From the IMG/VR virus record IMGVR_UViG_3300044580_000088, positions 1 to 40,766 of that record: 40,766 nucleotides of DNA; one strand, written 5' to 3'. Of the stretch, positions 1-40,766 are shown one piece after another (within the stretch, counting starts at the first letter, position 1; the number at the start of each line of letters is the position of its first letter). This DNA is from a virus. Its lineage: Duplodnaviria > Caudoviricetes. Made by a program: the position numbers and the translations under genes. The notes beneath the pieces are model-generated. The model did no database searches, was not told where the DNA came from, and worked only from the letters and a program-made list of their open reading frames with translations.

Positions 1-1
1 T

Positions 2-604
2 CGTTCCCAGGCTATTGAGGGCCGATTCGATTGACGGGATCGTATTGGCCACCAGATCGTCGCGCAGGGCGTCGGCGCTTGCCGGCGAGTCTCCAGGGTC
101 CGTGATGTCATGGGTCGTGGATGCGTCTGCCTCGTGGGCTTGTTGTTTGAGCTTGAGGCCGTCCGAATCTACAGCGATCCCGTAGTTTGGCTTCAGCTTC
201 ACGCTGAGGCCATTGCTGTCCAGAAGGATCCCGTGGTCTGCGTACACCTTCGCCTTGAGCCCACCTGTTCCAAGGACGAGGCCCGGGTCGGTGTCCAGAA
301 GAATCGACGTCCCATTGATGTCAACCTGGAGTCCTGAGTTAGTAGCCAGCTTGATCGAGATCCCTGTAGTGGATCCGACTTGCAGCCCACCGGTTTGGCT
401 GAGCTTGATGTTGAGATATCCGGACGCCTTCTCGAGTCCATACAAAATGTTCAGCGTCAGGACATCGTCGGACCCGAAGCTGAAGACGTCACCAATCTTG
501 GCGCTCCCGATCCCATCCTCGAACATCTCGGTAAGGATGATCTTGACCTTCGCGACGATGTCCTCTACGGTTTCCCCTGAAATCGGTACAGGCAGTTGCG
601 GCAT
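2..604 (-). CDS. Fibre protein with triple beta-spiral-like repeats (3' end runs off window)
   Basis: Not in the ORF track. ATG overlaps the TAA of the giant gene (TAATG) and the frame is open to the edge: MPQLPVPISGETVEDIVAKV...LNIKLSQTGGLQVGSTTGISIKLATNSGLQVDING...SALNSLGT. Confidence 0.8.
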   Translation of the reverse strand, partial: MPQLPVPISGETVEDIVAKVKIILTEMFEDGIGSAKIGDVFSFGSDDVLTLNILYGLEKASGYLNIKLSQTGGLQVGSTTGISIKLATNSGLQVDINGTSILLDTDPGLVLGTGGLKAKVYADHGILLDSNGLSVKLKPNYGIAVDSDGLKLKQQAHEADASTTHDITDPGDSPASADALRDDLVANTIPSIESALNSLGT

Positions 605-3600
605 TATTCGTACAGTCCTTTCAGTTCATTGGCTAGGCCCCTCATTGGCTTGGAAGGCCTCCTCGGGCGGCCCCGCTCGCGCAGGGCTCCGGCAAGGTTT
701 ACCTGGAGTTGCGGACGGCCTTCTGTTACGACCCGGGCGTTCCAGGCCTCGACCTCATTGCGAACAGCGTCCATTTCCTTCTGGTTGCCGTCCCGCTGGG
801 CGTTGGCATATCGGCTTGCCCACTTCGCCCTCTTGGCTGCCACGAATTTCGTAAGGTCTTCGATCTTCTCGTTGATGTCCCAGGCCTTTGAGCTGCTCAG
901 GGGCTGGAATCCTGCGGCCTTTCCAATGGCTTCCGGCAGGGATATTCTCCTGGCCTCCGATTCGCCGGGCAACGTCAGCGGCTGGCCGCTGATGGTATAG
1001 GCGCCCTCCCCGTAAAGCCGTGCCGCCGCAACCGCATTCGCGATGAAGCGCGGTGCCATGGCCTCCACGGCTCGGGACGCATCCCCGTACTGGTACGCCT
1101 CAATGGCCTTGGCCGGATCGTCGATGAGTATCGAATATGGCACGCCGACCAGGGATGCAACGGGGTTATCCGGGTTGTGAAACTCGATGGAGAGCGACCC
1201 GCTGATATCCACTCCCAATGCGGCCGGTGCCCCATACACCACGAGATCGCGCCAGAGGTTCCGGTTGGCTCCCGTCGATTCCGGCACCATCTCGCGTGCA
1301 GCACTTTCCGGATCCCGGCCGAGCATCCGCCTGGAGATCCGGCTTATTGTGCCAAAGAACGGCAGGCTCGAGATCCCCCCGAGGATCAGCAGGGCCAGCA
1401 GGGATCGCATGATGGCGCGGTATCCTCGTCTCTGCTTGGCCATCCATCCCAGCAACTGCAGGTATTGGTGCGAAAAACTCTGCAGAGCATAGGCAGATCG
1501 TCCAAACTTCGCGCCCACGCTCGGCCCTCTGGCCCAGGTCGGCAGGTTTGCCTTGCCCATGACGAAGTGCGTATCGTTGACGATCTCCTCGGCGTAGGCC
1601 TTGGCCTTTTCGTAGGGCCAGGGCTTCCCCTTTTCCATCCCGTACCGCTTCAGCGTGTCCGGGTTCACGATCTTGCCGTCCTTGGCGATGCGGTACGCCG
1701 CGAGGCCAGTGGAGATACGGTTGAACCGCTCCGGCAGGGCCATGGTCAGCCCCAGGACATCAACGGCCCGGTTTAGCGTGTTGCCGATCCGGGTACCGAT
1801 TCGCCCCTTGATCTCCTGGTTGAACTGGTCCGATGCCACGCCCTCGAGCACGAGCTCAGTAACGACCCTGAGTTCGTCTGCGGAGAGCCGCTTGCCCTTG
1901 GTGATGGCCCCGACAATAGCTTTCCGCGCTGCCGAGAGGTACATCGCGCCGGCCCAACGGGCATCGATTGACATGCGCGGGACGGCGGCAACCACGTTCT
2001 GCGTCAGGTTCACGACGCCGCTCTTGATGACGCCGGCAAGATACTTGACGTAGATCGCGGTGCGAAGCGTGTCGGCCGCCGCGTCCAGGCGATCCGCATT
2101 CGACAGGGCGTCCCGGACATAGTCCGAGGCGTACTTCCAGCGCCGCGGCTCCTTCTTGGCCCGCAGGTCGCGGAGAACCTCGGAGTGCTTCCTGGATGCC
2201 TCCATCTTGGTCAACCAGCCGTTGAGCCCCGCGAAGTATTCGTGCAGGATCCGCTTGATGTCGCGCTTCTCGTGTCCGGGAATGTCGCGGCGCCGGATCA
2301 TGTGGGCCCCCCATCCCCTGGACTTGATGACATCCGCAATGGCTTCTGGCATGGCCTTCTCAAAGAGCTGTCGAGCGGCCGGATCCCCGACCCTCTCGGC
2401 CGCGGCGTAGATGACCTGCTCCATGGCCTCGATGGGAATGGGGTAATCGTAGATTTCGTCAGGAAGTTTCGTGACAGGGGCAATCTTCCATTCTACGGCC
2501 TCGGGGTACTGAGGCTTGATCTTCGCCAGGAGCCTTTCTCCCCTGGTGCTTACCTTGGGCGTGTCGTAATAGTGGCTGCGGTAGACAATCTTTCCCTCCG
2601 CATCATAGCCACGGATGGACCAGTTTCCGTAGCGGACATGGGGAAAGTAGTTTGGAATCTGCCCGATGGACTTCCGGAGACGCTCGATCACGGAGTCCTC
2701 GATGTCCTTCATGCGACTCTGGGCGTTGAATGCCTTGGCCAGAGAGCGGTCAAGGCCTTTCCGCAGGGCGACATATACGTCCGCGATGTCCTTGTATTTG
2801 GTCTTTTCCAGGGCCGCCTTCATCTGGTCGAAATGCTCCTGGTTGAGCGCCCTGATTCCCGGACGCCCCTCGGCATTTTTCCCCCAGACGAAGCGGGACG
2901 CCGTCACGCCCTGCAGTTGCTTGCCGTCGAGCTTCCAGATCAGCTCGATCAGGAGGTCGAGCTTCTTGCCGCGGAGATCGAACACGGGCTTGACGGCCTC
3001 GAGATCCTCGTGAATGGCCTTTGTTCTCGACTTGTTGCGCTCCAGCTCAATACTGACCAGACGGGCCAGATCCTCCTCGCCCGGTTTCTTCGACAAAAAC
3101 CACGGGTTGTGCCACAGCTCCTCGATGACAGATATGTCCTTTTGGGGAGCGACGGTAATGCCGCGCTTGATCCGGTTCCAGGCCCTGAGCAGCGAAGTTC
3201 CGGACAGCGGGGCCCCCTCTGCGGCCGGCTTGCGGGTGGCATACTTGGCCGGAGGATCCAGCTCCAGCAGCCCGTCCGATGCGGCGCGTAACACCTCGTC
3301 AACAATCGTAACGTGCTCCTTGGGCTTGATGGCGCTGCTCACCAGGAGCGACGTTGCCAGCTCAACCTGCTCAACGGGGCTTTTCTTCAGGAAGCTTGCC
3401 GAAACGTCTACGAGGCCTGATCCGCTCGGACGCGCCACGCCCTGGAGAATCTGAATCGTCTGGGGGTAATAGTCTCCCAGGTCCGGCTTGCCGAAGCCCT
3501 TTTGCTTGGCGTTTTGCGCCATCGAAATCCCCTTGCGCCCCCTCGTTCCAGAGTTGCCGAGCCTGAGGAAGCACTGAGGGCATCCCATCTCGCAGAACGG

Positions 3601-6600
3601 CTCGTCGGTGACGCCAACAATGGGGGCGCCGGCGGCGTCCGGGTAGGTGAGATGCTGGCAGTTTCGGCAGCTCGGGCATCCCTCATGGAACAGGTCGCAG
3701 TACTCGATGGGCCCGGGCTCGATGAGATCCAGCACGGCCGCATCCAGTTGCCGGCTCGTCGGCCACCACCAGGTGCCCCCGCGCTCCTCGATGAACGCCT
3801 TCTCGTCTTTAAGGGACGAGAGGTAGGCCTCGGCCTCTTCTCTCGTTTTAAATCCCTGCAGCCCTTTTTTGCGGCTGTTGACGATGGTCAGCACATTGTA
3901 TGAGCTCGGCCCGTACAGGTTCTTTGCCGTATCCCATCCGTTGGCCCGGAACAGCGCGGCCATGGCATCCGGCTTGCGCGGAACCCATGGCGTCCAGTCC
4001 ATCCAGGTGCGCGGGTCTTCGCCGCGGGGACGCGGGTTTTCAATCCACCAGTCACCGAATTCCGGATGCTTGGGGTCAGTAGGAACGAAGTTCGTGAAGC
4101 GGGCCAGGGACCATGGATGCTTTGCCCGGTACGTCGTGATCAGGACGTGCGCCCCGATCTCGCGGGCATAGTTGATCGCCTTTGCAACGGCCCTCGTTAC
4201 CTCCGGGGATCCGTTCAGCACGGGCTTGACCCGCACGGCCCTGATGACCGAGTCCCAGCTCGGGTCGGGGCGCTTGAAGTTTGTCAGATGGGGATTTCCC
4301 GTTACCATCAACGGGTAGGAGAGATTGGCCGGGCGAGGTCGAGAGAGGTCGGGTTGAGTTATCGGCAGATTCAGAAATACTTGCGGTTCTAGCCCGCGAG
4401 CGGTTTCAGGAATGGCCGTCCTCTCGACCCCTCCCTCGATAAGTCGCCCGGTTTCTGCGGATGCCTTGCCCTCTCTTATAGCAGGATAAAGGATTTTGTC
4501 AAGCCTTTCTCTGCGGATCCCGGTGACCGCCGGCGTATTGAGCACGCCCTCGCGGATGACGACCTGGGACGGTTCGATCTTCGGCAGAAGGGCAAAGTTG
4601 CCGATCTTGCGGATCTCATTGTATTGCTGGAACTTTTCAACGGCTTTGCGGATGCCTGCCTCTGACACGCCAGCGCGCCTGGCTTGGCGCACGAACTCCT
4701 GGGCCATGGCCTTGGTGATGGGCCTTGAAGCCATAATGGCGTCAGTGATGGCAGGGACGCTGACCTCTTTTTCGCCGCTGAAGTTTCTGATCGCGTAGTC
4801 TGCCGCATCGCGGAAGATCGTCTTGCCGGCCTCGGTGGCGTCCCGTCGTGCGGTCCGTTCCCAGATCTTTCCAGAGCTGACCTTGTCGTAGACGGTCCGG
4901 AAGCTGGGGAAGAAGAATTCCTTCAGGCGCTGGAAGAAATTGCGGATGCGCTGGTAGAGGTTCTGCAGCCACGTCTGGCGTTCCCGCCTCTCTCGCTTCC
5001 CGGCCTGCTCGTGCGCCCAGTTGCCGTAGTCCTCTGCCGCGGCCTCCTCGGATCCGAATTCTTCCTCGAGGCGCTTTCGCTCCCCGTCTGTCATTACGAG
5101 GTCCCAAGCCGCATGGAATGCTTCGTGGTGCGTATCGGCGGGGGAGGAGAGATCGGTGTAGGTCAGGATCCCGTGGGGGCCCACTTGGCGCCAGGATGCG
5201 GCGGCCACCACGCCAGGCCGCAAATCTTTGCCGGTTGCGGCCTTGTAGTCCACGGGGTTGATGATGATCTTGCTTTTCCAGTCCACCAGGACCTTGGTCC
5301 CGTTGGGCATGGTGAGCATGAAGGCCCAGCGCGGGCCCCTCTCCGTTTGGAGGAGCTCGGCAGGGCCTATCTCTGCGGAAGGGAATGCGGCCCGGATAGC
5401 CTTGTGCGCGGCTTCCTGGCTTTCGGCGATGCTGTCCGGCAGCGGATTGCGCTCGATGATCCCGATGATCTCGTTCAGGATCCTGTCGAGCGGGTCGATG
5501 ATTCCGGGCAGTTCGGTCTGGACGTAGCTTACAGGAGTTGCTTGTCCGGCGGACTCTTCATGTATTGTCGCATCTCCGCCAGCGCCTCTCTCTGGTGCTG
5601 ACGGAGCTTTTCCTGCTCGAGCTCGCTCAATAAGCACGTCTCTGTTTGCGTTGATCGTCCTGGCTTCGGACTCGGTGAGGCCTTCGGGCGGGACTTTTTC
5701 CCCGTAGATAGTTTCAAGGACGGCTGGGAGATCATGTTTGAAATTCTCCTTCAGTTTGCCGAGGGTGTCAAGGGATATTTTCAGGTTCGAGCCGAATGTG
5801 CCCTGGGCCATGGCGTGGATCCCGATGACGGTGGCGCCGTTGTTCTCCAGGTATCCTTTCAGGCCGGCCAGGGTGGATCCCGTGGTCGTGACATCATCCA
5901 CAATGACGGCCAGCTCGCCGGTGACCTTCCCGCCGAATTCGGGCTGGCGCATCAGCCGCTCCATCGCCGTGGCGCCGGTATGATGCACGATGTTTTTTTG
6001 GATGACATCCGTATTCACCGGCCAGCCCGTCAATTCGGAGATATAGGCGGCCATGGCCAGGGGGATCTGGTTGATGCCGCCGGCCTCGATCGCGTTAACG
6101 GGGTAGACCACGACGCTACGGCCCGCATAGGCCATGGCCAGGGCCCGGACCTTTTCGGCGTTCATCAGGTCCATGGCAAGGTTCGCTGCCGCCTTGCGAT
6201 CCCCGCTCTTGGCCGCCTCGTAGTCCTTGTGGCCGCGCATCTTGTTGTAGCCGGTGTGGATTACGGCCTTGGCGGTCCGGTCTGTCCAGGGCGTGCGGGT
6301 TGCGTACTTTTCCGCTTTTGCGGTGGCTCCAGGGACCTCAAAATCCCCCCGCAACGGCATCACTATGGCCTTCAGCTCGCCATCGACGCGGAATTGCACG
6401 GGCTTGCTGAATTGGTTTTTGCTGTCTTCGACTTGGCTGACCCGTGCGTCCGGGAAATGGCTCCGGATTAACTTGAGGTAATCTGCATTGATCGCGACTG
6501 TCTTGCCAGCAGCATCGGCGAAGACGGCCTGCTGCGAAGCCGGCGACTCCACTCTCGCCATGACGTAATGCAGCTCCCGTCCTGGCTCCTTGGGCAAAAC

Positions 6601-9600
6601 AGCCGCATAATTCGGCGGGTCGTATTCTTTCCGCTCCTTCGCGACATGCTCTCCCGCCATTTTGGCTATTTCGTCATCTGTCTTGTCCGGCTCGCATTTG
6701 CGGAAGAATTTTGCGGCTTTCTGCTCCTGCCTGCGCCAATAGCCATCGCGCAGTTTCTTCGCGATCTTCTCGTCGATGATGAGCCAATGGCCATTTGACG
6801 CATACGGTCCGCTCTTGTCGCTGCTCAGTCTCAGACTTTCGTCCCAATCTCTATCAACCGTGTACTTCTTGGCGAGATCGGTGACCTCCTTTTCGGAGAT
6901 CTCCGTGGAGATGATCGGTCCGTCCTCAGCCAGGCTTCTTTTTTCGGCCGGAGTCAAGGCCGAAAAGTTTTTGCCGTGCTTTTTCTGGGCGAGATCGTCA
7001 AGATCGGAACGGCTGAAGTTCCGCGCCGGCTTCTGCTCGGCCTGCTTTTTAGCCTTGGCGGCCGGCGCTGGCGCCTTGGCGACATCAATCGCCGTGTCCA
7101 GGCTGACGCCCTTGCGGAGCTGCTCGAGGGCGACTTTGCGCCGTTCACCGCTCGGCACGCCCCTTCTGTCCAGGTATGCAGAAACAGCCACGAAATGGTC
7201 CTTGACCGTGACGTAGTCGGAGCCAAGGTTCATCCGGTCGGATGCGATCCCGGCGCCGATATGATCGGCAACCTCTTGGGGCAGCCCAGGGAATTCCTTC
7301 TTGACAGACCCGGAATACGTCCGGGCCCACTCCTCGAGTTCGACCTTGGTGCGCTCGAAATCAGCCATCTCGGGCTTTTTTGTTTCCGCTGGACCGGCCC
7401 ATTGATTGTTTGATTTCAGTGCTTTTGTCGTGCCAATGGCTTTCTCGATAGCCTTGTCTCGAGAGTATTCAAAATCTATGAGCGTCGATTTTTCTCCCTT
7501 GCTGTCAATGACCGGATACTTGATCGTGTAGGATGCTTCTGCCCCTTTCCCTCTCTCAATAATGGTAACGCCGGCCGGGATCTGCGGATCTTCGATAACC
7601 TTTCCGCCCGCGGCATCCTGCCGACGGATTTCCTCTTTGCTCTCTGGTCCCGCTTTCTTTTCCGGCATCGGAGAGGCGGGGACTTTTTTGGTCCGGATCC
7701 CTCTCTCCCCAGAAGGCCCCTTGCTACCTTCGATCTTCTCCTGCATGGCCCTGGCGTCGCCGCCGGCGTCAGCTATTTCATTGTAGGTCGCCCTGTAAAC
7801 ATCCTGCAGAGCATCGAGCTCATCGGCCAGGCGGTTCCTCTTTGCTCCCTTTGCTGCCTCAACGGCCTTGATCAGTCCCTGGATGGCTTCCCACCGGCCC
7901 GCCTGCTCTGCCTCTGCAGTCGCCATCAGGTCCTTCAGATTGTCGCCTTCGTATCTGGACCCACGCCTGGCATTCTGCCCTCTTCCCTCCAGGAAGCGCT
8001 CAATCTTTCCGAGCTTGGCTTCCAGGCGGCTGATCTCCGGTTGACGCTTGGCCATCTCAGATTCAAGGACATGCCTCTCCTGGGCCCTGGTAAGGTTCGC
8101 CTTGCCGTGTACGGCCCTTTTTCCCCTATTGCTGCTGGCGACGGCATGGGCCCTCGTCTTGAGATCCTCGATCTTCTTCCGGATCTCGTCAGCCTGCTGC
8201 CGCAACCGCTCCGCGTGCTCCTCTTTCCCCTTCTCCCGAGCGGCCTTCTTCTGCTCATCGGTCAGTCCGCGGGGGGCCGGAGGCGCAGGCGTTGTTTCCC
8301 GTGAAACCTCCGGCGCTTTTCTGGCCAGGATGTTCTGAACGACCTTGAGCGTCTCTTTCTGCGGTGTCGGGATGGAGACTTCCGGCAGGGAGCCAAGGGC
8401 TTCTCGCTGGCCCTCAGCGAATTGTTCTTCGGAGATCCTGTCTTGGATCCCTTTCCTTGCGGCCCCGCCGCCAGCGATCCACTTTGCGAGAGCCTCGGCC
8501 TCCTTTTTCTTCCCGGCGGCCATGAGTCTGCTGATCTGGAGCCGCTCGGCTGCGTTGGGCTGTACCCTGCCGACAGATGCGGCCAACCCCTCCTCGTAAG
8601 CCGCCCCCTGGGCGGAAAGTTTTCGCCCAGCCTCAGCCTCTGGCCCCTCGATGAGCCTGCGGCCGGCCGGGCCTTCCACCATTCGGCGCCGGCGCATCAG
8701 TTCGTCGAGTTTGGCCTGGTGCTCCGGGGAGAGTCGCGCCCGCTGCTTGAGGATGAAGTCTTTGGAGTAGGGCTCGCCCTTGAGCGTGAAGGGGGCGTCA
8801 GCCATGGTGAACCCGCGGTCTACGCGGGAGCGCTCCTCAAGGGACTGCCGCATGGATTCAAGCGGCTGATGCGTCCATCTGCGTTCCCGTTCCGGGGCCA
8901 GGGGGGCCTCGGGAAACACCTCGTCGCGCAAGGGGTGAATGACCTGCGGCTCCGGTTCGGCGAGACGCTTGCCCCGCACTTCAGACACTCTGGCCCTGGC
9001 AGGCCCCATGTGCTCGGCCGTCACCCTCGCATAAGGATCGATGTCCAAGGCCCGCTTGAGCTGGCCCCACCACGGCTTGTCGGCCACCTTGACGAGCTTC
9101 GTTGCCGGCAACTCGATGGTGAGCCCGTTGAGCACGGCGTTCCGCGCCTGCCCCTCGGGGATGCCGATGTCCTGCATCATGTTGTAGAACTCGGCATCAT
9201 GGGCTTTGGATCCGCGGGTGAAGTAGTCGCGCAGCCGCTGGGCGGGGATCTCAATGGTAGCCCCAGGAGCGACACTCTCCATCCTCTCCCGGAGGTACTT
9301 TTCTTTAAATGGCTCGCTCATCTTGTCCCAGCGGGCGCCCAGCTTGCGTCCGGCAAAGCCCAGGGCCGCGCCCTTGGCGACGAAGTCAATGGCTTCCGTG
9401 AGCGCCACGACGTTCTTGCCGGCTCCTTCCGGCAGCAGCTCTGACAGTCCGCGCTGGTTCAAGAATTCGTAGGGCTGGCCCGTGGCGGCGGAGATGGCTG
9501 CAGATTCGGCCTCGCCAAGTCCGGTGAAGCCGGCTATGGCCTTGAGCGTGGGCCATATGTGTGACTTGAGCGCACCAGCCGGACCCGTTGGGATCGGCAG

Positions 9601-10431
9601 GATCCCACCGGAAATGGCGGCATTCATCAGGAAATTGTAGTAGTCGGACTCCTTGACATCTCTGGCTCCGAACACTTCCTTTGTCAGGCGCTCTCTCAGT
9701 TCCGGATCAGCTTCGATTTCTGATCTCCTGCGTCCAGTAGCGGCCGCCAAGGCATCGATGGCGCTCGCTTGTGCCCTCATGGCACCTTGGTCCTGGAAAA
9801 GGCTCTTCAGCTTGTCCAGGGCCGTTTCAGGAGGAGTCGCACTAATAGCCTCTTGGGTGGTTGGCGGAGTGGTGATCGTCTGGAGGCGCTGTAACAGGGC
9901 TCGCTTCACAACATCCTCTGCCGATACCATGCCGTGCTTGGTGTCATAGGATACCGTCGCGATGGTGTTCTCGCCGCCCATGAATCCAAGGATCCGATTG
10001 ATGTAGTTCTCCGTCTCCACGGGCATGACGCCATGGTTGACTCTCTTCTGGCCGGCGTTGTAGGCCCACAATCCCTTTTCGACGCTGCCGCCGTTTTGTT
10101 CGATTAGTTTGCTGAGGTATCTCGCCCCGGCTAAGACGTTTTCGGATGGGTCATGCGCGTTGGTGACGCCGAGCTCCCTGGCCGTTTCTGGCATGATCTG
10201 CATGAGACCAACGGCCCCCTTTGGCGAGACGGCATTCGGATTGTAGCCTGATTCGGCTCTGATGACGGCGTGGATTAGTTCCGGGTCAAGCCCAGTCTCC
10301 TTTGCGGCGTAGTTGACGATTCCGTTGAAGGGACGTCCATCTGAACTTTCGTTGGCCCCGGATCCATAGATCTCCTCGTCTTTGACTCCGCGCCGGCGGA
10401 GAACTTCGCTGACGATATCAAAGCTGGACAT
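604..10431 (-). CDS. Giant polyvalent internal virion/DNA-ejection protein (SLT, clamp-like, PRTase, zincin peptidase, Cys-cluster domain, helical C-terminal domain)
   Basis: 3275 aa. SLT motifs AVIRAESGYNPNAVSPKGAVGLMQIMP and AYNAG; PRPP loop VIVDDVTTTGST; HHEAFH; CEMGCPQC. Last gene of the ejection cluster. Confidence 0.9.
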   Translation of the reverse strand: MSSFDIVSEVLRRRGVKDEEIYGSGANESSDGRPFNGIVNYAAKETGLDPELIHAVIRAESGYNPNAVSPKGAVGLMQIMPETARELGVTNAHDPSENVLAGARYLSKLIEQNGGSVEKGLWAYNAGQKRVNHGVMPVETENYINRILGFMGGENTIATVSYDTKHGMVSAEDVVKRALLQRLQTITTPPTTQEAISATPPETALDKLKSLFQDQGAMRAQASAIDALAAATGRRRSEIEADPELRERLTKEVFGARDVKESDYYNFLMNAAISGGILPIPTGPAGALKSHIWPTLKAIAGFTGLGEAESAAISAATGQPYEFLNQRGLSELLPEGAGKNVVALTEAIDFVAKGAALGFAGRKLGARWDKMSEPFKEKYLRERMESVAPGATIEIPAQRLRDYFTRGSKAHDAEFYNMMQDIGIPEGQARNAVLNGLTIELPATKLVKVADKPWWGQLKRALDIDPYARVTAEHMGPARARVSEVRGKRLAEPEPQVIHPLRDEVFPEAPLAPERERRWTHQPLESMRQSLEERSRVDRGFTMADAPFTLKGEPYSKDFILKQRARLSPEHQAKLDELMRRRRMVEGPAGRRLIEGPEAEAGRKLSAQGAAYEEGLAASVGRVQPNAAERLQISRLMAAGKKKEAEALAKWIAGGGAARKGIQDRISEEQFAEGQREALGSLPEVSIPTPQKETLKVVQNILARKAPEVSRETTPAPPAPRGLTDEQKKAAREKGKEEHAERLRQQADEIRKKIEDLKTRAHAVASSNRGKRAVHGKANLTRAQERHVLESEMAKRQPEISRLEAKLGKIERFLEGRGQNARRGSRYEGDNLKDLMATAEAEQAGRWEAIQGLIKAVEAAKGAKRNRLADELDALQDVYRATYNEIADAGGDARAMQEKIEGSKGPSGERGIRTKKVPASPMPEKKAGPESKEEIRRQDAAGGKVIEDPQIPAGVTIIERGKGAEASYTIKYPVIDSKGEKSTLIDFEYSRDKAIEKAIGTTKALKSNNQWAGPAETKKPEMADFERTKVELEEWARTYSGSVKKEFPGLPQEVADHIGAGIASDRMNLGSDYVTVKDHFVAVSAYLDRRGVPSGERRKVALEQLRKGVSLDTAIDVAKAPAPAAKAKKQAEQKPARNFSRSDLDDLAQKKHGKNFSALTPAEKRSLAEDGPIISTEISEKEVTDLAKKYTVDRDWDESLRLSSDKSGPYASNGHWLIIDEKIAKKLRDGYWRRQEQKAAKFFRKCEPDKTDDEIAKMAGEHVAKERKEYDPPNYAAVLPKEPGRELHYVMARVESPASQQAVFADAAGKTVAINADYLKLIRSHFPDARVSQVEDSKNQFSKPVQFRVDGELKAIVMPLRGDFEVPGATAKAEKYATRTPWTDRTAKAVIHTGYNKMRGHKDYEAAKSGDRKAAANLAMDLMNAEKVRALAMAYAGRSVVVYPVNAIEAGGINQIPLAMAAYISELTGWPVNTDVIQKNIVHHTGATAMERLMRQPEFGGKVTGELAVIVDDVTTTGSTLAGLKGYLENNGATVIGIHAMAQGTFGSNLKISLDTLGKLKENFKHDLPAVLETIYGEKVPPEGLTESEARTINANRDVLIERARAGKAPSAPERGAGGDATIHEESAGQATPVSYVQTELPGIIDPLDRILNEIIGIIERNPLPDSIAESQEAAHKAIRAAFPSAEIGPAELLQTERGPRWAFMLTMPNGTKVLVDWKSKIIINPVDYKAATGKDLRPGVVAAASWRQVGPHGILTYTDLSSPADTHHEAFHAAWDLVMTDGERKRLEEEFGSEEAAAEDYGNWAHEQAGKRERRERQTWLQNLYQRIRNFFQRLKEFFFPSFRTVYDKVSSGKIWERTARRDATEAGKTIFRDAADYAIRNFSGEKEVSVPAITDAIMASRPITKAMAQEFVRQARRAGVSEAGIRKAVEKFQQYNEIRKIGNFALLPKIEPSQVVIREGVLNTPAVTGIRRERLDKILYPAIREGKASAETGRLIEGGVERTAIPETARGLEPQVFLNLPITQPDLSRPRPANLSYPLMVTGNPHLTNFKRPDPSWDSVIRAVRVKPVLNGSPEVTRAVAKAINYAREIGAHVLITTYRAKHPWSLARFTNFVPTDPKHPEFGDWWIENPRPRGEDPRTWMDWTPWVPRKPDAMAALFRANGWDTAKNLYGPSSYNVLTIVNSRKKGLQGFKTREEAEAYLSSLKDEKAFIEERGGTWWWPTSRQLDAAVLDLIEPGPIEYCDLFHEGCPSCRNCQHLTYPDAAGAPIVGVTDEPFCEMGCPQCFLRLGNSGTRGRKGISMAQNAKQKGFGKPDLGDYYPQTIQILQGVARPSGSGLVDVSASFLKKSPVEQVELATSLLVSSAIKPKEHVTIVDEVLRAASDGLLELDPPAKYATRKPAAEGAPLSGTSLLRAWNRIKRGITVAPQKDISVIEELWHNPWFLSKKPGEEDLARLVSIELERNKSRTKAIHEDLEAVKPVFDLRGKKLDLLIELIWKLDGKQLQGVTASRFVWGKNAEGRPGIRALNQEHFDQMKAALEKTKYKDIADVYVALRKGLDRSLAKAFNAQSRMKDIEDSVIERLRKSIGQIPNYFPHVRYGNWSIRGYDAEGKIVYRSHYYDTPKVSTRGERLLAKIKPQYPEAVEWKIAPVTKLPDEIYDYPIPIEAMEQVIYAAAERVGDPAARQLFEKAMPEAIADVIKSRGWGAHMIRRRDIPGHEKRDIKRILHEYFAGLNGWLTKMEASRKHSEVLRDLRAKKEPRRWKYASDYVRDALSNADRLDAAADTLRTAIYVKYLAGVIKSGVVNLTQNVVAAVPRMSIDARWAGAMYLSAARKAIVGAITKGKRLSADELRVVTELVLEGVASDQFNQEIKGRIGTRIGNTLNRAVDVLGLTMALPERFNRISTGLAAYRIAKDGKIVNPDTLKRYGMEKGKPWPYEKAKAYAEEIVNDTHFVMGKANLPTWARGPSVGAKFGRSAYALQSFSHQYLQLLGWMAKQRRGYRAIMRSLLALLILGGISSLPFFGTISRISRRMLGRDPESAAREMVPESTGANRNLWRDLVVYGAPAALGVDISGSLSIEFHNPDNPVASLVGVPYSILIDDPAKAIEAYQYGDASRAVEAMAPRFIANAVAAARLYGEGAYTISGQPLTLPGESEARRISLPEAIGKAAGFQPLSSSKAWDINEKIEDLTKFVAAKRAKWASRYANAQRDGNQKEMDAVRNEVEAWNARVVTEGRPQLQVNLAGALRERGRPRRPSKPMRGLANELKGLYE

Positions 10432-10443
10432 GCGGCGGGCCCC

Positions 10444-11451
10444 CTATCGAGTGACTTTTCTGCGGACTACGGGTTCACCTCTATTCTTCATGGACTTCTT
10501 GAGTTCCTGGCCGAGGTCTGTTTCGTCCAAGGCCCAAGCGATCTCCTCTGGTGCCCACTTCTGCTTATAGGCCTCGAATATCATGTCCTCGAGTTCCTGG
10601 GTAGTCTTGGCTCCTCTCAGGTATTTGGTCAGGGGAGTCAGGGATCGTCCACCAGTCTCGTAGCGAGTCTTGTATCCAGCGTCGAGCCAGCGCAGATCCC
10701 GCTCCATGTCCTCTAGGAGATCGGCATAATCCTGTTTCTTTTCCGGCAGGACTCCCCCAGTAATCGGGTCCGTGAACATCTTCATCTTCATGCCGTAGTG
10801 TTGGCGGATGTCATCGCGCAACTTCGACTTGTCGCGCTTCTCCGGGGCGTTTGCCTTGGCGTTTGCGGCCCTTTCTTTGAGCATGGCGGCCACCTTGGCA
10901 AGCTCAAGCCTCTCGGCCATGGATGCCTCCATCAGGCGCTGCTTTGCATCGTAGAGCTGGGCAAGTTGATCGGCCTTGATTTCGCTTGCTGATCTAGGTA
11001 CGAGATATTCTCTCCTTGTCGTCGGAGAAGCGATCGCTGTCACGCCCGGGACGCCGGATTGGGCCGCGTCGATCTGGGATGGGGTCAGGGGTCTTTCCTG
11101 GCCGGGAGCCACGATTTCCCTGAAAGGAAGATCTGATCCCGTGATCTCGCGGAACGCCTTGTTGGCCTCCTCCATGGGGACTTGGGGATCGAAGCCTCCT
11201 CCTTGGTCTTTTGCCTCTGCCGCCATCTTAAGAGCGTTCTCAAGCTTAAACTTGAGATTCTCCCTGCGCGTCTTCTCGATGTCCTTTTGGAGCATCAGCT
11301 CCTTCAGCTTCCTGTAGTCCTCGAGCTTCTCCATCTCCAGCTTGTGGTCCATGACCTTGAGGGCCAGCGCAACCGTTCCCTTTGCCGGGCCCTCCATGAG
11401 GCCCTCCTTGAGGCCGGATATGAACGGGGTCTGCGGCTGCATGTACTGCAT
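10444..11451 (-). CDS. Putative internal virion/ejection protein (helical, charged)
   Basis: 335 aa, coiled-coil-like, SD GGAGG, directly upstream of the giant ejection gene. Confidence 0.65.
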   Translation of the reverse strand: MQYMQPQTPFISGLKEGLMEGPAKGTVALALKVMDHKLEMEKLEDYRKLKELMLQKDIEKTRRENLKFKLENALKMAAEAKDQGGGFDPQVPMEEANKAFREITGSDLPFREIVAPGQERPLTPSQIDAAQSGVPGVTAIASPTTRREYLVPRSASEIKADQLAQLYDAKQRLMEASMAERLELAKVAAMLKERAANAKANAPEKRDKSKLRDDIRQHYGMKMKMFTDPITGGVLPEKKQDYADLLEDMERDLRWLDAGYKTRYETGGRSLTPLTKYLRGAKTTQELEDMIFEAYKQKWAPEEIAWALDETDLGQELKKSMKNRGEPVVRRKVTR

Positions 11452-11460
11452 AGCGACCTC

Positions 11461-12036
11461 CTACGAAATGAAGCGATTTGCGGCCAGCGACCGAAGGAAT
11501 CTCCCGAAGCCCGTCGGCGCATTCTCGGTGCCGGGGCCCTGCGGGAGCGCGCCGCCCATGACGCGCATCAGGCTTGCCAGGATGCCGTCAGGGGTCATTT
11601 GCCGCTTCGGGAACACGATGCTCCCGATACTCTGGCTGGACGGGGCCTCAACGGGAGGCGGCGCGGGGGCCGCCGGCGTTGCCGGCGAAGGTTCGGCAGG
11701 CGTCACTCGCGGCGTCGCCGGGGCATTGGGGTCTGTCGCCCCGCCTCCGTAGATGTATTTTCCCGTCCGGTTGTCGAAAACCCTATAGCCTCCGCCGGGC
11801 AGTTGTTCCGGAGCGCCAAGGCCGCCGATAATGTCAGTCGGCCCCTTTCCTGATGCTGCCGGCGCATTGCTGCCCTGCGGCACGCCGGCATTCCCGGCCG
11901 GAAGGGCCTGCAGGGCCGAGTCGCGCACAAGCGTCGCGATGGGGATGATGTTCTTCCCCCATCCGATGGGTTGGCCAAACGACGGATCTTGAACCATCTG
12001 CGGAATGAGCTTCGTGAGGCTTGTAAAAAAACCCAT
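11461..12036 (-). CDS. Putative ejection/virion protein, Pro/Ala-rich
   Basis: Start MGFF at 12036 after AGGAGGTG; lies within the ejection cluster. Confidence 0.6.
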   Translation of the reverse strand: MGFFTSLTKLIPQMVQDPSFGQPIGWGKNIIPIATLVRDSALQALPAGNAGVPQGSNAPAASGKGPTDIIGGLGAPEQLPGGGYRVFDNRTGKYIYGGGATDPNAPATPRVTPAEPSPATPAAPAPPPVEAPSSQSIGSIVFPKRQMTPDGILASLMRVMGGALPQGPGTENAPTGFGRFLRSLAANRFIS

Positions 12037-12048
12037 GGCGTTCACCTC

Positions 12049-13053
12049 CTATGCGGCGCCAAGGATGCTTTTCAGCATCGTCCAGTTGAGCAGTTGCGAT
12101 CCGGCGCTTCCAGCCAGATTCGCCAAAGAGTCCAGGAACCGCCACCCGCCGCTCTGGGTCGGAGATGCAGCCGTGGCCCAAGCCCTAAGAACTTCCGGGC
12201 TAAGATTGGACGGCTCGTAGGTGGAGTAGAGCTTTTTCACGGCTTCGCCCATGGCTTCCGAGTAGGCCTCGTCACCTAGGCGCTCGTACTCTCCTCCGCC
12301 TGTGCCTCTGGCAGCCAAGCTCGCTCCTGCCCTATTCCTGCGCCCTTGGAGCATCGTCTGCAGTTCACTCTGGACCCCCTTCATGTATTCGCCCCTCTTC
12401 TCCGGCGTCCAGGTGACCTCGCCAACGTAGCGGTTAGTTGCGTTCTCCAAGGCTTCTTTCGTCTTTTCCTCCATGCTCGCCTTGTTGAATCCGCTCAGAA
12501 GGTCAGCTCCCAGACCGAGGCCTAGTGTCGGCAGGATCCAGCTTGATAACCCGGACCCAAACCCTCCGGCTCCGGCGCTTACTGCAGGAAGGTTCACGGC
12601 CAACCCGCCTGTGCCTGAAGTGAGTGCTCCAGAGGTAAGGCCGATTGTGCTTAGTGAACTCGGCAGGGCTGCTTTGCCTCCGAACCACATGGAGTCTCCG
12701 GGGCCGAACAGCGACAGGAGGCTCCCGGATCCGCTTGTTCCTGTTCCGATGCCAGTAGCCTCGGCAAGATATGGCAGCCCGAAGTAAGATCCGGCCGCAA
12801 TTGCTGCCAACTCCGGCCCTGAGAGCCCATGGATTTCCTTTGGGATGGCTCTCTTGATTTCCCTGGGAACGATGTTCAGGTCACCCAGATCCTTCCCACC
12901 AATGAGAAACTCTACTGGCTCCTGAACAAATGGGCGGATCTCCTTTGGTATGGCGTTGTGCAGGAACCCTTCCACCGGCTTCGTGACGGTGTTCACGACA
13001 TTTCTGATTTCCTTCGGAACTATGGAGTGGATGACGGACTTAAAAAACCCCAT
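12049..13053 (-). CDS. Putative DNA-pilot/ejection protein with Gly-rich hydrophobic segments
   Basis: 334 aa; G/L/S-rich membrane-like stretch, ASLAARGTGGG motif, SD AGGAGG. Confidence 0.65.
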   Translation of the reverse strand: MGFFKSVIHSIVPKEIRNVVNTVTKPVEGFLHNAIPKEIRPFVQEPVEFLIGGKDLGDLNIVPREIKRAIPKEIHGLSGPELAAIAAGSYFGLPYLAEATGIGTGTSGSGSLLSLFGPGDSMWFGGKAALPSSLSTIGLTSGALTSGTGGLAVNLPAVSAGAGGFGSGLSSWILPTLGLGLGADLLSGFNKASMEEKTKEALENATNRYVGEVTWTPEKRGEYMKGVQSELQTMLQGRRNRAGASLAARGTGGGEYERLGDEAYSEAMGEAVKKLYSTYEPSNLSPEVLRAWATAASPTQSGGWRFLDSLANLAGSAGSQLLNWTMLKSILGAA

Positions 13054-13070
13054 GGCTCACCTCCTGTCGG

Positions 13071-15626
13071 CTAGTCTTCAACGATATCAAACAAAACGTC
13101 CCATGGCATGTAGACCTTGGGCATATATGTATAACCGACGGATTCCCCAGGGTCGCTGACGAAGGTCACGACTATCCGATACGTCTTGCAGCGGGTGTTC
13201 GGCGGGAACGGTATTTCTCCCTTTCCCTCTGTCGTCACCGACCAGTAGGCTATCCCGGATTGACCCCACTTCACCGTGGTAGTGTCTCCGTCCAGGTATA
13301 CGGCGATCCTGGCCTCGCTGTACGGATAGGAACCTCCCCCCGCGCTGTATTTGCCTGGGAAAATGTTGTACCGGAGCTTCTTGAGGACTTTGGTCATGTT
13401 GGCCAGCCTCTGTTCCCCTCCGTTGCGTCGAGGAAAGTACAGGGTCATGCCGGTTGATTGCTCTTCTGTAGAAGAAGTGAATATCCCCGGGTCTGCCAGT
13501 ACATACCCGGAAGCTGTTCCGAATATCTTACCGGAATTTTCCTTGGCTGCATGAGGCTTGACAGCCTCAACGCACGAGAATTCCCCGTATGTTGTGTCAT
13601 CGTATCCTTGGAAGTTAGCCACGCGGATCTCCGGATACCTTGAAAGGTCAAGCATCAATGAGTACCCAGTACCCACGCCGGATATCAAAAGCATTGACCC
13701 TGCTCTGCGGAGTCGTGTCTGGTCCGTCAACGAAAGATCGCGCATAATTCCGTCGATTTGCGGAGAACCTACTCGCACAGCGTTGTCGCCATCGAACACA
13801 TAGAGCCCAGGATATCCGGCATCGTCCCTGGAAATAAATACGATTCCGAATGGCTTTTCCATGAGGCAGACCCATTCCGGATGCTCAGGGCCTATAGTGG
13901 CGCTTGTCTTTTTCATAGACCATGTTGTTGGATCCTCGCCAGCCTTCTTGATCCATCCTCGGGAGTAGCCGATGTAAAGGGTCGTGCCCCAGCTCACGAG
14001 GGCCGTGATGGACTCAAGGCTACCCATGGCGACTGGGCGGATGTCGTTCCAGTTGGTAGCTTTCGTGGCTATCGGAATAATTGTCTCATTATCCGCTCCC
14101 GTGTGCCCGTAGGCTGCCTCAGAGTAATTTAGGCGCCATGGGTATTGATAATCTGCCTCGTAATACCTGCCATAGTGGAATGCGAAGATGTGCCCGTACC
14201 CCATAGGCCTGAAATTTTTGACGTCGCATACTCCGTTTGCGATGAGGCTTGAGTCTGACAGATCGTCAGTATAGGTTTCAGTAGTGTTGTCAGTAATTGT
14301 CGCCACATAGTAGATGTCCGCAAGAGTTCCGCCTGAACCAGGTCCACGGTACAGCTTCCGGTGAATCGTGGGGGGCGTGGATCCAGTAGCCGCGATGGCC
14401 GCGACGACGGCCTTCGGGATGTTAGACCATGAGATCTTTTGGCTAGTCACGGTGACGTCTGAGGATCCATTGCAAAGCCCCGTCTCATACTTCATGCCGT
14501 TTGGATAGGTGATGAGATAGCTGACGTAGAGCTTGTATGTGCCATTTGGATTGCCACCTGCTCCGGCCGCTCCGGACGGTGAGGATCCTGGAGCCGAGAT
14601 GATCGGAAAGTATGCGTTTCCGGAGGCGTCCAGCATCAGGTTGTTCGTCTCGGCGTAGGAATAGACTACCGTTTCATCGAATGAAACGACCAAGACTGGC
14701 CGGTAACTTCCAGTTGTGTCAGCTCCTCCTGAAAATCGAATGTTATTAAACGAGGATCCATCGTCCTTGATCACGGCCATGACTGCATTCCCAGAGCTCC
14801 ATCCAGATCGATTCACAATTTCCTGAAGAATGGTTTTCAGTTCGGGAGTGTTGTGGGCCGAGTTCTCTTCTCCCCAGCTCTCGACGTTGTGCCAGACAAC
14901 GGCACTTGTTAGTGCTAACGCGTTTGCTTCCGAAGTGTTTGTCGGGGCCGTAGCATTGTCAACATTGTTGAAATAGACTTTGGCGTTCACGTTGGATCCG
15001 ACGCTGATATCCATGTAGGCATACAAGGTGATGTGCGCGCTATTGATGATCGAACCTTTCGGAATGGCAACAGCAGGGAAGCGTATGAATGCATGGCGAA
15101 TAATGCCCCAGTTGTCCTGTCCGAAAGAGAAATAGGCTCCTCCAGGGAAGAATGATCCGCTCGGGTTCCAATAGCCAGCGTCAAACCATCCATCGGAACT
15201 GGAAGCCACGGAAACGGATCCTGGGACAAGGACCGTAGCGTACACGCCGTTTTGTGGATAATAGTTCTTCAAGAAAAGGAACTTCTTGTAATACCCGCTT
15301 GTTAGGTACTGTCCATAGGTCATCGTGTGCTTTTCGCTGAATGATCCGGACGCGAACAGCTTGTGGTATATCTTTGAGTTCGACAAGATGAAGCAACTCG
15401 TTGATAGCGCCCAGATCCCATAGATTGGATACCCTGTTGCTGATGGGTCCGCAACATTGAGAGCCGCCCGCGCCTCGAGTTCACCGTCTTTACGGCAAAA
15501 GAAGTTATTTGAGAGTTTACTGACCCCGTAAATATCCTCTTTGTGTGGCAGGAACCCTGGGGCCAGTAGTTCTTCGGAGGCCTCGCACCCGATCCCTTTG
15601 TGTAAGTAGAGCTGCTCGATCTGCAT
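13071..15626 (-). CDS. Tail nozzle/stabilisation-type protein with inserted beta-sandwich domains
   Basis: 851 aa, beta-rich, follows the adaptor gene. Internal AFIRF...IPKGSIINSAHITLY...RPVLVV module and an Ig/FN3-like YKLYVSY...HRKLYR...YTD module. Confidence 0.6.
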   Translation of the reverse strand: MQIEQLYLHKGIGCEASEELLAPGFLPHKEDIYGVSKLSNNFFCRKDGELEARAALNVADPSATGYPIYGIWALSTSCFILSNSKIYHKLFASGSFSEKHTMTYGQYLTSGYYKKFLFLKNYYPQNGVYATVLVPGSVSVASSSDGWFDAGYWNPSGSFFPGGAYFSFGQDNWGIIRHAFIRFPAVAIPKGSIINSAHITLYAYMDISVGSNVNAKVYFNNVDNATAPTNTSEANALALTSAVVWHNVESWGEENSAHNTPELKTILQEIVNRSGWSSGNAVMAVIKDDGSSFNNIRFSGGADTTGSYRPVLVVSFDETVVYSYAETNNLMLDASGNAYFPIISAPGSSPSGAAGAGGNPNGTYKLYVSYLITYPNGMKYETGLCNGSSDVTVTSQKISWSNIPKAVVAAIAATGSTPPTIHRKLYRGPGSGGTLADIYYVATITDNTTETYTDDLSDSSLIANGVCDVKNFRPMGYGHIFAFHYGRYYEADYQYPWRLNYSEAAYGHTGADNETIIPIATKATNWNDIRPVAMGSLESITALVSWGTTLYIGYSRGWIKKAGEDPTTWSMKKTSATIGPEHPEWVCLMEKPFGIVFISRDDAGYPGLYVFDGDNAVRVGSPQIDGIMRDLSLTDQTRLRRAGSMLLISGVGTGYSLMLDLSRYPEIRVANFQGYDDTTYGEFSCVEAVKPHAAKENSGKIFGTASGYVLADPGIFTSSTEEQSTGMTLYFPRRNGGEQRLANMTKVLKKLRYNIFPGKYSAGGGSYPYSEARIAVYLDGDTTTVKWGQSGIAYWSVTTEGKGEIPFPPNTRCKTYRIVVTFVSDPGESVGYTYMPKVYMPWDVLFDIVED

Positions 15627-15629
15627 CTC

Positions 15630-16757
15630 CTACCTCTTGAGCGGAGAGATGGAAACTATTTTTTCCTTGAACGGCCGTCGGTCCTTTTTCTCCTTGGCCT
15701 GGGATACGGCTGACTGGTAGAGCTCCTCGTAGTAGACGGCCCGCTCAAACTCCTTTGATGCCTGGTTGAATGTCCTCAGCAGGTCGCTAACCACTCCCCA
15801 ATACAGAGCTTTGTGGTAATTTCGCGGAATCTCTGGATAGGTGTAGTCATTTCCCTGGCTTGCGTCTGCCGCCGTTTCGTCCCATTTGAACTGCACGGGG
15901 AACGGGACGTACTCGATGAGGAGCGTAGAGGCCGGGACGGTGATGTCGCCCAGGGCCCCGTGACGGTATCCGTAGATGTAGACCTCGCGCTCGTGGTCGA
16001 CCCGGACCGCATACTCGCCGGCCAGGACAACGTAGAGGTCGCCGGCCTGAAACGTATTGAGCGTTCCGCCCGTGAACCCGGCCGCACAGGTAATCGTGTT
16101 CGTCGCGACGCCGGTGATCAGGCCGTAGCAGCCGTCCGTGATGTTCCGGATCCACATGCCGGCCGCCAGGCCATAGTCCGTGAAGGTTGTAGCGGAATCC
16201 TGGCAGGTCGTCGATGACCCTGCCGTCGCGGTGCCGTAGATCGACTGCTGCGTGGTGCCGAGCGCCGTGCTGACCGCGATGCCGGTGTCGTCACCCGTGG
16301 CATAGGCCGTCCCCGTGGTGTCCGGCGGAGGGTAGACGCCGATCAGCGGGATCGAGCCGTATGACCCCCCGTGGTAGACCAGCTCCGGGTCCGAATTTTC
16401 GGCCGTCAGCCAGCCGTTGCGGTTGGCGTCCAGCCAGTCGATGTCCCGGACATCGAGATCAACATAGACTGTCGACGAGCTGAAAAACTTGGCGTTAATG
16501 ACGCCATCGTCAATGCAGTTCGCGGGCAGCCTGTAAAGCCGCTGGCCGGCGATCATGGGGATCAGGGCCATCCGTCGCAGGCAATGCGTCTCCTGAACAA
16601 AAGCGTTCTGCCTGTCATTGAGCTTCTGGCGGATGAGCCATTTGGGATAGACCGAATAGCTGACGGTGGTGCCCGATACCTGGCCCATTTCCCATAGCAC
16701 CAGCCTCTCGAGGACATCCAGGTGCAGTCCTCCGTAGACTCCTGCCGTGTTCGCCAT
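15630..16757 (-). CDS. Head-tail adaptor protein
   Basis: AGQRLYRLP, IGVYPPP and PEIPRNYHKALYWG motifs typical of podovirus adaptors; position after the capsid genes. Confidence 0.7.
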   Translation of the reverse strand: MANTAGVYGGLHLDVLERLVLWEMGQVSGTTVSYSVYPKWLIRQKLNDRQNAFVQETHCLRRMALIPMIAGQRLYRLPANCIDDGVINAKFFSSSTVYVDLDVRDIDWLDANRNGWLTAENSDPELVYHGGSYGSIPLIGVYPPPDTTGTAYATGDDTGIAVSTALGTTQQSIYGTATAGSSTTCQDSATTFTDYGLAAGMWIRNITDGCYGLITGVATNTITCAAGFTGGTLNTFQAGDLYVVLAGEYAVRVDHEREVYIYGYRHGALGDITVPASTLLIEYVPFPVQFKWDETAADASQGNDYTYPEIPRNYHKALYWGVVSDLLRTFNQASKEFERAVYYEELYQSAVSQAKEKKDRRPFKEKIVSISPLKR

Positions 16758-16760
16758 CTG

Positions 16761-17213
16761 CTAGCTCCTCTCGGGCTGCCCCGGCCCGAAGATGTTGTCC
16801 CTGTACTCGTCCAGATCGATATCTTCCGGGAGGATGCCCTTTTCCAGCCGATCCTTCCCGGTGACCTTCCTGCCGGCACGCCTGTCGATCCAGATCTTCG
16901 AGATCTCGGAATCCTTCGTCGACGTTTTGTAAATCTTGTAGGCATCGCCGGCCGCCCAGACGTTGGCCGATCCCCCGGACAGGGCGCAGGTCACGGTGTG
17001 CTCGTCCTGGGAGACGGCCGTGACGGCGCCGTGGGAACCGTCCGTTGCGTTCTCGCAGTACAGGGAGAGGTTCGGATCCACGCCGCAACTGCGAAACTCC
17101 TGGGTGCGGTCCGTGAACGTGCTGGTTCCGCCGACCTGAACGATTCCTTCCGCCAAGGGGTCGGAGTCGAGATGGATTTCGGAGGCCGCCCCTCCGGATC
17201 TGCGGACGCTCAT
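16761..17213 (-). CDS. Virion protein sharing a module with the adaptor
   Basis: 150 aa; NATDGSHGAVTAV...GGSANVWAAGDAYKI. Confidence 0.7.
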   Translation of the reverse strand: MSVRRSGGAASEIHLDSDPLAEGIVQVGGTSTFTDRTQEFRSCGVDPNLSLYCENATDGSHGAVTAVSQDEHTVTCALSGGSANVWAAGDAYKIYKTSTKDSEISKIWIDRRAGRKVTGKDRLEKGILPEDIDLDEYRDNIFGPGQPERS

Positions 17214-17395
17214 CTGTGCCTCCAGACAATGCTCCCGATGTCGGCCTTACCTTCCCTGATGGCAGCGTCGCTTTCGCGGGTCGTTTCCGGAACGGCATCC
17301 GCAACGACGCCGGCCGGATGCTCTTCCGGCGGATGCGCCCGAGCGGACCTTTTCTTCGGCTTCTTTGCGGCGGATGCAGGCCTGGCCTTTGCCAT
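17210..17395 (-). CDS. Small basic hypothetical protein
   Basis: SD GAGGAAGG; ATGA overlap with the next gene. Confidence 0.6.
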   Translation of the reverse strand: MAKARPASAAKKPKKRSARAHPPEEHPAGVVADAVPETTRESDAAIREGKADIGSIVWRHR

Positions 17396-17416
17396 TTCCT
17401 TCCTCGCTGGAATGTG

Positions 17417-17440
17417 GGGGCGGCGGCGTACCGCCGCCCC
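17417..17440 (-). other. Perfect 10-bp GC hairpin after the capsid cluster (mRNA stabiliser/pause; no U-tract)
   Basis: GGGGCGGCGG-TACG-CCGCCGCCCC on the minus strand. Confidence 0.6.
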
Positions 17441-17465
17441 TCGGTTCGGCTAGACAGTTGACATC

Positions 17466-18458
17466 TTACACGACCCGGATCAGACCCGCCGTGTCGGCCG
17501 CCGGCGTCGGGGAGGCGATCACGCAGATCTTGTCCCGGTCATCCACGTCCCACTTTCCGGCGCCGGACGCATTGTCGTTGACCGCATAGCAGTTGTCGAG
17601 AATGATCAGGCCCTGAGTGAGATCCGCGGCCAGCTTGAACACGCCGCCGGCCGTGATGCCGTAGTTGGTTGCCGTGTGAATGAATCCGCAACGGGTGAAC
17701 AGAATGAACTCGTCGATGGCCGTTGCGTCAGCGAGCTTCACGAGCGGATGGTTCGTCGCATGTTCGATGCGCCGGTAGATCTTGCATTCGTAAAACTCGC
17801 AGTTCTTCGCGCCGCCGTCGATCAGGATCTCCGAATTGGCTGCCGTGCCAGCATCAATCGTGTTGAGGCCGATGTAGCACCGCTCGAACAGGCACTCTTG
17901 TGCCCCGTCGAGCATGAGGGAGTAAGCGCCGGCCGCATCGTTGGTGTCGTGGCCGATCCCGGCGATGTGGCAATCCTTGAAGACGTTGCGGCTGCCGGTC
18001 ACCTTGACCGCTCCGATCATGTTGGCATCGTCGATGCCGCTGTAAAACCCGATGTTGTAGATCAGGCAGTTGTCCGCCGACAGGGTGAACAGCGGGATGT
18101 CGGAGGACGACGCCGCCGTGGAATCCCAGGCGATTCTCGACCGCTTGGACATGGGCGCAGGGGCCCCGACGCCGATCAGGTGTACGAGGTCCTTGTTCCA
18201 GTCCAGCGTCGTGGTCTGGTAGTCCGTCGTGTAGGTCCCCGTGTTGGATTCGGCATACAGCAGGACGATGTCGTTCTGGTCCGCCGTGGCCAACGCGAGG
18301 GCCCTGGTCAGGGTCTTTACGGCCGTCTCGGGGGTTTTCCCGTCGTTGCCGTCCGAGCCCGAGTAGGGCTTGACATGCCAGACGTTCCCCTGGGTCGAGG
18401 GGAGGACAAGTCCTCCCAGGACGTTCCACGGCCCGATGGTGAGATTGCTCGTGCTCAT
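17466..18458 (-). CDS. Right-handed beta-helix (pectin-lyase-like) virion protein
   Basis: WHVKP...GNDGKTPETAVKTLTRAL...DIVLL start, then repeated FxxCxI coils; strong SD. Confidence 0.75.
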   Translation of the reverse strand: MSTSNLTIGPWNVLGGLVLPSTQGNVWHVKPYSGSDGNDGKTPETAVKTLTRALALATADQNDIVLLYAESNTGTYTTDYQTTTLDWNKDLVHLIGVGAPAPMSKRSRIAWDSTAASSSDIPLFTLSADNCLIYNIGFYSGIDDANMIGAVKVTGSRNVFKDCHIAGIGHDTNDAAGAYSLMLDGAQECLFERCYIGLNTIDAGTAANSEILIDGGAKNCEFYECKIYRRIEHATNHPLVKLADATAIDEFILFTRCGFIHTATNYGITAGGVFKLAADLTQGLIILDNCYAVNDNASGAGKWDVDDRDKICVIASPTPAADTAGLIRVV

Positions 18459-18473
18459 AGTGGAACCTCCTTT

Positions 18474-19400
18474 TTAGGCCGGGACGTTCCCGAACCAGTC
18501 TCGCTCGTCCGCGATTTCGGCCGACCATCTCTGGTCCGCCTTGCACATCCAGTCGCCGGTCTGGAAGTCCTGCTCGCGGCCGAACCTCGTTTTGCGGCGC
18601 CAGAAGAAGATGATCCCCCGGCCGTCGAGCTGGAGGTACCACGCATCCGTGTCCGTCAGGTGCGGCCAGGACTTCAGTCCGATGTTGCGGCCGCTCTTGG
18701 CGTAGGCGTTGATGGCGCGGTTCGCCGTGTCCGGGCGGTCCGGGCTCTGGAGAATCTCCCTCGCCTGCTTCTCGAGCTGCGGGGGGAACCAGAGGTTCTT
18801 GATCTTCTTCTTGATCTTGTACTGCCGATGGTTGAACTGGTTTTCGGCAGCCACCACGGCGGCCCAGAAGCTCGAATAGGTGAGATCCGAGGCCGTCAGC
18901 TTGTTGGAGAAGGTCGAGCTGTCGAGACGCGGATGGTCCGTGGCGAACAGCGCCTTGGACTCCCTCGTCGTGTGGTAGGTGGTCGAGGTCCCGTAGACGA
19001 GGAACCGGGCCATCTGGCTCTCGATGTTCTCGCTCATCGCCTCGCCAAGGTCGCGGAACATGGACGAAAGCTCGTCGGCATTCCCGCCACCACGGAGGTC
19101 GTAGAGGTTGTCGTCGATGGCCTCTTCCGTGAGTCTCACGGCGAGGGCCCACACGCTATGCACCCAGGTCTGCTTGCCGCCCTCGATCTGGGTGTCGTAG
19201 GTGATGGATGCTCCCTCCCCCTTCCTGACCGGCAGGCCGAGGCCGGAACGGATGGAGTCCTCTTCCTTCTTCTTGGCGGATGTCTTGATGGTACACATGT
19301 CCTCCCACATGGACTCCGCCCTGCTGGTGATGTAGGAATCAACGGCGAGGGCGAAGAGGCCAGGGACGTACTCGTTCAAGAATTTCGATCTGGTCCACAT
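18474..19400 (-). CDS. Major capsid protein, Mu gpT-like HK97 fold
   Basis: KGEGASITYD, LTEEAIDDNLY, LFATDHP, LWFPPQLE, WPHLTDTDAWYL motifs. Confidence 0.9.
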   Translation of the reverse strand: MWTRSKFLNEYVPGLFALAVDSYITSRAESMWEDMCTIKTSAKKKEEDSIRSGLGLPVRKGEGASITYDTQIEGGKQTWVHSVWALAVRLTEEAIDDNLYDLRGGGNADELSSMFRDLGEAMSENIESQMARFLVYGTSTTYHTTRESKALFATDHPRLDSSTFSNKLTASDLTYSSFWAAVVAAENQFNHRQYKIKKKIKNLWFPPQLEKQAREILQSPDRPDTANRAINAYAKSGRNIGLKSWPHLTDTDAWYLQLDGRGIIFFWRRKTRFGREQDFQTGDWMCKADQRWSAEIADERDWFGNVPA

Positions 19401-19415
19401 AGCTCTTGTCCTCCT

Positions 19416-20012
19416 TTAAATTGCCGTTGCGCTAGACTTGAAGTGCGCGTTGGGGTTGGGCATGACGATCCAGCGGCAGTAGGCGCTGCCGACCGTGTCG
19501 TCCTTGTAGCTCTGCACGATACGCAGGGCCAGGGTGTTGGTCGTGTTGACGCTGTCGGAGTCGATCTCCTGCTTGCTGCGTCCCGTGGTCGTCGACCCGG
19601 AATGCGTGGAGATCATCGCCACGTTGAGGCCGACGGAGGCCGCCGCGATGGGCGTGCCGGCCCCGTCTTCCTGCACGAGGTAGGTCTGCAGCGGGTGATC
19701 GGCCACGAGAACGTAGCCGGCCACAACGCCGTCGCCGGTCGTCGAGGCGGGCAGGTACTTGATCGGATCCCCGTTGGAGTCGAGGACCGCCAGGACCGCA
19801 CCCAGCTCGTCGCCGGCCGCGCCGGTTGCATCGATTTCGACGCCGAGACGCGTGTCGCCGTCGAAAATCTTGCAGACCAGGCCAGTGTTGGTGATCTCGA
19901 CCCAGTCTCCCACAAAAATCGCCGTCCCGTAGGCAGTCGCCACCGGATACCAGTTGGCTCCGAGCAACTGCCCGTAGGGGATGAACCCGAAGGGGGCGTC
20001 GGTGTTTGCCAT
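19416..20012 (-). CDS. Capsid decoration/cement protein
   Basis: MANTDAPFGFIP...AIFVGD...GSTTTGRSKQEID; immediately upstream of the MCP. Confidence 0.7.
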   Translation of the reverse strand: MANTDAPFGFIPYGQLLGANWYPVATAYGTAIFVGDWVEITNTGLVCKIFDGDTRLGVEIDATGAAGDELGAVLAVLDSNGDPIKYLPASTTGDGVVAGYVLVADHPLQTYLVQEDGAGTPIAAASVGLNVAMISTHSGSTTTGRSKQEIDSDSVNTTNTLALRIVQSYKDDTVGSAYCRWIVMPNPNAHFKSSATAI

Positions 20013-20025
20013 GATGCGTTACTCC

Positions 20026-20697
20026 TTAGTCAGCAATGATGTCGTGGTCGCCTCCCGCGCTCGAATCGATCAGGCCGCTGTCGTCGAAATCCCTCCCTTC
20101 GACGAGCAGCGGGGCGCTCCTGATCTCGGCCCGAAGGGGCTTGGGGGCCTCTTCGGTACGAGTGCCGCCAGTCCATTCGTAACTGTCCTTCTTTCCGTCC
20201 GACTGGCCGTCTTTCGCCTTGATCGTGCTTGCCGTTCCCATTTCGGCCAACTGCAGCTTTGCGTTTTGCTCGACCATGAAATGGCTCCACGGCTTGCAGA
20301 CGAGGATCAGGTCCAGGCGCACGACGGCGCCCAGGATCGGATCGACGTACTTTGCGAGAAACGGGGTCGTGGTCCGGTTGCAGATCCACCATTTGAGCGG
20401 GGGGGAGGCGTTACGCACCTGATCGATCCGCTCCGGGGTCCTGCGGATCCACCGGAAAGCCAGACGCTTTTCTCTCTGCTCTTTGAGAGCAGGCTCGGGG
20501 AGCTTCAGCGGGTCTTCCGCCAGGGAGAAATCCACCATTCCCTCTTCGCCGTGGTCCAGGATCGGGCCCTCGGCGGCTACTCGTCTCGCGATGGCCAGCT
20601 CCTCGGGCGTGAGCTGGGAGCTGTCCACCGGTTGGACGGGAACCTGATCCGCAACGGGATCGGTTTGTTTTGCAACTGCCGCTTTTTTCGTTCTCAT
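20026..20697 (-). CDS. Head-region hypothetical protein
   Basis: 223 aa; FRWIR and DLILV motifs; between scaffold and decoration genes. Confidence 0.7.
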   Translation of the reverse strand: MRTKKAAVAKQTDPVADQVPVQPVDSSQLTPEELAIARRVAAEGPILDHGEEGMVDFSLAEDPLKLPEPALKEQREKRLAFRWIRRTPERIDQVRNASPPLKWWICNRTTTPFLAKYVDPILGAVVRLDLILVCKPWSHFMVEQNAKLQLAEMGTASTIKAKDGQSDGKKDSYEWTGGTRTEEAPKPLRAEIRSAPLLVEGRDFDDSGLIDSSAGGDHDIIAD

Positions 20698-20700
20698 GTC

Positions 20701-21621
20701 TTATCCCTCCACGGTTACTGAACGGGTCTTGGCGTTCTTGAGGATCCGCTGGTAGATCTCCTGTCCCTGCTTGGACAGTCCGATCCGCTTCGCAACGTCC
20801 CTCACCTCGGGGCTCGCGGGCTCCGTGTGCCGATCATCCGCATCAACCTTGTGGGTCTTGCCCTTCGGCAGATTGATTGCGTTGATCTTTTCTCTTCTGC
20901 GATCCATCGGTTTTCCTCCTCCTTGGGCTTCCTTCTTCCCCATCTCGTAGGCCGCCTTGACGGTGTTCGGCAGGCTCAGGAGGTTGTTGAGCCCGAGGGC
21001 GAGGATGTCACCGAAGGGGTGATCTGCCAGCATGAGCTCCTGTTTTGCCTTGTCCACGCCAAGACGAAGCTGCGATCCTTCGACTCCAAGCTCTGGGAAG
21101 TTTGATGACAGGTAGTCATCGACTTCTTTTTTCTTGGAGACGAGCTCGACCTGGTCCACGGCCTTTGCCTGTGCGCTGCGGGCCGTTTCGTCAGCCATGT
21201 AGCTGAGGATGTTGAACAAAACGTCCGGATCGTCACGATGCTCCGTCCACAGTTCCTTGAGCTGGGCCTTCGTGAAGGCCGGTTCCCCGCCCTTCTCGGC
21301 CGCCTTCTTCTTCGACTGCCGCTCCTCGTGGAGAGCCTTGTTCAGGTTGTTGATGTGCTCCTGGGCCCTGGCGAGCTGTGCCGCAAGCGCTTCGGGGTCC
21401 AGGTCCTTGTCCTTGCCGGCCTGGGCATCTTTCTTGCCCTTCTCGCCGGCGCCGCCGTCGTCTCCGCCTTCATCGTCCCCCTCGAGGGACACGACGGAGA
21501 GCAGGTCGCCTTCATCGTCCCCCTCGAGGGACACGACGGAGAGCAGATCTCCATCATCATCTCCGGATACGCCGGAGTCGTTTTCGTTGAGGAGATCCCG
21601 TTCATCTTCTGGCATGATCAT
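20701..21621 (-). CDS. Scaffolding protein
   Basis: Acidic N-terminus, coiled coil (ALHEERQSKK), C-terminal VAKRIGLS...Y; between portal and MCP. Confidence 0.75.
   Translation of the reverse strand: MIMPEDERDLLNENDSGVSGDDDGDLLSVVSLEGDDEGDLLSVVSLEGDDEGGDDGGAGEKGKKDAQAGKDKDLDPEALAAQLARAQEHINNLNKALHEERQSKKKAAEKGGEPAFTKAQLKELWTEHRDDPDVLFNILSYMADETARSAQAKAVDQVELVSKKKEVDDYLSSNFPELGVEGSQLRLGVDKAKQELMLADHPFGDILALGLNNLLSLPNTVKAAYEMGKKEAQGGGKPMDRRREKINAINLPKGKTHKVDADDRHTEPASPEVRDVAKRIGLSKQGQEIYQRILKNAKTRSVTVEG
21465..21546. repeat. 42-bp in-frame tandem duplication
   Basis: CGCCTTCATCGTCCCCCTCGAGGGACACGACGGAGAGCAG occurs twice, encoding DLLSVVSLEGDDEG x2. Confidence 0.95.
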
Positions 21622-21932
21622 TCTCCTTTCTCTTGTTTACTCGGCATTGCTGCCGGCTGTTCACTATCAAACATGGCTCGCCGCAGGAGCTTTAACTCCA
21701 TGGCGGAGAATGAGGCCTTGACGAGGGCCTCGGCCCGTTCTTTTGCCTCCGGGGTAGCTGCCATGGTATGCGGGAGCAAGATGATACGCCGCAGCATCTC
21801 GACGGCCCCCCGGATATAGTCTGGCGAGAACTCGCCGCCCCAGATCTCCCGGAGCATGGCGATTCCCGCCTCGATCTCGAGCTCCCTGTACGGAGCCCAT
21901 CCGGGCTCGAAAAGGATGTCCTGCCTGGTCAT
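21618..21932 (-). CDS. Hypothetical protein after portal
   Basis: ATGA-coupled at both ends. Confidence 0.7.
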   Translation of the reverse strand: MTRQDILFEPGWAPYRELEIEAGIAMLREIWGGEFSPDYIRGAVEMLRRIILLPHTMAATPEAKERAEALVKASFSAMELKLLRRAMFDSEQPAAMPSKQEKGE

Positions 21933-23818
21933 GCCGCCTCCTGCCCGACCCCTTCGACGAGCCGCTGGGTTTCAGCTTTCGTCTGCATGTACTGCTGGAT
22001 CACCTGAACAACTTCCGGGGCCTGCTTCAGGGCTTCCAGGATCATATTCACTGCGGGGTTGATGTAGCGCTCGAGCTCCGTGCGGTTGTAGCTCTTCAGC
22101 AGGTCCTTGAGCAGCTCGGGCCCGTTGGCCAGCGGATCGTTGCGTAGCAGCCCGTAGAGATCTTCGTTCTCCTTGCGCTCGATGAGCCTATTGGCCTGTT
22201 CCGTGGATCCCGCGAGGATGAACTTCCAGCCGGACCGCATCGTTTTGCGGGAAAGCTGCACCGTCCGGCCGGACCAGGTGAAGGTCTTGTCCAGGGGCAT
22301 GTGCTGGTAGTAATGCTCGTAGAGGCCGCGGATCAGCTCCACGAACTCGTCCTTGATCGTGGTGCTCTGGTAGTTGAATTTGATGTTGCCCTCTTGGATC
22401 GTCTGGAGGACCTCGGTGGCCGTGTTGCCCTTCTGCGAGAGACGGCCGATCTGTAGGTCGCCAATGTTGCCCACGCGCTCCCAGAGGGTGAACAGGGTCT
22501 GAATTACCGGGATGAGCTCGGCGGGGCTGAACTGGAACTTCGGAAACTCGATGCCCTTGACGGAATCGACCTTGATGCCGGCGCCGGGGTAGATCCGCTT
22601 CTCGCCGCTCACGCCCGTCTTCTCCTCGTAGAAGAACCACGGCACGGCCACGACATAGGCAATATTCACCAGGAGATTGAACAGGTCGGTCGCGCCCTCC
22701 TGGATCGCCTTCATTTTGCTGTAAAGCGGCTTGCCGCAGCTCAGGCCGTCTTCCGGGAAAAGCCGGAGCCGCTTGATGATCGATTTGTTTGGGAAGTGAA
22801 TGTCGCGTTGCAGGACGTAGCGGACCACCTTACGCGACTGCACGGCAATGGTGACCAGTATCCGCTCTTCCCGGAAGTCGCGCTGCTTGCCCTCGTCGGC
22901 CTCATGCTGGTCCTGGTAGATCGGATAGGAAATGTGGCATTCGATGAGATCCAGGACCTCTTTCCCGGTTACCGTGGCGTCATAGAGCTCCTCGTTTGCC
23001 CCGTCTTTCTGCGCGGGGGCCGCATCGCCGTCTTTCTGCAGATGGCTCAGGAGCCAGGGACCGATGTCCATCCAGCCGGAATCAGCCTCGTCCTTGAGCT
23101 TCCAGAGGTCCGCGTAGGTCATTTCCATTTCGCGGATCTTGTCGCAGGCGTTCCATTCCTGGATTGTGCCGACGTTGTCCGGGAAATAGAGTTTTTCGAA
23201 AGGAACCAGCTCCACATGCCCACCCTCGAAGACGGGCTCCGTGACGTCCTCAATGACTGGCTCCCCGTCATTGATGATGATGTTGCCTGCCTCGTCGAAG
23301 ACGAAGTCACTTCGAGTCTCGCTCTCGACGGCATAGCTCGGCATGGGAAACACCGTCCCCTCCAGGAGCAGCTTGTGGACCGCCCTGCGGCCAAACTCAT
23401 CGATGCCGACCGTGTGCTTGAGTTCCCTGTGCCACCAGTCCTCGTACATGCGGATGATGTCGTCCTTCTGGGTCGTCTCCGGGGGCTGGAATGACACGAT
23501 GGGCTCGCGGCCCATGAGCGCCGCAACGATGCGGGGCTCGAGGTTGTCCAGCGTGATCGCGTATAGCGGCAGCACGAGGTTGGAGGCGTCCGGCCAGGGG
23601 AAGTCCGTCTTCTGCGAGATCTGGTCGTAGACGCGACGCGACTCTAGGATCTCCTTCTTCACCTTCTCGCGGTACTTCGATTTCTTGAAGAGCTCGTACA
23701 GGTCCATGCAGTGCTTGATCAGCTTCTCGAAATCGGGGCGATCCGGTGGCGTCTCCTGCAGTTGCTGGTCCTCTCCGGGGATGAGCTCCTCGGGTGTCTG
23801 GTAGATGATTTCAGGCAC
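21929..23818 (-). CDS. Portal protein
   Basis: 629 aa; KTDFPWPDASNLVLP, KRIYPGAGIKV, TATEV motifs. Confidence 0.9.
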   Translation of the reverse strand: MPEIIYQTPEELIPGEDQQLQETPPDRPDFEKLIKHCMDLYELFKKSKYREKVKKEILESRRVYDQISQKTDFPWPDASNLVLPLYAITLDNLEPRIVAALMGREPIVSFQPPETTQKDDIIRMYEDWWHRELKHTVGIDEFGRRAVHKLLLEGTVFPMPSYAVESETRSDFVFDEAGNIIINDGEPVIEDVTEPVFEGGHVELVPFEKLYFPDNVGTIQEWNACDKIREMEMTYADLWKLKDEADSGWMDIGPWLLSHLQKDGDAAPAQKDGANEELYDATVTGKEVLDLIECHISYPIYQDQHEADEGKQRDFREERILVTIAVQSRKVVRYVLQRDIHFPNKSIIKRLRLFPEDGLSCGKPLYSKMKAIQEGATDLFNLLVNIAYVVAVPWFFYEEKTGVSGEKRIYPGAGIKVDSVKGIEFPKFQFSPAELIPVIQTLFTLWERVGNIGDLQIGRLSQKGNTATEVLQTIQEGNIKFNYQSTTIKDEFVELIRGLYEHYYQHMPLDKTFTWSGRTVQLSRKTMRSGWKFILAGSTEQANRLIERKENEDLYGLLRNDPLANGPELLKDLLKSYNRTELERYINPAVNMILEALKQAPEVVQVIQQYMQTKAETQRLVEGVGQEAA

Positions 23819-24026
23819 CGTAGGCCTCCATGTACTTGTCGAAAGGCATGACGTTTTTCAGCGGCTGGCGCTTGGCCTGGACCCCGTCGATGGCCGGCAA
23901 CTGCCTGCCGTCCAGTACCGTATGGACCCACTTGCCGCCCTTCAGCACCGAGAGGACATAGGTCCGCTGGTATCTCGCGTGCATTTCGCGGATCTGCTCC
24001 AGGGTGAACTTCTTGCCGGACATCAC
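23811..24026 (-). CDS. Hypothetical protein
   Basis: Overlap-coupled ORF, 71 aa. Confidence 0.6.
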   Translation of the reverse strand: MMSGKKFTLEQIREMHARYQRTYVLSVLKGGKWVHTVLDGRQLPAIDGVQAKRQPLKNVMPFDKYMEAYGA

Positions 24027-24256
24027 TGGGCTCCTTTCAGCCGCGCCAGGATTGCCTCGAGCCTGTCGAGAACCGCGGCGTCGGGCTTGTTGGTGAAGAA
24101 GTCCCGGAAGATCCCGAGCCCCAGGTACGCGACGGCCACGAGCTGCACGATCTTCATCTGGTATGCCGGATCGATCTCCGGCAGCCCGAACACGGCCAGC
24201 AGGGCTGAGATGTTCTTCACGGTTCCGATCAGGGTGACCTTGGTGTCGTTGTCCAT
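24023..24256 (-). CDS. Putative holin (two hydrophobic segments)
   Basis: DTKVTLIGTV...LGIFRDFFTNK; SD GAGGAGG; lysis cluster. Confidence 0.6.
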   Translation of the reverse strand: MDNDTKVTLIGTVKNISALLAVFGLPEIDPAYQMKIVQLVAVAYLGLGIFRDFFTNKPDAAVLDRLEAILARLKGAQ

Positions 24257-24266
24257 CGCCTCCTCC

Positions 24267-24713
24267 TCAAAAAATCGTTTGTTCTATTGGGTCCTCCATG
24301 ACCCCGCGGTTCTTGTCGCGGATGACCTTGCGCCAGACCGTCCAGCCGAACAGCCTGACGCCTGCCCACATCAGAAACGCCCTCCACCGAGGCACTCCGC
24401 AATCGATCAGGGCCCGCAGGAAGACGCCGTCTGCGTCTGCCCTGGTAATGCCCGCTGGCTGCAGGGTGTAAAGCATGTCGTGAACCGTGGCGGCCGCGTC
24501 CCCCAGATCGGCGGCCAGCCAGTATGCGAGCGGGATCCGAAACACGAACCGGCCGGCGCAGATGTAGAGGGTGGCGAAATTCGTCCTGAACCCCTCCGGC
24601 ACCACGAAGAGCTCCTCGAGGCCTTCGTCGAAATAGCGCAGCTCGGAATCCAGGCGCCAAAGGTTGCGCCTTTCGTCGAGCTTCGTCGAATTCAGTTGCG
24701 TCAGCCAGCCCAC
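24267..24713 (-). CDS. DUF1353 family protein
   Basis: VPEGFRTNFAT, AATVHDMLY, RADADGVF, MWAGVRLFG; GTG start after AGGAGG. Confidence 0.85.
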   Translation of the reverse strand: MGWLTQLNSTKLDERRNLWRLDSELRYFDEGLEELFVVPEGFRTNFATLYICAGRFVFRIPLAYWLAADLGDAAATVHDMLYTLQPAGITRADADGVFLRALIDCGVPRWRAFLMWAGVRLFGWTVWRKVIRDKNRGVMEDPIEQTIF

Positions 24714-24787
24714 CGCGGCCTCCTGGTGGAGGGGAGGGGAGGCTGCGGACTCCCCCTCCCTGGGGGATGAATGAGGAGGTAGGGGAT

Positions 24788-24949
24788 CTATCCGAGGGCC
24801 TTCTTGGCCGCTTCGTATTCCTCCCTGGTCTTCCGGAAGCACTCCTCGACTTCTTCCGGCTTCATGCCGGCCTGTTCGGCCAGGGTAAACGCGCCCGTGA
24901 TGACGAGCTTGAGCGCCGACGCGACGGCAAATGCGGTTACGGGATCCAT
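24788..24949 (-). CDS. Small amphipathic protein (53 aa)
   Basis: Not in the track. MDPVTAFAVASALKLVITG...KKALG; SD AAGGAGG. Confidence 0.7.
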   Translation of the reverse strand: MDPVTAFAVASALKLVITGAFTLAEQAGMKPEEVEECFRKTREEYEAAKKALG

Positions 24950-24965
24950 GTCTGGGCCTCCTTCC

Positions 24966-25310
24966 TTACTTCTCGAGCAGCAGCTTGTCGATCAGGGCGA
25001 CGATCTGGGATTCCATGGCCTCCGTGGGCTGCATACCCCCGTCGATGTAGCCGACATAGATGTCGATGGGGACGGCGGCCTGCCGCAGGAACTCCTTTTT
25101 CTTCTCGACGAGCGCCTTGAGCTCGGGAGACACGGCCTGTTTTTCCATGGCCAGAACGTCCGCGACCTGCTTGTTGTAGAGCTTCATCACCAGGATCGCC
25201 TTTTCCTTGGGCGTCATGTCGGCCGGATTCTTGAGCTGGGCGCCGGCGCAGCCGGCCACGAAGGCCACGGCCAAAAACAGCGCCATCATTGCGAACCGAT
25301 TCGTTTTCAC
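24966..25310 (-). CDS. Lipoprotein (possible lysis accessory)
   Basis: GTG start, signal peptide with lipobox VAG-C. Confidence 0.75.
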   Translation of the reverse strand: MKTNRFAMMALFLAVAFVAGCAGAQLKNPADMTPKEKAILVMKLYNKQVADVLAMEKQAVSPELKALVEKKKEFLRQAAVPIDIYVGYIDGGMQPTEAMESQIVALIDKLLLEK

Positions 25311-25330
25311 TTCTCCGCTCCTTTCGTTGT

Positions 25331-25437
25331 CCTGGGCAAAGAAAAAGGGCGACAGCGAGAAGGTGAGGCTCCTCACAGCCGCCCTAATTCTCATGCTCGC
25401 CCCCCTGGCTGGCCGACCAGGGGAGTAGCTGCCCGGT
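25331..25437 (-). ncRNA. Candidate multi-stem structured RNA/attenuator
   Basis: Closing stem plus two internal hairpins, the second followed by TTTTT. Confidence 0.45.
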
Positions 25438-25450
25438 TGTCAGAGATCAG

Positions 25451-25603
25451 TTAGTTGTCCCACCGGATCCGGTCGTAGCCGGCCCGGTATTCATCCGTCA
25501 CGGCCTTCTGCCCCTTGCAGAACAGGGATGTCTGCCTCTGGTCTTCCGGCCGCGCCTCCTTTGGCTTCTGCCACCTTCTGGACGATTTCCTTGACTTTTT
25601 CAT
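25451..25603 (-). CDS. Small basic protein (50 aa)
   Basis: Not in the track. MKKSRKSSRRW...TDEYRAGYDRIRWDN; SD GGAGG. Confidence 0.55.
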   Translation of the reverse strand: MKKSRKSSRRWQKPKEARPEDQRQTSLFCKGQKAVTDEYRAGYDRIRWDN

Positions 25604-25703
25604 AACACCACAGCCCTCCCGCTATGATTGTCACCACACAGAGCGCCAGGACCAGGATGACCGCGGCGCACAGCGCGTGCATGACGCAGACCTCGAACTT
25701 CAT
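25491..25703 (-). CDS. Small membrane protein
   Basis: N-terminal hydrophobic helix; overlaps the 25451-25603 ORF in another frame. Confidence 0.45.
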   Translation of the reverse strand: MKFEVCVMHALCAAVILVLALCVVTIIAGGLWCYEKVKEIVQKVAEAKGGAAGRPEADIPVLQGAEGRDG

Positions 25704-25706
25704 GGC

Positions 25707-25901
25707 CTACCCCCCTTGCCTTTTCTTCCCCTGCGCGGTCTCGTCGTCCGGGTGCGCCTGCCGCCAGAGCCCGTAGCACTTGCCCAGGCATTCGCGCAGG
25801 GGCTTGCCCGGCTCCTCCTGGCGCAGTACCTGGACGCACCGCTGGATGAATTGAGATCTCGTTTCGCCCTTCGTCGGTTTCGGCATCTTTATCTCCATCA
25901 T
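25707..25901 (-). CDS. Small phage protein
   Basis: MPKPTKGE...FIQRC...CYGLW pattern typical of small phage late proteins. Confidence 0.7.
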   Translation of the reverse strand: MMEIKMPKPTKGETRSQFIQRCVQVLRQEEPGKPLRECLGKCYGLWRQAHPDDETAQGKKRQGG

Positions 25902-26371
25902 ACGAGGAACACATGGTTCCCGATCACTTTCTCAACCGCCATGGATTTTGCCCACCGCGGACATTTTTTCGAGCGGTACAGGGCCCCCGTCATGTAATGC
26001 AGCGCCTCCGTGTTGCGCTTGATCTCGCCGGACAGGAGCTGCCAGGCAAGCCGCGCACACTGCCGCAATGCCTCGTTTCGCGTGCATTCGCCGTCGAATG
26101 TTGCCGCGATGCGGACCGCCTCGTCGTACTGGGGATCCTGCGCGGCCTGCGGCGGAGCGGAGTTCAGCCACGAGAACTGCGCCGGCCTGGTAATAACGCC
26201 GTGAATGCCTGAACCGTACATGCCGTTCCTATCGGCCCTATTGAGGACAACGGATCCGACGCCGATCTTGCCGGCCAAGGGTTCCCCGCGAGCCTCGAAA
26301 TAGATGCACAGGGCCAGGATCTTGTCCTCTGACAGGTCCATGAAATGATGCCGGTCTTCCGCCTTCATCAC
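25898..26371 (-). CDS. SleB/Hydrolase_2-family cell wall hydrolase (probable endolysin)
   Basis: IYFEARGE, VVLNR, QFSW and IGNHVF motifs. Confidence 0.9.
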   Translation of the reverse strand: MMKAEDRHHFMDLSEDKILALCIYFEARGEPLAGKIGVGSVVLNRADRNGMYGSGIHGVITRPAQFSWLNSAPPQAAQDPQYDEAVRIAATFDGECTRNEALRQCARLAWQLLSGEIKRNTEALHYMTGALYRSKKCPRWAKSMAVEKVIGNHVFLV

Positions 26372-26577
26372 GCAGCCTCGTGGGGAACGACCACGTCCCC
26401 CGTGTCCTTATCGTGGCGATGCCCGTAGAGCCTCTTCTGCAGCTCCTTGTGCTCCGCGGCGTTTGTTGAGCATACGAGGGCTATTTTCTTGTATATGAGC
26501 TGCAAAATGAACATGGCCAGCAATTGCAGCGCAGTTAGCAGTGCTCCAACCACCAAAATCCATGCGTTTTCCGACAT
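26368..26577 (-). CDS. Putative holin/membrane protein
   Basis: N-terminal TM helix plus charged tail, directly upstream of the hydrolase. Confidence 0.6.
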   Translation of the reverse strand: MSENAWILVVGALLTALQLLAMFILQLIYKKIALVCSTNAAEHKELQKRLYGHRHDKDTGDVVVPHEAA

Positions 26578-26593
26578 CGCCGCGCTCCATTCT

Positions 26594-26806
26594 TCACATT
26601 TTCCCGAATTGCGACTTCTGCAATTGAGCTCTGCCTAGGATACGGTTCCAGAACCTGAGCGGCAGCGATTCCAGAAACGATACAATTGCGGATGGCGTTG
26701 CAACCGGAAGGCTCTCCATGAGGCCCCAGGAGCTCCACAAATTCGCACGCTGCGTTGACGTTGCCGCACCGTAGAATCCCCATCCGACGACAGCCTTGAA
26801 GTTCAC
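26594..26806 (-). CDS. Small protein, paralogue of 26803-26967
   Basis: GTGA coupling; MNFKAVVGWGFY...RANLWSSWGLME. Confidence 0.7.
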   Translation of the reverse strand: MNFKAVVGWGFYGAATSTQRANLWSSWGLMESLPVATPSAIVSFLESLPLRFWNRILGRAQLQKSQFGKM

Positions 26807-26967
26807 TCCATCATCCTCCGGTAGTAGTACATGGCCGCGCCGATCATTCCCGATATTGTCGGCAGGATCTCCATCAGCCCCCAGGACGCAAAGTAGTTTG
26901 CCCTCCTGGCCGCCGCGACCCCGGCGCCCGCGTACATGCCCCAGCTAACAAACGGCAGATAATTCAT
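26803..26967 (-). CDS. Small protein (54 aa)
   Basis: Not in the track. MNYLPFVSWGMY...RANYFASWGLME...MYYYRRMME; overlap-coupled at both ends. Confidence 0.7.
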   Translation of the reverse strand: MNYLPFVSWGMYAGAGVAAARRANYFASWGLMEILPTISGMIGAAMYYYRRMME

Positions 26968-27305
26968 GGAGCAAACACCGCTTTAACACGCTGCCAAAAA
27001 CCGGGACGGTTCTGGCGCTTCATTTCTTCCTGCCACCCTTCTTTGAACTTTTCAAAAAACTCCTGCAGGCGCTTCACGTTGGCCTCAACGTCCGACTGCT
27101 GAAACTCCTTGGCCTTTTCGAGCAGGTAACGGTCGAGTTCGTGGCCGTTCTCGAATTTCTTCCCGCCCTCAATCTCGTTGTAGACGTAGAGCATGGCTTG
27201 GTCCACATTGGCTTGAGGAATTCCCTTTGACAGCAGCCATTTCATTTGGCCCTCCGGGGTCCGCCCGTTTTCCTGGTAAGGCTCGATCAGTCTCTTGAAG
27301 TCCAT
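26964..27305 (-). CDS. Hypothetical protein
   Basis: 113 aa, SD GGAGG. Confidence 0.7.
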   Translation of the reverse strand: MDFKRLIEPYQENGRTPEGQMKWLLSKGIPQANVDQAMLYVYNEIEGGKKFENGHELDRYLLEKAKEFQQSDVEANVKRLQEFFEKFKEGWQEEMKRQNRPGFWQRVKAVFAP

Positions 27306-27317
27306 CGCCTCCCTCCC

Positions 27318-28862
27318 TTATGCAGCCCTCAAGCGGGTGGTGGTTGTTGAATCATCGGTAAGCATGGAGCTGACAGTAAAGGCCGCAGTTGTTGAATCGT
27401 CCTTGTAAATGACCGTATTGCCGTTAGCGTCTGTCACTTCAATCTTGTTCCGCAGGATCCATCCCAGCGTCCTGATCCTGTCAAGGAGTCCGTTGCTTGT
27501 CAGGCCCGTCGCATCCGTAAACGCAGCGTCCAGGGCGTCAAACACTTCGCTCTGCACTTCGGCGTCCCAGGAAGAATTCCAGGGGATTGCCGTCAGGCCA
27601 GCCCCGGCCGCCCCGATCTCGGCGGTGTCGGTAAGGATGGCGTCAATGTCGGTAGCGCACTGCTCGCCGAAGGTCCCCGCCGAAGTATGTCCGGAGGTCG
27701 CTTCGTCCCAAACAGCATCTGCAATGGCGGCGGCGGTCGGCGGTGCGGCGTTGGCGTAGGTCACATAGCCTGACCCGTCAAGGGTCACGGTCCCGCCGGT
27801 GCTGGTGATGTTGGTCGCCGCCGTGAGGGTACGGGTCGTAGTGGCCCAGACAGCAGTTCCGATCTCCGTGCCGGCATCAGCCGCAAGGGCGTCGGCATCA
27901 ATGGCCCCAGTCGCAATCGCGGCGGCCGTGATGGCATTATTGGCAATGGAGCCCACCACGACACCGGAGGTTCCTGTATCATCAAGGATGGCATCAATGT
28001 CCGTAGCGCACTGTGCGCCAAATGTCCCGGCGGTGGTGTGTCCCGTCGTAGATTCGTCCCACACGGCATCTGCGATCGCGGCGGCCGTGGGCGGGGCTGC
28101 GTTGGCATATGTGACATACCCGCTGCCATCGAGAGTGACCGTGCCGCCTGTGCTGGTAATGTTCGCCGCGGAGGTAACGGTGCGAGTAGCCGAGGCCCAC
28201 ACGGCGGTGGCAATCTCGCTCCCGGCGTCTGCCGCCAAGGCTGCCGCGTCGATGGCCCCGGATGCGAATTTGGCCGCTGTGATGGCCCCCGTGGCAATGG
28301 CTCCCGCGTCGATGGCGTTGTCCGCAATGGCATCCGCGTCAATAGCGCCAGTGGCGATGGATGCTGCCGTGATGGCGTTATTGGAGATCGATGACACGTT
28401 GACGTTGAGGGGTGTCGTTCCGCCGGCATAGCCCGTGCCGTCGAAGAAGTCCTCCATGTTCGTGGAGGCCGTGCTGCCTTCAATGAGCAGGTCGTTCAGG
28501 GCGGCCCGACGGAAGCCGATGATCGGCCCGCGCCAGGGCAGGACCCCCGTGCAGACCCCGGTGAACCAGCCGAACCCTTCAGTATCGTTGTTAATGGATG
28601 CTCCGCCTGACGCCGGGATTTCAATGGTGTACATCCCATCCCCCTGGTGCGTCCAGTCGTAGTTTCCGCCGGATGTCGGCGTCACCGCGGTCTGAGTGAA
28701 AGCTCCGGCAGGGGTGACGAAATTCCAGACAAGGTCCATCCCGGCGGCATTGTAGGCCACGGCGGTCTCCCGAGTCTTGAAGTCTGTATCATCAATCAAG
28801 GGAAAGATGTTGACCGGAACTTCGCTTAATGCTGTGTCAACGTCCATCCAAATATCAGGCAT
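27318..28862 (-). CDS. Ala/Thr-rich repetitive fibre-like virion protein
   Basis: AITAAxIA 5/10-residue repeats, IADAVWDE repeats, 117-aa internal duplication. Confidence 0.75.
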   Translation of the reverse strand: MPDIWMDVDTALSEVPVNIFPLIDDTDFKTRETAVAYNAAGMDLVWNFVTPAGAFTQTAVTPTSGGNYDWTHQGDGMYTIEIPASGGASINNDTEGFGWFTGVCTGVLPWRGPIIGFRRAALNDLLIEGSTASTNMEDFFDGTGYAGGTTPLNVNVSSISNNAITAASIATGAIDADAIADNAIDAGAIATGAITAAKFASGAIDAAALAADAGSEIATAVWASATRTVTSAANITSTGGTVTLDGSGYVTYANAAPPTAAAIADAVWDESTTGHTTAGTFGAQCATDIDAILDDTGTSGVVVGSIANNAITAAAIATGAIDADALAADAGTEIGTAVWATTTRTLTAATNITSTGGTVTLDGSGYVTYANAAPPTAAAIADAVWDEATSGHTSAGTFGEQCATDIDAILTDTAEIGAAGAGLTAIPWNSSWDAEVQSEVFDALDAAFTDATGLTSNGLLDRIRTLGWILRNKIEVTDANGNTVIYKDDSTTAAFTVSSMLTDDSTTTTRLRAA

Positions 28863-28879
28863 TTTCGTTCCCTCCGAAG

Positions 28880-29893
28880 CTATTGCTGTGCATAGGCGTA
28901 ATATGGATAGGCGCTTGTCCCCGCCGCTACATACTCATCGGCCCCAATATCCCACTGCGCCCCGGAACCGCCGCGATCGTCACCGTCAATATCGTCCTGA
29001 AACGCATAATAAGAATCGTTATAAAGATTGGTTCCGTTGCTCCTTGCTTCTGTGTCGGACGATGATAGGTGATAATCACCGCTTCCGGCAAATGTCACCG
29101 TTTTTGAGCGGTATGCAGAATTGGGAGAAGTGTTATCCGATGATATGTTAGACCCCGATGCATCAGGAGGATCACCAACATAGTTTCCATCACTTGAGGT
29201 GCCCTGTGCGATATTATTGTAAAACCTGACATTTGCGCCACTATAGGAGTAGTTTACGACACAACTTGACGAGCAGTTTACAAGCGTGTTGTTGTAGAGG
29301 CATATATTAACAGCTGCTTCGAGGTAACCTATATTGATGCCATACTCCCAGCCATAGACGATGTTATTGATAACATAAGAGTTGAGTACGTCAATGTTAT
29401 TAATCCCGTAATGGCTTGATGATCCACCTCCACCTGACAGTCGGAGTATGTTGTGCGATATGAGCAAGTACGAGGAGGTCGATTGGGCGGACGAATCTGC
29501 TACGATCCCATTCGCTTGATCCTCCGCAGTATTGTCAATCTGTAATCCTATGATCCTTACATATTGTTCTGCAATGCGTAGTGTCCCTTGGCCCCATGAT
29601 GCAGATGATACAATTCTATATTTGTTGCCCGTCTGCCATGTTCCGTTGTGCCGATAGGATTCAGATGGATCGGTCCATATCTTGATGTATTGTGTAGACG
29701 ATGTCGTCCAGCCGTCAATTGCTACGTAAGTCGTATCCGCAGTACCGCCCGTGCAGCGGCATTTTGCGACTGCGATTTCGTCCCGTGCACCGGTCAGGTC
29801 ACCCTGTTCGCCCGCTTCCCAAGCCGACAGGCTGGTATAGTTGGTGCCTGACCCGTTGTCTGGGTCTACAATTCTGATGACTTCAGTTGCCAT
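28880..29893 (-). CDS. Right-handed beta-helix protein (adhesin/spike-like)
   Basis: YTSLSAWEA start; NNIVY/YNNTL/YNNIA Asn ladders; DYHLSS; WDIGADEY end. Confidence 0.75.
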   Translation of the reverse strand: MATEVIRIVDPDNGSGTNYTSLSAWEAGEQGDLTGARDEIAVAKCRCTGGTADTTYVAIDGWTTSSTQYIKIWTDPSESYRHNGTWQTGNKYRIVSSASWGQGTLRIAEQYVRIIGLQIDNTAEDQANGIVADSSAQSTSSYLLISHNILRLSGGGGSSSHYGINNIDVLNSYVINNIVYGWEYGINIGYLEAAVNICLYNNTLVNCSSSCVVNYSYSGANVRFYNNIAQGTSSDGNYVGDPPDASGSNISSDNTSPNSAYRSKTVTFAGSGDYHLSSSDTEARSNGTNLYNDSYYAFQDDIDGDDRGGSGAQWDIGADEYVAAGTSAYPYYAYAQQ

Positions 29894-30325
29894 TTAGAGG
29901 CTTGCCGTCTCGTCTGTGTTGGTTTTGAGATTACGCAGGTAGCTCCTGACCTGCGTCCATGTATAATCGTGCTTGTCTGCGTAATCACCGACTTTGATGA
30001 TCAACTCGCCGTTGTCCCGCAGTTTCCGCAAGGCCGCAGTAGGCATGTCATCGAGGCGGAATTTCCACAGGCGACGGCGGAAGACCTGGTAACGGCCATC
30101 TGCATCTGCCGTGTCCTCGAGTTCCGGCTCGATGTATTTCTTCACCTTTTCTACGGGCACTCCGGGAAGCTTGATAACGACGAATTTCGGCAGTCGCTCA
30201 TCAAGCCCCCATGTGTGCGTATCCGGCATGACCACCACGGGCATCCCGCGCTTGTAACAGCCCCTGCGGTCCTTCTCGGCATCGGGGTGCGTAGCGTCAA
30301 TCGCCTTGATCAGTATCTGAGCCAT
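29894..30325 (-). CDS. Hypothetical protein, possible partner of the beta-helix gene
   Basis: Start MAQILIKA after GGTGAG; YKRGMPVVV...WG motif. Confidence 0.7.
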   Translation of the reverse strand: MAQILIKAIDATHPDAEKDRRGCYKRGMPVVVMPDTHTWGLDERLPKFVVIKLPGVPVEKVKKYIEPELEDTADADGRYQVFRRRLWKFRLDDMPTAALRKLRDNGELIIKVGDYADKHDYTWTQVRSYLRNLKTNTDETASL

Positions 30326-30350
30326 TATCTCACCAACTTGTAGTCGCACG

Positions 30351-30710
30351 TTACGGTGAGAGTTTGAGACCAGTAGCTCCACTTGGAGCGGCAGGCCTTG
30401 CGAAGGTAAAAACCGCCTCGGCGCTCTCCAACCTACCCCATACCGCATCGTTCTTGTAGGCCTTGACCTTGAGAGTGTGATTGCCGCTCGTTACTGCACC
30501 AACGTCAAACTTGAAACGGACGGTGGACGAAGTAACAGGGTCAGCCGGACTTTCCACCACAGCGCCGTTATCAACAGAAACAGCAAAACCGTCAGGCTGA
30601 GTGGCAGCAGTAGGGTAGGCGTCGCTGACCACGAAGGGCGCGGCCTGAACCTCAAGATTGAATGCCAGGAAGGCCAGGACGAAAACGACGAGAAAAAGGA
30701 TCTTTTTCAC
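30351..30710 (-). CDS. Signal-peptide-bearing Ig/FN3-like protein
   Basis: MKKILFLVVFVLAFLAF...VQA-A signal; GNHTLKVKAY...ES...P-P-GLKL. Confidence 0.7.
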   Translation of the reverse strand: MKKILFLVVFVLAFLAFNLEVQAAPFVVSDAYPTAATQPDGFAVSVDNGAVVESPADPVTSSTVRFKFDVGAVTSGNHTLKVKAYKNDAVWGRLESAEAVFTFARPAAPSGATGLKLSP

Positions 30711-30721
30711 GAATCACCTCC

Positions 30722-31327
30722 TCAGAATTGTCCCACAACGTTGCAGTAGCCGGCGGAAGACGCCACGGCGTCGATGACGTAGCAGGCCTTCATATCTGCA
30801 GCGTCGGTCAGGGTCACCGAGTACCCCTTCTCCAGGAGCAGCCCCATCTTGCTTACCTGGGTAGGCAAGAACCCGTTCCAGGAAATCCGCTGGTCGTTGT
30901 CCTCGGCCTGGATAATGAGCTTCCTTGCCGTCATCCCGCGGAATTCTGGCCGGACATACTCGGCCGGAAGCAGCTCAATGGTCGTGCCGTCGGCGTCCGC
31001 CGCATCGGCTACCCCTTCCACGGTGATGTGCTCGTTGTTCTGAAACGTGCCGACCACGCTGCAGAGCTTCAGCCAGCAGACGGCGTCCCCGCCGGCCCAA
31101 GACCCGCTTTCCAGGGTGCCGACCTCGAGCACCATGGCCGAGGCCCCGGAGGTGGCCCCCAGGATCCGGTTGCCGGCCACGATGGCCGTTGTCCCCCCGG
31201 AGTCGATGTGCAGCTTGTGCTCGACGTATTTGATGATGTTCGTCCCGATTGCCGTGGCCGTGTTGCCCGGAGTGATCCGCTGGCCGGTCAGGGCCCGAAA
31301 GTTGTATTCCATCGTCAAGCTGGGCAT
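30722..31327 (-). CDS. Putative virion structural protein
   Basis: GATSGASA...GSWAGGDA...GTFQNNE beta-rich module. Confidence 0.6.
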   Translation of the reverse strand: MPSLTMEYNFRALTGQRITPGNTATAIGTNIIKYVEHKLHIDSGGTTAIVAGNRILGATSGASAMVLEVGTLESGSWAGGDAVCWLKLCSVVGTFQNNEHITVEGVADAADADGTTIELLPAEYVRPEFRGMTARKLIIQAEDNDQRISWNGFLPTQVSKMGLLLEKGYSVTLTDAADMKACYVIDAVASSAGYCNVVGQF

Positions 31328-31337
31328 GTTTACCTCC

Positions 31338-31628
31338 TCATCGCTTGAAGGCGGGCAGGATCCTGGGGCCGGCTGCCGGCCGGATGATCCGCTCTGCCTC
31401 GATGTTTTTGGCTATGGTCAGCATCCGCTGCTCGTTTTCGTATGCGTTGGGGTTGCCCTGAACGGCCGAACAGTTCGGGCACATGTAGATGGCGACCCCC
31501 GGATTGACCGGATAGACCAGCCAGCCACCGTACTGCTTCTGGATCTGCTCCGTCGTTGCGCTGCACTGCCGGCAGGCGGCCGGCGACTGGATCACGATCT
31601 TCTCTTTCTGTCCGTTGTCCTGGCCCAT
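31338..31628 (-). CDS. Zinc-ribbon protein
   Basis: CRQC...CPNC. Confidence 0.65.
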   Translation of the reverse strand: MGQDNGQKEKIVIQSPAACRQCSATTEQIQKQYGGWLVYPVNPGVAIYMCPNCSAVQGNPNAYENEQRMLTIAKNIEAERIIRPAAGPRILPAFKR

Positions 31629-31632
31629 TTCT

Positions 31633-31860
31633 TCATTTCCCTTTGCGGATCGTGCCGATCACCCGGCTCAGTTCCTCGGACGCCCGCGGCACCTCGTCCC
31701 GGAGGCTGGCCAGGATCTGAAAGAGCTGGCCGTTCAGCAGCGAATCTCCGGTGTCGATGGGGCCGACGTTCTTCATGTGCCCGTATTTCACGGCTTCCGT
31801 GATCGCGTTTCTGATCTTTTCCAGCCATGTTGGCCGGTATTGGGAGATTGCCTCTGGCAT
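31633..31860 (-). CDS. Hypothetical protein
   Basis: Coupled downstream of terL. Confidence 0.6.
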   Translation of the reverse strand: MPEAISQYRPTWLEKIRNAITEAVKYGHMKNVGPIDTGDSLLNGQLFQILASLRDEVPRASEELSRVIGTIRKGK

Positions 31861-31861
31861 G

Positions 31862-33751
31862 TCATCTCCGTATCGTGATCTCGTAGTCCTGGTCAGCGAG
31901 ATCGCGGGCCCGCTGCCGAGCCAGCCAGCCGCCGATCCCCGTTTCGTTCCCCGTGCCGCCGGGGGGCAGGCCTTCCGGCAGTTGCCAGCCGGCCAGGGAT
32001 ACGCCCTGCCGATGAGCCGGCTTGTACTTTTCCTCTTCCTGCGCGGACAACTGGCGCGGCATCAGGGTCATCATGATCGCGGCCATGCCGGCCGTATCGA
32101 CCCGCTCGTCGTGGCAGCCGAGCTCTGCGTTGAGCTTGCCGCCCTTTTCCACGAAGGTCCGCATCTCCGAAACGGTTTCCTTGCAGCGGATCTGCAGTTG
32201 CCCCGTGGAGGCCAGCTCGTGCAGCCGGTCAACCATGAGCGGCTTGGTCTTCTTGTTGGTCATCCATCCGGGCTCTCCCGGCTTGTGCTCGAAGAGCGGA
32301 TACCGGGCTGCCTCGAGGTCCCGGACGACCGTGTAGCCGTGATTCATCAGCTCGACGCAGGCCGGCGCACGATAGTACAGAGCGCCGATCATCTCCACGA
32401 GCTCTGCGATCACCCCATAATCGACGTGCCCGTGCCACTGGGCGGCCTGGACGCCGGTGCGGTGGTTGTAGACATCGATGCAGGTCGGGTCAGGCTCGGT
32501 CTGCCGCTGCTCGTGCGACGGCTTGATCCCGCCGGCCGAGTCCACGGTCAGGAAGTACGTCATGTCCTTGCGCGGCTTCTCCCAGATCTTCAGGTGGCCA
32601 TTGGGATTGGGGCGGATCTTGGTCAGGCCGTTGCGGATCACGGGATCCCCGACCAGGATCGGATCCTTGCAGCCGGCCTCGAGGTTGTCACAGAGCAGCC
32701 GCCCGAAGACGTTGGCTCCTTGGGACAGGAACGCTTCCTCGACCGTGGCCGGATACTCCTGGCGGAAGATCTCGAGACGCCCGTTGCACTTGTTCTCGAT
32801 TGCCCAGGCCCGCCAATGCATTTGCTCGAGCGACAGGCGGAACCGCTTCATCAGCCGCAGGGCCTCGGACTCCTCCCAGGTCATCGTTTCCTTGTTGAGC
32901 ACCTTGCGGTGCAGCTCGACCTCGAACCATTCCCGCTGCCTATCGGAATCGAAGGGCTTGGTGTAGCGCTCATGGACGAACCACGGGATGAACACTAGGA
33001 TCCAGTCCCACGCCGGATTGTGCCAGGCGTAGGTGATGCCGTCTTCCTGGTAGAACGGGTGGCGTCCCTCGGCGTAGGCCTTGAACACGTCGGACTGGAA
33101 GCGGTTCCCGTAGCCGTTGGCGGTTGACTCGAAGATCACCTCGGAGTCCGTCGGCGGGTCGGGGACGCAGGACAGCAGCGAGGTACAAAGGGTCTCGGGA
33201 TCCGGCCAGTACGCGCACTCGGACCCGTGCAGATAGTGAATCCCCTGGGACCGGCCGGCGTCCAGGTTGCGGGCGCAGGCCAGGGTGTATTCGCTCTTGA
33301 GCCCGCGGCCGTTTTCCGTATCGAAGATCAATTCCTTGGAGTTGGACTTCCGGGTTGCCGGCGGGAGCGGGTTGCGCTCGTGGAAGAGCTTGGCCATGGA
33401 GTAGAGCTCGTCCGTTGACGAGATTTCGTGTCCGACGATGAACGTGTTCCGGTTGAAGCGCGTCGAGGTGAGCCAGTAGAACCTCCCCTCCGTGTAGGTG
33501 GATCCTCCAAATCTCCGGGACTTCAGCAGCAGGGCCCGGACGCCCCCCATCTCGCGCTTCTGCTTCTCGAGGCAGTTGTGCAGGATCTCCTGCCCCCGGT
33601 TGAACCGGAACGGGAGGATCTGCTGCGTGTTGTGATCGCGGATGAAAAGGCAGTCCTGGGCGAAGGCGCGGAAATCCTGAACGTAGCGCTGATAGGCAGT
33701 CGCCAGCGCGTCCAGGTTGCTTTGCTTACTTGCCGTCGCCGCCTTGCCCAT
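31862..33751 (-). CDS. terL: Terminase large subunit
   Basis: Walker A LKSRRFGGST, Walker B YLHGSE, FESTANG, FRQEYP, nuclease LTVDSAGG and HDERV. Confidence 0.93.
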   Translation of the reverse strand: MGKAATASKQSNLDALATAYQRYVQDFRAFAQDCLFIRDHNTQQILPFRFNRGQEILHNCLEKQKREMGGVRALLLKSRRFGGSTYTEGRFYWLTSTRFNRNTFIVGHEISSTDELYSMAKLFHERNPLPPATRKSNSKELIFDTENGRGLKSEYTLACARNLDAGRSQGIHYLHGSECAYWPDPETLCTSLLSCVPDPPTDSEVIFESTANGYGNRFQSDVFKAYAEGRHPFYQEDGITYAWHNPAWDWILVFIPWFVHERYTKPFDSDRQREWFEVELHRKVLNKETMTWEESEALRLMKRFRLSLEQMHWRAWAIENKCNGRLEIFRQEYPATVEEAFLSQGANVFGRLLCDNLEAGCKDPILVGDPVIRNGLTKIRPNPNGHLKIWEKPRKDMTYFLTVDSAGGIKPSHEQRQTEPDPTCIDVYNHRTGVQAAQWHGHVDYGVIAELVEMIGALYYRAPACVELMNHGYTVVRDLEAARYPLFEHKPGEPGWMTNKKTKPLMVDRLHELASTGQLQIRCKETVSEMRTFVEKGGKLNAELGCHDERVDTAGMAAIMMTLMPRQLSAQEEEKYKPAHRQGVSLAGWQLPEGLPPGGTGNETGIGGWLARQRARDLADQDYEITIRR

Positions 33752-34193
33752 GAACGATCCTCAGAATTTCCTCGAGGCCCGTGTGCTGCTGGATGCTCTT
33801 TTCGGCCGGATAGGCGCCCTCGATCTTGTTCGCCTCGCGGATGACATCGAGCTGCAGCCCGAGATCGGCAATGTCTATCGCCAGGAGCTGTTCCTCGCTC
33901 GTCTCCGCCAGGATCCGGACGCCGGCCTTCAATTTTGCCCCAGGAGGCGTTTTCTTCTTCGGGCCCTTGCCGGCTATCGCGTCGATCTGGTCCAGAAGCT
34001 CCTGGGCCGCTTTCTGCGGGTCCAGGCCCGACTTCTTGAGCTTGACGAACTTGGTTTCCTTGGCATCCAGGAGCTTCGCCAGCCGGCGGAAGCGCCGCTC
34101 CTTCCCGAGGCCGACCTTCTTGAGCAGCTTCTTGTTGAGCTCAGCCAATGCCTCCGTGACCGGGGCGATGTCTTCTGGCGTCACTTTCGTCAT
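33726..34193 (-). CDS. Putative terminase small subunit
   Basis: Immediately upstream of and overlapping terL; LLDAKETKF...GAYPAEK; probable start MTKVTP. Confidence 0.65.
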   Translation of the reverse strand: MTKVTPEDIAPVTEALAELNKKLLKKVGLGKERRFRRLAKLLDAKETKFVKLKKSGLDPQKAAQELLDQIDAIAGKGPKKKTPPGAKLKAGVRILAETSEEQLLAIDIADLGLQLDVIREANKIEGAYPAEKSIQQHTGLEEILRIVHGQGGDGK

Positions 34194-34319
34194 GGCCTTT
34201 GGGGGCCCTCTCCTTCCGGGGGCGGCAAAACAGCTCCCATCGACTGCGGGCGCTGGCGCGAGGGGATTCTGTGGCCGCCCCTTGAAGGAGGGAATCAGCA
34301 CGAGGCAGTCCCGTGCCTC

Positions 34320-34388
34320 AGCATTGTGGCAATGATGCATCAGGTCGAGGGGAAAGTCCAGATGACACAGGCGGACAAAAGCGGACAA
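34320..34388 (-). promoter_or_regulatory. Candidate late promoter with three 10-bp-phased GACA boxes
   Basis: GACA at 34364, 34374 and 34384; TGGACT-17-CATCAT on the minus strand; between terminator and terminase. Confidence 0.4.
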
Positions 34389-34390
34389 TG

Positions 34391-34420
34391 AAAAAAGCCC
34401 CGGAGGTGGTCCGGGGCTTA
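34391..34420 (-). terminator. Intrinsic terminator separating middle and late genes
   Basis: AAGCCCCGGA-CCACC-TCCGGGGCTT followed by further Ts. Confidence 0.85.
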
Positions 34421-34427
34421 TCGTGGA

Positions 34428-34640
34428 TCATTTGCGCCTGATCGCCGGCAGGGCTGCCATCCGCATCTTGATCAGGGCCAGGGTTTCGCGGAGGATGCAG
34501 GGCTTGCTGCCGACGTAGACCAGGGGGATATTGAGGCGCGAAGAGATGCGCTTCATGGTTTTCGTTGAGATGTGGGGGTTCCAGTAGGAGAGGATCTCTT
34601 TCCACCCGATGAGCCAGAGGTCGCCGAGGGCGCGCTCTAT
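34428..34640 (-). CDS. Excisionase/AlpA-like winged-HTH protein, start uncertain
   Basis: LIGWKEILSYW...STKTMKR...IP motif; no ATG/GTG near the domain. Confidence 0.55.
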   Translation of the reverse strand: MERALGDLWLIGWKEILSYWNPHISTKTMKRISSRLNIPLVYVGSKPCILRETLALIKMRMAALPAIRRK

Positions 34641-34876
34641 CGCTTGAGCCTCGAGATCCGAGCGTTTGTCTTGTCGATTTCCCGCGCCAGGACGAGATTG
34701 ATGCCGGCCTGGTGTTCGCGCTCTTGCTGGATCTGCATTACGACTCTTTGCTCGAGCTGCTCCATGGACCACTGCATGTTTCTGAGCTCCCGGCAGGTCT
34801 GAACCGTCACGGCGACGAGGATCAGGCACGTTGCCAGGACCACGGCGGTCAGGATTTTTCTTGCTGCGTCTTTCAT
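34637..34876 (-). CDS. Membrane-anchored coiled-coil protein
   Basis: N-terminal TM helix then Q/E-rich helix. Confidence 0.6.
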   Translation of the reverse strand: MKDAARKILTAVVLATCLILVAVTVQTCRELRNMQWSMEQLEQRVVMQIQQEREHQAGINLVLAREIDKTNARISRLKR

Positions 34877-34900
34877 GGTTGGCACCCCTTTGCATGGCTG

Positions 34901-35422
34901 TCAGTCCTCCTGCGCCACAGTATTCACCTGCGGGACATTGCGTCCGATGCTGGCCGCGAGTTCGCGGACGGGCCTTCTCCTGACGGCATATTCCGTGGTG
35001 AGGTTTTTTCTCCGGAATCCTGCGAGCATGGCATCCTCAAGCCGCAGGTACTTGGGCATCCTGAGCTGACGGCACCGCCCGCATGGGGCCGTCGCGGATA
35101 TCGGGGTCCTGTACGGGTCCTGGTCTTTTTCCAGGATGAGCCATCCGCTTTCGCAGTCCGGGCAGTCGACGGATTCCTTTCGGGCCCGCTTCTCCGGGTG
35201 CGCCGTCAACCATGCGTTGTACAAACTCCACATGACGGTCGGCAGGTTCTTCGGGAAAGTATCGTTTTCCTCGAATATTTTCCGCTTGATCCAATCCAGG
35301 GATTCCCTGGGGATCGTCTTCACCCGCTCATGCCATAGCTCGAGGGCGTTGTCGTTGGGGATCTTGCGCTCGTAGTAGGTGCATACGGTGCGGATGGTTT
35401 CGGTGAACTCGATCCAGGTCAT
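34901..35422 (-). CDS. Putative helicase loader/inhibitor-type replication protein with Zn finger
   Basis: Coupled to the initiator; N-terminal F...W...FP pattern; CPDC...CGRC. Confidence 0.55.
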   Translation of the reverse strand: MTWIEFTETIRTVCTYYERKIPNDNALELWHERVKTIPRESLDWIKRKIFEENDTFPKNLPTVMWSLYNAWLTAHPEKRARKESVDCPDCESGWLILEKDQDPYRTPISATAPCGRCRQLRMPKYLRLEDAMLAGFRRKNLTTEYAVRRRPVRELAASIGRNVPQVNTVAQED

Positions 35423-36231
35423 TGATTCTCCTCCCTCATTTTCCGCTCGGCCAGGCGTCTCAGGCGTTGCTCGTCAGAGTCGGCCTCCGTAATGATCTCG
35501 TCTTCCCAGCCTTTGGCGTTGAGCCATGTTGCTGGGTGCGGGATGTACCTTCCGCCTTCTCTAGTCCACTCGTCCGATGTCTTGGCCTGCCCTATTTTGG
35601 CGATCATTGCCGCTAAGAGCTGCTCGTCGGGATTGATTTTCGAGAACGCTTTTTCTGCTTGGCCCCTGGATTTCTTTTTCGGGTACGCGGTCCAGAATTT
35701 TTCGAACAGGGGGTTTGGTTGCGCGTCCGCGGCGCGGCGGCGCGGCGGACTGTGTGTTGGTGATGGTGATGGTGATGGTACTGGGGATGGTGTTGGTAAG
35801 GGGTTGCGGTTTTGCCGCGATTCGTCCGTCACTTGGTTGTCACTTGGTTGACAAATGGTTGCGTTTCCGTTGCACTCCGGATAAGTGCTTGCTTTGTAAC
35901 GGTCTTTTCTAATTAGCTGATGATTCTCATTGTCGATGACCTGAATAAAACGCTCTCCGTCTACCTCGTACCACTGGATCAGGCCGACCTTTCCAAGCTC
36001 GAAAAGCATGGAGCCAATCTCGTCTACCGTCAGTCCCTCATTTGGGAGGATGTTTGCCAGTATCCAGAGGGGTTCACCGCGCAGTCTGCCGTCGTCGTCG
36101 GTCCACGGTATCAACCAACTGTAAACCAGATGACAACCAACCCGAAACCATTTGTCACCCCGAACGCAGCGAATCTTCCGCGATGTGCTGATGCTAGACC
36201 ATAACAGCCTGTATTGTTCGTCTCGTGCCAT
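35419..36231 (-). CDS. Phage replication initiator (replisome organiser-like)
   Basis: DDDGRL N-terminal wHTH; C-terminal FEKFWTAYPKK...YIPHPATWLN..WEDE; central iterons. Confidence 0.85.
   Translation of the reverse strand: MARDEQYRLLWSSISTSRKIRCVRGDKWFRVGCHLVYSWLIPWTDDDGRLRGEPLWILANILPNEGLTVDEIGSMLFELGKVGLIQWYEVDGERFIQVIDNENHQLIRKDRYKASTYPECNGNATICQPSDNQVTDESRQNRNPLPTPSPVPSPSPSPTHSPPRRRAADAQPNPLFEKFWTAYPKKKSRGQAEKAFSKINPDEQLLAAMIAKIGQAKTSDEWTREGGRYIPHPATWLNAKGWEDEIITEADSDEQRLRRLAERKMREENQ
35830..35862. repeat. Three 11-bp direct repeats, candidate origin iterons
   Basis: CACTTGGTTGT / CACTTGGTTGA / CAAATGGTTGC in the initiator linker. Confidence 0.65.
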
Positions 36232-36312
36232 GATCTTCTCGAACCCCCTGCGGGCTCCCTGAAAATTTTAGCGGCGGGCCCCGGTCAGGATCCGGGGCTT
36301 TCGGTTGCTACC

Positions 36313-36669
36313 CTAGCCGCGTTTCGTTACTCCCCACATCTCGTCGAAGGCGTGCCCCTTGTTGCCGTCCTCTACCTCCACGTCCGATCGGTCCAGGGGT
36401 CCGCCGGGGTGGTCGAGGTGCCCCATCACATGCTCGATTGCCCTTGAGATGCCACCCGGGATGATGCCCTTTTTCTCGCACTCGCATTCCCCGTCGCCCC
36501 ATACCTGGCGACAGGCGCAATGGTGTGTGTGGCCATCGGAAATAAGCCGCGATATTTCGGCCTGATCCCTCTCGCCCTCGTCAATGCAGGACTGGCACAT
36601 TTGAGACTTTGGGGCACACGGAGCGTTCCAGCACATCCGGCACGGTGGCGGTGTCCGCTTGCGTTTCAT
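36313..36669 (-). CDS. Cys-rich hypothetical protein
   Basis: CRMC, CQSC, HHCAC...CEC. Confidence 0.65.
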   Translation of the reverse strand: MKRKRTPPPCRMCWNAPCAPKSQMCQSCIDEGERDQAEISRLISDGHTHHCACRQVWGDGECECEKKGIIPGGISRAIEHVMGHLDHPGGPLDRSDVEVEDGNKGHAFDEMWGVTKRG

Positions 36670-36854
36670 TTTCTCATCTCCCCGTAAACCTGCCTTTCGG
36701 CGGCGAGCATGGCGCCGCGGATCTCGGCCCGCTTCTCCCGGTCGATCCGGGCCCGGATGTCGAAACCGATGTCCTTCGCCAGTTCCTTGCGGAACGCCTC
36801 AGCAAAAGACTGAATCATCCGCTCGCGGTCGATCGCTTTCTGTGATCGGGTCAT
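36666..36854 (-). CDS. Hypothetical protein
   Basis: ATGA-coupled; MTRSQKAIDRE. Confidence 0.6.
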   Translation of the reverse strand: MTRSQKAIDRERMIQSFAEAFRKELAKDIGFDIRARIDREKRAEIRGAMLAAERQVYGEMRK

Positions 36855-37255
36855 GTGCTCACCTTCACGATGGTTTTCGCCTCGGCCCCGTATCGTTTTC
36901 GGGCCGTGATCTCGCAAATCTGCCGGTCATCCTCGAATAAAATCCCGTTGGCCGAGTCCAAAACGTGTTTGATGAGGTTGTCGATGTCGGGCTTTTTTGT
37001 GTGCAGGGGGATAATCAGCAGGGCCTCACGCTTCTTCTGCGACAGAGAGGCCGGGATAGGCATGTAAAAGGTCATGTCGAGGGCCACGGCATTAGCGCAC
37101 GGCTTCTGCCCGTTCATGGCTTTGGCGATGTGCCACATGGTTTTTGATTCCTCGGACTCCTGGGGATTGTAGGCCCCGACGTGCTTGCCCCGCACGAAAA
37201 AACGCGGCCGCTTTTTACTGACGGGAATACCGGGAATGATTATTTCCATGCTCAT
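36851..37255 (-). CDS. rusA: RusA-family Holliday junction resolvase
   Basis: KKRPRF, KPDIDNLIKHVLDSANG, EDDRQICEI. Confidence 0.9.
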   Translation of the reverse strand: MSMEIIIPGIPVSKKRPRFFVRGKHVGAYNPQESEESKTMWHIAKAMNGQKPCANAVALDMTFYMPIPASLSQKKREALLIIPLHTKKPDIDNLIKHVLDSANGILFEDDRQICEITARKRYGAEAKTIVKVST

Positions 37256-37446
37256 GCCTTCCTCATCTCGGCCAGGGCCCTGGTCAACTCCATCGACTGC
37301 CGGCGCAGGGCAGCTGTGTCGGGCGTGCCGAACATCCATGCACTTCTCGCCGGTTCCGAGGGGTCCGTCACATCAAGGACGACCTTTGCCCGCCTGACGA
37401 ATTCCTCGGCCTCGCGCTTTGCTTTACGGATCGTGGTAAGGTTCAT
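37252..37446 (-). CDS. Hypothetical protein
   Basis: MNLTTIRKA...AALRRQSMELTRALAEMRK; ATGA-coupled. Confidence 0.65.
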   Translation of the reverse strand: MNLTTIRKAKREAEEFVRRAKVVLDVTDPSEPARSAWMFGTPDTAALRRQSMELTRALAEMRKA

Positions 37447-37580
37447 TTTACCCTCCTGATCCTCCCCATCTTCTCGGCCTCGTCGTCGGCGTCGGAGGCC
37501 ACTGAGAGCCAGGACCAGACGATAAACATTGCTAGGGTCCACACGATCAGGATGATGTTCATAGTGGAGAGGTCAATCAT
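37443..37580 (-). CDS. Small membrane protein
   Basis: Single TM then ASDADD; ATGA-coupled. Confidence 0.55.
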   Translation of the reverse strand: MIDLSTMNIILIVWTLAMFIVWSWLSVASDADDEAEKMGRIRRVK

Positions 37581-37834
37581 GGCAGTACCTCGCACTTCCT
37601 GCACTTTGCCAGCGCCAGCCACTCGTCGGATAGAATGGGCATGGTGCCGAGCTTGGTTGTTTTTTTGGCTTTCATCGCCCGCGCGTGCCGTGCCTTGCAT
37701 GCCTTGACCGTCATGGTGCATGCGTAGGGTTCGCACTCGATCATGCGGTGCCGCCGCTTCCAGGCCCGGATTTTCGCCTCGTCCGTCCCGGGCCGGATGG
37801 GGTGCTTGTAGATGGGGAGGTCGATGCTGGTCAT
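37577..37834 (-). CDS. Cys-containing hypothetical protein
   Basis: C...C...C and CRKC. Confidence 0.6.
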   Translation of the reverse strand: MTSIDLPIYKHPIRPGTDEAKIRAWKRRHRMIECEPYACTMTVKACKARHARAMKAKKTTKLGTMPILSDEWLALAKCRKCEVLP

Positions 37835-37842
37835 GCGTTCAC

Positions 37843-38211
37843 CTACTCAATCTTTGATTTCTGAACGCAGGCTTTCAGGTAAGCCTCAATCTGCCGAATG
37901 TCCGGCTCCGTCCTGCCGTGCTCCCACCCGCTGATCACCGAGACATCGACGCCGATGGCTTTCGACATCTCCCTGAGCGTGATCTGTGCTGTGCAGCGGA
38001 TTGTGTGGAGGGACTCTGCAAGGGGGGTTCGGTTGGTGAGCTTCGGCATGATCGCCTTGATGGCTTCCTGCCGTTCATCCCATTCGTCTGCCGTCAATGG
38101 CCGGATGTACTCACAGCAGTTTGAGCAGTTGACCGAGCCCATGGAACAGACAAACAGTGCGCCTTTCTCGTGGCACTTCGGACACTCTTCGTTTCTGATG
38201 TCTGACAGCAT
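37843..38211 (-). CDS. Zn-ribbon plus XRE HTH protein
   Basis: CPKC...CSNC, then TLREMSKAIGVDVSVISGWEHGRTEP. Confidence 0.8.
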   Translation of the reverse strand: MLSDIRNEECPKCHEKGALFVCSMGSVNCSNCCEYIRPLTADEWDERQEAIKAIMPKLTNRTPLAESLHTIRCTAQITLREMSKAIGVDVSVISGWEHGRTEPDIRQIEAYLKACVQKSKIE

Positions 38212-38271
38212 GAAACAGGCTCCTGGTGCGGTCTGGCGGGTTATTTATTAAATTATAATTTCTTTCCTTTG

Positions 38272-38466
38272 CTACTCTTCGCCGTTTCCCGTAGGCTTGT
38301 TCCCACGCAGGCCATAGAGAGCAAAATAGACAAGCTCCGAGATCATGGCCGAACGGTCGGGCACAGGGAAGCGCCGGGAACGCAACTCGTCCACAGCCTC
38401 TAAAAGTTCACACTCCGCACTCCACGAAACGACTTCCTTCGCTACTCCGTTTTTCGGTCTCGCCAT
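38272..38466 (-). CDS. Ribbon-helix-helix-like regulator
   Basis: VVSWS strand, ELLEAVDEL helix, DRSAMISEL helix; SD GGAGG. Confidence 0.65.
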   Translation of the reverse strand: MARPKNGVAKEVVSWSAECELLEAVDELRSRRFPVPDRSAMISELVYFALYGLRGNKPTGNGEE

Positions 38467-38515
38467 GCTACCTCCGCCCCATGTGCCGCTTCCCCAAGCG
38501 GCGGATTGTCTCTCT

Positions 38516-38689
38516 CTACTTGTGTCCGTAAAATTGGGCGATCTTCTCCCACGTCGGGATCGACCCGGATGTCCGCCCCCTAACAATGCGGAACAGGGTC
38601 GTGTATTGGAGTCCGATCTGTTTTGACACCCGATAAATGGATGTCCGGCTGATGTCTCTATTCAGTTTTCGCATTAGTTTTGTTCTCAT
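38516..38689 (-). CDS. Cro-like HTH protein (57 aa)
   Basis: Not in the track. MRTKLMRKLNRDISRTSIYRVSKQIGLQYTTLFRIVRGRTSGSIPTWEKIAQFYGHK; divergent from the repressor. Confidence 0.85.
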   Translation of the reverse strand: MRTKLMRKLNRDISRTSIYRVSKQIGLQYTTLFRIVRGRTSGSIPTWEKIAQFYGHK

Positions 38690-38698
38690 AGCGGGGCC

Positions 38699-38729
38699 AT
38701 TATATGCATGGATGCATAGATTCTGTCAA
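38699..38729 (-). promoter_or_regulatory. Leftward lytic promoter with overlapping operator
   Basis: TTGACA-19-TATAAT; dyad TATGCA-TGGA-TGCATA at 38703-38718. Confidence 0.8.
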
Positions 38730-38766
38730 ATGTTTTTTCCACACAATCCACCGGTGCAAAATAACT

Positions 38767-38790
38767 AATGCTATTATGCATGTATGGAAG
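38767..38790 (+). promoter_or_regulatory. Extended -10 repressor promoter with degenerate operators
   Basis: TG-C-TATTAT at 38769-38777; operator-like AATGCT-ATTA-TGCATG and TATGCA-TGTA-TGGAAG. Confidence 0.55.
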
Positions 38791-39098
38791 CGATGGCTCG
38801 TAGATTGGTAGAGTTGATGAACCGCGATTCCCTGAACGCTACGGCGCTGGGGAAAAAGACCGGCGTTGCTCAGTCAACAATCAACCGGTGGCTGAACGCA
38901 GTCACGAAGCCGGAGCTTGAGAGCATCGAAAAGGTGGCTTCCTACTTCGATGTCCCTGCCGAATACTTCATTTGCAAAGACGAGAAAAAGGCAAAGATTT
39001 ACCTGATGTTGCACGACATGACGTCGAAAGAACTGGACGACTCTCTTTTTCACTTTCAGAAAGAAAAACTCTGGAAAGACAGTAAGCGCACCGCCTAA
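38784..39098 (+). CDS. CI-like XRE-family repressor (no S24 peptidase domain)
   Basis: NATALGKKTGVAQSTINRWLN...P...KVASYFDVPAEY. Confidence 0.85.
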   Translation: MEAMARRLVELMNRDSLNATALGKKTGVAQSTINRWLNAVTKPELESIEKVASYFDVPAEYFICKDEKKAKIYLMLHDMTSKELDDSLFHFQKEKLWKDSKRTA

Positions 39099-39193
39099 AG
39101 AAAAATTTCCCATATCGTTTTCGGCCAAATCCCCACATCACTTTACAAAAATCTACTATCTCCCCCTTCAGAAATTTTCCCTTTGAACGAAAA

Positions 39194-39246
39194 TATGCAT
39201 GTACGCATTTTTTTCTTGACAACGTATATGCAGCTATGCATATAAT
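39194..39246 (+). promoter_or_regulatory. Rightward early promoter with two operators
   Basis: TTGACA(39216)-19-TATAAT(39241); operators at 39194-39209 and 39227-39242. Confidence 0.8.
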
Positions 39247-39405
39247 CGGGCCGTCAACGATGTTCTTTTCAGCCCCCCCCCTCTCGGGAATCAGACTGGC
39301 CTAGCGATAACGGACGGATGGCTGGCAAGGAGATACGGAGGCAGGGGCGAACGGACCAGGAAACGGGGAGGGCGCGCGCCCTCCCCCAACAACAGGAGGT
39401 GAGAA

Positions 39406-39669
39406 ATGCACGACATCACGATCAGGAAAGTGAATCAGGGTTGGATTGCAACGGTAGGCTGCCAGACGGTTGTTTTCACCGACAAGGAGAGGATGATTAA
39501 TGCGTTTGGCGACTACGTGCGGGATGAGAAGGCCGCGCAGGAGAAGTGGCTGGACACGCCGGATCGTCCGCAAGTAGCCCCGAACGCCGAACATGGATTC
39601 CGTGAGCCTCGCGGCCTTGCCGCGTTGACTCCCGACACCCAATGCGGACAGGCAACAACCAGCAGATAG
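39406..39669 (+). CDS. Early hypothetical protein
   Basis: SD AGGAGGTG; ITIRKVNQGWIATVGCQTVVF. Confidence 0.75.
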   Translation: MHDITIRKVNQGWIATVGCQTVVFTDKERMINAFGDYVRDEKAAQEKWLDTPDRPQVAPNAEHGFREPRGLAALTPDTQCGQATTSR

Positions 39670-39766
39670 CCCTCAACCCGCTTCCATTGGGAACGGGCAG
39701 TTAGGGCATGAGAACAGTTGCGGGGCGGCGCACAACTCCTTGACCGAGCCGCCATTCCGGTCAGGG
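39669..39766 (+). ncRNA. Candidate structured RNA with complementary loops
   Basis: Three hairpins; loops GGCGGC and GCCGCC are complementary. Confidence 0.4.
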
Positions 39767-39782
39767 AAAGGACGGTAGGGGG

Positions 39783-40091
39783 ATGAACCACACGAAGGAC
39801 TGTATGAAGCCGATCAACATGGCCGATTTCGCACAGCGCGTCTGCATGAGGACGGGAAGCGTCACGGAGGCCGAGCATCGCGCCCTTCGCTCGATTGAGC
39901 CAAGCCCCTATGAGAGCTTGGCCTGGACCACGGCGCTTGCGATTGTCAGGGAGCGCATGGCGGTGGCGCAGGAACGCGCGGCGGACATGAGCGTGTTCCC
40001 CGCTGACTACGACTCCCGCGCCTACGCAGAGGGACGGTACCACGCCCTGCGGGACTGCCTGGAAGAGATGGAAGAAAGGGGGAAGTCGTGA
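39783..40091 (+). CDS. Early hypothetical protein
   Basis: 102 aa; GTGA-coupled to the next gene. Confidence 0.6.
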   Translation: MNHTKDCMKPINMADFAQRVCMRTGSVTEAEHRALRSIEPSPYESLAWTTALAIVRERMAVAQERAADMSVFPADYDSRAYAEGRYHALRDCLEEMEERGKS

Positions 40092-40297
40092 AGCTGAAGG
40101 GCACGCTCGACATCGAGGAAAAACAGTCAATCATGGATGACGGTGCTGTCTACGACTGGTGCATCTACCTCGATGGAGAAGATGCCCCGTGGATCGAGGA
40201 CGGTACCGGATACCCTACCCAGGCCGACGCGCTGAAGCAGGCAAAGAAGTGGGGAAAGAGGCTCAACATCGAATTACGAGAGGGGAAGAGGCCATGA
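40088..40297 (+). CDS. Early hypothetical protein
   Basis: GYPTQADALKQAKKW; overlap-coupled. Confidence 0.65.
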   Translation: MKLKGTLDIEEKQSIMDDGAVYDWCIYLDGEDAPWIEDGTGYPTQADALKQAKKWGKRLNIELREGKRP

Positions 40298-40467
40298 ACG
40301 ACCTCCGCTCTATCTGTAGTTGGTGCCAGCGCGAAATGAACCTCAGGCCTCAAGAGGGCGAGACGCACACGATCTGCCGCCGTCACAAGGCCCAGTTGGA
40401 GGCCGAGGCCCTGCGGCTCAGGAACATCTACGCGGTGGAGGATGCGATGAGTAAGGAGGGGAGATGA
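40294..40467 (+). CDS. Small Zn-binding protein
   Basis: ICSWC...THTICRRH; ATGA-coupled. Confidence 0.65.
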
Positions 40468-40766
40468 AAATCGAGATTAAGCACCGAATCACGGGCAGAG
40501 TCCTTTTTTCACTCGAAACGGAATCATTGAAACTCTGTGTCGAGGCGGCTGTAAGGTCAATAGCAGACCTCAGGGGCGCAGACCTCAGGGGCGCATACCT
40601 CAGGGACGCAGACCTCAGGGACGCAGACCTCAGGGACGCATACCTCAGGGACGCAGACCTCAGGGACGCATACCTCGGGGGCGCATACCTCGGGGGCGCA
40701 TACCTCAGGGACGCAGACCTCAGGGGCGCATACCTCAGGGACGCAGACCTCAGGGACGCAGACCTC
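40464..40766 (+). CDS. Pentapeptide-repeat protein (runs off window)
   Basis: Not in the track. SD AAGGAGG; [15 protein letters not shown]...EAAVRSI then A[DY]L[RG][DG] repeats. Confidence 0.92.
40563..40766 (+). repeat. 15-bp coding minisatellite, at least 13 units
   Basis: GCA[G/T]ACCTC[A/G]GGG[A/G]C tandem array. Confidence 0.95.

Follow-up and report, generated by a model that had tools for sequence, protein, structure and literature searches.

Polyvalent proteins form a catalogue of what phages deliver ahead of gene expression, and a single giant gene in an uncultivated viral record raises the question of which entries that catalogue still lacks. The window analysed here is the whole record, a viral sequence of 40,766 bases with an estimated completeness of 88% (CheckV). 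The giant gene is one uninterrupted open reading frame with an ATG start, encoding 3,275 aa (P0001); a plus-strand reading of the same span was rejected for its many stops. An earlier note had proposed that this ORF encodes a series of enzyme modules, and both the ORF, on the minus strand, and the proposed order of modules hold (Table 1).

Table 1. Features of the window, with positions in nucleotides and the basis of each assignment
Feature	Position	Strand	Basis or remark
Giant polyvalent / ejection-type protein gene (P0001)	604..10431	-	ORF and 7 full-length orthologues
SLT lytic transglycosylase, aa 36-134	10030..10326	-	Pfam PF01464, catalytic Glu60
Conserved N-terminal region, aa 160-717	8281..9954	-	without family
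Hypervariable charged/coiled linker, aa 718-1175	6907..8280	-	swapped between kin
Beta-clamp-like remnant, domain II-III pocket side, aa ~1200-1365	6337..6834	-	weak concordant matches
PRTase, mobile-element type, aa ~1385-1600, D1512-D1513	5632..6279	-	phrog_22413 and Pfam
Zincin-like metallopeptidase (MPTase) motif domain, aa ~1700-1850	4882..5334	-	motif level
Seven-cysteine module, aa ~1950-2315	3487..4584	-	candidate circularly permuted radical-SAM-like domain
Conserved C-terminal chassis, aa ~2430-3275	607..3144	-	contains PLxRFG/tail-700 (2595-3255)
Three small co-oriented genes (335, 194, 334 aa)	10444..13053	-	directly upstream of giant
SU10-type head-tail adaptor	15630..16757	-	PF24175 3.8e-9; podovirus-like tail block
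Major capsid protein	18474..19400	-	phrog_371 2e-7; PF25209 9e-11
Terminase large subunit	31862..33751	-	phrog_2, phrog_24361

Terminase, capsid and SU10-type adaptor genes were recognised but no sheath, tube or tape-measure gene was found among the 30 ORFs scanned in the window, a gene content that points to a likely short-tailed, podovirus-like phage. Among the large genes of the virion block, the giant comes last. The three small genes next to it, which had no PHROG or Pfam match and also lie upstream of the giant in a relative (L001), are candidates for small ejection proteins, judging from where they lie and from their richness in Gly and Ala. Elsewhere in the window, a candidate tail nozzle gene (13071-15626) has a GC content of 0.52-0.53 against about 0.6, encodes 851 aa compared with 658 aa in its L001 counterpart and carries a weak DNRLRE-like insert at 167-314 (E 0.0017). 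A candidate scaffold gene (20701-21621) contains a 42-bp duplication of 2.2 copies (21465-21558), and a lysis-like block (24023-26371) comprises a cell wall hydrolase (PF07486, 25898-26371), small hydrophobic ORFs and DUF1353. A 15-bp tandem repeat (40563-40766, 13.6 copies, 92% matches), which yields a repeat of 5 residues when translated in its open frame on the minus strand, runs off the record end.

Seven full-length orthologues of 3,002-3,271 aa conserve the module order; as close relatives that share mosaic stretches of 100% identity, they do not count as independent evidence of function. Near-identical sequence was also found in metagenome-assembled genomes (MAGs) labelled Syntrophaceae (100% match) and Methanotrichaceae (99% match). 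Since the 2.9 kb contig lies wholly inside the giant gene and the other contig ends, read by eye, look phage-like with no clear host flank, an anaerobic host such as these is only suggested. Such a host would suit an oxygen-sensitive cluster carried in the virion.

Three of the enzyme modules named in the earlier note were located. The SLT muramidase at the N-terminus matched Pfam PF01464 (4.5e-27, residues 39-133), kept Glu60 in all eight proteins (P0001 and its orthologues) and matched PDB entries by sequence, including the SLT part of T7 gp16 (E 0.0014). The PRTase matched phrog_22413 (2e-39, residues 1387-1597) and scored just over the Pfam cut-off (26.9 against 26.3 bits), with D1512-D1513 in place. 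The HExxH peptidase stands at motif level: H1769-E1770-x-x-H1773 (HEAFH) is followed by E1795/E1796 (EEAAAE at 1795), and the segment gave no match in Pfam, PHROG or, by sequence, the PDB. This motif, present in 8/8 orthologues and in P0011 and resembled by motifs in P0090 and P0009, has the form of the zincin MPTase pattern, an HExxH helix with a downstream Glu, described for polyvalent proteins (PMC5512222). With disparate domains in one chain (SLT, PRTase and PLxRFG by library match, and three more modules), the zincin motif and exchange of modules among virion-block giants, P0001 is very probably an ejected polyvalent protein, in agreement with the class first proposed for it. Lysozyme, PRTase and MPTase domains are catalogued in this class (Iyer 2017, PMC5512222) and autoproteolysis by the MPTase has already been proposed there (section 8). 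The idea of the whole protein as a toolbox is already known. For P0001 itself, self-cleavage by the zincin appears evenly balanced.

The long low-complexity, coiled region described between the SLT and the clamp-like module divides in two. The description stands for the variable linker (718-1175), in which identity falls to 0-68% in 6/7 orthologues (P0086, the seventh, comes from an almost identical phage) and of which a helical piece (825-956) recurs in the distant giant P0004. It does not stand for residues 160-717, which are conserved among orthologues (48-100% identity per 100-aa bin), contain a single mildly hydrophobic segment (341-359), gave no real Pfam or PHROG match in segment scans and were found by local HMM in close orthologues only. 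Two relatives have additional stretches that are possibly further cargo modules: ~270 aa in the variable linker of the L011 giant ORF (6128-11866) and ~135 aa between PRTase and zincin in P0084 (residues 1500-1634).

The helical C-terminus of ~870 aa was confirmed as a region but is not unnamed, as NCBIfam NF032893 (PLxRFG/tail-700) covers 2595-3255 with 162.8 bits against a cut-off of 100. P0001 has no literal P-L-x-R-F-G motif (no P..RFG match); the matched region opens with PHVRYG, and a hydrophobic segment lies at 3011-3029. All eight giants in loci L003-L010 align with residues ~2430-3260 at 32-36% identity, with similarity limited to that region, and the five loci scanned for cargo carried MuF-C with methylase, SNF2 helicase, or DdrB-ParB. 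The earlier note had suggested comparing domain content among homologues with this domain in common; their cargo was wholly different. Because relatives match the C-terminus only and carry other domains, we regard it as a shared chassis with varying cargo. Among 50,697 cultured-phage records, 52 matched the P0001 C-terminus; the best 30 of these had 21-27% identity and were mostly annotated as DarB-like, PLxRFG or hypothetical. We rejected a DarB antirestriction protein reading, as the DNA methylase and SNF2 helicase are absent from P0001; they are present in relatives L005, L007 and P0090. The giant ORF of L008/L009 joins the PLxRFG chassis to a DdrB-like ParB domain, and in L003 a phospholipase-D-like stretch weakly matches anti-phage models.

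Exchange extends to the other modules. P0004 (5,678 aa) contains a weak clamp-like piece, the seven-cysteine module (53%), the PRTase (72%) and a related C-terminus in a different order, and each module travels separately among giants of different chassis and order. The modules are therefore not fixed together as one system, as had been supposed, and what is new is two of the modules rather than the combination as a whole. These two entries, the seven-cysteine module and the clamp remnant, are absent from the libraries searched and appear new relative to the paper text searched. The main text of PMC5512222 contains none of the terms radical SAM, clamp, Fe-S, iron-sulfur, sliding, DnaN or PLxRFG. 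The wider literature searched, mostly open-access and by title, described no permuted phage radical SAM, Gp88 radical SAM, virion clamp-like module or radical SAM in polyvalent proteins. Nor was an identical architecture found in this literature, in line with the earlier impression that it was undescribed.

Support for the beta-clamp-like module is weak but concordant. The ~165-aa segment aligns only with DnaN ~141-370, and a full-clamp reading was rejected as not all of the three ring-forming domains were matched. Pocket residues are retained as proposed: among 18 E. coli residues of subsites I and II, 10 are identical, 3 conservative, 3 changed and 2 unaligned, in a weak alignment (probability 27-48). 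Segment scans of Pfam and PHROG gave nothing credible, tblastn against the 50,697 phage records gave no match, the segment occurred in none of 1,167 candidate longer proteins and free-standing remnants were seen as Atlas clusters only. Folds were predicted for the clamp and seven-cysteine modules, and Foldseek against PDB and BFVD returned nothing at E<=0.001. A clamp-binding-motif partner gave a predicted score of 0.38 against 0.01 for the control, weak support that may reflect the predictor's memory of a solved complex. Descent from the beta sliding clamp is nevertheless highly likely. With domain I and the dimer interfaces absent, the remnant would be unable to form a ring. That its pocket still binds partners is possible, at slightly less than even odds.

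The Cys-cluster domain of the earlier note contains seven cysteines. A predicted partial barrel is followed by C2245/2252/2255/2258 (CX6CX2CX2C), then by a beta-strand and C2280/2284/2287 (CX3CX2C) with an adjoining Phe. The module defines a viral family that carries no annotation; some members are fused into unrelated giants, and others are free-standing proteins of 220-260 aa, a size that makes the family directly testable. All seven cysteines are kept in 60/60 free-standing members. The family is essentially viral, as only 2/401 sampled genomes of the putative host phylum contained it, one being the seed genome and the other a weak partial match. Segment scans of Pfam and PHROG found nothing credible, the Atlas offered no usable match and PF04055 (radical SAM) did not match the module. 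Searches by tblastn were likewise negative for the segment and one free-standing member against the 50,697 phage records, and for another member against 72,556 plasmids. PF17338 (Gp88) matched 0/25 family members, the comparators found being weak, from another family, plus one broken Gp88-like start. Two other giants carry the module beside recognisable domains. P0010 has a canonical radical SAM domain (PF04055 3.7e-14, residues 438-587) as well as the seven-cysteine module (~850-1236). In P0007 a 2H phosphoesterase (residues 123-224; weak Acb1 anti-CBASS match, E 0.0037) just precedes the module, a hint of a counter-nucleotide context. Free-standing genes on contigs L018, L019 and L020 lie with archaeal-type PCNA, RFC-like AAA, Hjc and QueF, neighbours which suggest that the family also occurs in archaeal viruses.

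What we observe is the architecture, its conservation, the exchange of modules and the position of the gene as the close of the virion block. P0001 is probably a modular polyvalent protein that is packaged in the phage head and leaves it together with the DNA, and whose middle modules would serve as ready-made early effectors. Injection, self-processing, activity ahead of phage gene expression and host takeover, all part of the earlier note's reading, are inferred. The PLxRFG C-terminus would be the constant chassis for packing and ejection, the SLT would open peptidoglycan and the zincin, following the published class model, would cut the chain and free the modules. Clamp pocket, PRTase and Fe-S module would then act early in the cytoplasm. 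The seven-cysteine module is predicted to act most likely on a nucleotide or nucleic acid, blunting host defence, and the clamp remnant to offer a ring-less pocket for host clamp-binding-motif proteins, as decoy or recruiter; the PRTase may handle PRPP/nucleotides or bind incoming single-stranded DNA. If true, injection of a clamp-pocket remnant would represent a new route to disturb or borrow the host replisome.

The same modules could instead serve the phage, the clamp recruiting host polymerase or repair proteins, the PRTase binding or pulling single-stranded DNA and the Fe-S module modifying or repairing phage DNA so that replication is jump-started. By the window gene scan, the phage's own replication genes are initiator-type only, so it would need host replisome parts, and DNA-uptake roles have been discussed for polyvalent PRTases (Iyer 2017, PMC5512222). 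Some of the 15 free-standing Cys loci scanned also place the gene near an RFC-like clamp loader, PCNA, Holliday-junction resolvase, RuvB, QueF or DNA methylase genes, but the loci had no neighbour in common. A ring-less pocket, moreover, could not encircle DNA, and the clamp module diverges faster than neighbouring modules (41-53% identity over aa 1201-1300 in 6/7 orthologues), which fits host-specific conflict without proving it. We consider this helper role somewhat unlikely.

In the preferred reading, the C-terminal end of the seven-cysteine module matches the start of the Tes/GDGT-MAS radical SAM enzymes (hhalign 83%); a rotation test against Tes was flat. The best fold matches of its model were radical SAM barrels at low Z (maximum 5.1). 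A GGE-type SAM motif was not evident by eye. It is improbable that the module is a TIM-barrel-like or alpha/beta domain of other origin with two Zn or Fe sites, the Tes match reflecting cysteine spacing, for that match spans the strand before CX3CX2C, then C-F-A and the helix, at ~2x the best shuffle score. In addition, the CX3CX2C following the beta-strand is intact in 60/60 short-type and 19/19 parsed giant copies, and radical SAM proteins top the VIA wide, pdb_via and BFVD lists. Within the domain this motif comes last, at the C-terminus, and not at the canonical N-terminal barrel start, which we read as a circular permutation. The Fe-S enzyme claimed earlier is most likely a radical-SAM-like Fe-S module, as predicted from these models, and a permuted radical-SAM-derived fold seems reasonably likely; that it is catalytically a radical SAM enzyme is possible but more doubtful. 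C2280/2284/2287 would carry the SAM-type cluster, and C2245/2252/2255/2258 would bind an auxiliary metal centre. Permutation, if true, would be a new topology in a heavily studied superfamily and would account for motif-anchored standard profiles missing the family. The fullest version is unlikely as a whole: a permuted two-cluster viral radical SAM family, which some viruses load into the virion as a domain of the ejection protein, would begin radical reactions on a nucleotide signal of the host or on DNA at injection, while the ring-less clamp pocket sequesters or redirects host clamp-dependent polymerases and repair proteins.

It is quite unlikely that the chain works uncut as a structural ejectosome or tape-like conduit, with the middle modules as passengers or ligand-binding relics and no processing by the zincin: an MPTase is also present in N4 virion RNAP, ArdC and TraC1, which are nonetheless packaged or transferred as intact chains (PMC5512222 section 8), and modules are gained and lost among giants, but the catalytic-type residues Glu60, D1512-D1513, HExxH+Glu and CX3CX2C are kept in 8/8 orthologues and the seven-cysteine module remains 47-53% identical in distant giants.

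Compared with known systems, P0001 shares with T7 gp16-type ejection proteins the N-terminal SLT and the position as final large gene among the virion genes of a short-tailed phage; unlike gp16, it is 2.5 times longer with enzyme cargo, and similarity covers only the SLT (34-133). Its clamp module has the domain II-III motifs and most peptide-pocket residues of bacterial DnaN (366 aa), but lacks domain I and the dimer interfaces, has a helical hairpin insert and is embedded in a virion-block protein. The seven-cysteine module resembles Tes/GDGT-MAS (MJ0619) in its adjacent auxiliary Cys motif, beta-strand, CX3CX2C-Phe-Ala and helix. In those enzymes, however, the motifs precede the barrel rather than follow it, and the auxiliary site has three Cys and a His instead of four Cys; the viral family, about 230 aa when free, has neither rubredoxin nor lipid-binding parts. 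Like the polyvalent proteins of PMC5512222, P0001 is a very large, multi-enzyme product of a virion-block gene with lysozyme/SLT, PRTase and MPTase. Its C-terminal domain is that of the PLxRFG (NF032893, tail-700) and DarB-like giants of Lastavirus, PEp14 and Bcep22-like phages, and giants of two PLxRFG phages have been treated as uncharacterised or DarB-like (PMC9505181, PMC10269572). The CSP3 giant of this DarB-like class also has an SLT and lies after the structural genes (PMC10269572). Where such giants carry SNF2 helicase and DNA methylase, P0001 carries a clamp remnant, a PRTase and the seven-cysteine module.

What the first reader, a model, noticed from the sequence alone, without database searches (positions are those of the whole stretch)
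3500..4446. DUF1848-like, permuted radical-SAM-type domain inside a virion protein
Seen: C-x6-C-x2-C-x2-C (3657-3699) followed by CEMGCPQCF, a CxxxCxxC motif (3571-3594) at the END of the domain. Inference from recalled family motifs: the order LIEGGVERTAIP / PITQP / LMVT / VRVKP / terminal CxxGCxxC parallels DUF1848 (IISASRRTDIP / WTKNP / WRYDP / C-terminal CxHGCxYC), a radical-SAM-like family with the cluster motif at the C-terminus. An Fe-S enzyme packed in a capsid would suggest an anaerobic host and nucleotide or DNA chemistry on entry.
Basis: partly seen in the sequence, partly recalled or inferred. Interest (0 to 1): 0.82.

Follow-up and report, generated by a model that had tools for sequence, protein, structure and literature searches.

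The report
Permuted radical-SAM cargo in phage virion
A giant phage protein that is likely injected with the viral DNA carries a conserved seven-cysteine domain whose parts lie in rotated order compared with relatives in other phages; it is predicted to be an iron-sulfur radical enzyme that would act on nucleic acid at the start of infection.

Summary
Both cysteine motifs are real. They lie in a 3275-aa polyvalent protein (604-10431, minus strand) and hold 7 of its 8 cysteines. The domain starts earlier than reported (aa 1957-2316, window 4563-3484). It belongs to an unannotated family: 14 other large proteins with mostly unrelated flanks, plus 47 stand-alone proteins. Six cysteines and several barrel-strand Arg/Lys/Thr/Asn residues are invariant in 62 of 62 sequences. 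AlphaFold predicts a partial TIM barrel; 18 of the top 50 fold matches are radical-SAM enzymes, all with weak Z (6.9 or less). The new evidence is a five-member family, one member located in a phage head-tail module, with the same parts in canonical order (CxxxCxxC, barrel, four-Cys site). That family aligns colinearly with ordinary radical-SAM profiles, so circular permutation is supported. DUF1848 is not the family: there is no HMM match and barrel similarity is weak. GP88 is not either. Against canonical SAM binding, the permuted form lacks the aromatic residue before the third Cys and the GGE motif. Best reading: an injected two-cluster radical enzyme acting on nucleic acid, probably the entering phage DNA. 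Activity, substrate, packaging and host are untested.

The parts
604..10431 (-). 3275-aa polyvalent protein, likely virion-borne ejection protein; last large gene of a head/short-tail module
   Evidence: SLT, PRTase and internal-virion PHROG matches; capsid, adaptor and terminase genes upstream on the same strand
3277..4767 (-). Mobile cassette of about 500 aa (aa ~1889-2385): catalytic core plus N- and C-terminal extensions
   Evidence: 37-53% identity over about this span in 13 of 14 relatives (77% in P0012); 12 of the 14 share little or nothing else with P0001
3484..4563 (-). Core domain aa 1957-2316, co-extensive with the stand-alone family: barrel, four-Cys site, CxxxCxxC, N-x-K tail
   Evidence: alignment A2; profile match at 3475-4566, E 8e-72; AlphaFold pLDDT 92, pTM 0.90
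3913..4563 (-). Predicted barrel strands equivalent to radical-SAM beta2-beta6, with R1960, F2019/N2021, T2044/N2046, R2067/K2069, T2099/R2102, Y2173
   Evidence: conservation; secondary structure; fold matches that start after the Cys motif of MoaA, SPL and GDGT-MAS
4399..4488 (-).
   Evidence: gap in the stand-alone rows shown
3784..3909 (-). 42-aa hairpin-helix insert, present in 2 of 15 large proteins; weak likeness to an Arm DNA-binding domain
   Evidence: Pfam PF14657 E 0.02, below cut-off; strand-strand-helix in the model
3658..3699 (-). Four-Cys site C-x6-CxxCxxC; predicted auxiliary [4Fe-4S] or Zn site
   Evidence: aligns weakly to the C-terminal four-Cys site of the unpermuted family, P 0.003-0.02
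3571..3594 (-). CxxxCxxC; predicted SAM-binding [4Fe-4S] site, moved to the C-terminus
   Evidence: aligns to the N-terminal motif of the unpermuted family, probability 85%
3496..3513 (-). Invariant N-x-K, then mostly Q-x-G, closing the domain
   Evidence: N2307 and K2309 in 62 of 62
10033..10317 (-). SLT lytic transglycosylase domain, aa 39-133
   Evidence: Pfam PF01464 E 4.5e-27
5641..6273 (-). Phosphoribosyltransferase-like domain, aa ~1387-1597
   Evidence: Pfam PF00156 E 3.5e-6; phrog_22413 E 2e-39
5113..5127 (-). HExxH motif at aa 1769; possible zincin-type processing peptidase
   Evidence: sequence; role inferred from PMC5512222 passages
733..2754 (-). C-terminal region shared with other giant phage proteins, function unknown
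   Evidence: phrog_11358 E 6e-26

Best explanation
The domain is a circularly permuted relative of a phage family with canonical radical-SAM order, and is predicted to be a two-cluster radical-SAM enzyme that is likely injected with the genome and would act on nucleic acid, most likely the entering phage DNA. Steps: (1) shown: conserved mobile cassette under purifying selection, with stand-alone relatives; (2) shown by profile comparison: order barrel / four-Cys site / CxxxCxxC here, against CxxxCxxC / barrel / four-Cys site in the unpermuted family; (3) predicted: partial TIM barrel; (4) inferred, about 0.7: CxxxCxxC binds a [4Fe-4S] cluster that cleaves SAM to a 5'-deoxyadenosyl radical, with the four-Cys site as an electron relay; (5) inferred, about 0.75: packaged and ejected, perhaps cut free by the HExxH peptidase; (6) inferred, about 0.6 for any nucleic-acid or nucleotide substrate, DNA favoured: the invariant Arg/Lys at the strand ends hold phosphate groups, and hydrogen abstraction modifies or repairs a base, protecting the DNA from host defence before phage genes are expressed.
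For: Motifs and invariance; 34 synonymous vs 12 non-synonymous changes. Models at pLDDT 92 and 96; 18 of the top 50 VIA matches are radical-SAM enzymes, best NifB Z 6.9, rmsd 3.8, 148 aligned. The MoaA match starts at residue 64-65, just before beta2 and after its Cys24-31 motif; the SPL match starts at 131, after its motif at 90. Unpermuted family: found by the A2 profile in 1 of 401 genomes (E 4e-5), five members. Stand-alone barrel vs this family: probability 92%, score 50.4, 0 of 20 column shuffles as high, maximum 22.2; motif part to template 3-42, barrel to 51-253, four-Cys site to 360-389. The unpermuted family aligns colinearly over 163 columns with a small canonical radical-SAM set (probability 71%, its G-[ED]-P on GGEP, its S-x-D on the beta4 S-x-D), and its Atlas neighbours are radical-SAM clusters at 0.93. 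One unpermuted gene lies in a portal-capsid-tail module. Net charge of the domain is +6 to +18 in 15 of 15 large proteins. P0017 carries a second, canonical radical-SAM domain. Precedent for phage radical-SAM chemistry on DNA: M6 gp53 (PMC8989533).
Against: No activity, cluster or virion data. All fold Z-scores are under 8, where the tool warns of common arrangements, and Foldseek found nothing at E 0.001 or better; ordinary TIM barrels fill the other ranks, and some radical-SAM matches (PylB, BlsE, PqqE) start before their motif by my recall of their numbering. The residue before the third Cys is D, Q, G, S, N or E in 62 of 62, never aromatic, and GGE is replaced; both are recalled SAM-binding features. 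With only the 15 large-protein rows the barrel match to the unpermuted family drops to probability 10%; the link rests on the stand-alone members and is strongest at beta5-beta6. The Atlas gave the permuted domain no radical-SAM neighbour (best 0.80), and its count of shared features for the unpermuted hits is low (123-136 of 256). The barrel is no closer to SPL-like enzymes than shuffles (1 of 20 as high). Only 3 stand-alone neighbourhoods were seen and they share no partner gene. A SAM cluster is oxygen-sensitive and no host is known.
Confidence: 0.4

Rival explanations
1. A radical-SAM enzyme for a free nucleotide (MoaA- or viperin-like): it converts an NTP or an immune second messenger and so disarms nucleotide-signalling defence on entry.
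For: Invariant basic residues on beta2, beta5 and beta6 recall the triphosphate-binding barrels of MoaA and viperin (residue roles recalled; the MoaA strand sequences are seen). Polyvalent relatives carry other nucleotide enzymes: PRTase here and in P0013, 2H phosphoesterase in P0006.
Against: No profile or fold preference for MoaA or viperin over other radical-SAM enzymes; co-occurrence in polyvalent proteins does not imply one pathway (PMC5512222).
Confidence: 0.2
2. A radical-SAM-derived fold that no longer cleaves SAM: an Fe-S or Zn protein that binds nucleic acid or senses redox state.
For: No aromatic before the third Cys in 62 of 62 and no GGE; no radical-SAM HMM match; CxxCxxC plus one Cys can bind Zn, as in alcohol dehydrogenase (recalled).
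Against: Three-Cys CxxxCxxC invariant in 62 of 62, with polar residues invariant at the barrel mouth; GDGT-MAS is a proven radical-SAM enzyme without that aromatic (sequence; PMC9433317); G-[ED]-P is kept in 5 of 5 unpermuted relatives.
Confidence: 0.2
3. A radical-SAM enzyme with a protein substrate (activase-like), modifying a host or phage protein after injection.
For: Small stand-alone size (216-264 aa); PFL-activase among fold matches (Z 5.3-5.6); Atlas neighbours of the unpermuted form include small Fer4_12 radical-SAM clusters.
Against: Basic, invariant barrel residues and net positive charge favour a polyanion; no conserved partner gene in 3 neighbourhoods.
Confidence: 0.1
4. A true DUF1848 member.
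For: Same C-terminal motif position; barrel score 22.4 exceeds all 20 shuffles; beta4, beta5 and the last motif in register at probability 24%.
Against: No Pfam match; signature words absent; a much closer unpermuted family exists, while DUF1848 itself matches SPL-like proteins at 94%, which points to a separate permutation.
Confidence: 0.05

Closest known systems
Radical-SAM superfamily (Pfam PF04055; MoaA 1tv7, NifB 7jmb, QueE, PFL-activase)
   Same: CxxxCxxC; predicted partial TIM barrel whose first strand matches beta2; beta4 T-x-N in the place of S-x-D; unpermuted relatives align colinearly.
   Different: Motif moved behind the barrel and a four-Cys site; no GGE; no aromatic before the third Cys; no HMM match; embedded in a likely virion protein.
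DUF1848 (PF08902)
   Same: CxxxCxxC at the C-terminus of a barrel, with further Cys before it.
   Different: No HMM match; barrel similarity weak; different Cys pattern before the motif; DUF1848 is close to SPL-like proteins, this family is not.
Spore photoproduct lyase and phage M6 gp53 (PMC8989533, passages)
   Same: Radical-SAM chemistry on DNA bases, one of them phage-encoded: the functional model for the best reading. The unpermuted family aligns weakly with PA0069/SPL-like proteins (probability 38%).
   Different: Motif before the barrel; gp53 acts in a four-gene hypermodification cluster, whereas no such cluster was seen here; the permuted barrel scores at shuffle level against SPL-like proteins.
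GDGT-MAS/Tes and TrsS (7tol; NF045702, NF045646; PMC9433317, passages)
   Same: An auxiliary Cys cluster about 20-30 residues before the SAM motif; best PDB sequence hit (E 0.045); C-terminal part matches TrsS at 82%.
   Different: Their auxiliary site is CxxxCxxC plus His and precedes an unpermuted barrel; barrel similarity at shuffle level. The adjacency here arises from permutation, so the likeness is probably convergent.
GP88 (PF17338)
   Same: Small phage proteins with an N-terminal N-x-K and Cys motif, as in the unpermuted family.
   Different: No profile similarity to either form (probability under 3%).
Phage polyvalent proteins (Iyer et al. 2017, PMC5512222, passages)
   Same: Giant late-gene protein joining lysozyme, PRTase and metallopeptidase motifs; relatives carry LPD22, LPD23, LPD38, 2H and ART/PARP-like domains.
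   Different: The main text has no 'radical', 'iron', 'Fe-S', 'cysteine' or 'S-adenosyl'; its FTP supplement was not seen.

Membership tests
Radical-SAM superfamily | Three-Cys CxxxCxxC motif | tested here: met
   62 of 62
Radical-SAM superfamily | Partial TIM barrel of radical-SAM type | tested here: inconclusive
   Barrel predicted with high confidence; 18 of 50 matches radical-SAM but Z 6.9 or less; indirect support through the unpermuted family
Radical-SAM superfamily | [quoted passage not shown] | tested here: not met
   C-terminal here; N-terminal in 5 of 5 unpermuted relatives
Radical-SAM superfamily | Aromatic residue before the third Cys (recalled SAM-adenine contact) | tested here: not met
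   0 of 62; an aromatic follows the third Cys in 62 of 62
Radical-SAM superfamily | GGE motif after beta2 (recalled methionine contact) | tested here: not met
   Replaced in the permuted form; G-[ED]-P in 5 of 5 unpermuted relatives
Radical-SAM superfamily | Match to PF04055 or an NCBIfam radical-SAM model above cut-off | tested here: not met
   0 of 62; only single-member hits at E 0.005-0.1 to TrsS, Tes and PA0069 (one search showed 25 of 29 families)
Radical-SAM superfamily | [4Fe-4S] cluster and reductive SAM cleavage | not testable with these tools
   needs biochemistry
DUF1848 (PF08902) | Pfam HMM match | tested here: not met
   control proteins score 296-357 bits
DUF1848 (PF08902) | C-terminal CxxxCxxC | tested here: met
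   motif part matches at 77%
DUF1848 (PF08902) | Barrel sequence similarity | tested here: inconclusive
   score 22.4, P 0.012, shuffled maximum 18.9 of 20
GP88 (PF17338) | HMM or profile match | tested here: not met
   barrel score 13.0, 13 of 20 shuffles as high; 4 of 4 reference proteins checked were GP88
SPL / PA0069-like | Barrel profile similarity | tested here: inconclusive
   permuted barrel 19.4, 1 of 20 shuffles as high; unpermuted family 38%
Tes / TrsS | N-terminal rubredoxin and auxiliary cluster before an unpermuted barrel | tested here: not met
   order differs; barrel 23.9, 1 of 20 shuffles as high
Phage polyvalent proteins | Large multidomain protein of unrelated enzymes among virion genes | tested here: met
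Phage polyvalent proteins | Packaged and injected with DNA | not testable with these tools
   inferred from gene position and the N-terminal SLT

The most novel reading that the evidence does not exclude
Phages of anoxic habitats package working radical-SAM enzymes in the capsid and inject them. This family is a self-contained two-cluster radical enzyme, captured by ejection proteins in two circularly permuted forms, that rewrites or repairs the entering DNA (or destroys an immune nucleotide) before any phage gene is expressed.
Probability: 0.3. Interest if true: 0.88.

Novelty: new variant of a known kind. Interest (0 to 1): 0.68.

Why it matters
My searches found no described radical-SAM enzyme carried in a virion, and the main text of the polyvalent-protein catalogue does not mention one. 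If active, this adds oxygen-sensitive radical chemistry to what phages deliver at entry, and points to an unknown counter-defence reaction in anaerobic communities such as digesters. It also gives a natural pair of circular permutants of the radical-SAM fold that motif-and-HMM annotation misses in both forms. The 230-aa stand-alone members make the chemistry directly testable.

Tried and rejected
Pfam, PHROGs and NCBIfam scans of the domain and its family gave no hit above cut-off; phrog_2834 (15 weak members) is a 78-position model that did not land on the family's genes. Foldseek on PDB and viral models: nothing at E 0.001 or better. Atlas on the permuted domain: best 0.80, fucose isomerase, rejected. 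No match in annotated phages or plasmids. Stand-alone genes not found in genome contigs; viral scans gave 3 loci. GP88 not found in 401 and 5 genomes, so a reference set was collected by motif. P0048 (E 4.5e-4) is a repeat protein, dropped. An HMM of the 42-aa insert found no further copy, including in the unpermuted family. Host search failed: capsid matches 33% identity or less. No relative was found with another enzyme swapped into this slot. RNA-run contigs cover only the ends of the region and cannot show expression. The tree is a quick one on 39 of 62 rows: large-protein forms fall on one branch, unrooted, with a long-branch warning. Rows left out of reference sets: DUF1848 59 kept of 120 loci; GP88 82 of 120; SPL-like 13 of 16; TrsS 8 of 9; the canonical set is only 6 sequences and one (L138) may be the wrong ORF.


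Full report
Setting. The window is a 40,766-base virus record. On the minus strand it carries terminase, capsid and adaptor genes and, at the end of the module, two ORFs of about 335 aa and a 3275-aa ORF at 604-10431. That protein has an N-terminal SLT domain, a PRTase domain, an HExxH motif at aa 1769 and a C-terminal region shared with other giant phage proteins. This fits the polyvalent proteins of Iyer et al. 2017 (PMC5512222, passages read), which those authors infer to be packaged and injected. Packaging here is inference.

Observation. Both motifs are present: C-x6-CxxCxxC at 3699-3658 and CxxxCxxC at 3594-3571. They hold 7 of the protein's 8 Cys; 0 of 200,000 random placements cluster seven so tightly. 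One diverged allele shows 34 synonymous and 12 non-synonymous changes, none at invariant columns. Two DNA runs span the region in one contig.

Family. Searches gave 14 other large proteins with the whole domain and 47 stand-alone proteins of about 216-264 aa. In the 62-row alignment T2044, N2046, R2067, K2069, L2097, T2099, R2102, six Cys, N2307 and K2309 are invariant; R1960 is in 61 of 62. The large proteins share a cassette of about 500 aa at 37-53% identity (77% in P0012); 12 of the 14 share little or nothing else with the window's protein. Their other domains include LPD22, LPD23, LPD38, 2H phosphoesterase, PARP-like and, in P0017, a canonical radical-SAM domain. No library names the family.

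Fold. AlphaFold models reach pLDDT 92 (window) and 96 (stand-alone P0059) with alternating strands and helices. Foldseek found nothing significant. VIA-align lists TIM-type barrels; 18 of the top 50 for the stand-alone model are radical-SAM enzymes, best NifB at Z 6.9, and the window model gives Z 5.1 for NifB. These scores are weak on their own. The ranges are informative: model residue 1 pairs with MoaA 65, just before beta2 and after Cys24-31; with SPL 131, after its motif at 90; and the window model pairs with GDGT-MAS from 132, after its clusters. Some other matches begin earlier.

Permutation. The family profile hit 1 of 401 genomes drawn from the phylum of L050, a record titled Syntrophobacter. 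The gene lies between capsid and tail genes of a phage-like contig and has four relatives at 48-64% identity. In all five the order is CxxxCxxC, barrel, four-Cys site. Comparing parts separately, the window-anchored motif part aligns to template 3-42 (probability 85%), the barrel to 51-253 (89%) and the four-Cys site to 360-389 (11%). The stand-alone barrel scores 50.4 against a shuffled maximum of 22.2. Using only the 15 large proteins the barrel match is weak (10%). The unpermuted family aligns colinearly with a six-sequence canonical radical-SAM set (71%, 163 columns, GEP on GGEP) and has radical-SAM Atlas neighbours at 0.93. The chain window domain - stand-alone family - unpermuted family - canonical radical SAM is therefore supported, each link by profile evidence of moderate strength.

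Not DUF1848, not GP88. Reference sets were gathered and spot-checked by Pfam. Barrel scores against 20 shuffles each: DUF1848 22.4 (maximum 18.9), TrsS 23.9 (28.1), SPL-like 19.4 (20.8), GP88 13.0 (20.5), canonical set 15.4 (14.9). DUF1848 may be a distant cousin, but it matches SPL-like proteins at 94% and looks like a separate permutation. The likeness of the C-terminal Cys pair to GDGT-MAS is best read as convergence, since the adjacency arises from the permutation.

Mechanism. By established radical-SAM chemistry (PMC2996862, passages), CxxxCxxC would bind a [4Fe-4S] cluster whose free iron chelates SAM. The four-Cys site would be a second cluster or Zn. The invariant polar residues sit on or just after the predicted strands, and four are Arg/Lys; the domain is basic. 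That suggests a phosphate-rich substrate. I favour the entering DNA because the enzyme would arrive with it and because phage radical chemistry on DNA has a precedent in M6 gp53. Weaker hints are a possible DNA-binding insert (E 0.02) and ligase, NADAR, RlaP and methylase genes near one stand-alone gene and a WGR-ligase near another; three neighbourhoods are too few to weigh much. A free nucleotide is the main rival. Against catalysis as usual, the aromatic before the third Cys and the GGE motif are missing.

Habitat. The 14 best DNA holders are labelled sludge, bioreactor sludge, wastewater, anaerobic digester, biogas fermenter or plain metagenome; 8 may be the source. The other 6 come from 5 studies. 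This is compatible with an anaerobic host but does not show one, and the host was not found.

Literature. Ten searches (listings only) showed no paper whose title or abstract describes this family or a virion-packaged radical-SAM enzyme. PMC5512222 and PMC7824862 have no radical-SAM mention in their main text. DUF1848 appears once beside UG25 reverse transcriptases (bioRxiv 10.1101/2021.12.02.470933, one passage). Supplements were not read; the library lacks most subscription papers. One unreviewed note from this scan (e1-8692024) reports a GP88-like domain on another ejection protein; it is a lead, not evidence, and I did not check it.

Verdict. A real, conserved, unannotated, circularly permuted radical-SAM-type cassette in a likely injected phage protein. 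New variant of a known kind; interest 0.68; function inferred, not shown.

Noticed in passing
L167:7755-9866 (G562:C124) and P0082-P0085: Unpermuted form of the family, also unannotated by Pfam/NCBIfam; in L167 it lies between capsid and tail genes, and its N-terminus resembles the upstream 427-aa gene (E 1.4e-8).
   Followed up: yes
window 3496-3513: The invariant N-x-K follows CxxxCxxC here, whereas an N-x-K precedes the motif in the unpermuted family and many GP88 proteins; a single circular permutation does not explain this.
   Followed up: no
window 3784-3909: Hairpin-helix insert in 2 of 15 large proteins; 4 of 5 unpermuted proteins have an insert in the same slot (between beta6 and the four-Cys site), with no detectable sequence similarity.
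   Followed up: partly
P0017 aa 438-587: A polyvalent relative carries a second, canonical radical-SAM domain with weak likeness to B12-dependent and methylthiotransferase families.
   Followed up: partly
P0012 aa ~2067: First Cys of the four-Cys site is Ser in the closest distinct relative; either a three-ligand site is tolerated or it is a sequence error.
   Followed up: no
window ~5480-8280 (aa 718-1650): Close relatives are 88-93% identical at both ends of the giant protein but show no match at aa 718-1024, and L002 only 57% at aa 1025-1651: a variable middle.
   Followed up: no
L009:1756-14754: Stand-alone gene in a 175-kb phage among RNA ligase, cytosine methylase, DUF932, DnaQ-like exonuclease, NADAR, RlaP and NAD-dependent ligase genes.
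   Followed up: partly
L010:7974-10594 and L008:5620-7239: Stand-alone gene near a WGR-ATP-ligase in a 467-kb record; another lies divergent from terminase genes.
   Followed up: partly
P0005, P0023: Database copies of this gene that shift frame inside the domain; P0005 has an adapter-like peptide at the break (recalled), so probably assembly artefacts.
   Followed up: no
window 25898-26371, 35419-36231, 36851-37339: Cell-wall hydrolase (Hydrolase_2), replication initiator and RusA genes.
   Followed up: no
window 13071-15626 and 28880-30710: Lower-GC stretches (about 52% against 60%) over an 851-aa structural gene and a tail-region gene set; possibly recently exchanged.
   Followed up: no

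Follow-up and report, generated by a model that had tools for sequence, protein, structure and literature searches.

A putative ringless derivative of the bacterial sliding clamp inside a giant phage polyvalent protein

The head-to-tail dimer interface of the bacterial beta clamp DnaN joins domain I to the first half of domain III, and known phage attacks on the clamp, such as that by Gp168, block the host pocket. Short phage homologues of the polymerase III beta subunit have been in print since 2011 (Kazlauskas & Venclovas, part of PMC3201878). These proteins, among them Bcep43 gp15, TheodorHerzl bas14_0007 and phiHSIC ORF2 (PHROG 3007), resemble the module described here in lacking domain I. 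In the seven stand-alone forms that we examined, domain III is shortened, as it is in the module, by a deletion after the P242 linker and before the N320 helix, and the pocket motifs follow in the same order. By contrast, they are genes of their own (172-224 aa) that retain the R152/L155 motif and similarity to Pfam DNA_pol3_beta_2 (7/7 at E<=0.01), whereas the module is fused within a giant protein of the virion block, has no Pfam match, and has the rest of domain II replaced by a helical hairpin. The distance from P242 to N320 also differs, at 19-20 aa in the short phage betas and 32-47 aa in the module family. The clamp fold is likewise used without a closed ring, as we propose here, by the herpesviral UL42 and UL44 (parts of PMC9690074 and PMC3201878), but these retain two complete clamp domains, and each has its cognate viral polymerase; the module, smaller and DnaN-type, comes from a record in which no polymerase was found. 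The short homologues are thus already known, and for a clamp form embedded in virion proteins our literature search found no paper.

The window, that is the whole stretch of 40,766 nucleotides analysed here, encodes a protein of 3,275 aa whose carrier is an uncultured sludge phage. Its main features are:

604..10431, minus strand: gene of the 3,275-aa polyvalent protein, predicted to be ejected from the virion; closes the structural block at its downstream end
10033..10317, minus strand: N-terminal lytic transglycosylase SLT, aa 39-133 (Pfam PF01464, E 4.5e-27)
6277..8334, minus strand: variable cassette around the module, aa ~700-1385, the region of greatest difference between sister phages
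5641..6273, minus strand: PRTase domain, aa 1387-1597, immediately following the module (PF00156; phrog_22413, E 2e-39)
5503..5520, minus strand: QTELPG, aa 1638-1643, a weak look-alike of a clamp-binding motif in a linker, kept in the sisters and not enriched in the family
5113..5127, minus strand: HEAFH, aa 1769-1773, an HExxH motif (motif only)
667..2649, minus strand: PLxRFG domain, aa 2595-3255 (NF032893, E 1e-47)

The phage polyvalent proteins of Iyer et al. (2017; part of PMC5512222) are likewise giant, multidomain products of late genes, and they include transglycosylase, PRTase and HExxH elements. The protein in the window combines SLT, PRTase, HEAFH and PLxRFG, its peptidase being assigned by motif only, and its gene lies among late, virion genes, with those for terminase, major capsid protein and SU10 adaptor upstream on the same strand. 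HEAFH likely marks a zincin-like metallopeptidase that could free domains, a release role drawn from part of PMC5512222. The first-pass annotation of this DNA had assumed virion delivery, which agrees with gene position and architecture; from these, together with the N-terminal transglycosylase, we infer that the giant protein is packaged and ejected. The words 'clamp', 'sliding' and 'processivity' are absent from the main text of PMC5512222, and Pfam LPD models match none of the 16 module stretches; the module may be one of the unnamed LPDs of that 2017 survey, of which the main text is covered here.

The module occupies window positions 6346-6831 (minus strand), equal to 162 aa or aa 1201-1362 of the ORF, and is an internal part of the giant protein with no gene of its own. 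Its parts, and the segment upstream of it, are as follows:

6832..7017, minus strand: upstream segment, aa 1139-1200, which accompanies the module in several relatives
6772..6804, minus strand: beta hairpin YASNGHWLIID, aa 1210-1220, counterpart of the domain II hairpin T172-L177 in DnaN (strands 10-12 and 16-19 of the model; column map)
6622..6771, minus strand: inserted helical hairpin, aa 1221-1270, in place of the remainder of domain II (model helices 21-46 and 52-69)
6589..6621, minus strand: linker DPPNYAAVLPK, aa 1271-1281, equivalent to DnaN 240-250 with P242, Y244 and V247
6502..6579, minus strand: two strands, aa 1285-1310, standing where DnaN has ~254-312, with no equivalent of the first helix of domain III (model secondary structure)
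6451..6501, minus strand: strand and helix TVAINADYLKLIRSHFP, aa 1311-1327, equivalent to the DnaN N320/Y323 helix; P1327 invariant
6346..6402, minus strand: C-terminal hairpin PVQF...KAIVMPLR, aa 1344-1362, equivalent to DnaN S346-R365 with V360, M362 and P363

The four motifs first noticed within ~160 aa (YASNGHWL, PPNYAAVLPK, VAINADYL and PVQF...AIVMPLR) are present in that order in the 162-aa translation, and the E. coli counterparts named for them (ATDGHRL, FPDYRRVLPK, GFNVSYV and YVVMPMRL) are present in the retrieved DnaN sequence. Scored for the ordered motifs with a measure built on 13 DnaN sequences, whose gap limits were chosen after the module had been inspected, the module reaches 55.1, compared with 8.9 +/- 5.9 for 100 shuffles (maximum 25.7) and 38.4 for the best site elsewhere in the same giant protein, which suggests an order of motifs beyond chance. 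Three DNA runs (X9, X11 and X13, each possibly the source sample itself) each contain positions 6346-6831 letter for letter on a single contig, which makes an assembly artefact unlikely. Contigs from RNA runs also span the module, a coverage that is no proof of transcription.

Sequence searches with the module are largely silent. Pfam returned nothing at E<=0.1, the PDB sequence search nothing related, the NCBIfam, PADLOC and PHROG (E<=0.01) searches with the module of the window nothing relevant, and word-based searches with the single sequence no relatives; PF02768 matches nowhere in the genome. The AF2 model built from a 16-row alignment has a clamp-type fold with a pLDDT of 92.7 and a pTM of 0.85 (a single-sequence AF2 run, pLDDT 51, was left out). 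When we compared this model with 48,161 chains by VIA-align, bacterial beta clamps took ranks 1-15 (Z 8.3-7.0, chain ~155-366), in line with the kinship to DnaN for which a check with an AlphaFold model had been proposed. All of ranks 1-35 were clamp folds (rmsd 5-8 A), with UL42/UL44-type processivity factors among the lower matches (Z 4-6), and the first non-clamp followed at Z 3.9; E. coli 2POL aligned over 142 residues (156-366) with Z 7.6 and rmsd 7.7. Foldseek against the PDB, the other route proposed, gave nothing at E<=0.001 (best clamp row E 0.2, TM 0.36), so that the clamp fold is supported by VIA-align instead, with scores (Z about 8, rmsd 5-8 A) that we regard as middling. Gp168 also turned up in the VIA-align comparison.

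Profile comparison points the same way. By hhalign, the family matched 13 DnaN sequences at 91.5% (E 8.4e-7, over DnaN 316-366) and seven stand-alone phage minis at 95.6% (E 1.2e-8); E. coli DnaN alone gave 4.8%, and the N-terminal hairpin by itself no significant profile match. Clamp family phrog_947 matches 7/16 members, and phrog_3007 (190 positions), which matches E. coli DnaN at 6.5e-24, matches 5/16. A profile search with the A1 alignment found only a weak match to Thermotoga beta (E 0.031), level with quinolinate synthase, and identity to DnaN is 12-20%. Taken together, predicted fold, profiles and motif order show the module, within the reach of a model, to be related to the bacterial sliding clamp, though heavily remodelled. 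The upstream segment (aa 1139-1200) matches neither DnaN nor the stand-alone forms and may fold as one unit with the module; the idea that these 60 aa supply the missing domain II helix was dropped, profile support being absent.

The remodelling removes the parts that close the ring. DnaN (2POL; PF00712/PF02767/PF02768) has 366 aa and three domains, whereas the module, at 162 aa, shares the fold of residues ~155-366 only, together with most of the domain II/III cleft, and lacks domain I and the first helix of domain III. Between P242 and N320 it spans 42 residues, compared with 77-90 in DnaN, so that about half of this stretch is gone, and the model places no helix there. With domain I and much of the ring-contact stretch missing, the module is indeed far too short for a ring subunit, as the first-pass annotation had held; judged from the model, it cannot build the head-to-tail ring, and a monomeric or other non-ring state is what we infer. 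Nor is it one of the stand-alone short betas (170-225 aa, with a DVRYYLNG motif and PF02767 similarity), as it sits in a 3,275-aa ORF with neither mark, although it shares with them domains II-III in the absence of domain I.

The peptide pocket of domains II and III, by contrast with the ring parts, is largely retained. Equivalents of T172 (as S), G174, H175, L177, P242, Y244, V247, N320, Y323, V360 (as I), M362, P363, M364 (as L) and R365 are kept in the window. The original claim that the pocket motifs are preserved therefore stands for most lining residues and fails for R176 and R246, which are lost, and R152, which has no clear aligned partner. At R176, 19/20 rows have a hydrophobic residue instead (the remaining one has a gap), and R246 is Ala in the window, while an Arg stands 12-14 residues ahead of the T172 position in 14/20 rows, a spacing that is 20 in DnaN (R152). 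M362 and P242 are each unchanged in 18/20 rows, Y323 in 11, R365 in 10, N320 in 9 and H175 in 6. Across 19 rows, the 15 mapped pocket positions have a mean conservation of 0.43, compared with 0.19 in random non-insert sets (p 0.0009) and 0.26 in a pool matched for hydrophobic/G/P/N/D residues (p 0.008), and M362, P242, L177, P363 and V360 rank within the top 12 conserved columns. Four of the six clamp residues that PMC3335792 lists as RU7 contacts (T172, P242, V247 and M362) are kept or conservatively changed. Residues that line the pocket lie on core strands, and their conservation could follow from the fold by itself. The deep hydrophobic subsite is more conserved than the variable Q-binding subsite, and for this reason the preferred peptide is probably other than QL[S/D]LF. 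When the module (alignment A1) was co-folded with the C-terminal 30 residues of E. coli Pol II, both runs gave an ipSAE of 0.18, where the mark is 0.32; this value weighs neither way on binding. In one sister allele V247 is Phe, which could fill the pocket.

We found the module in 15 distant proteins, two of them with two copies, and in three sister phages. The 15 are what is left of 16 phmmer matches after removal of P0012, a BRCA2-repeat false positive; word-based searches with the A1 alignment added only P0018 and P0019. Eleven of these 15 true matches are proteins of at least 1,500 aa and five have LPD38; ART-PolyVal and MTase domains also occur in the relatives' proteins. The sisters are 50-58% identical in the cassette that bears the module, compared with 79-100% in the flanks, and their alleles equal the window at 11-12/15 pocket positions versus 68-81/147 others, with pN (0.26-0.35) below pS (0.66-0.75). 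These comparisons of sequence show a mobile domain under purifying selection. An identity with DarA_C was rejected: P1 DarA, Hdf, DdrA and DdrB match neither the module nor the DnaN profiles.

The first-pass annotation had proposed a decoy or a recruiter for host clamp partners. Few copies of a giant virion protein, and hence of any domain in it, reach the cell, which makes a recruiter more plausible than a bulk decoy. Our favoured explanation, to which we give slightly less than an even chance, is that the module is a local recruiter delivered by the virion, with predicted binding to host clamp partners. The single-pocket clamp derivative, likely ejected along with the phage DNA and perhaps released from the giant protein by the HExxH peptidase, would bind host proteins bearing clamp-binding motifs and keep them beside the incoming genome. 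Its likely catch would be a polymerase, ligase or repair factor of the host, one that helps to seal the genome and start replication without clamp loading; the same binding might alternatively disarm a clamp-dependent host factor locally. Neither a DNA polymerase nor a clamp loader was found among the 31 ORFs scanned (in a record 88% complete), so the phage likely depends on host enzymes. In a broader and somewhat more tentative form, phages would repeatedly have trimmed the beta clamp to a portable, loader-independent pocket, of which this family would be the virion-injected, Pfam-invisible 160-aa version; during the infection's first minutes it would catch host enzymes with a clamp motif or else defence factors, the swapping of sister alleles tuning the partner.

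Host clamps number hundreds, against which few virion copies would titrate weakly, and this counts against an anti-defence decoy that at entry captures a toxin, sensor or repair factor able to bind the clamp (a SocB-like toxin, MutS/L or Hda). Such a role would suit expressed stand-alone minis better, and our literature search found no clamp-binding anti-phage factor. We consider it unlikely, although the module lies in the protein's most variable cassette, a frequent setting of conflict domains, its Q-side pocket residues vary, counter-defence domains occur in polyvalent proteins (part of PMC5512222) and SocB binds the clamp (part of PMC10002423). Less likely again is a repurposed scaffold, in which the clamp fold stays, the old cleft binds no peptide, and a new surface (the inserted helices, or D1220/K1354/P1327) or a structural role is what matters. 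The family-specific P1327, K1354, I1218 and D1220 are indeed among the most conserved residues, the two invariant ones (P1327 and K1354, the latter in the C-terminal hairpin) lie outside the DnaN pocket set, and the losses of R176, R246 and often H175 or R365, with V247F in one allele, fit a silent cleft. But the pocket outscores matched random sets, five of its residues stand among the top columns, and the inserted helices, 37-62 aa long across the family, are the least conserved part of the module.

A pocket that binds the phage's own peptide, for example QTELPG, so that the ejected protein folds, stacks or comes free, would account for its drifted specificity side, the pairs of copies in two proteins and the retention of QTELPG/QAELPG in the window, L016, L017 and P0002. 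Yet look-alikes of the clamp motif are not enriched in 18 carriers (1 versus 3.7, 3 versus 3.4 and 6 versus 2.8 expected, for three patterns), and QTELPG stays constant while the sisters swap the module; we hold this self-docking improbable. The faintest prospect is a ringless processivity factor of the UL42 kind, its basic helical face on DNA and its pocket tethering a polymerase. High pI marks non-ring viral clamps (part of PMC3201878), and the median module pI is 9.0, compared with 4.6-6.7 for the corresponding part of 13 DnaN; but other 160-aa windows of the same giants are equally basic (median pI 8.8; 52% at or above 8.5), and 3/19 modules have a net negative charge. Basic charge, not being above background, was rejected as a sign of DNA binding.

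If the recruiter reading is true, a pocket copy made by the phage would be the mirror strategy to blocking the host pocket, effective ahead of all phage gene expression. A domain of polyvalent proteins that has had no annotation would thereby gain a function, the role of the short phage beta homologues, in question since 2011, could be put to the test, for instance in coliphage TheodorHerzl, and a 160-aa non-ring pocket would be a useful reagent to find clamp partners.

As to the host, the MAG label of L018 would have suggested an archaeon. We rejected this, as its 44-kb contig is colinear phage DNA in which no chromosomal flank was seen and the phage encodes two peptidoglycan hydrolases; we take L018 to be a misbinned contig.

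The giant open reading frame that carries the module runs on the minus strand. Where the first-pass annotation had proposed four DnaN-like motifs, translation returns all four in the order it claimed (YASNGHWL, PPNYAAVLPK, VAINADYL and PVQF...AIVMPLR), and they correspond to motifs that we read from the E. coli DnaN gene.

604-10431, minus strand: module-bearing open reading frame, 3,275 amino acids
6346-6831, minus strand: module, amino acids 1201-1362, with the four motifs
6832-7017, minus strand: segment preceding the module in many relatives, with a G-K-x-F-x-x-L-type motif
6277-8334, minus strand: variable cassette holding the module, amino acids ~700-1385, from sister comparison
5503-5520, minus strand: QTELPG, resembling a clamp-binding motif, in the linker that follows the PRTase domain
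Amino acid 1769 of the giant protein: HExxH motif

The module has an ordered four-motif score of 55.1, against 8.9 +/- 5.9 in 100 shuffles and 38.4 in the rest of the giant protein, on a scale derived from 13 DnaN sequences (that of E. coli and 12 others chosen by hand among 40 plasmid-collection matches listed), with gap limits fixed after the module was known and motif 1 or 3 off-register in some rows. The best ordered match falls inside the module in 15 of 18 carrier proteins; in two more it includes a second module copy, and masking both copies lowers the score, while in the relative P0017 it lies outside. Single contigs of three DNA runs, each possibly the source sample, read through the module without a differing letter. 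The sequence occurs in sludge, digester and wastewater metagenomes.

The AF2 model (16-row alignment; pLDDT 92.7, pTM 0.85) opens with a hairpin at 10-19 and two long helices spanning 21-69. A short helix (75-78) follows, then a set of three strands, another helix at 116-125 and a final set of three strands. Among 48,161 chains, VIA-align places bacterial beta clamps at ranks 1-15 (Z 8.3-7.0, chain ~155-366; rmsd 5-8 Å), where the weight rests on the uniform list of clamps, since by the tool's own warning Z 7-8 is common in itself and the rmsd is large. Rank 10 bears the title 'Mismatch Repair Complex'; from its length and range we take it to be a clamp chain. PCNA, one more beta clamp and viral clamps follow up to rank 35, and the first non-clamp has Z 3.9. 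In the AlphaFold and Foldseek comparison suggested by the annotation, the model and the VIA-align ranking point to clamps; a Foldseek search of the PDB gave no match at E<=0.001. The best nine BFVD rows are uncharacterised tailed-phage proteins of 154-228 amino acids, and the ESM Atlas led to viral clusters of the same sort; in one of them, 21% of the members have PF02767. By profile comparison the module matches DnaN 316-366 (91.5%, E 8.4e-7), and PHROG 947 and PHROG 3007 match 7 and 5 of 16 module members, respectively.

The module lacks domain I. Its T172-to-P242 stretch (49-74 amino acids across the family) is predicted to be helical, whereas that of DnaN consists of a helix and strands. 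From P242 to N320 the family has 32-47 amino acids against 77-90 in DnaN, where this stretch carries the domain III ring contact, and the model shows no helix there. The missing domain and the shortened stretch together exclude a normal ring, as the annotation had argued from length. We regard clamp ancestry with loss of the ring as almost certain.

Beyond published inhibitor contacts, the pocket positions and the subsite split follow the usual assignment for DnaN. PMC3335792 lists T172, P242, V247, M362, R152 and R246 as those contacts. The window retains S172, G174, H175, L177, P242, Y244, V247, N320, Y323, I360, M362, P363, L364 and R365. In a 19-row comparison, conservation at the 15 pocket positions exceeds that of random non-insert sets (p 0.0009) and that of a hydrophobic-matched pool (p 0.008). 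The deep hydrophobic subsite comes out high in rank, and H175, Y244, R246 and R365 come out low. The claim of a kept pocket holds for most residues but not for all: position 176 is Arg in no row and R152 has no certain counterpart. Part of the conservation could reflect the fold, the residues being on core strands. The missing R176 and a Phe at 247 in one sister allele would suit a repurposed scaffold, which we consider unlikely; the pocket outranks both control sets. Peptide binding of some kind by the putative pocket is probable.

The giant protein has an N-terminal lytic transglycosylase (E 4.5e-27), a PRTase adjoining the module on its C-terminal side and a PLxRFG domain (E 1e-47). Its gene follows those for terminase, major capsid and adaptor on the same strand. 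Phage polyvalent proteins share this architecture; Iyer et al. (PMC5512222) predict that such proteins enter with phage DNA, and from this match we infer that the giant protein would be delivered likewise. The transglycosylase and a Hydrolase_2 endolysin, also encoded in the window, point to a bacterial host. A near-complete sister genome (G001:C14) sits on a 44-kb contig of a MAG labelled Methanotrichaceae; because the contig is colinear with the window and no chromosomal flank was seen on it, this placement is probably misbinning. An archaeal host, if true, would weaken the delivery and recruiter model. The relative P0003 is named from a 'Euryarchaeota archaeon' MAG. A scan of 31 open reading frames in the window, whose record is linear and 88% complete, turned up neither a DNA polymerase nor a clamp loader. 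A Cys-rich stretch, CxxxxxGCxxCxxC...CxxGCxxC (~3300-4300, minus strand; amino acids ~2050-2370), had no family match and is reminiscent of a radical-SAM or Fe-S motif in degenerate form.

The likeliest reading, a tentative one, is that a single pocket would be ejected together with the phage DNA and would bind host clamp-motif proteins beside the entering genome. A virion protein has a low copy number and host clamps number in the hundreds, so local recruitment is favoured over titration away from host clamps, and a defence decoy is doubtful. A self-docking adaptor is quite improbable. The QTELPG look-alike is retained in two sister phages (L016, L017) and reads QAELPG in the relative P0002. 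Least probable of the rival readings is a UL42-like DNA-binding tether.

The module is a mobile domain family. A phmmer search of 1.84 billion representatives gave 16 matches, one of which, a BRCA2-repeat protein, was dropped. Eleven of the 15 kept are proteins of 1,500-4,134 amino acids; LPD38 occurs in five, and ART-PolyVal, MTase or Zeta domains in others. Most align with the window protein over little more than the module and ~60 upstream residues, a small and probably helical segment, and two carry two module copies each. Shorter carriers exist too (P0011, P0013, P0016, P0018, P0019): proteins of 780 and 834 amino acids have two copies, and those of 211-442 have the module near the N-terminus, two with basic C-terminal tails. 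Each of three sister phages (L016, L017, G001) has one copy, with 50-58% module identity against 79-100% in most flanking regions and pN (0.26-0.35) below pS (0.66-0.75). Judged from these alignments, the sister modules are alleles of long standing that purifying selection maintains within a swappable cassette. Amino acids 700-1100 of the cassette vary in length and content among sisters and may hold more effector domains.

Short beta homologues are already known: Kazlauskas and Venclovas 2011 (PMC3201878) describe five shorter phage homologues spanning domains II and III, and the Bcep43 record names gp15 'Pol III b subunit fragment'. A literature search, chiefly of open papers at abstract level, brought up no description of a domain derived from the clamp and embedded in a virion or polyvalent protein. 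By tblastn, DnaN 135-366 matched 383 of 50,697 phage records. Among the 60 matches listed, mostly partial, we chose eight by hand: one is a full-length 354-amino-acid clamp and seven are stand-alone genes of 172-224 amino acids, all lacking DnaN ~254-312 and keeping R152 and R365 (7/7). Two examples are:

L025:2471-2989: TheodorHerzl bas14_0007, stand-alone mini clamp
L026:1977-2558: Bcep43 gp15, stand-alone mini clamp

The module matches these minis by profile (95.6%), but it has a helical insertion and a longer middle part, has lost the DVRYYLNG motif and is fused into a virion-block protein; it may descend from them or be the product of a separate reduction. Several minis are labelled 'RusA-like resolvase' through PHROG 3007 (190 positions). 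This family, whose full label is 'RusA-like Holliday junction resolvase', is a short DnaN homologue that matches E. coli DnaN (E 6.5e-24) and not the window's own RusA. RefSeq phage records have taken over the label (L027:1983-2522, L031:679-1254); PHROG 12598 and 6615 also match DnaN. The stand-alone minis of TheodorHerzl and Bcep43 lie antisense within the head gene block, moron-like, and TheodorHerzl grows on E. coli K-12, a ready test system.
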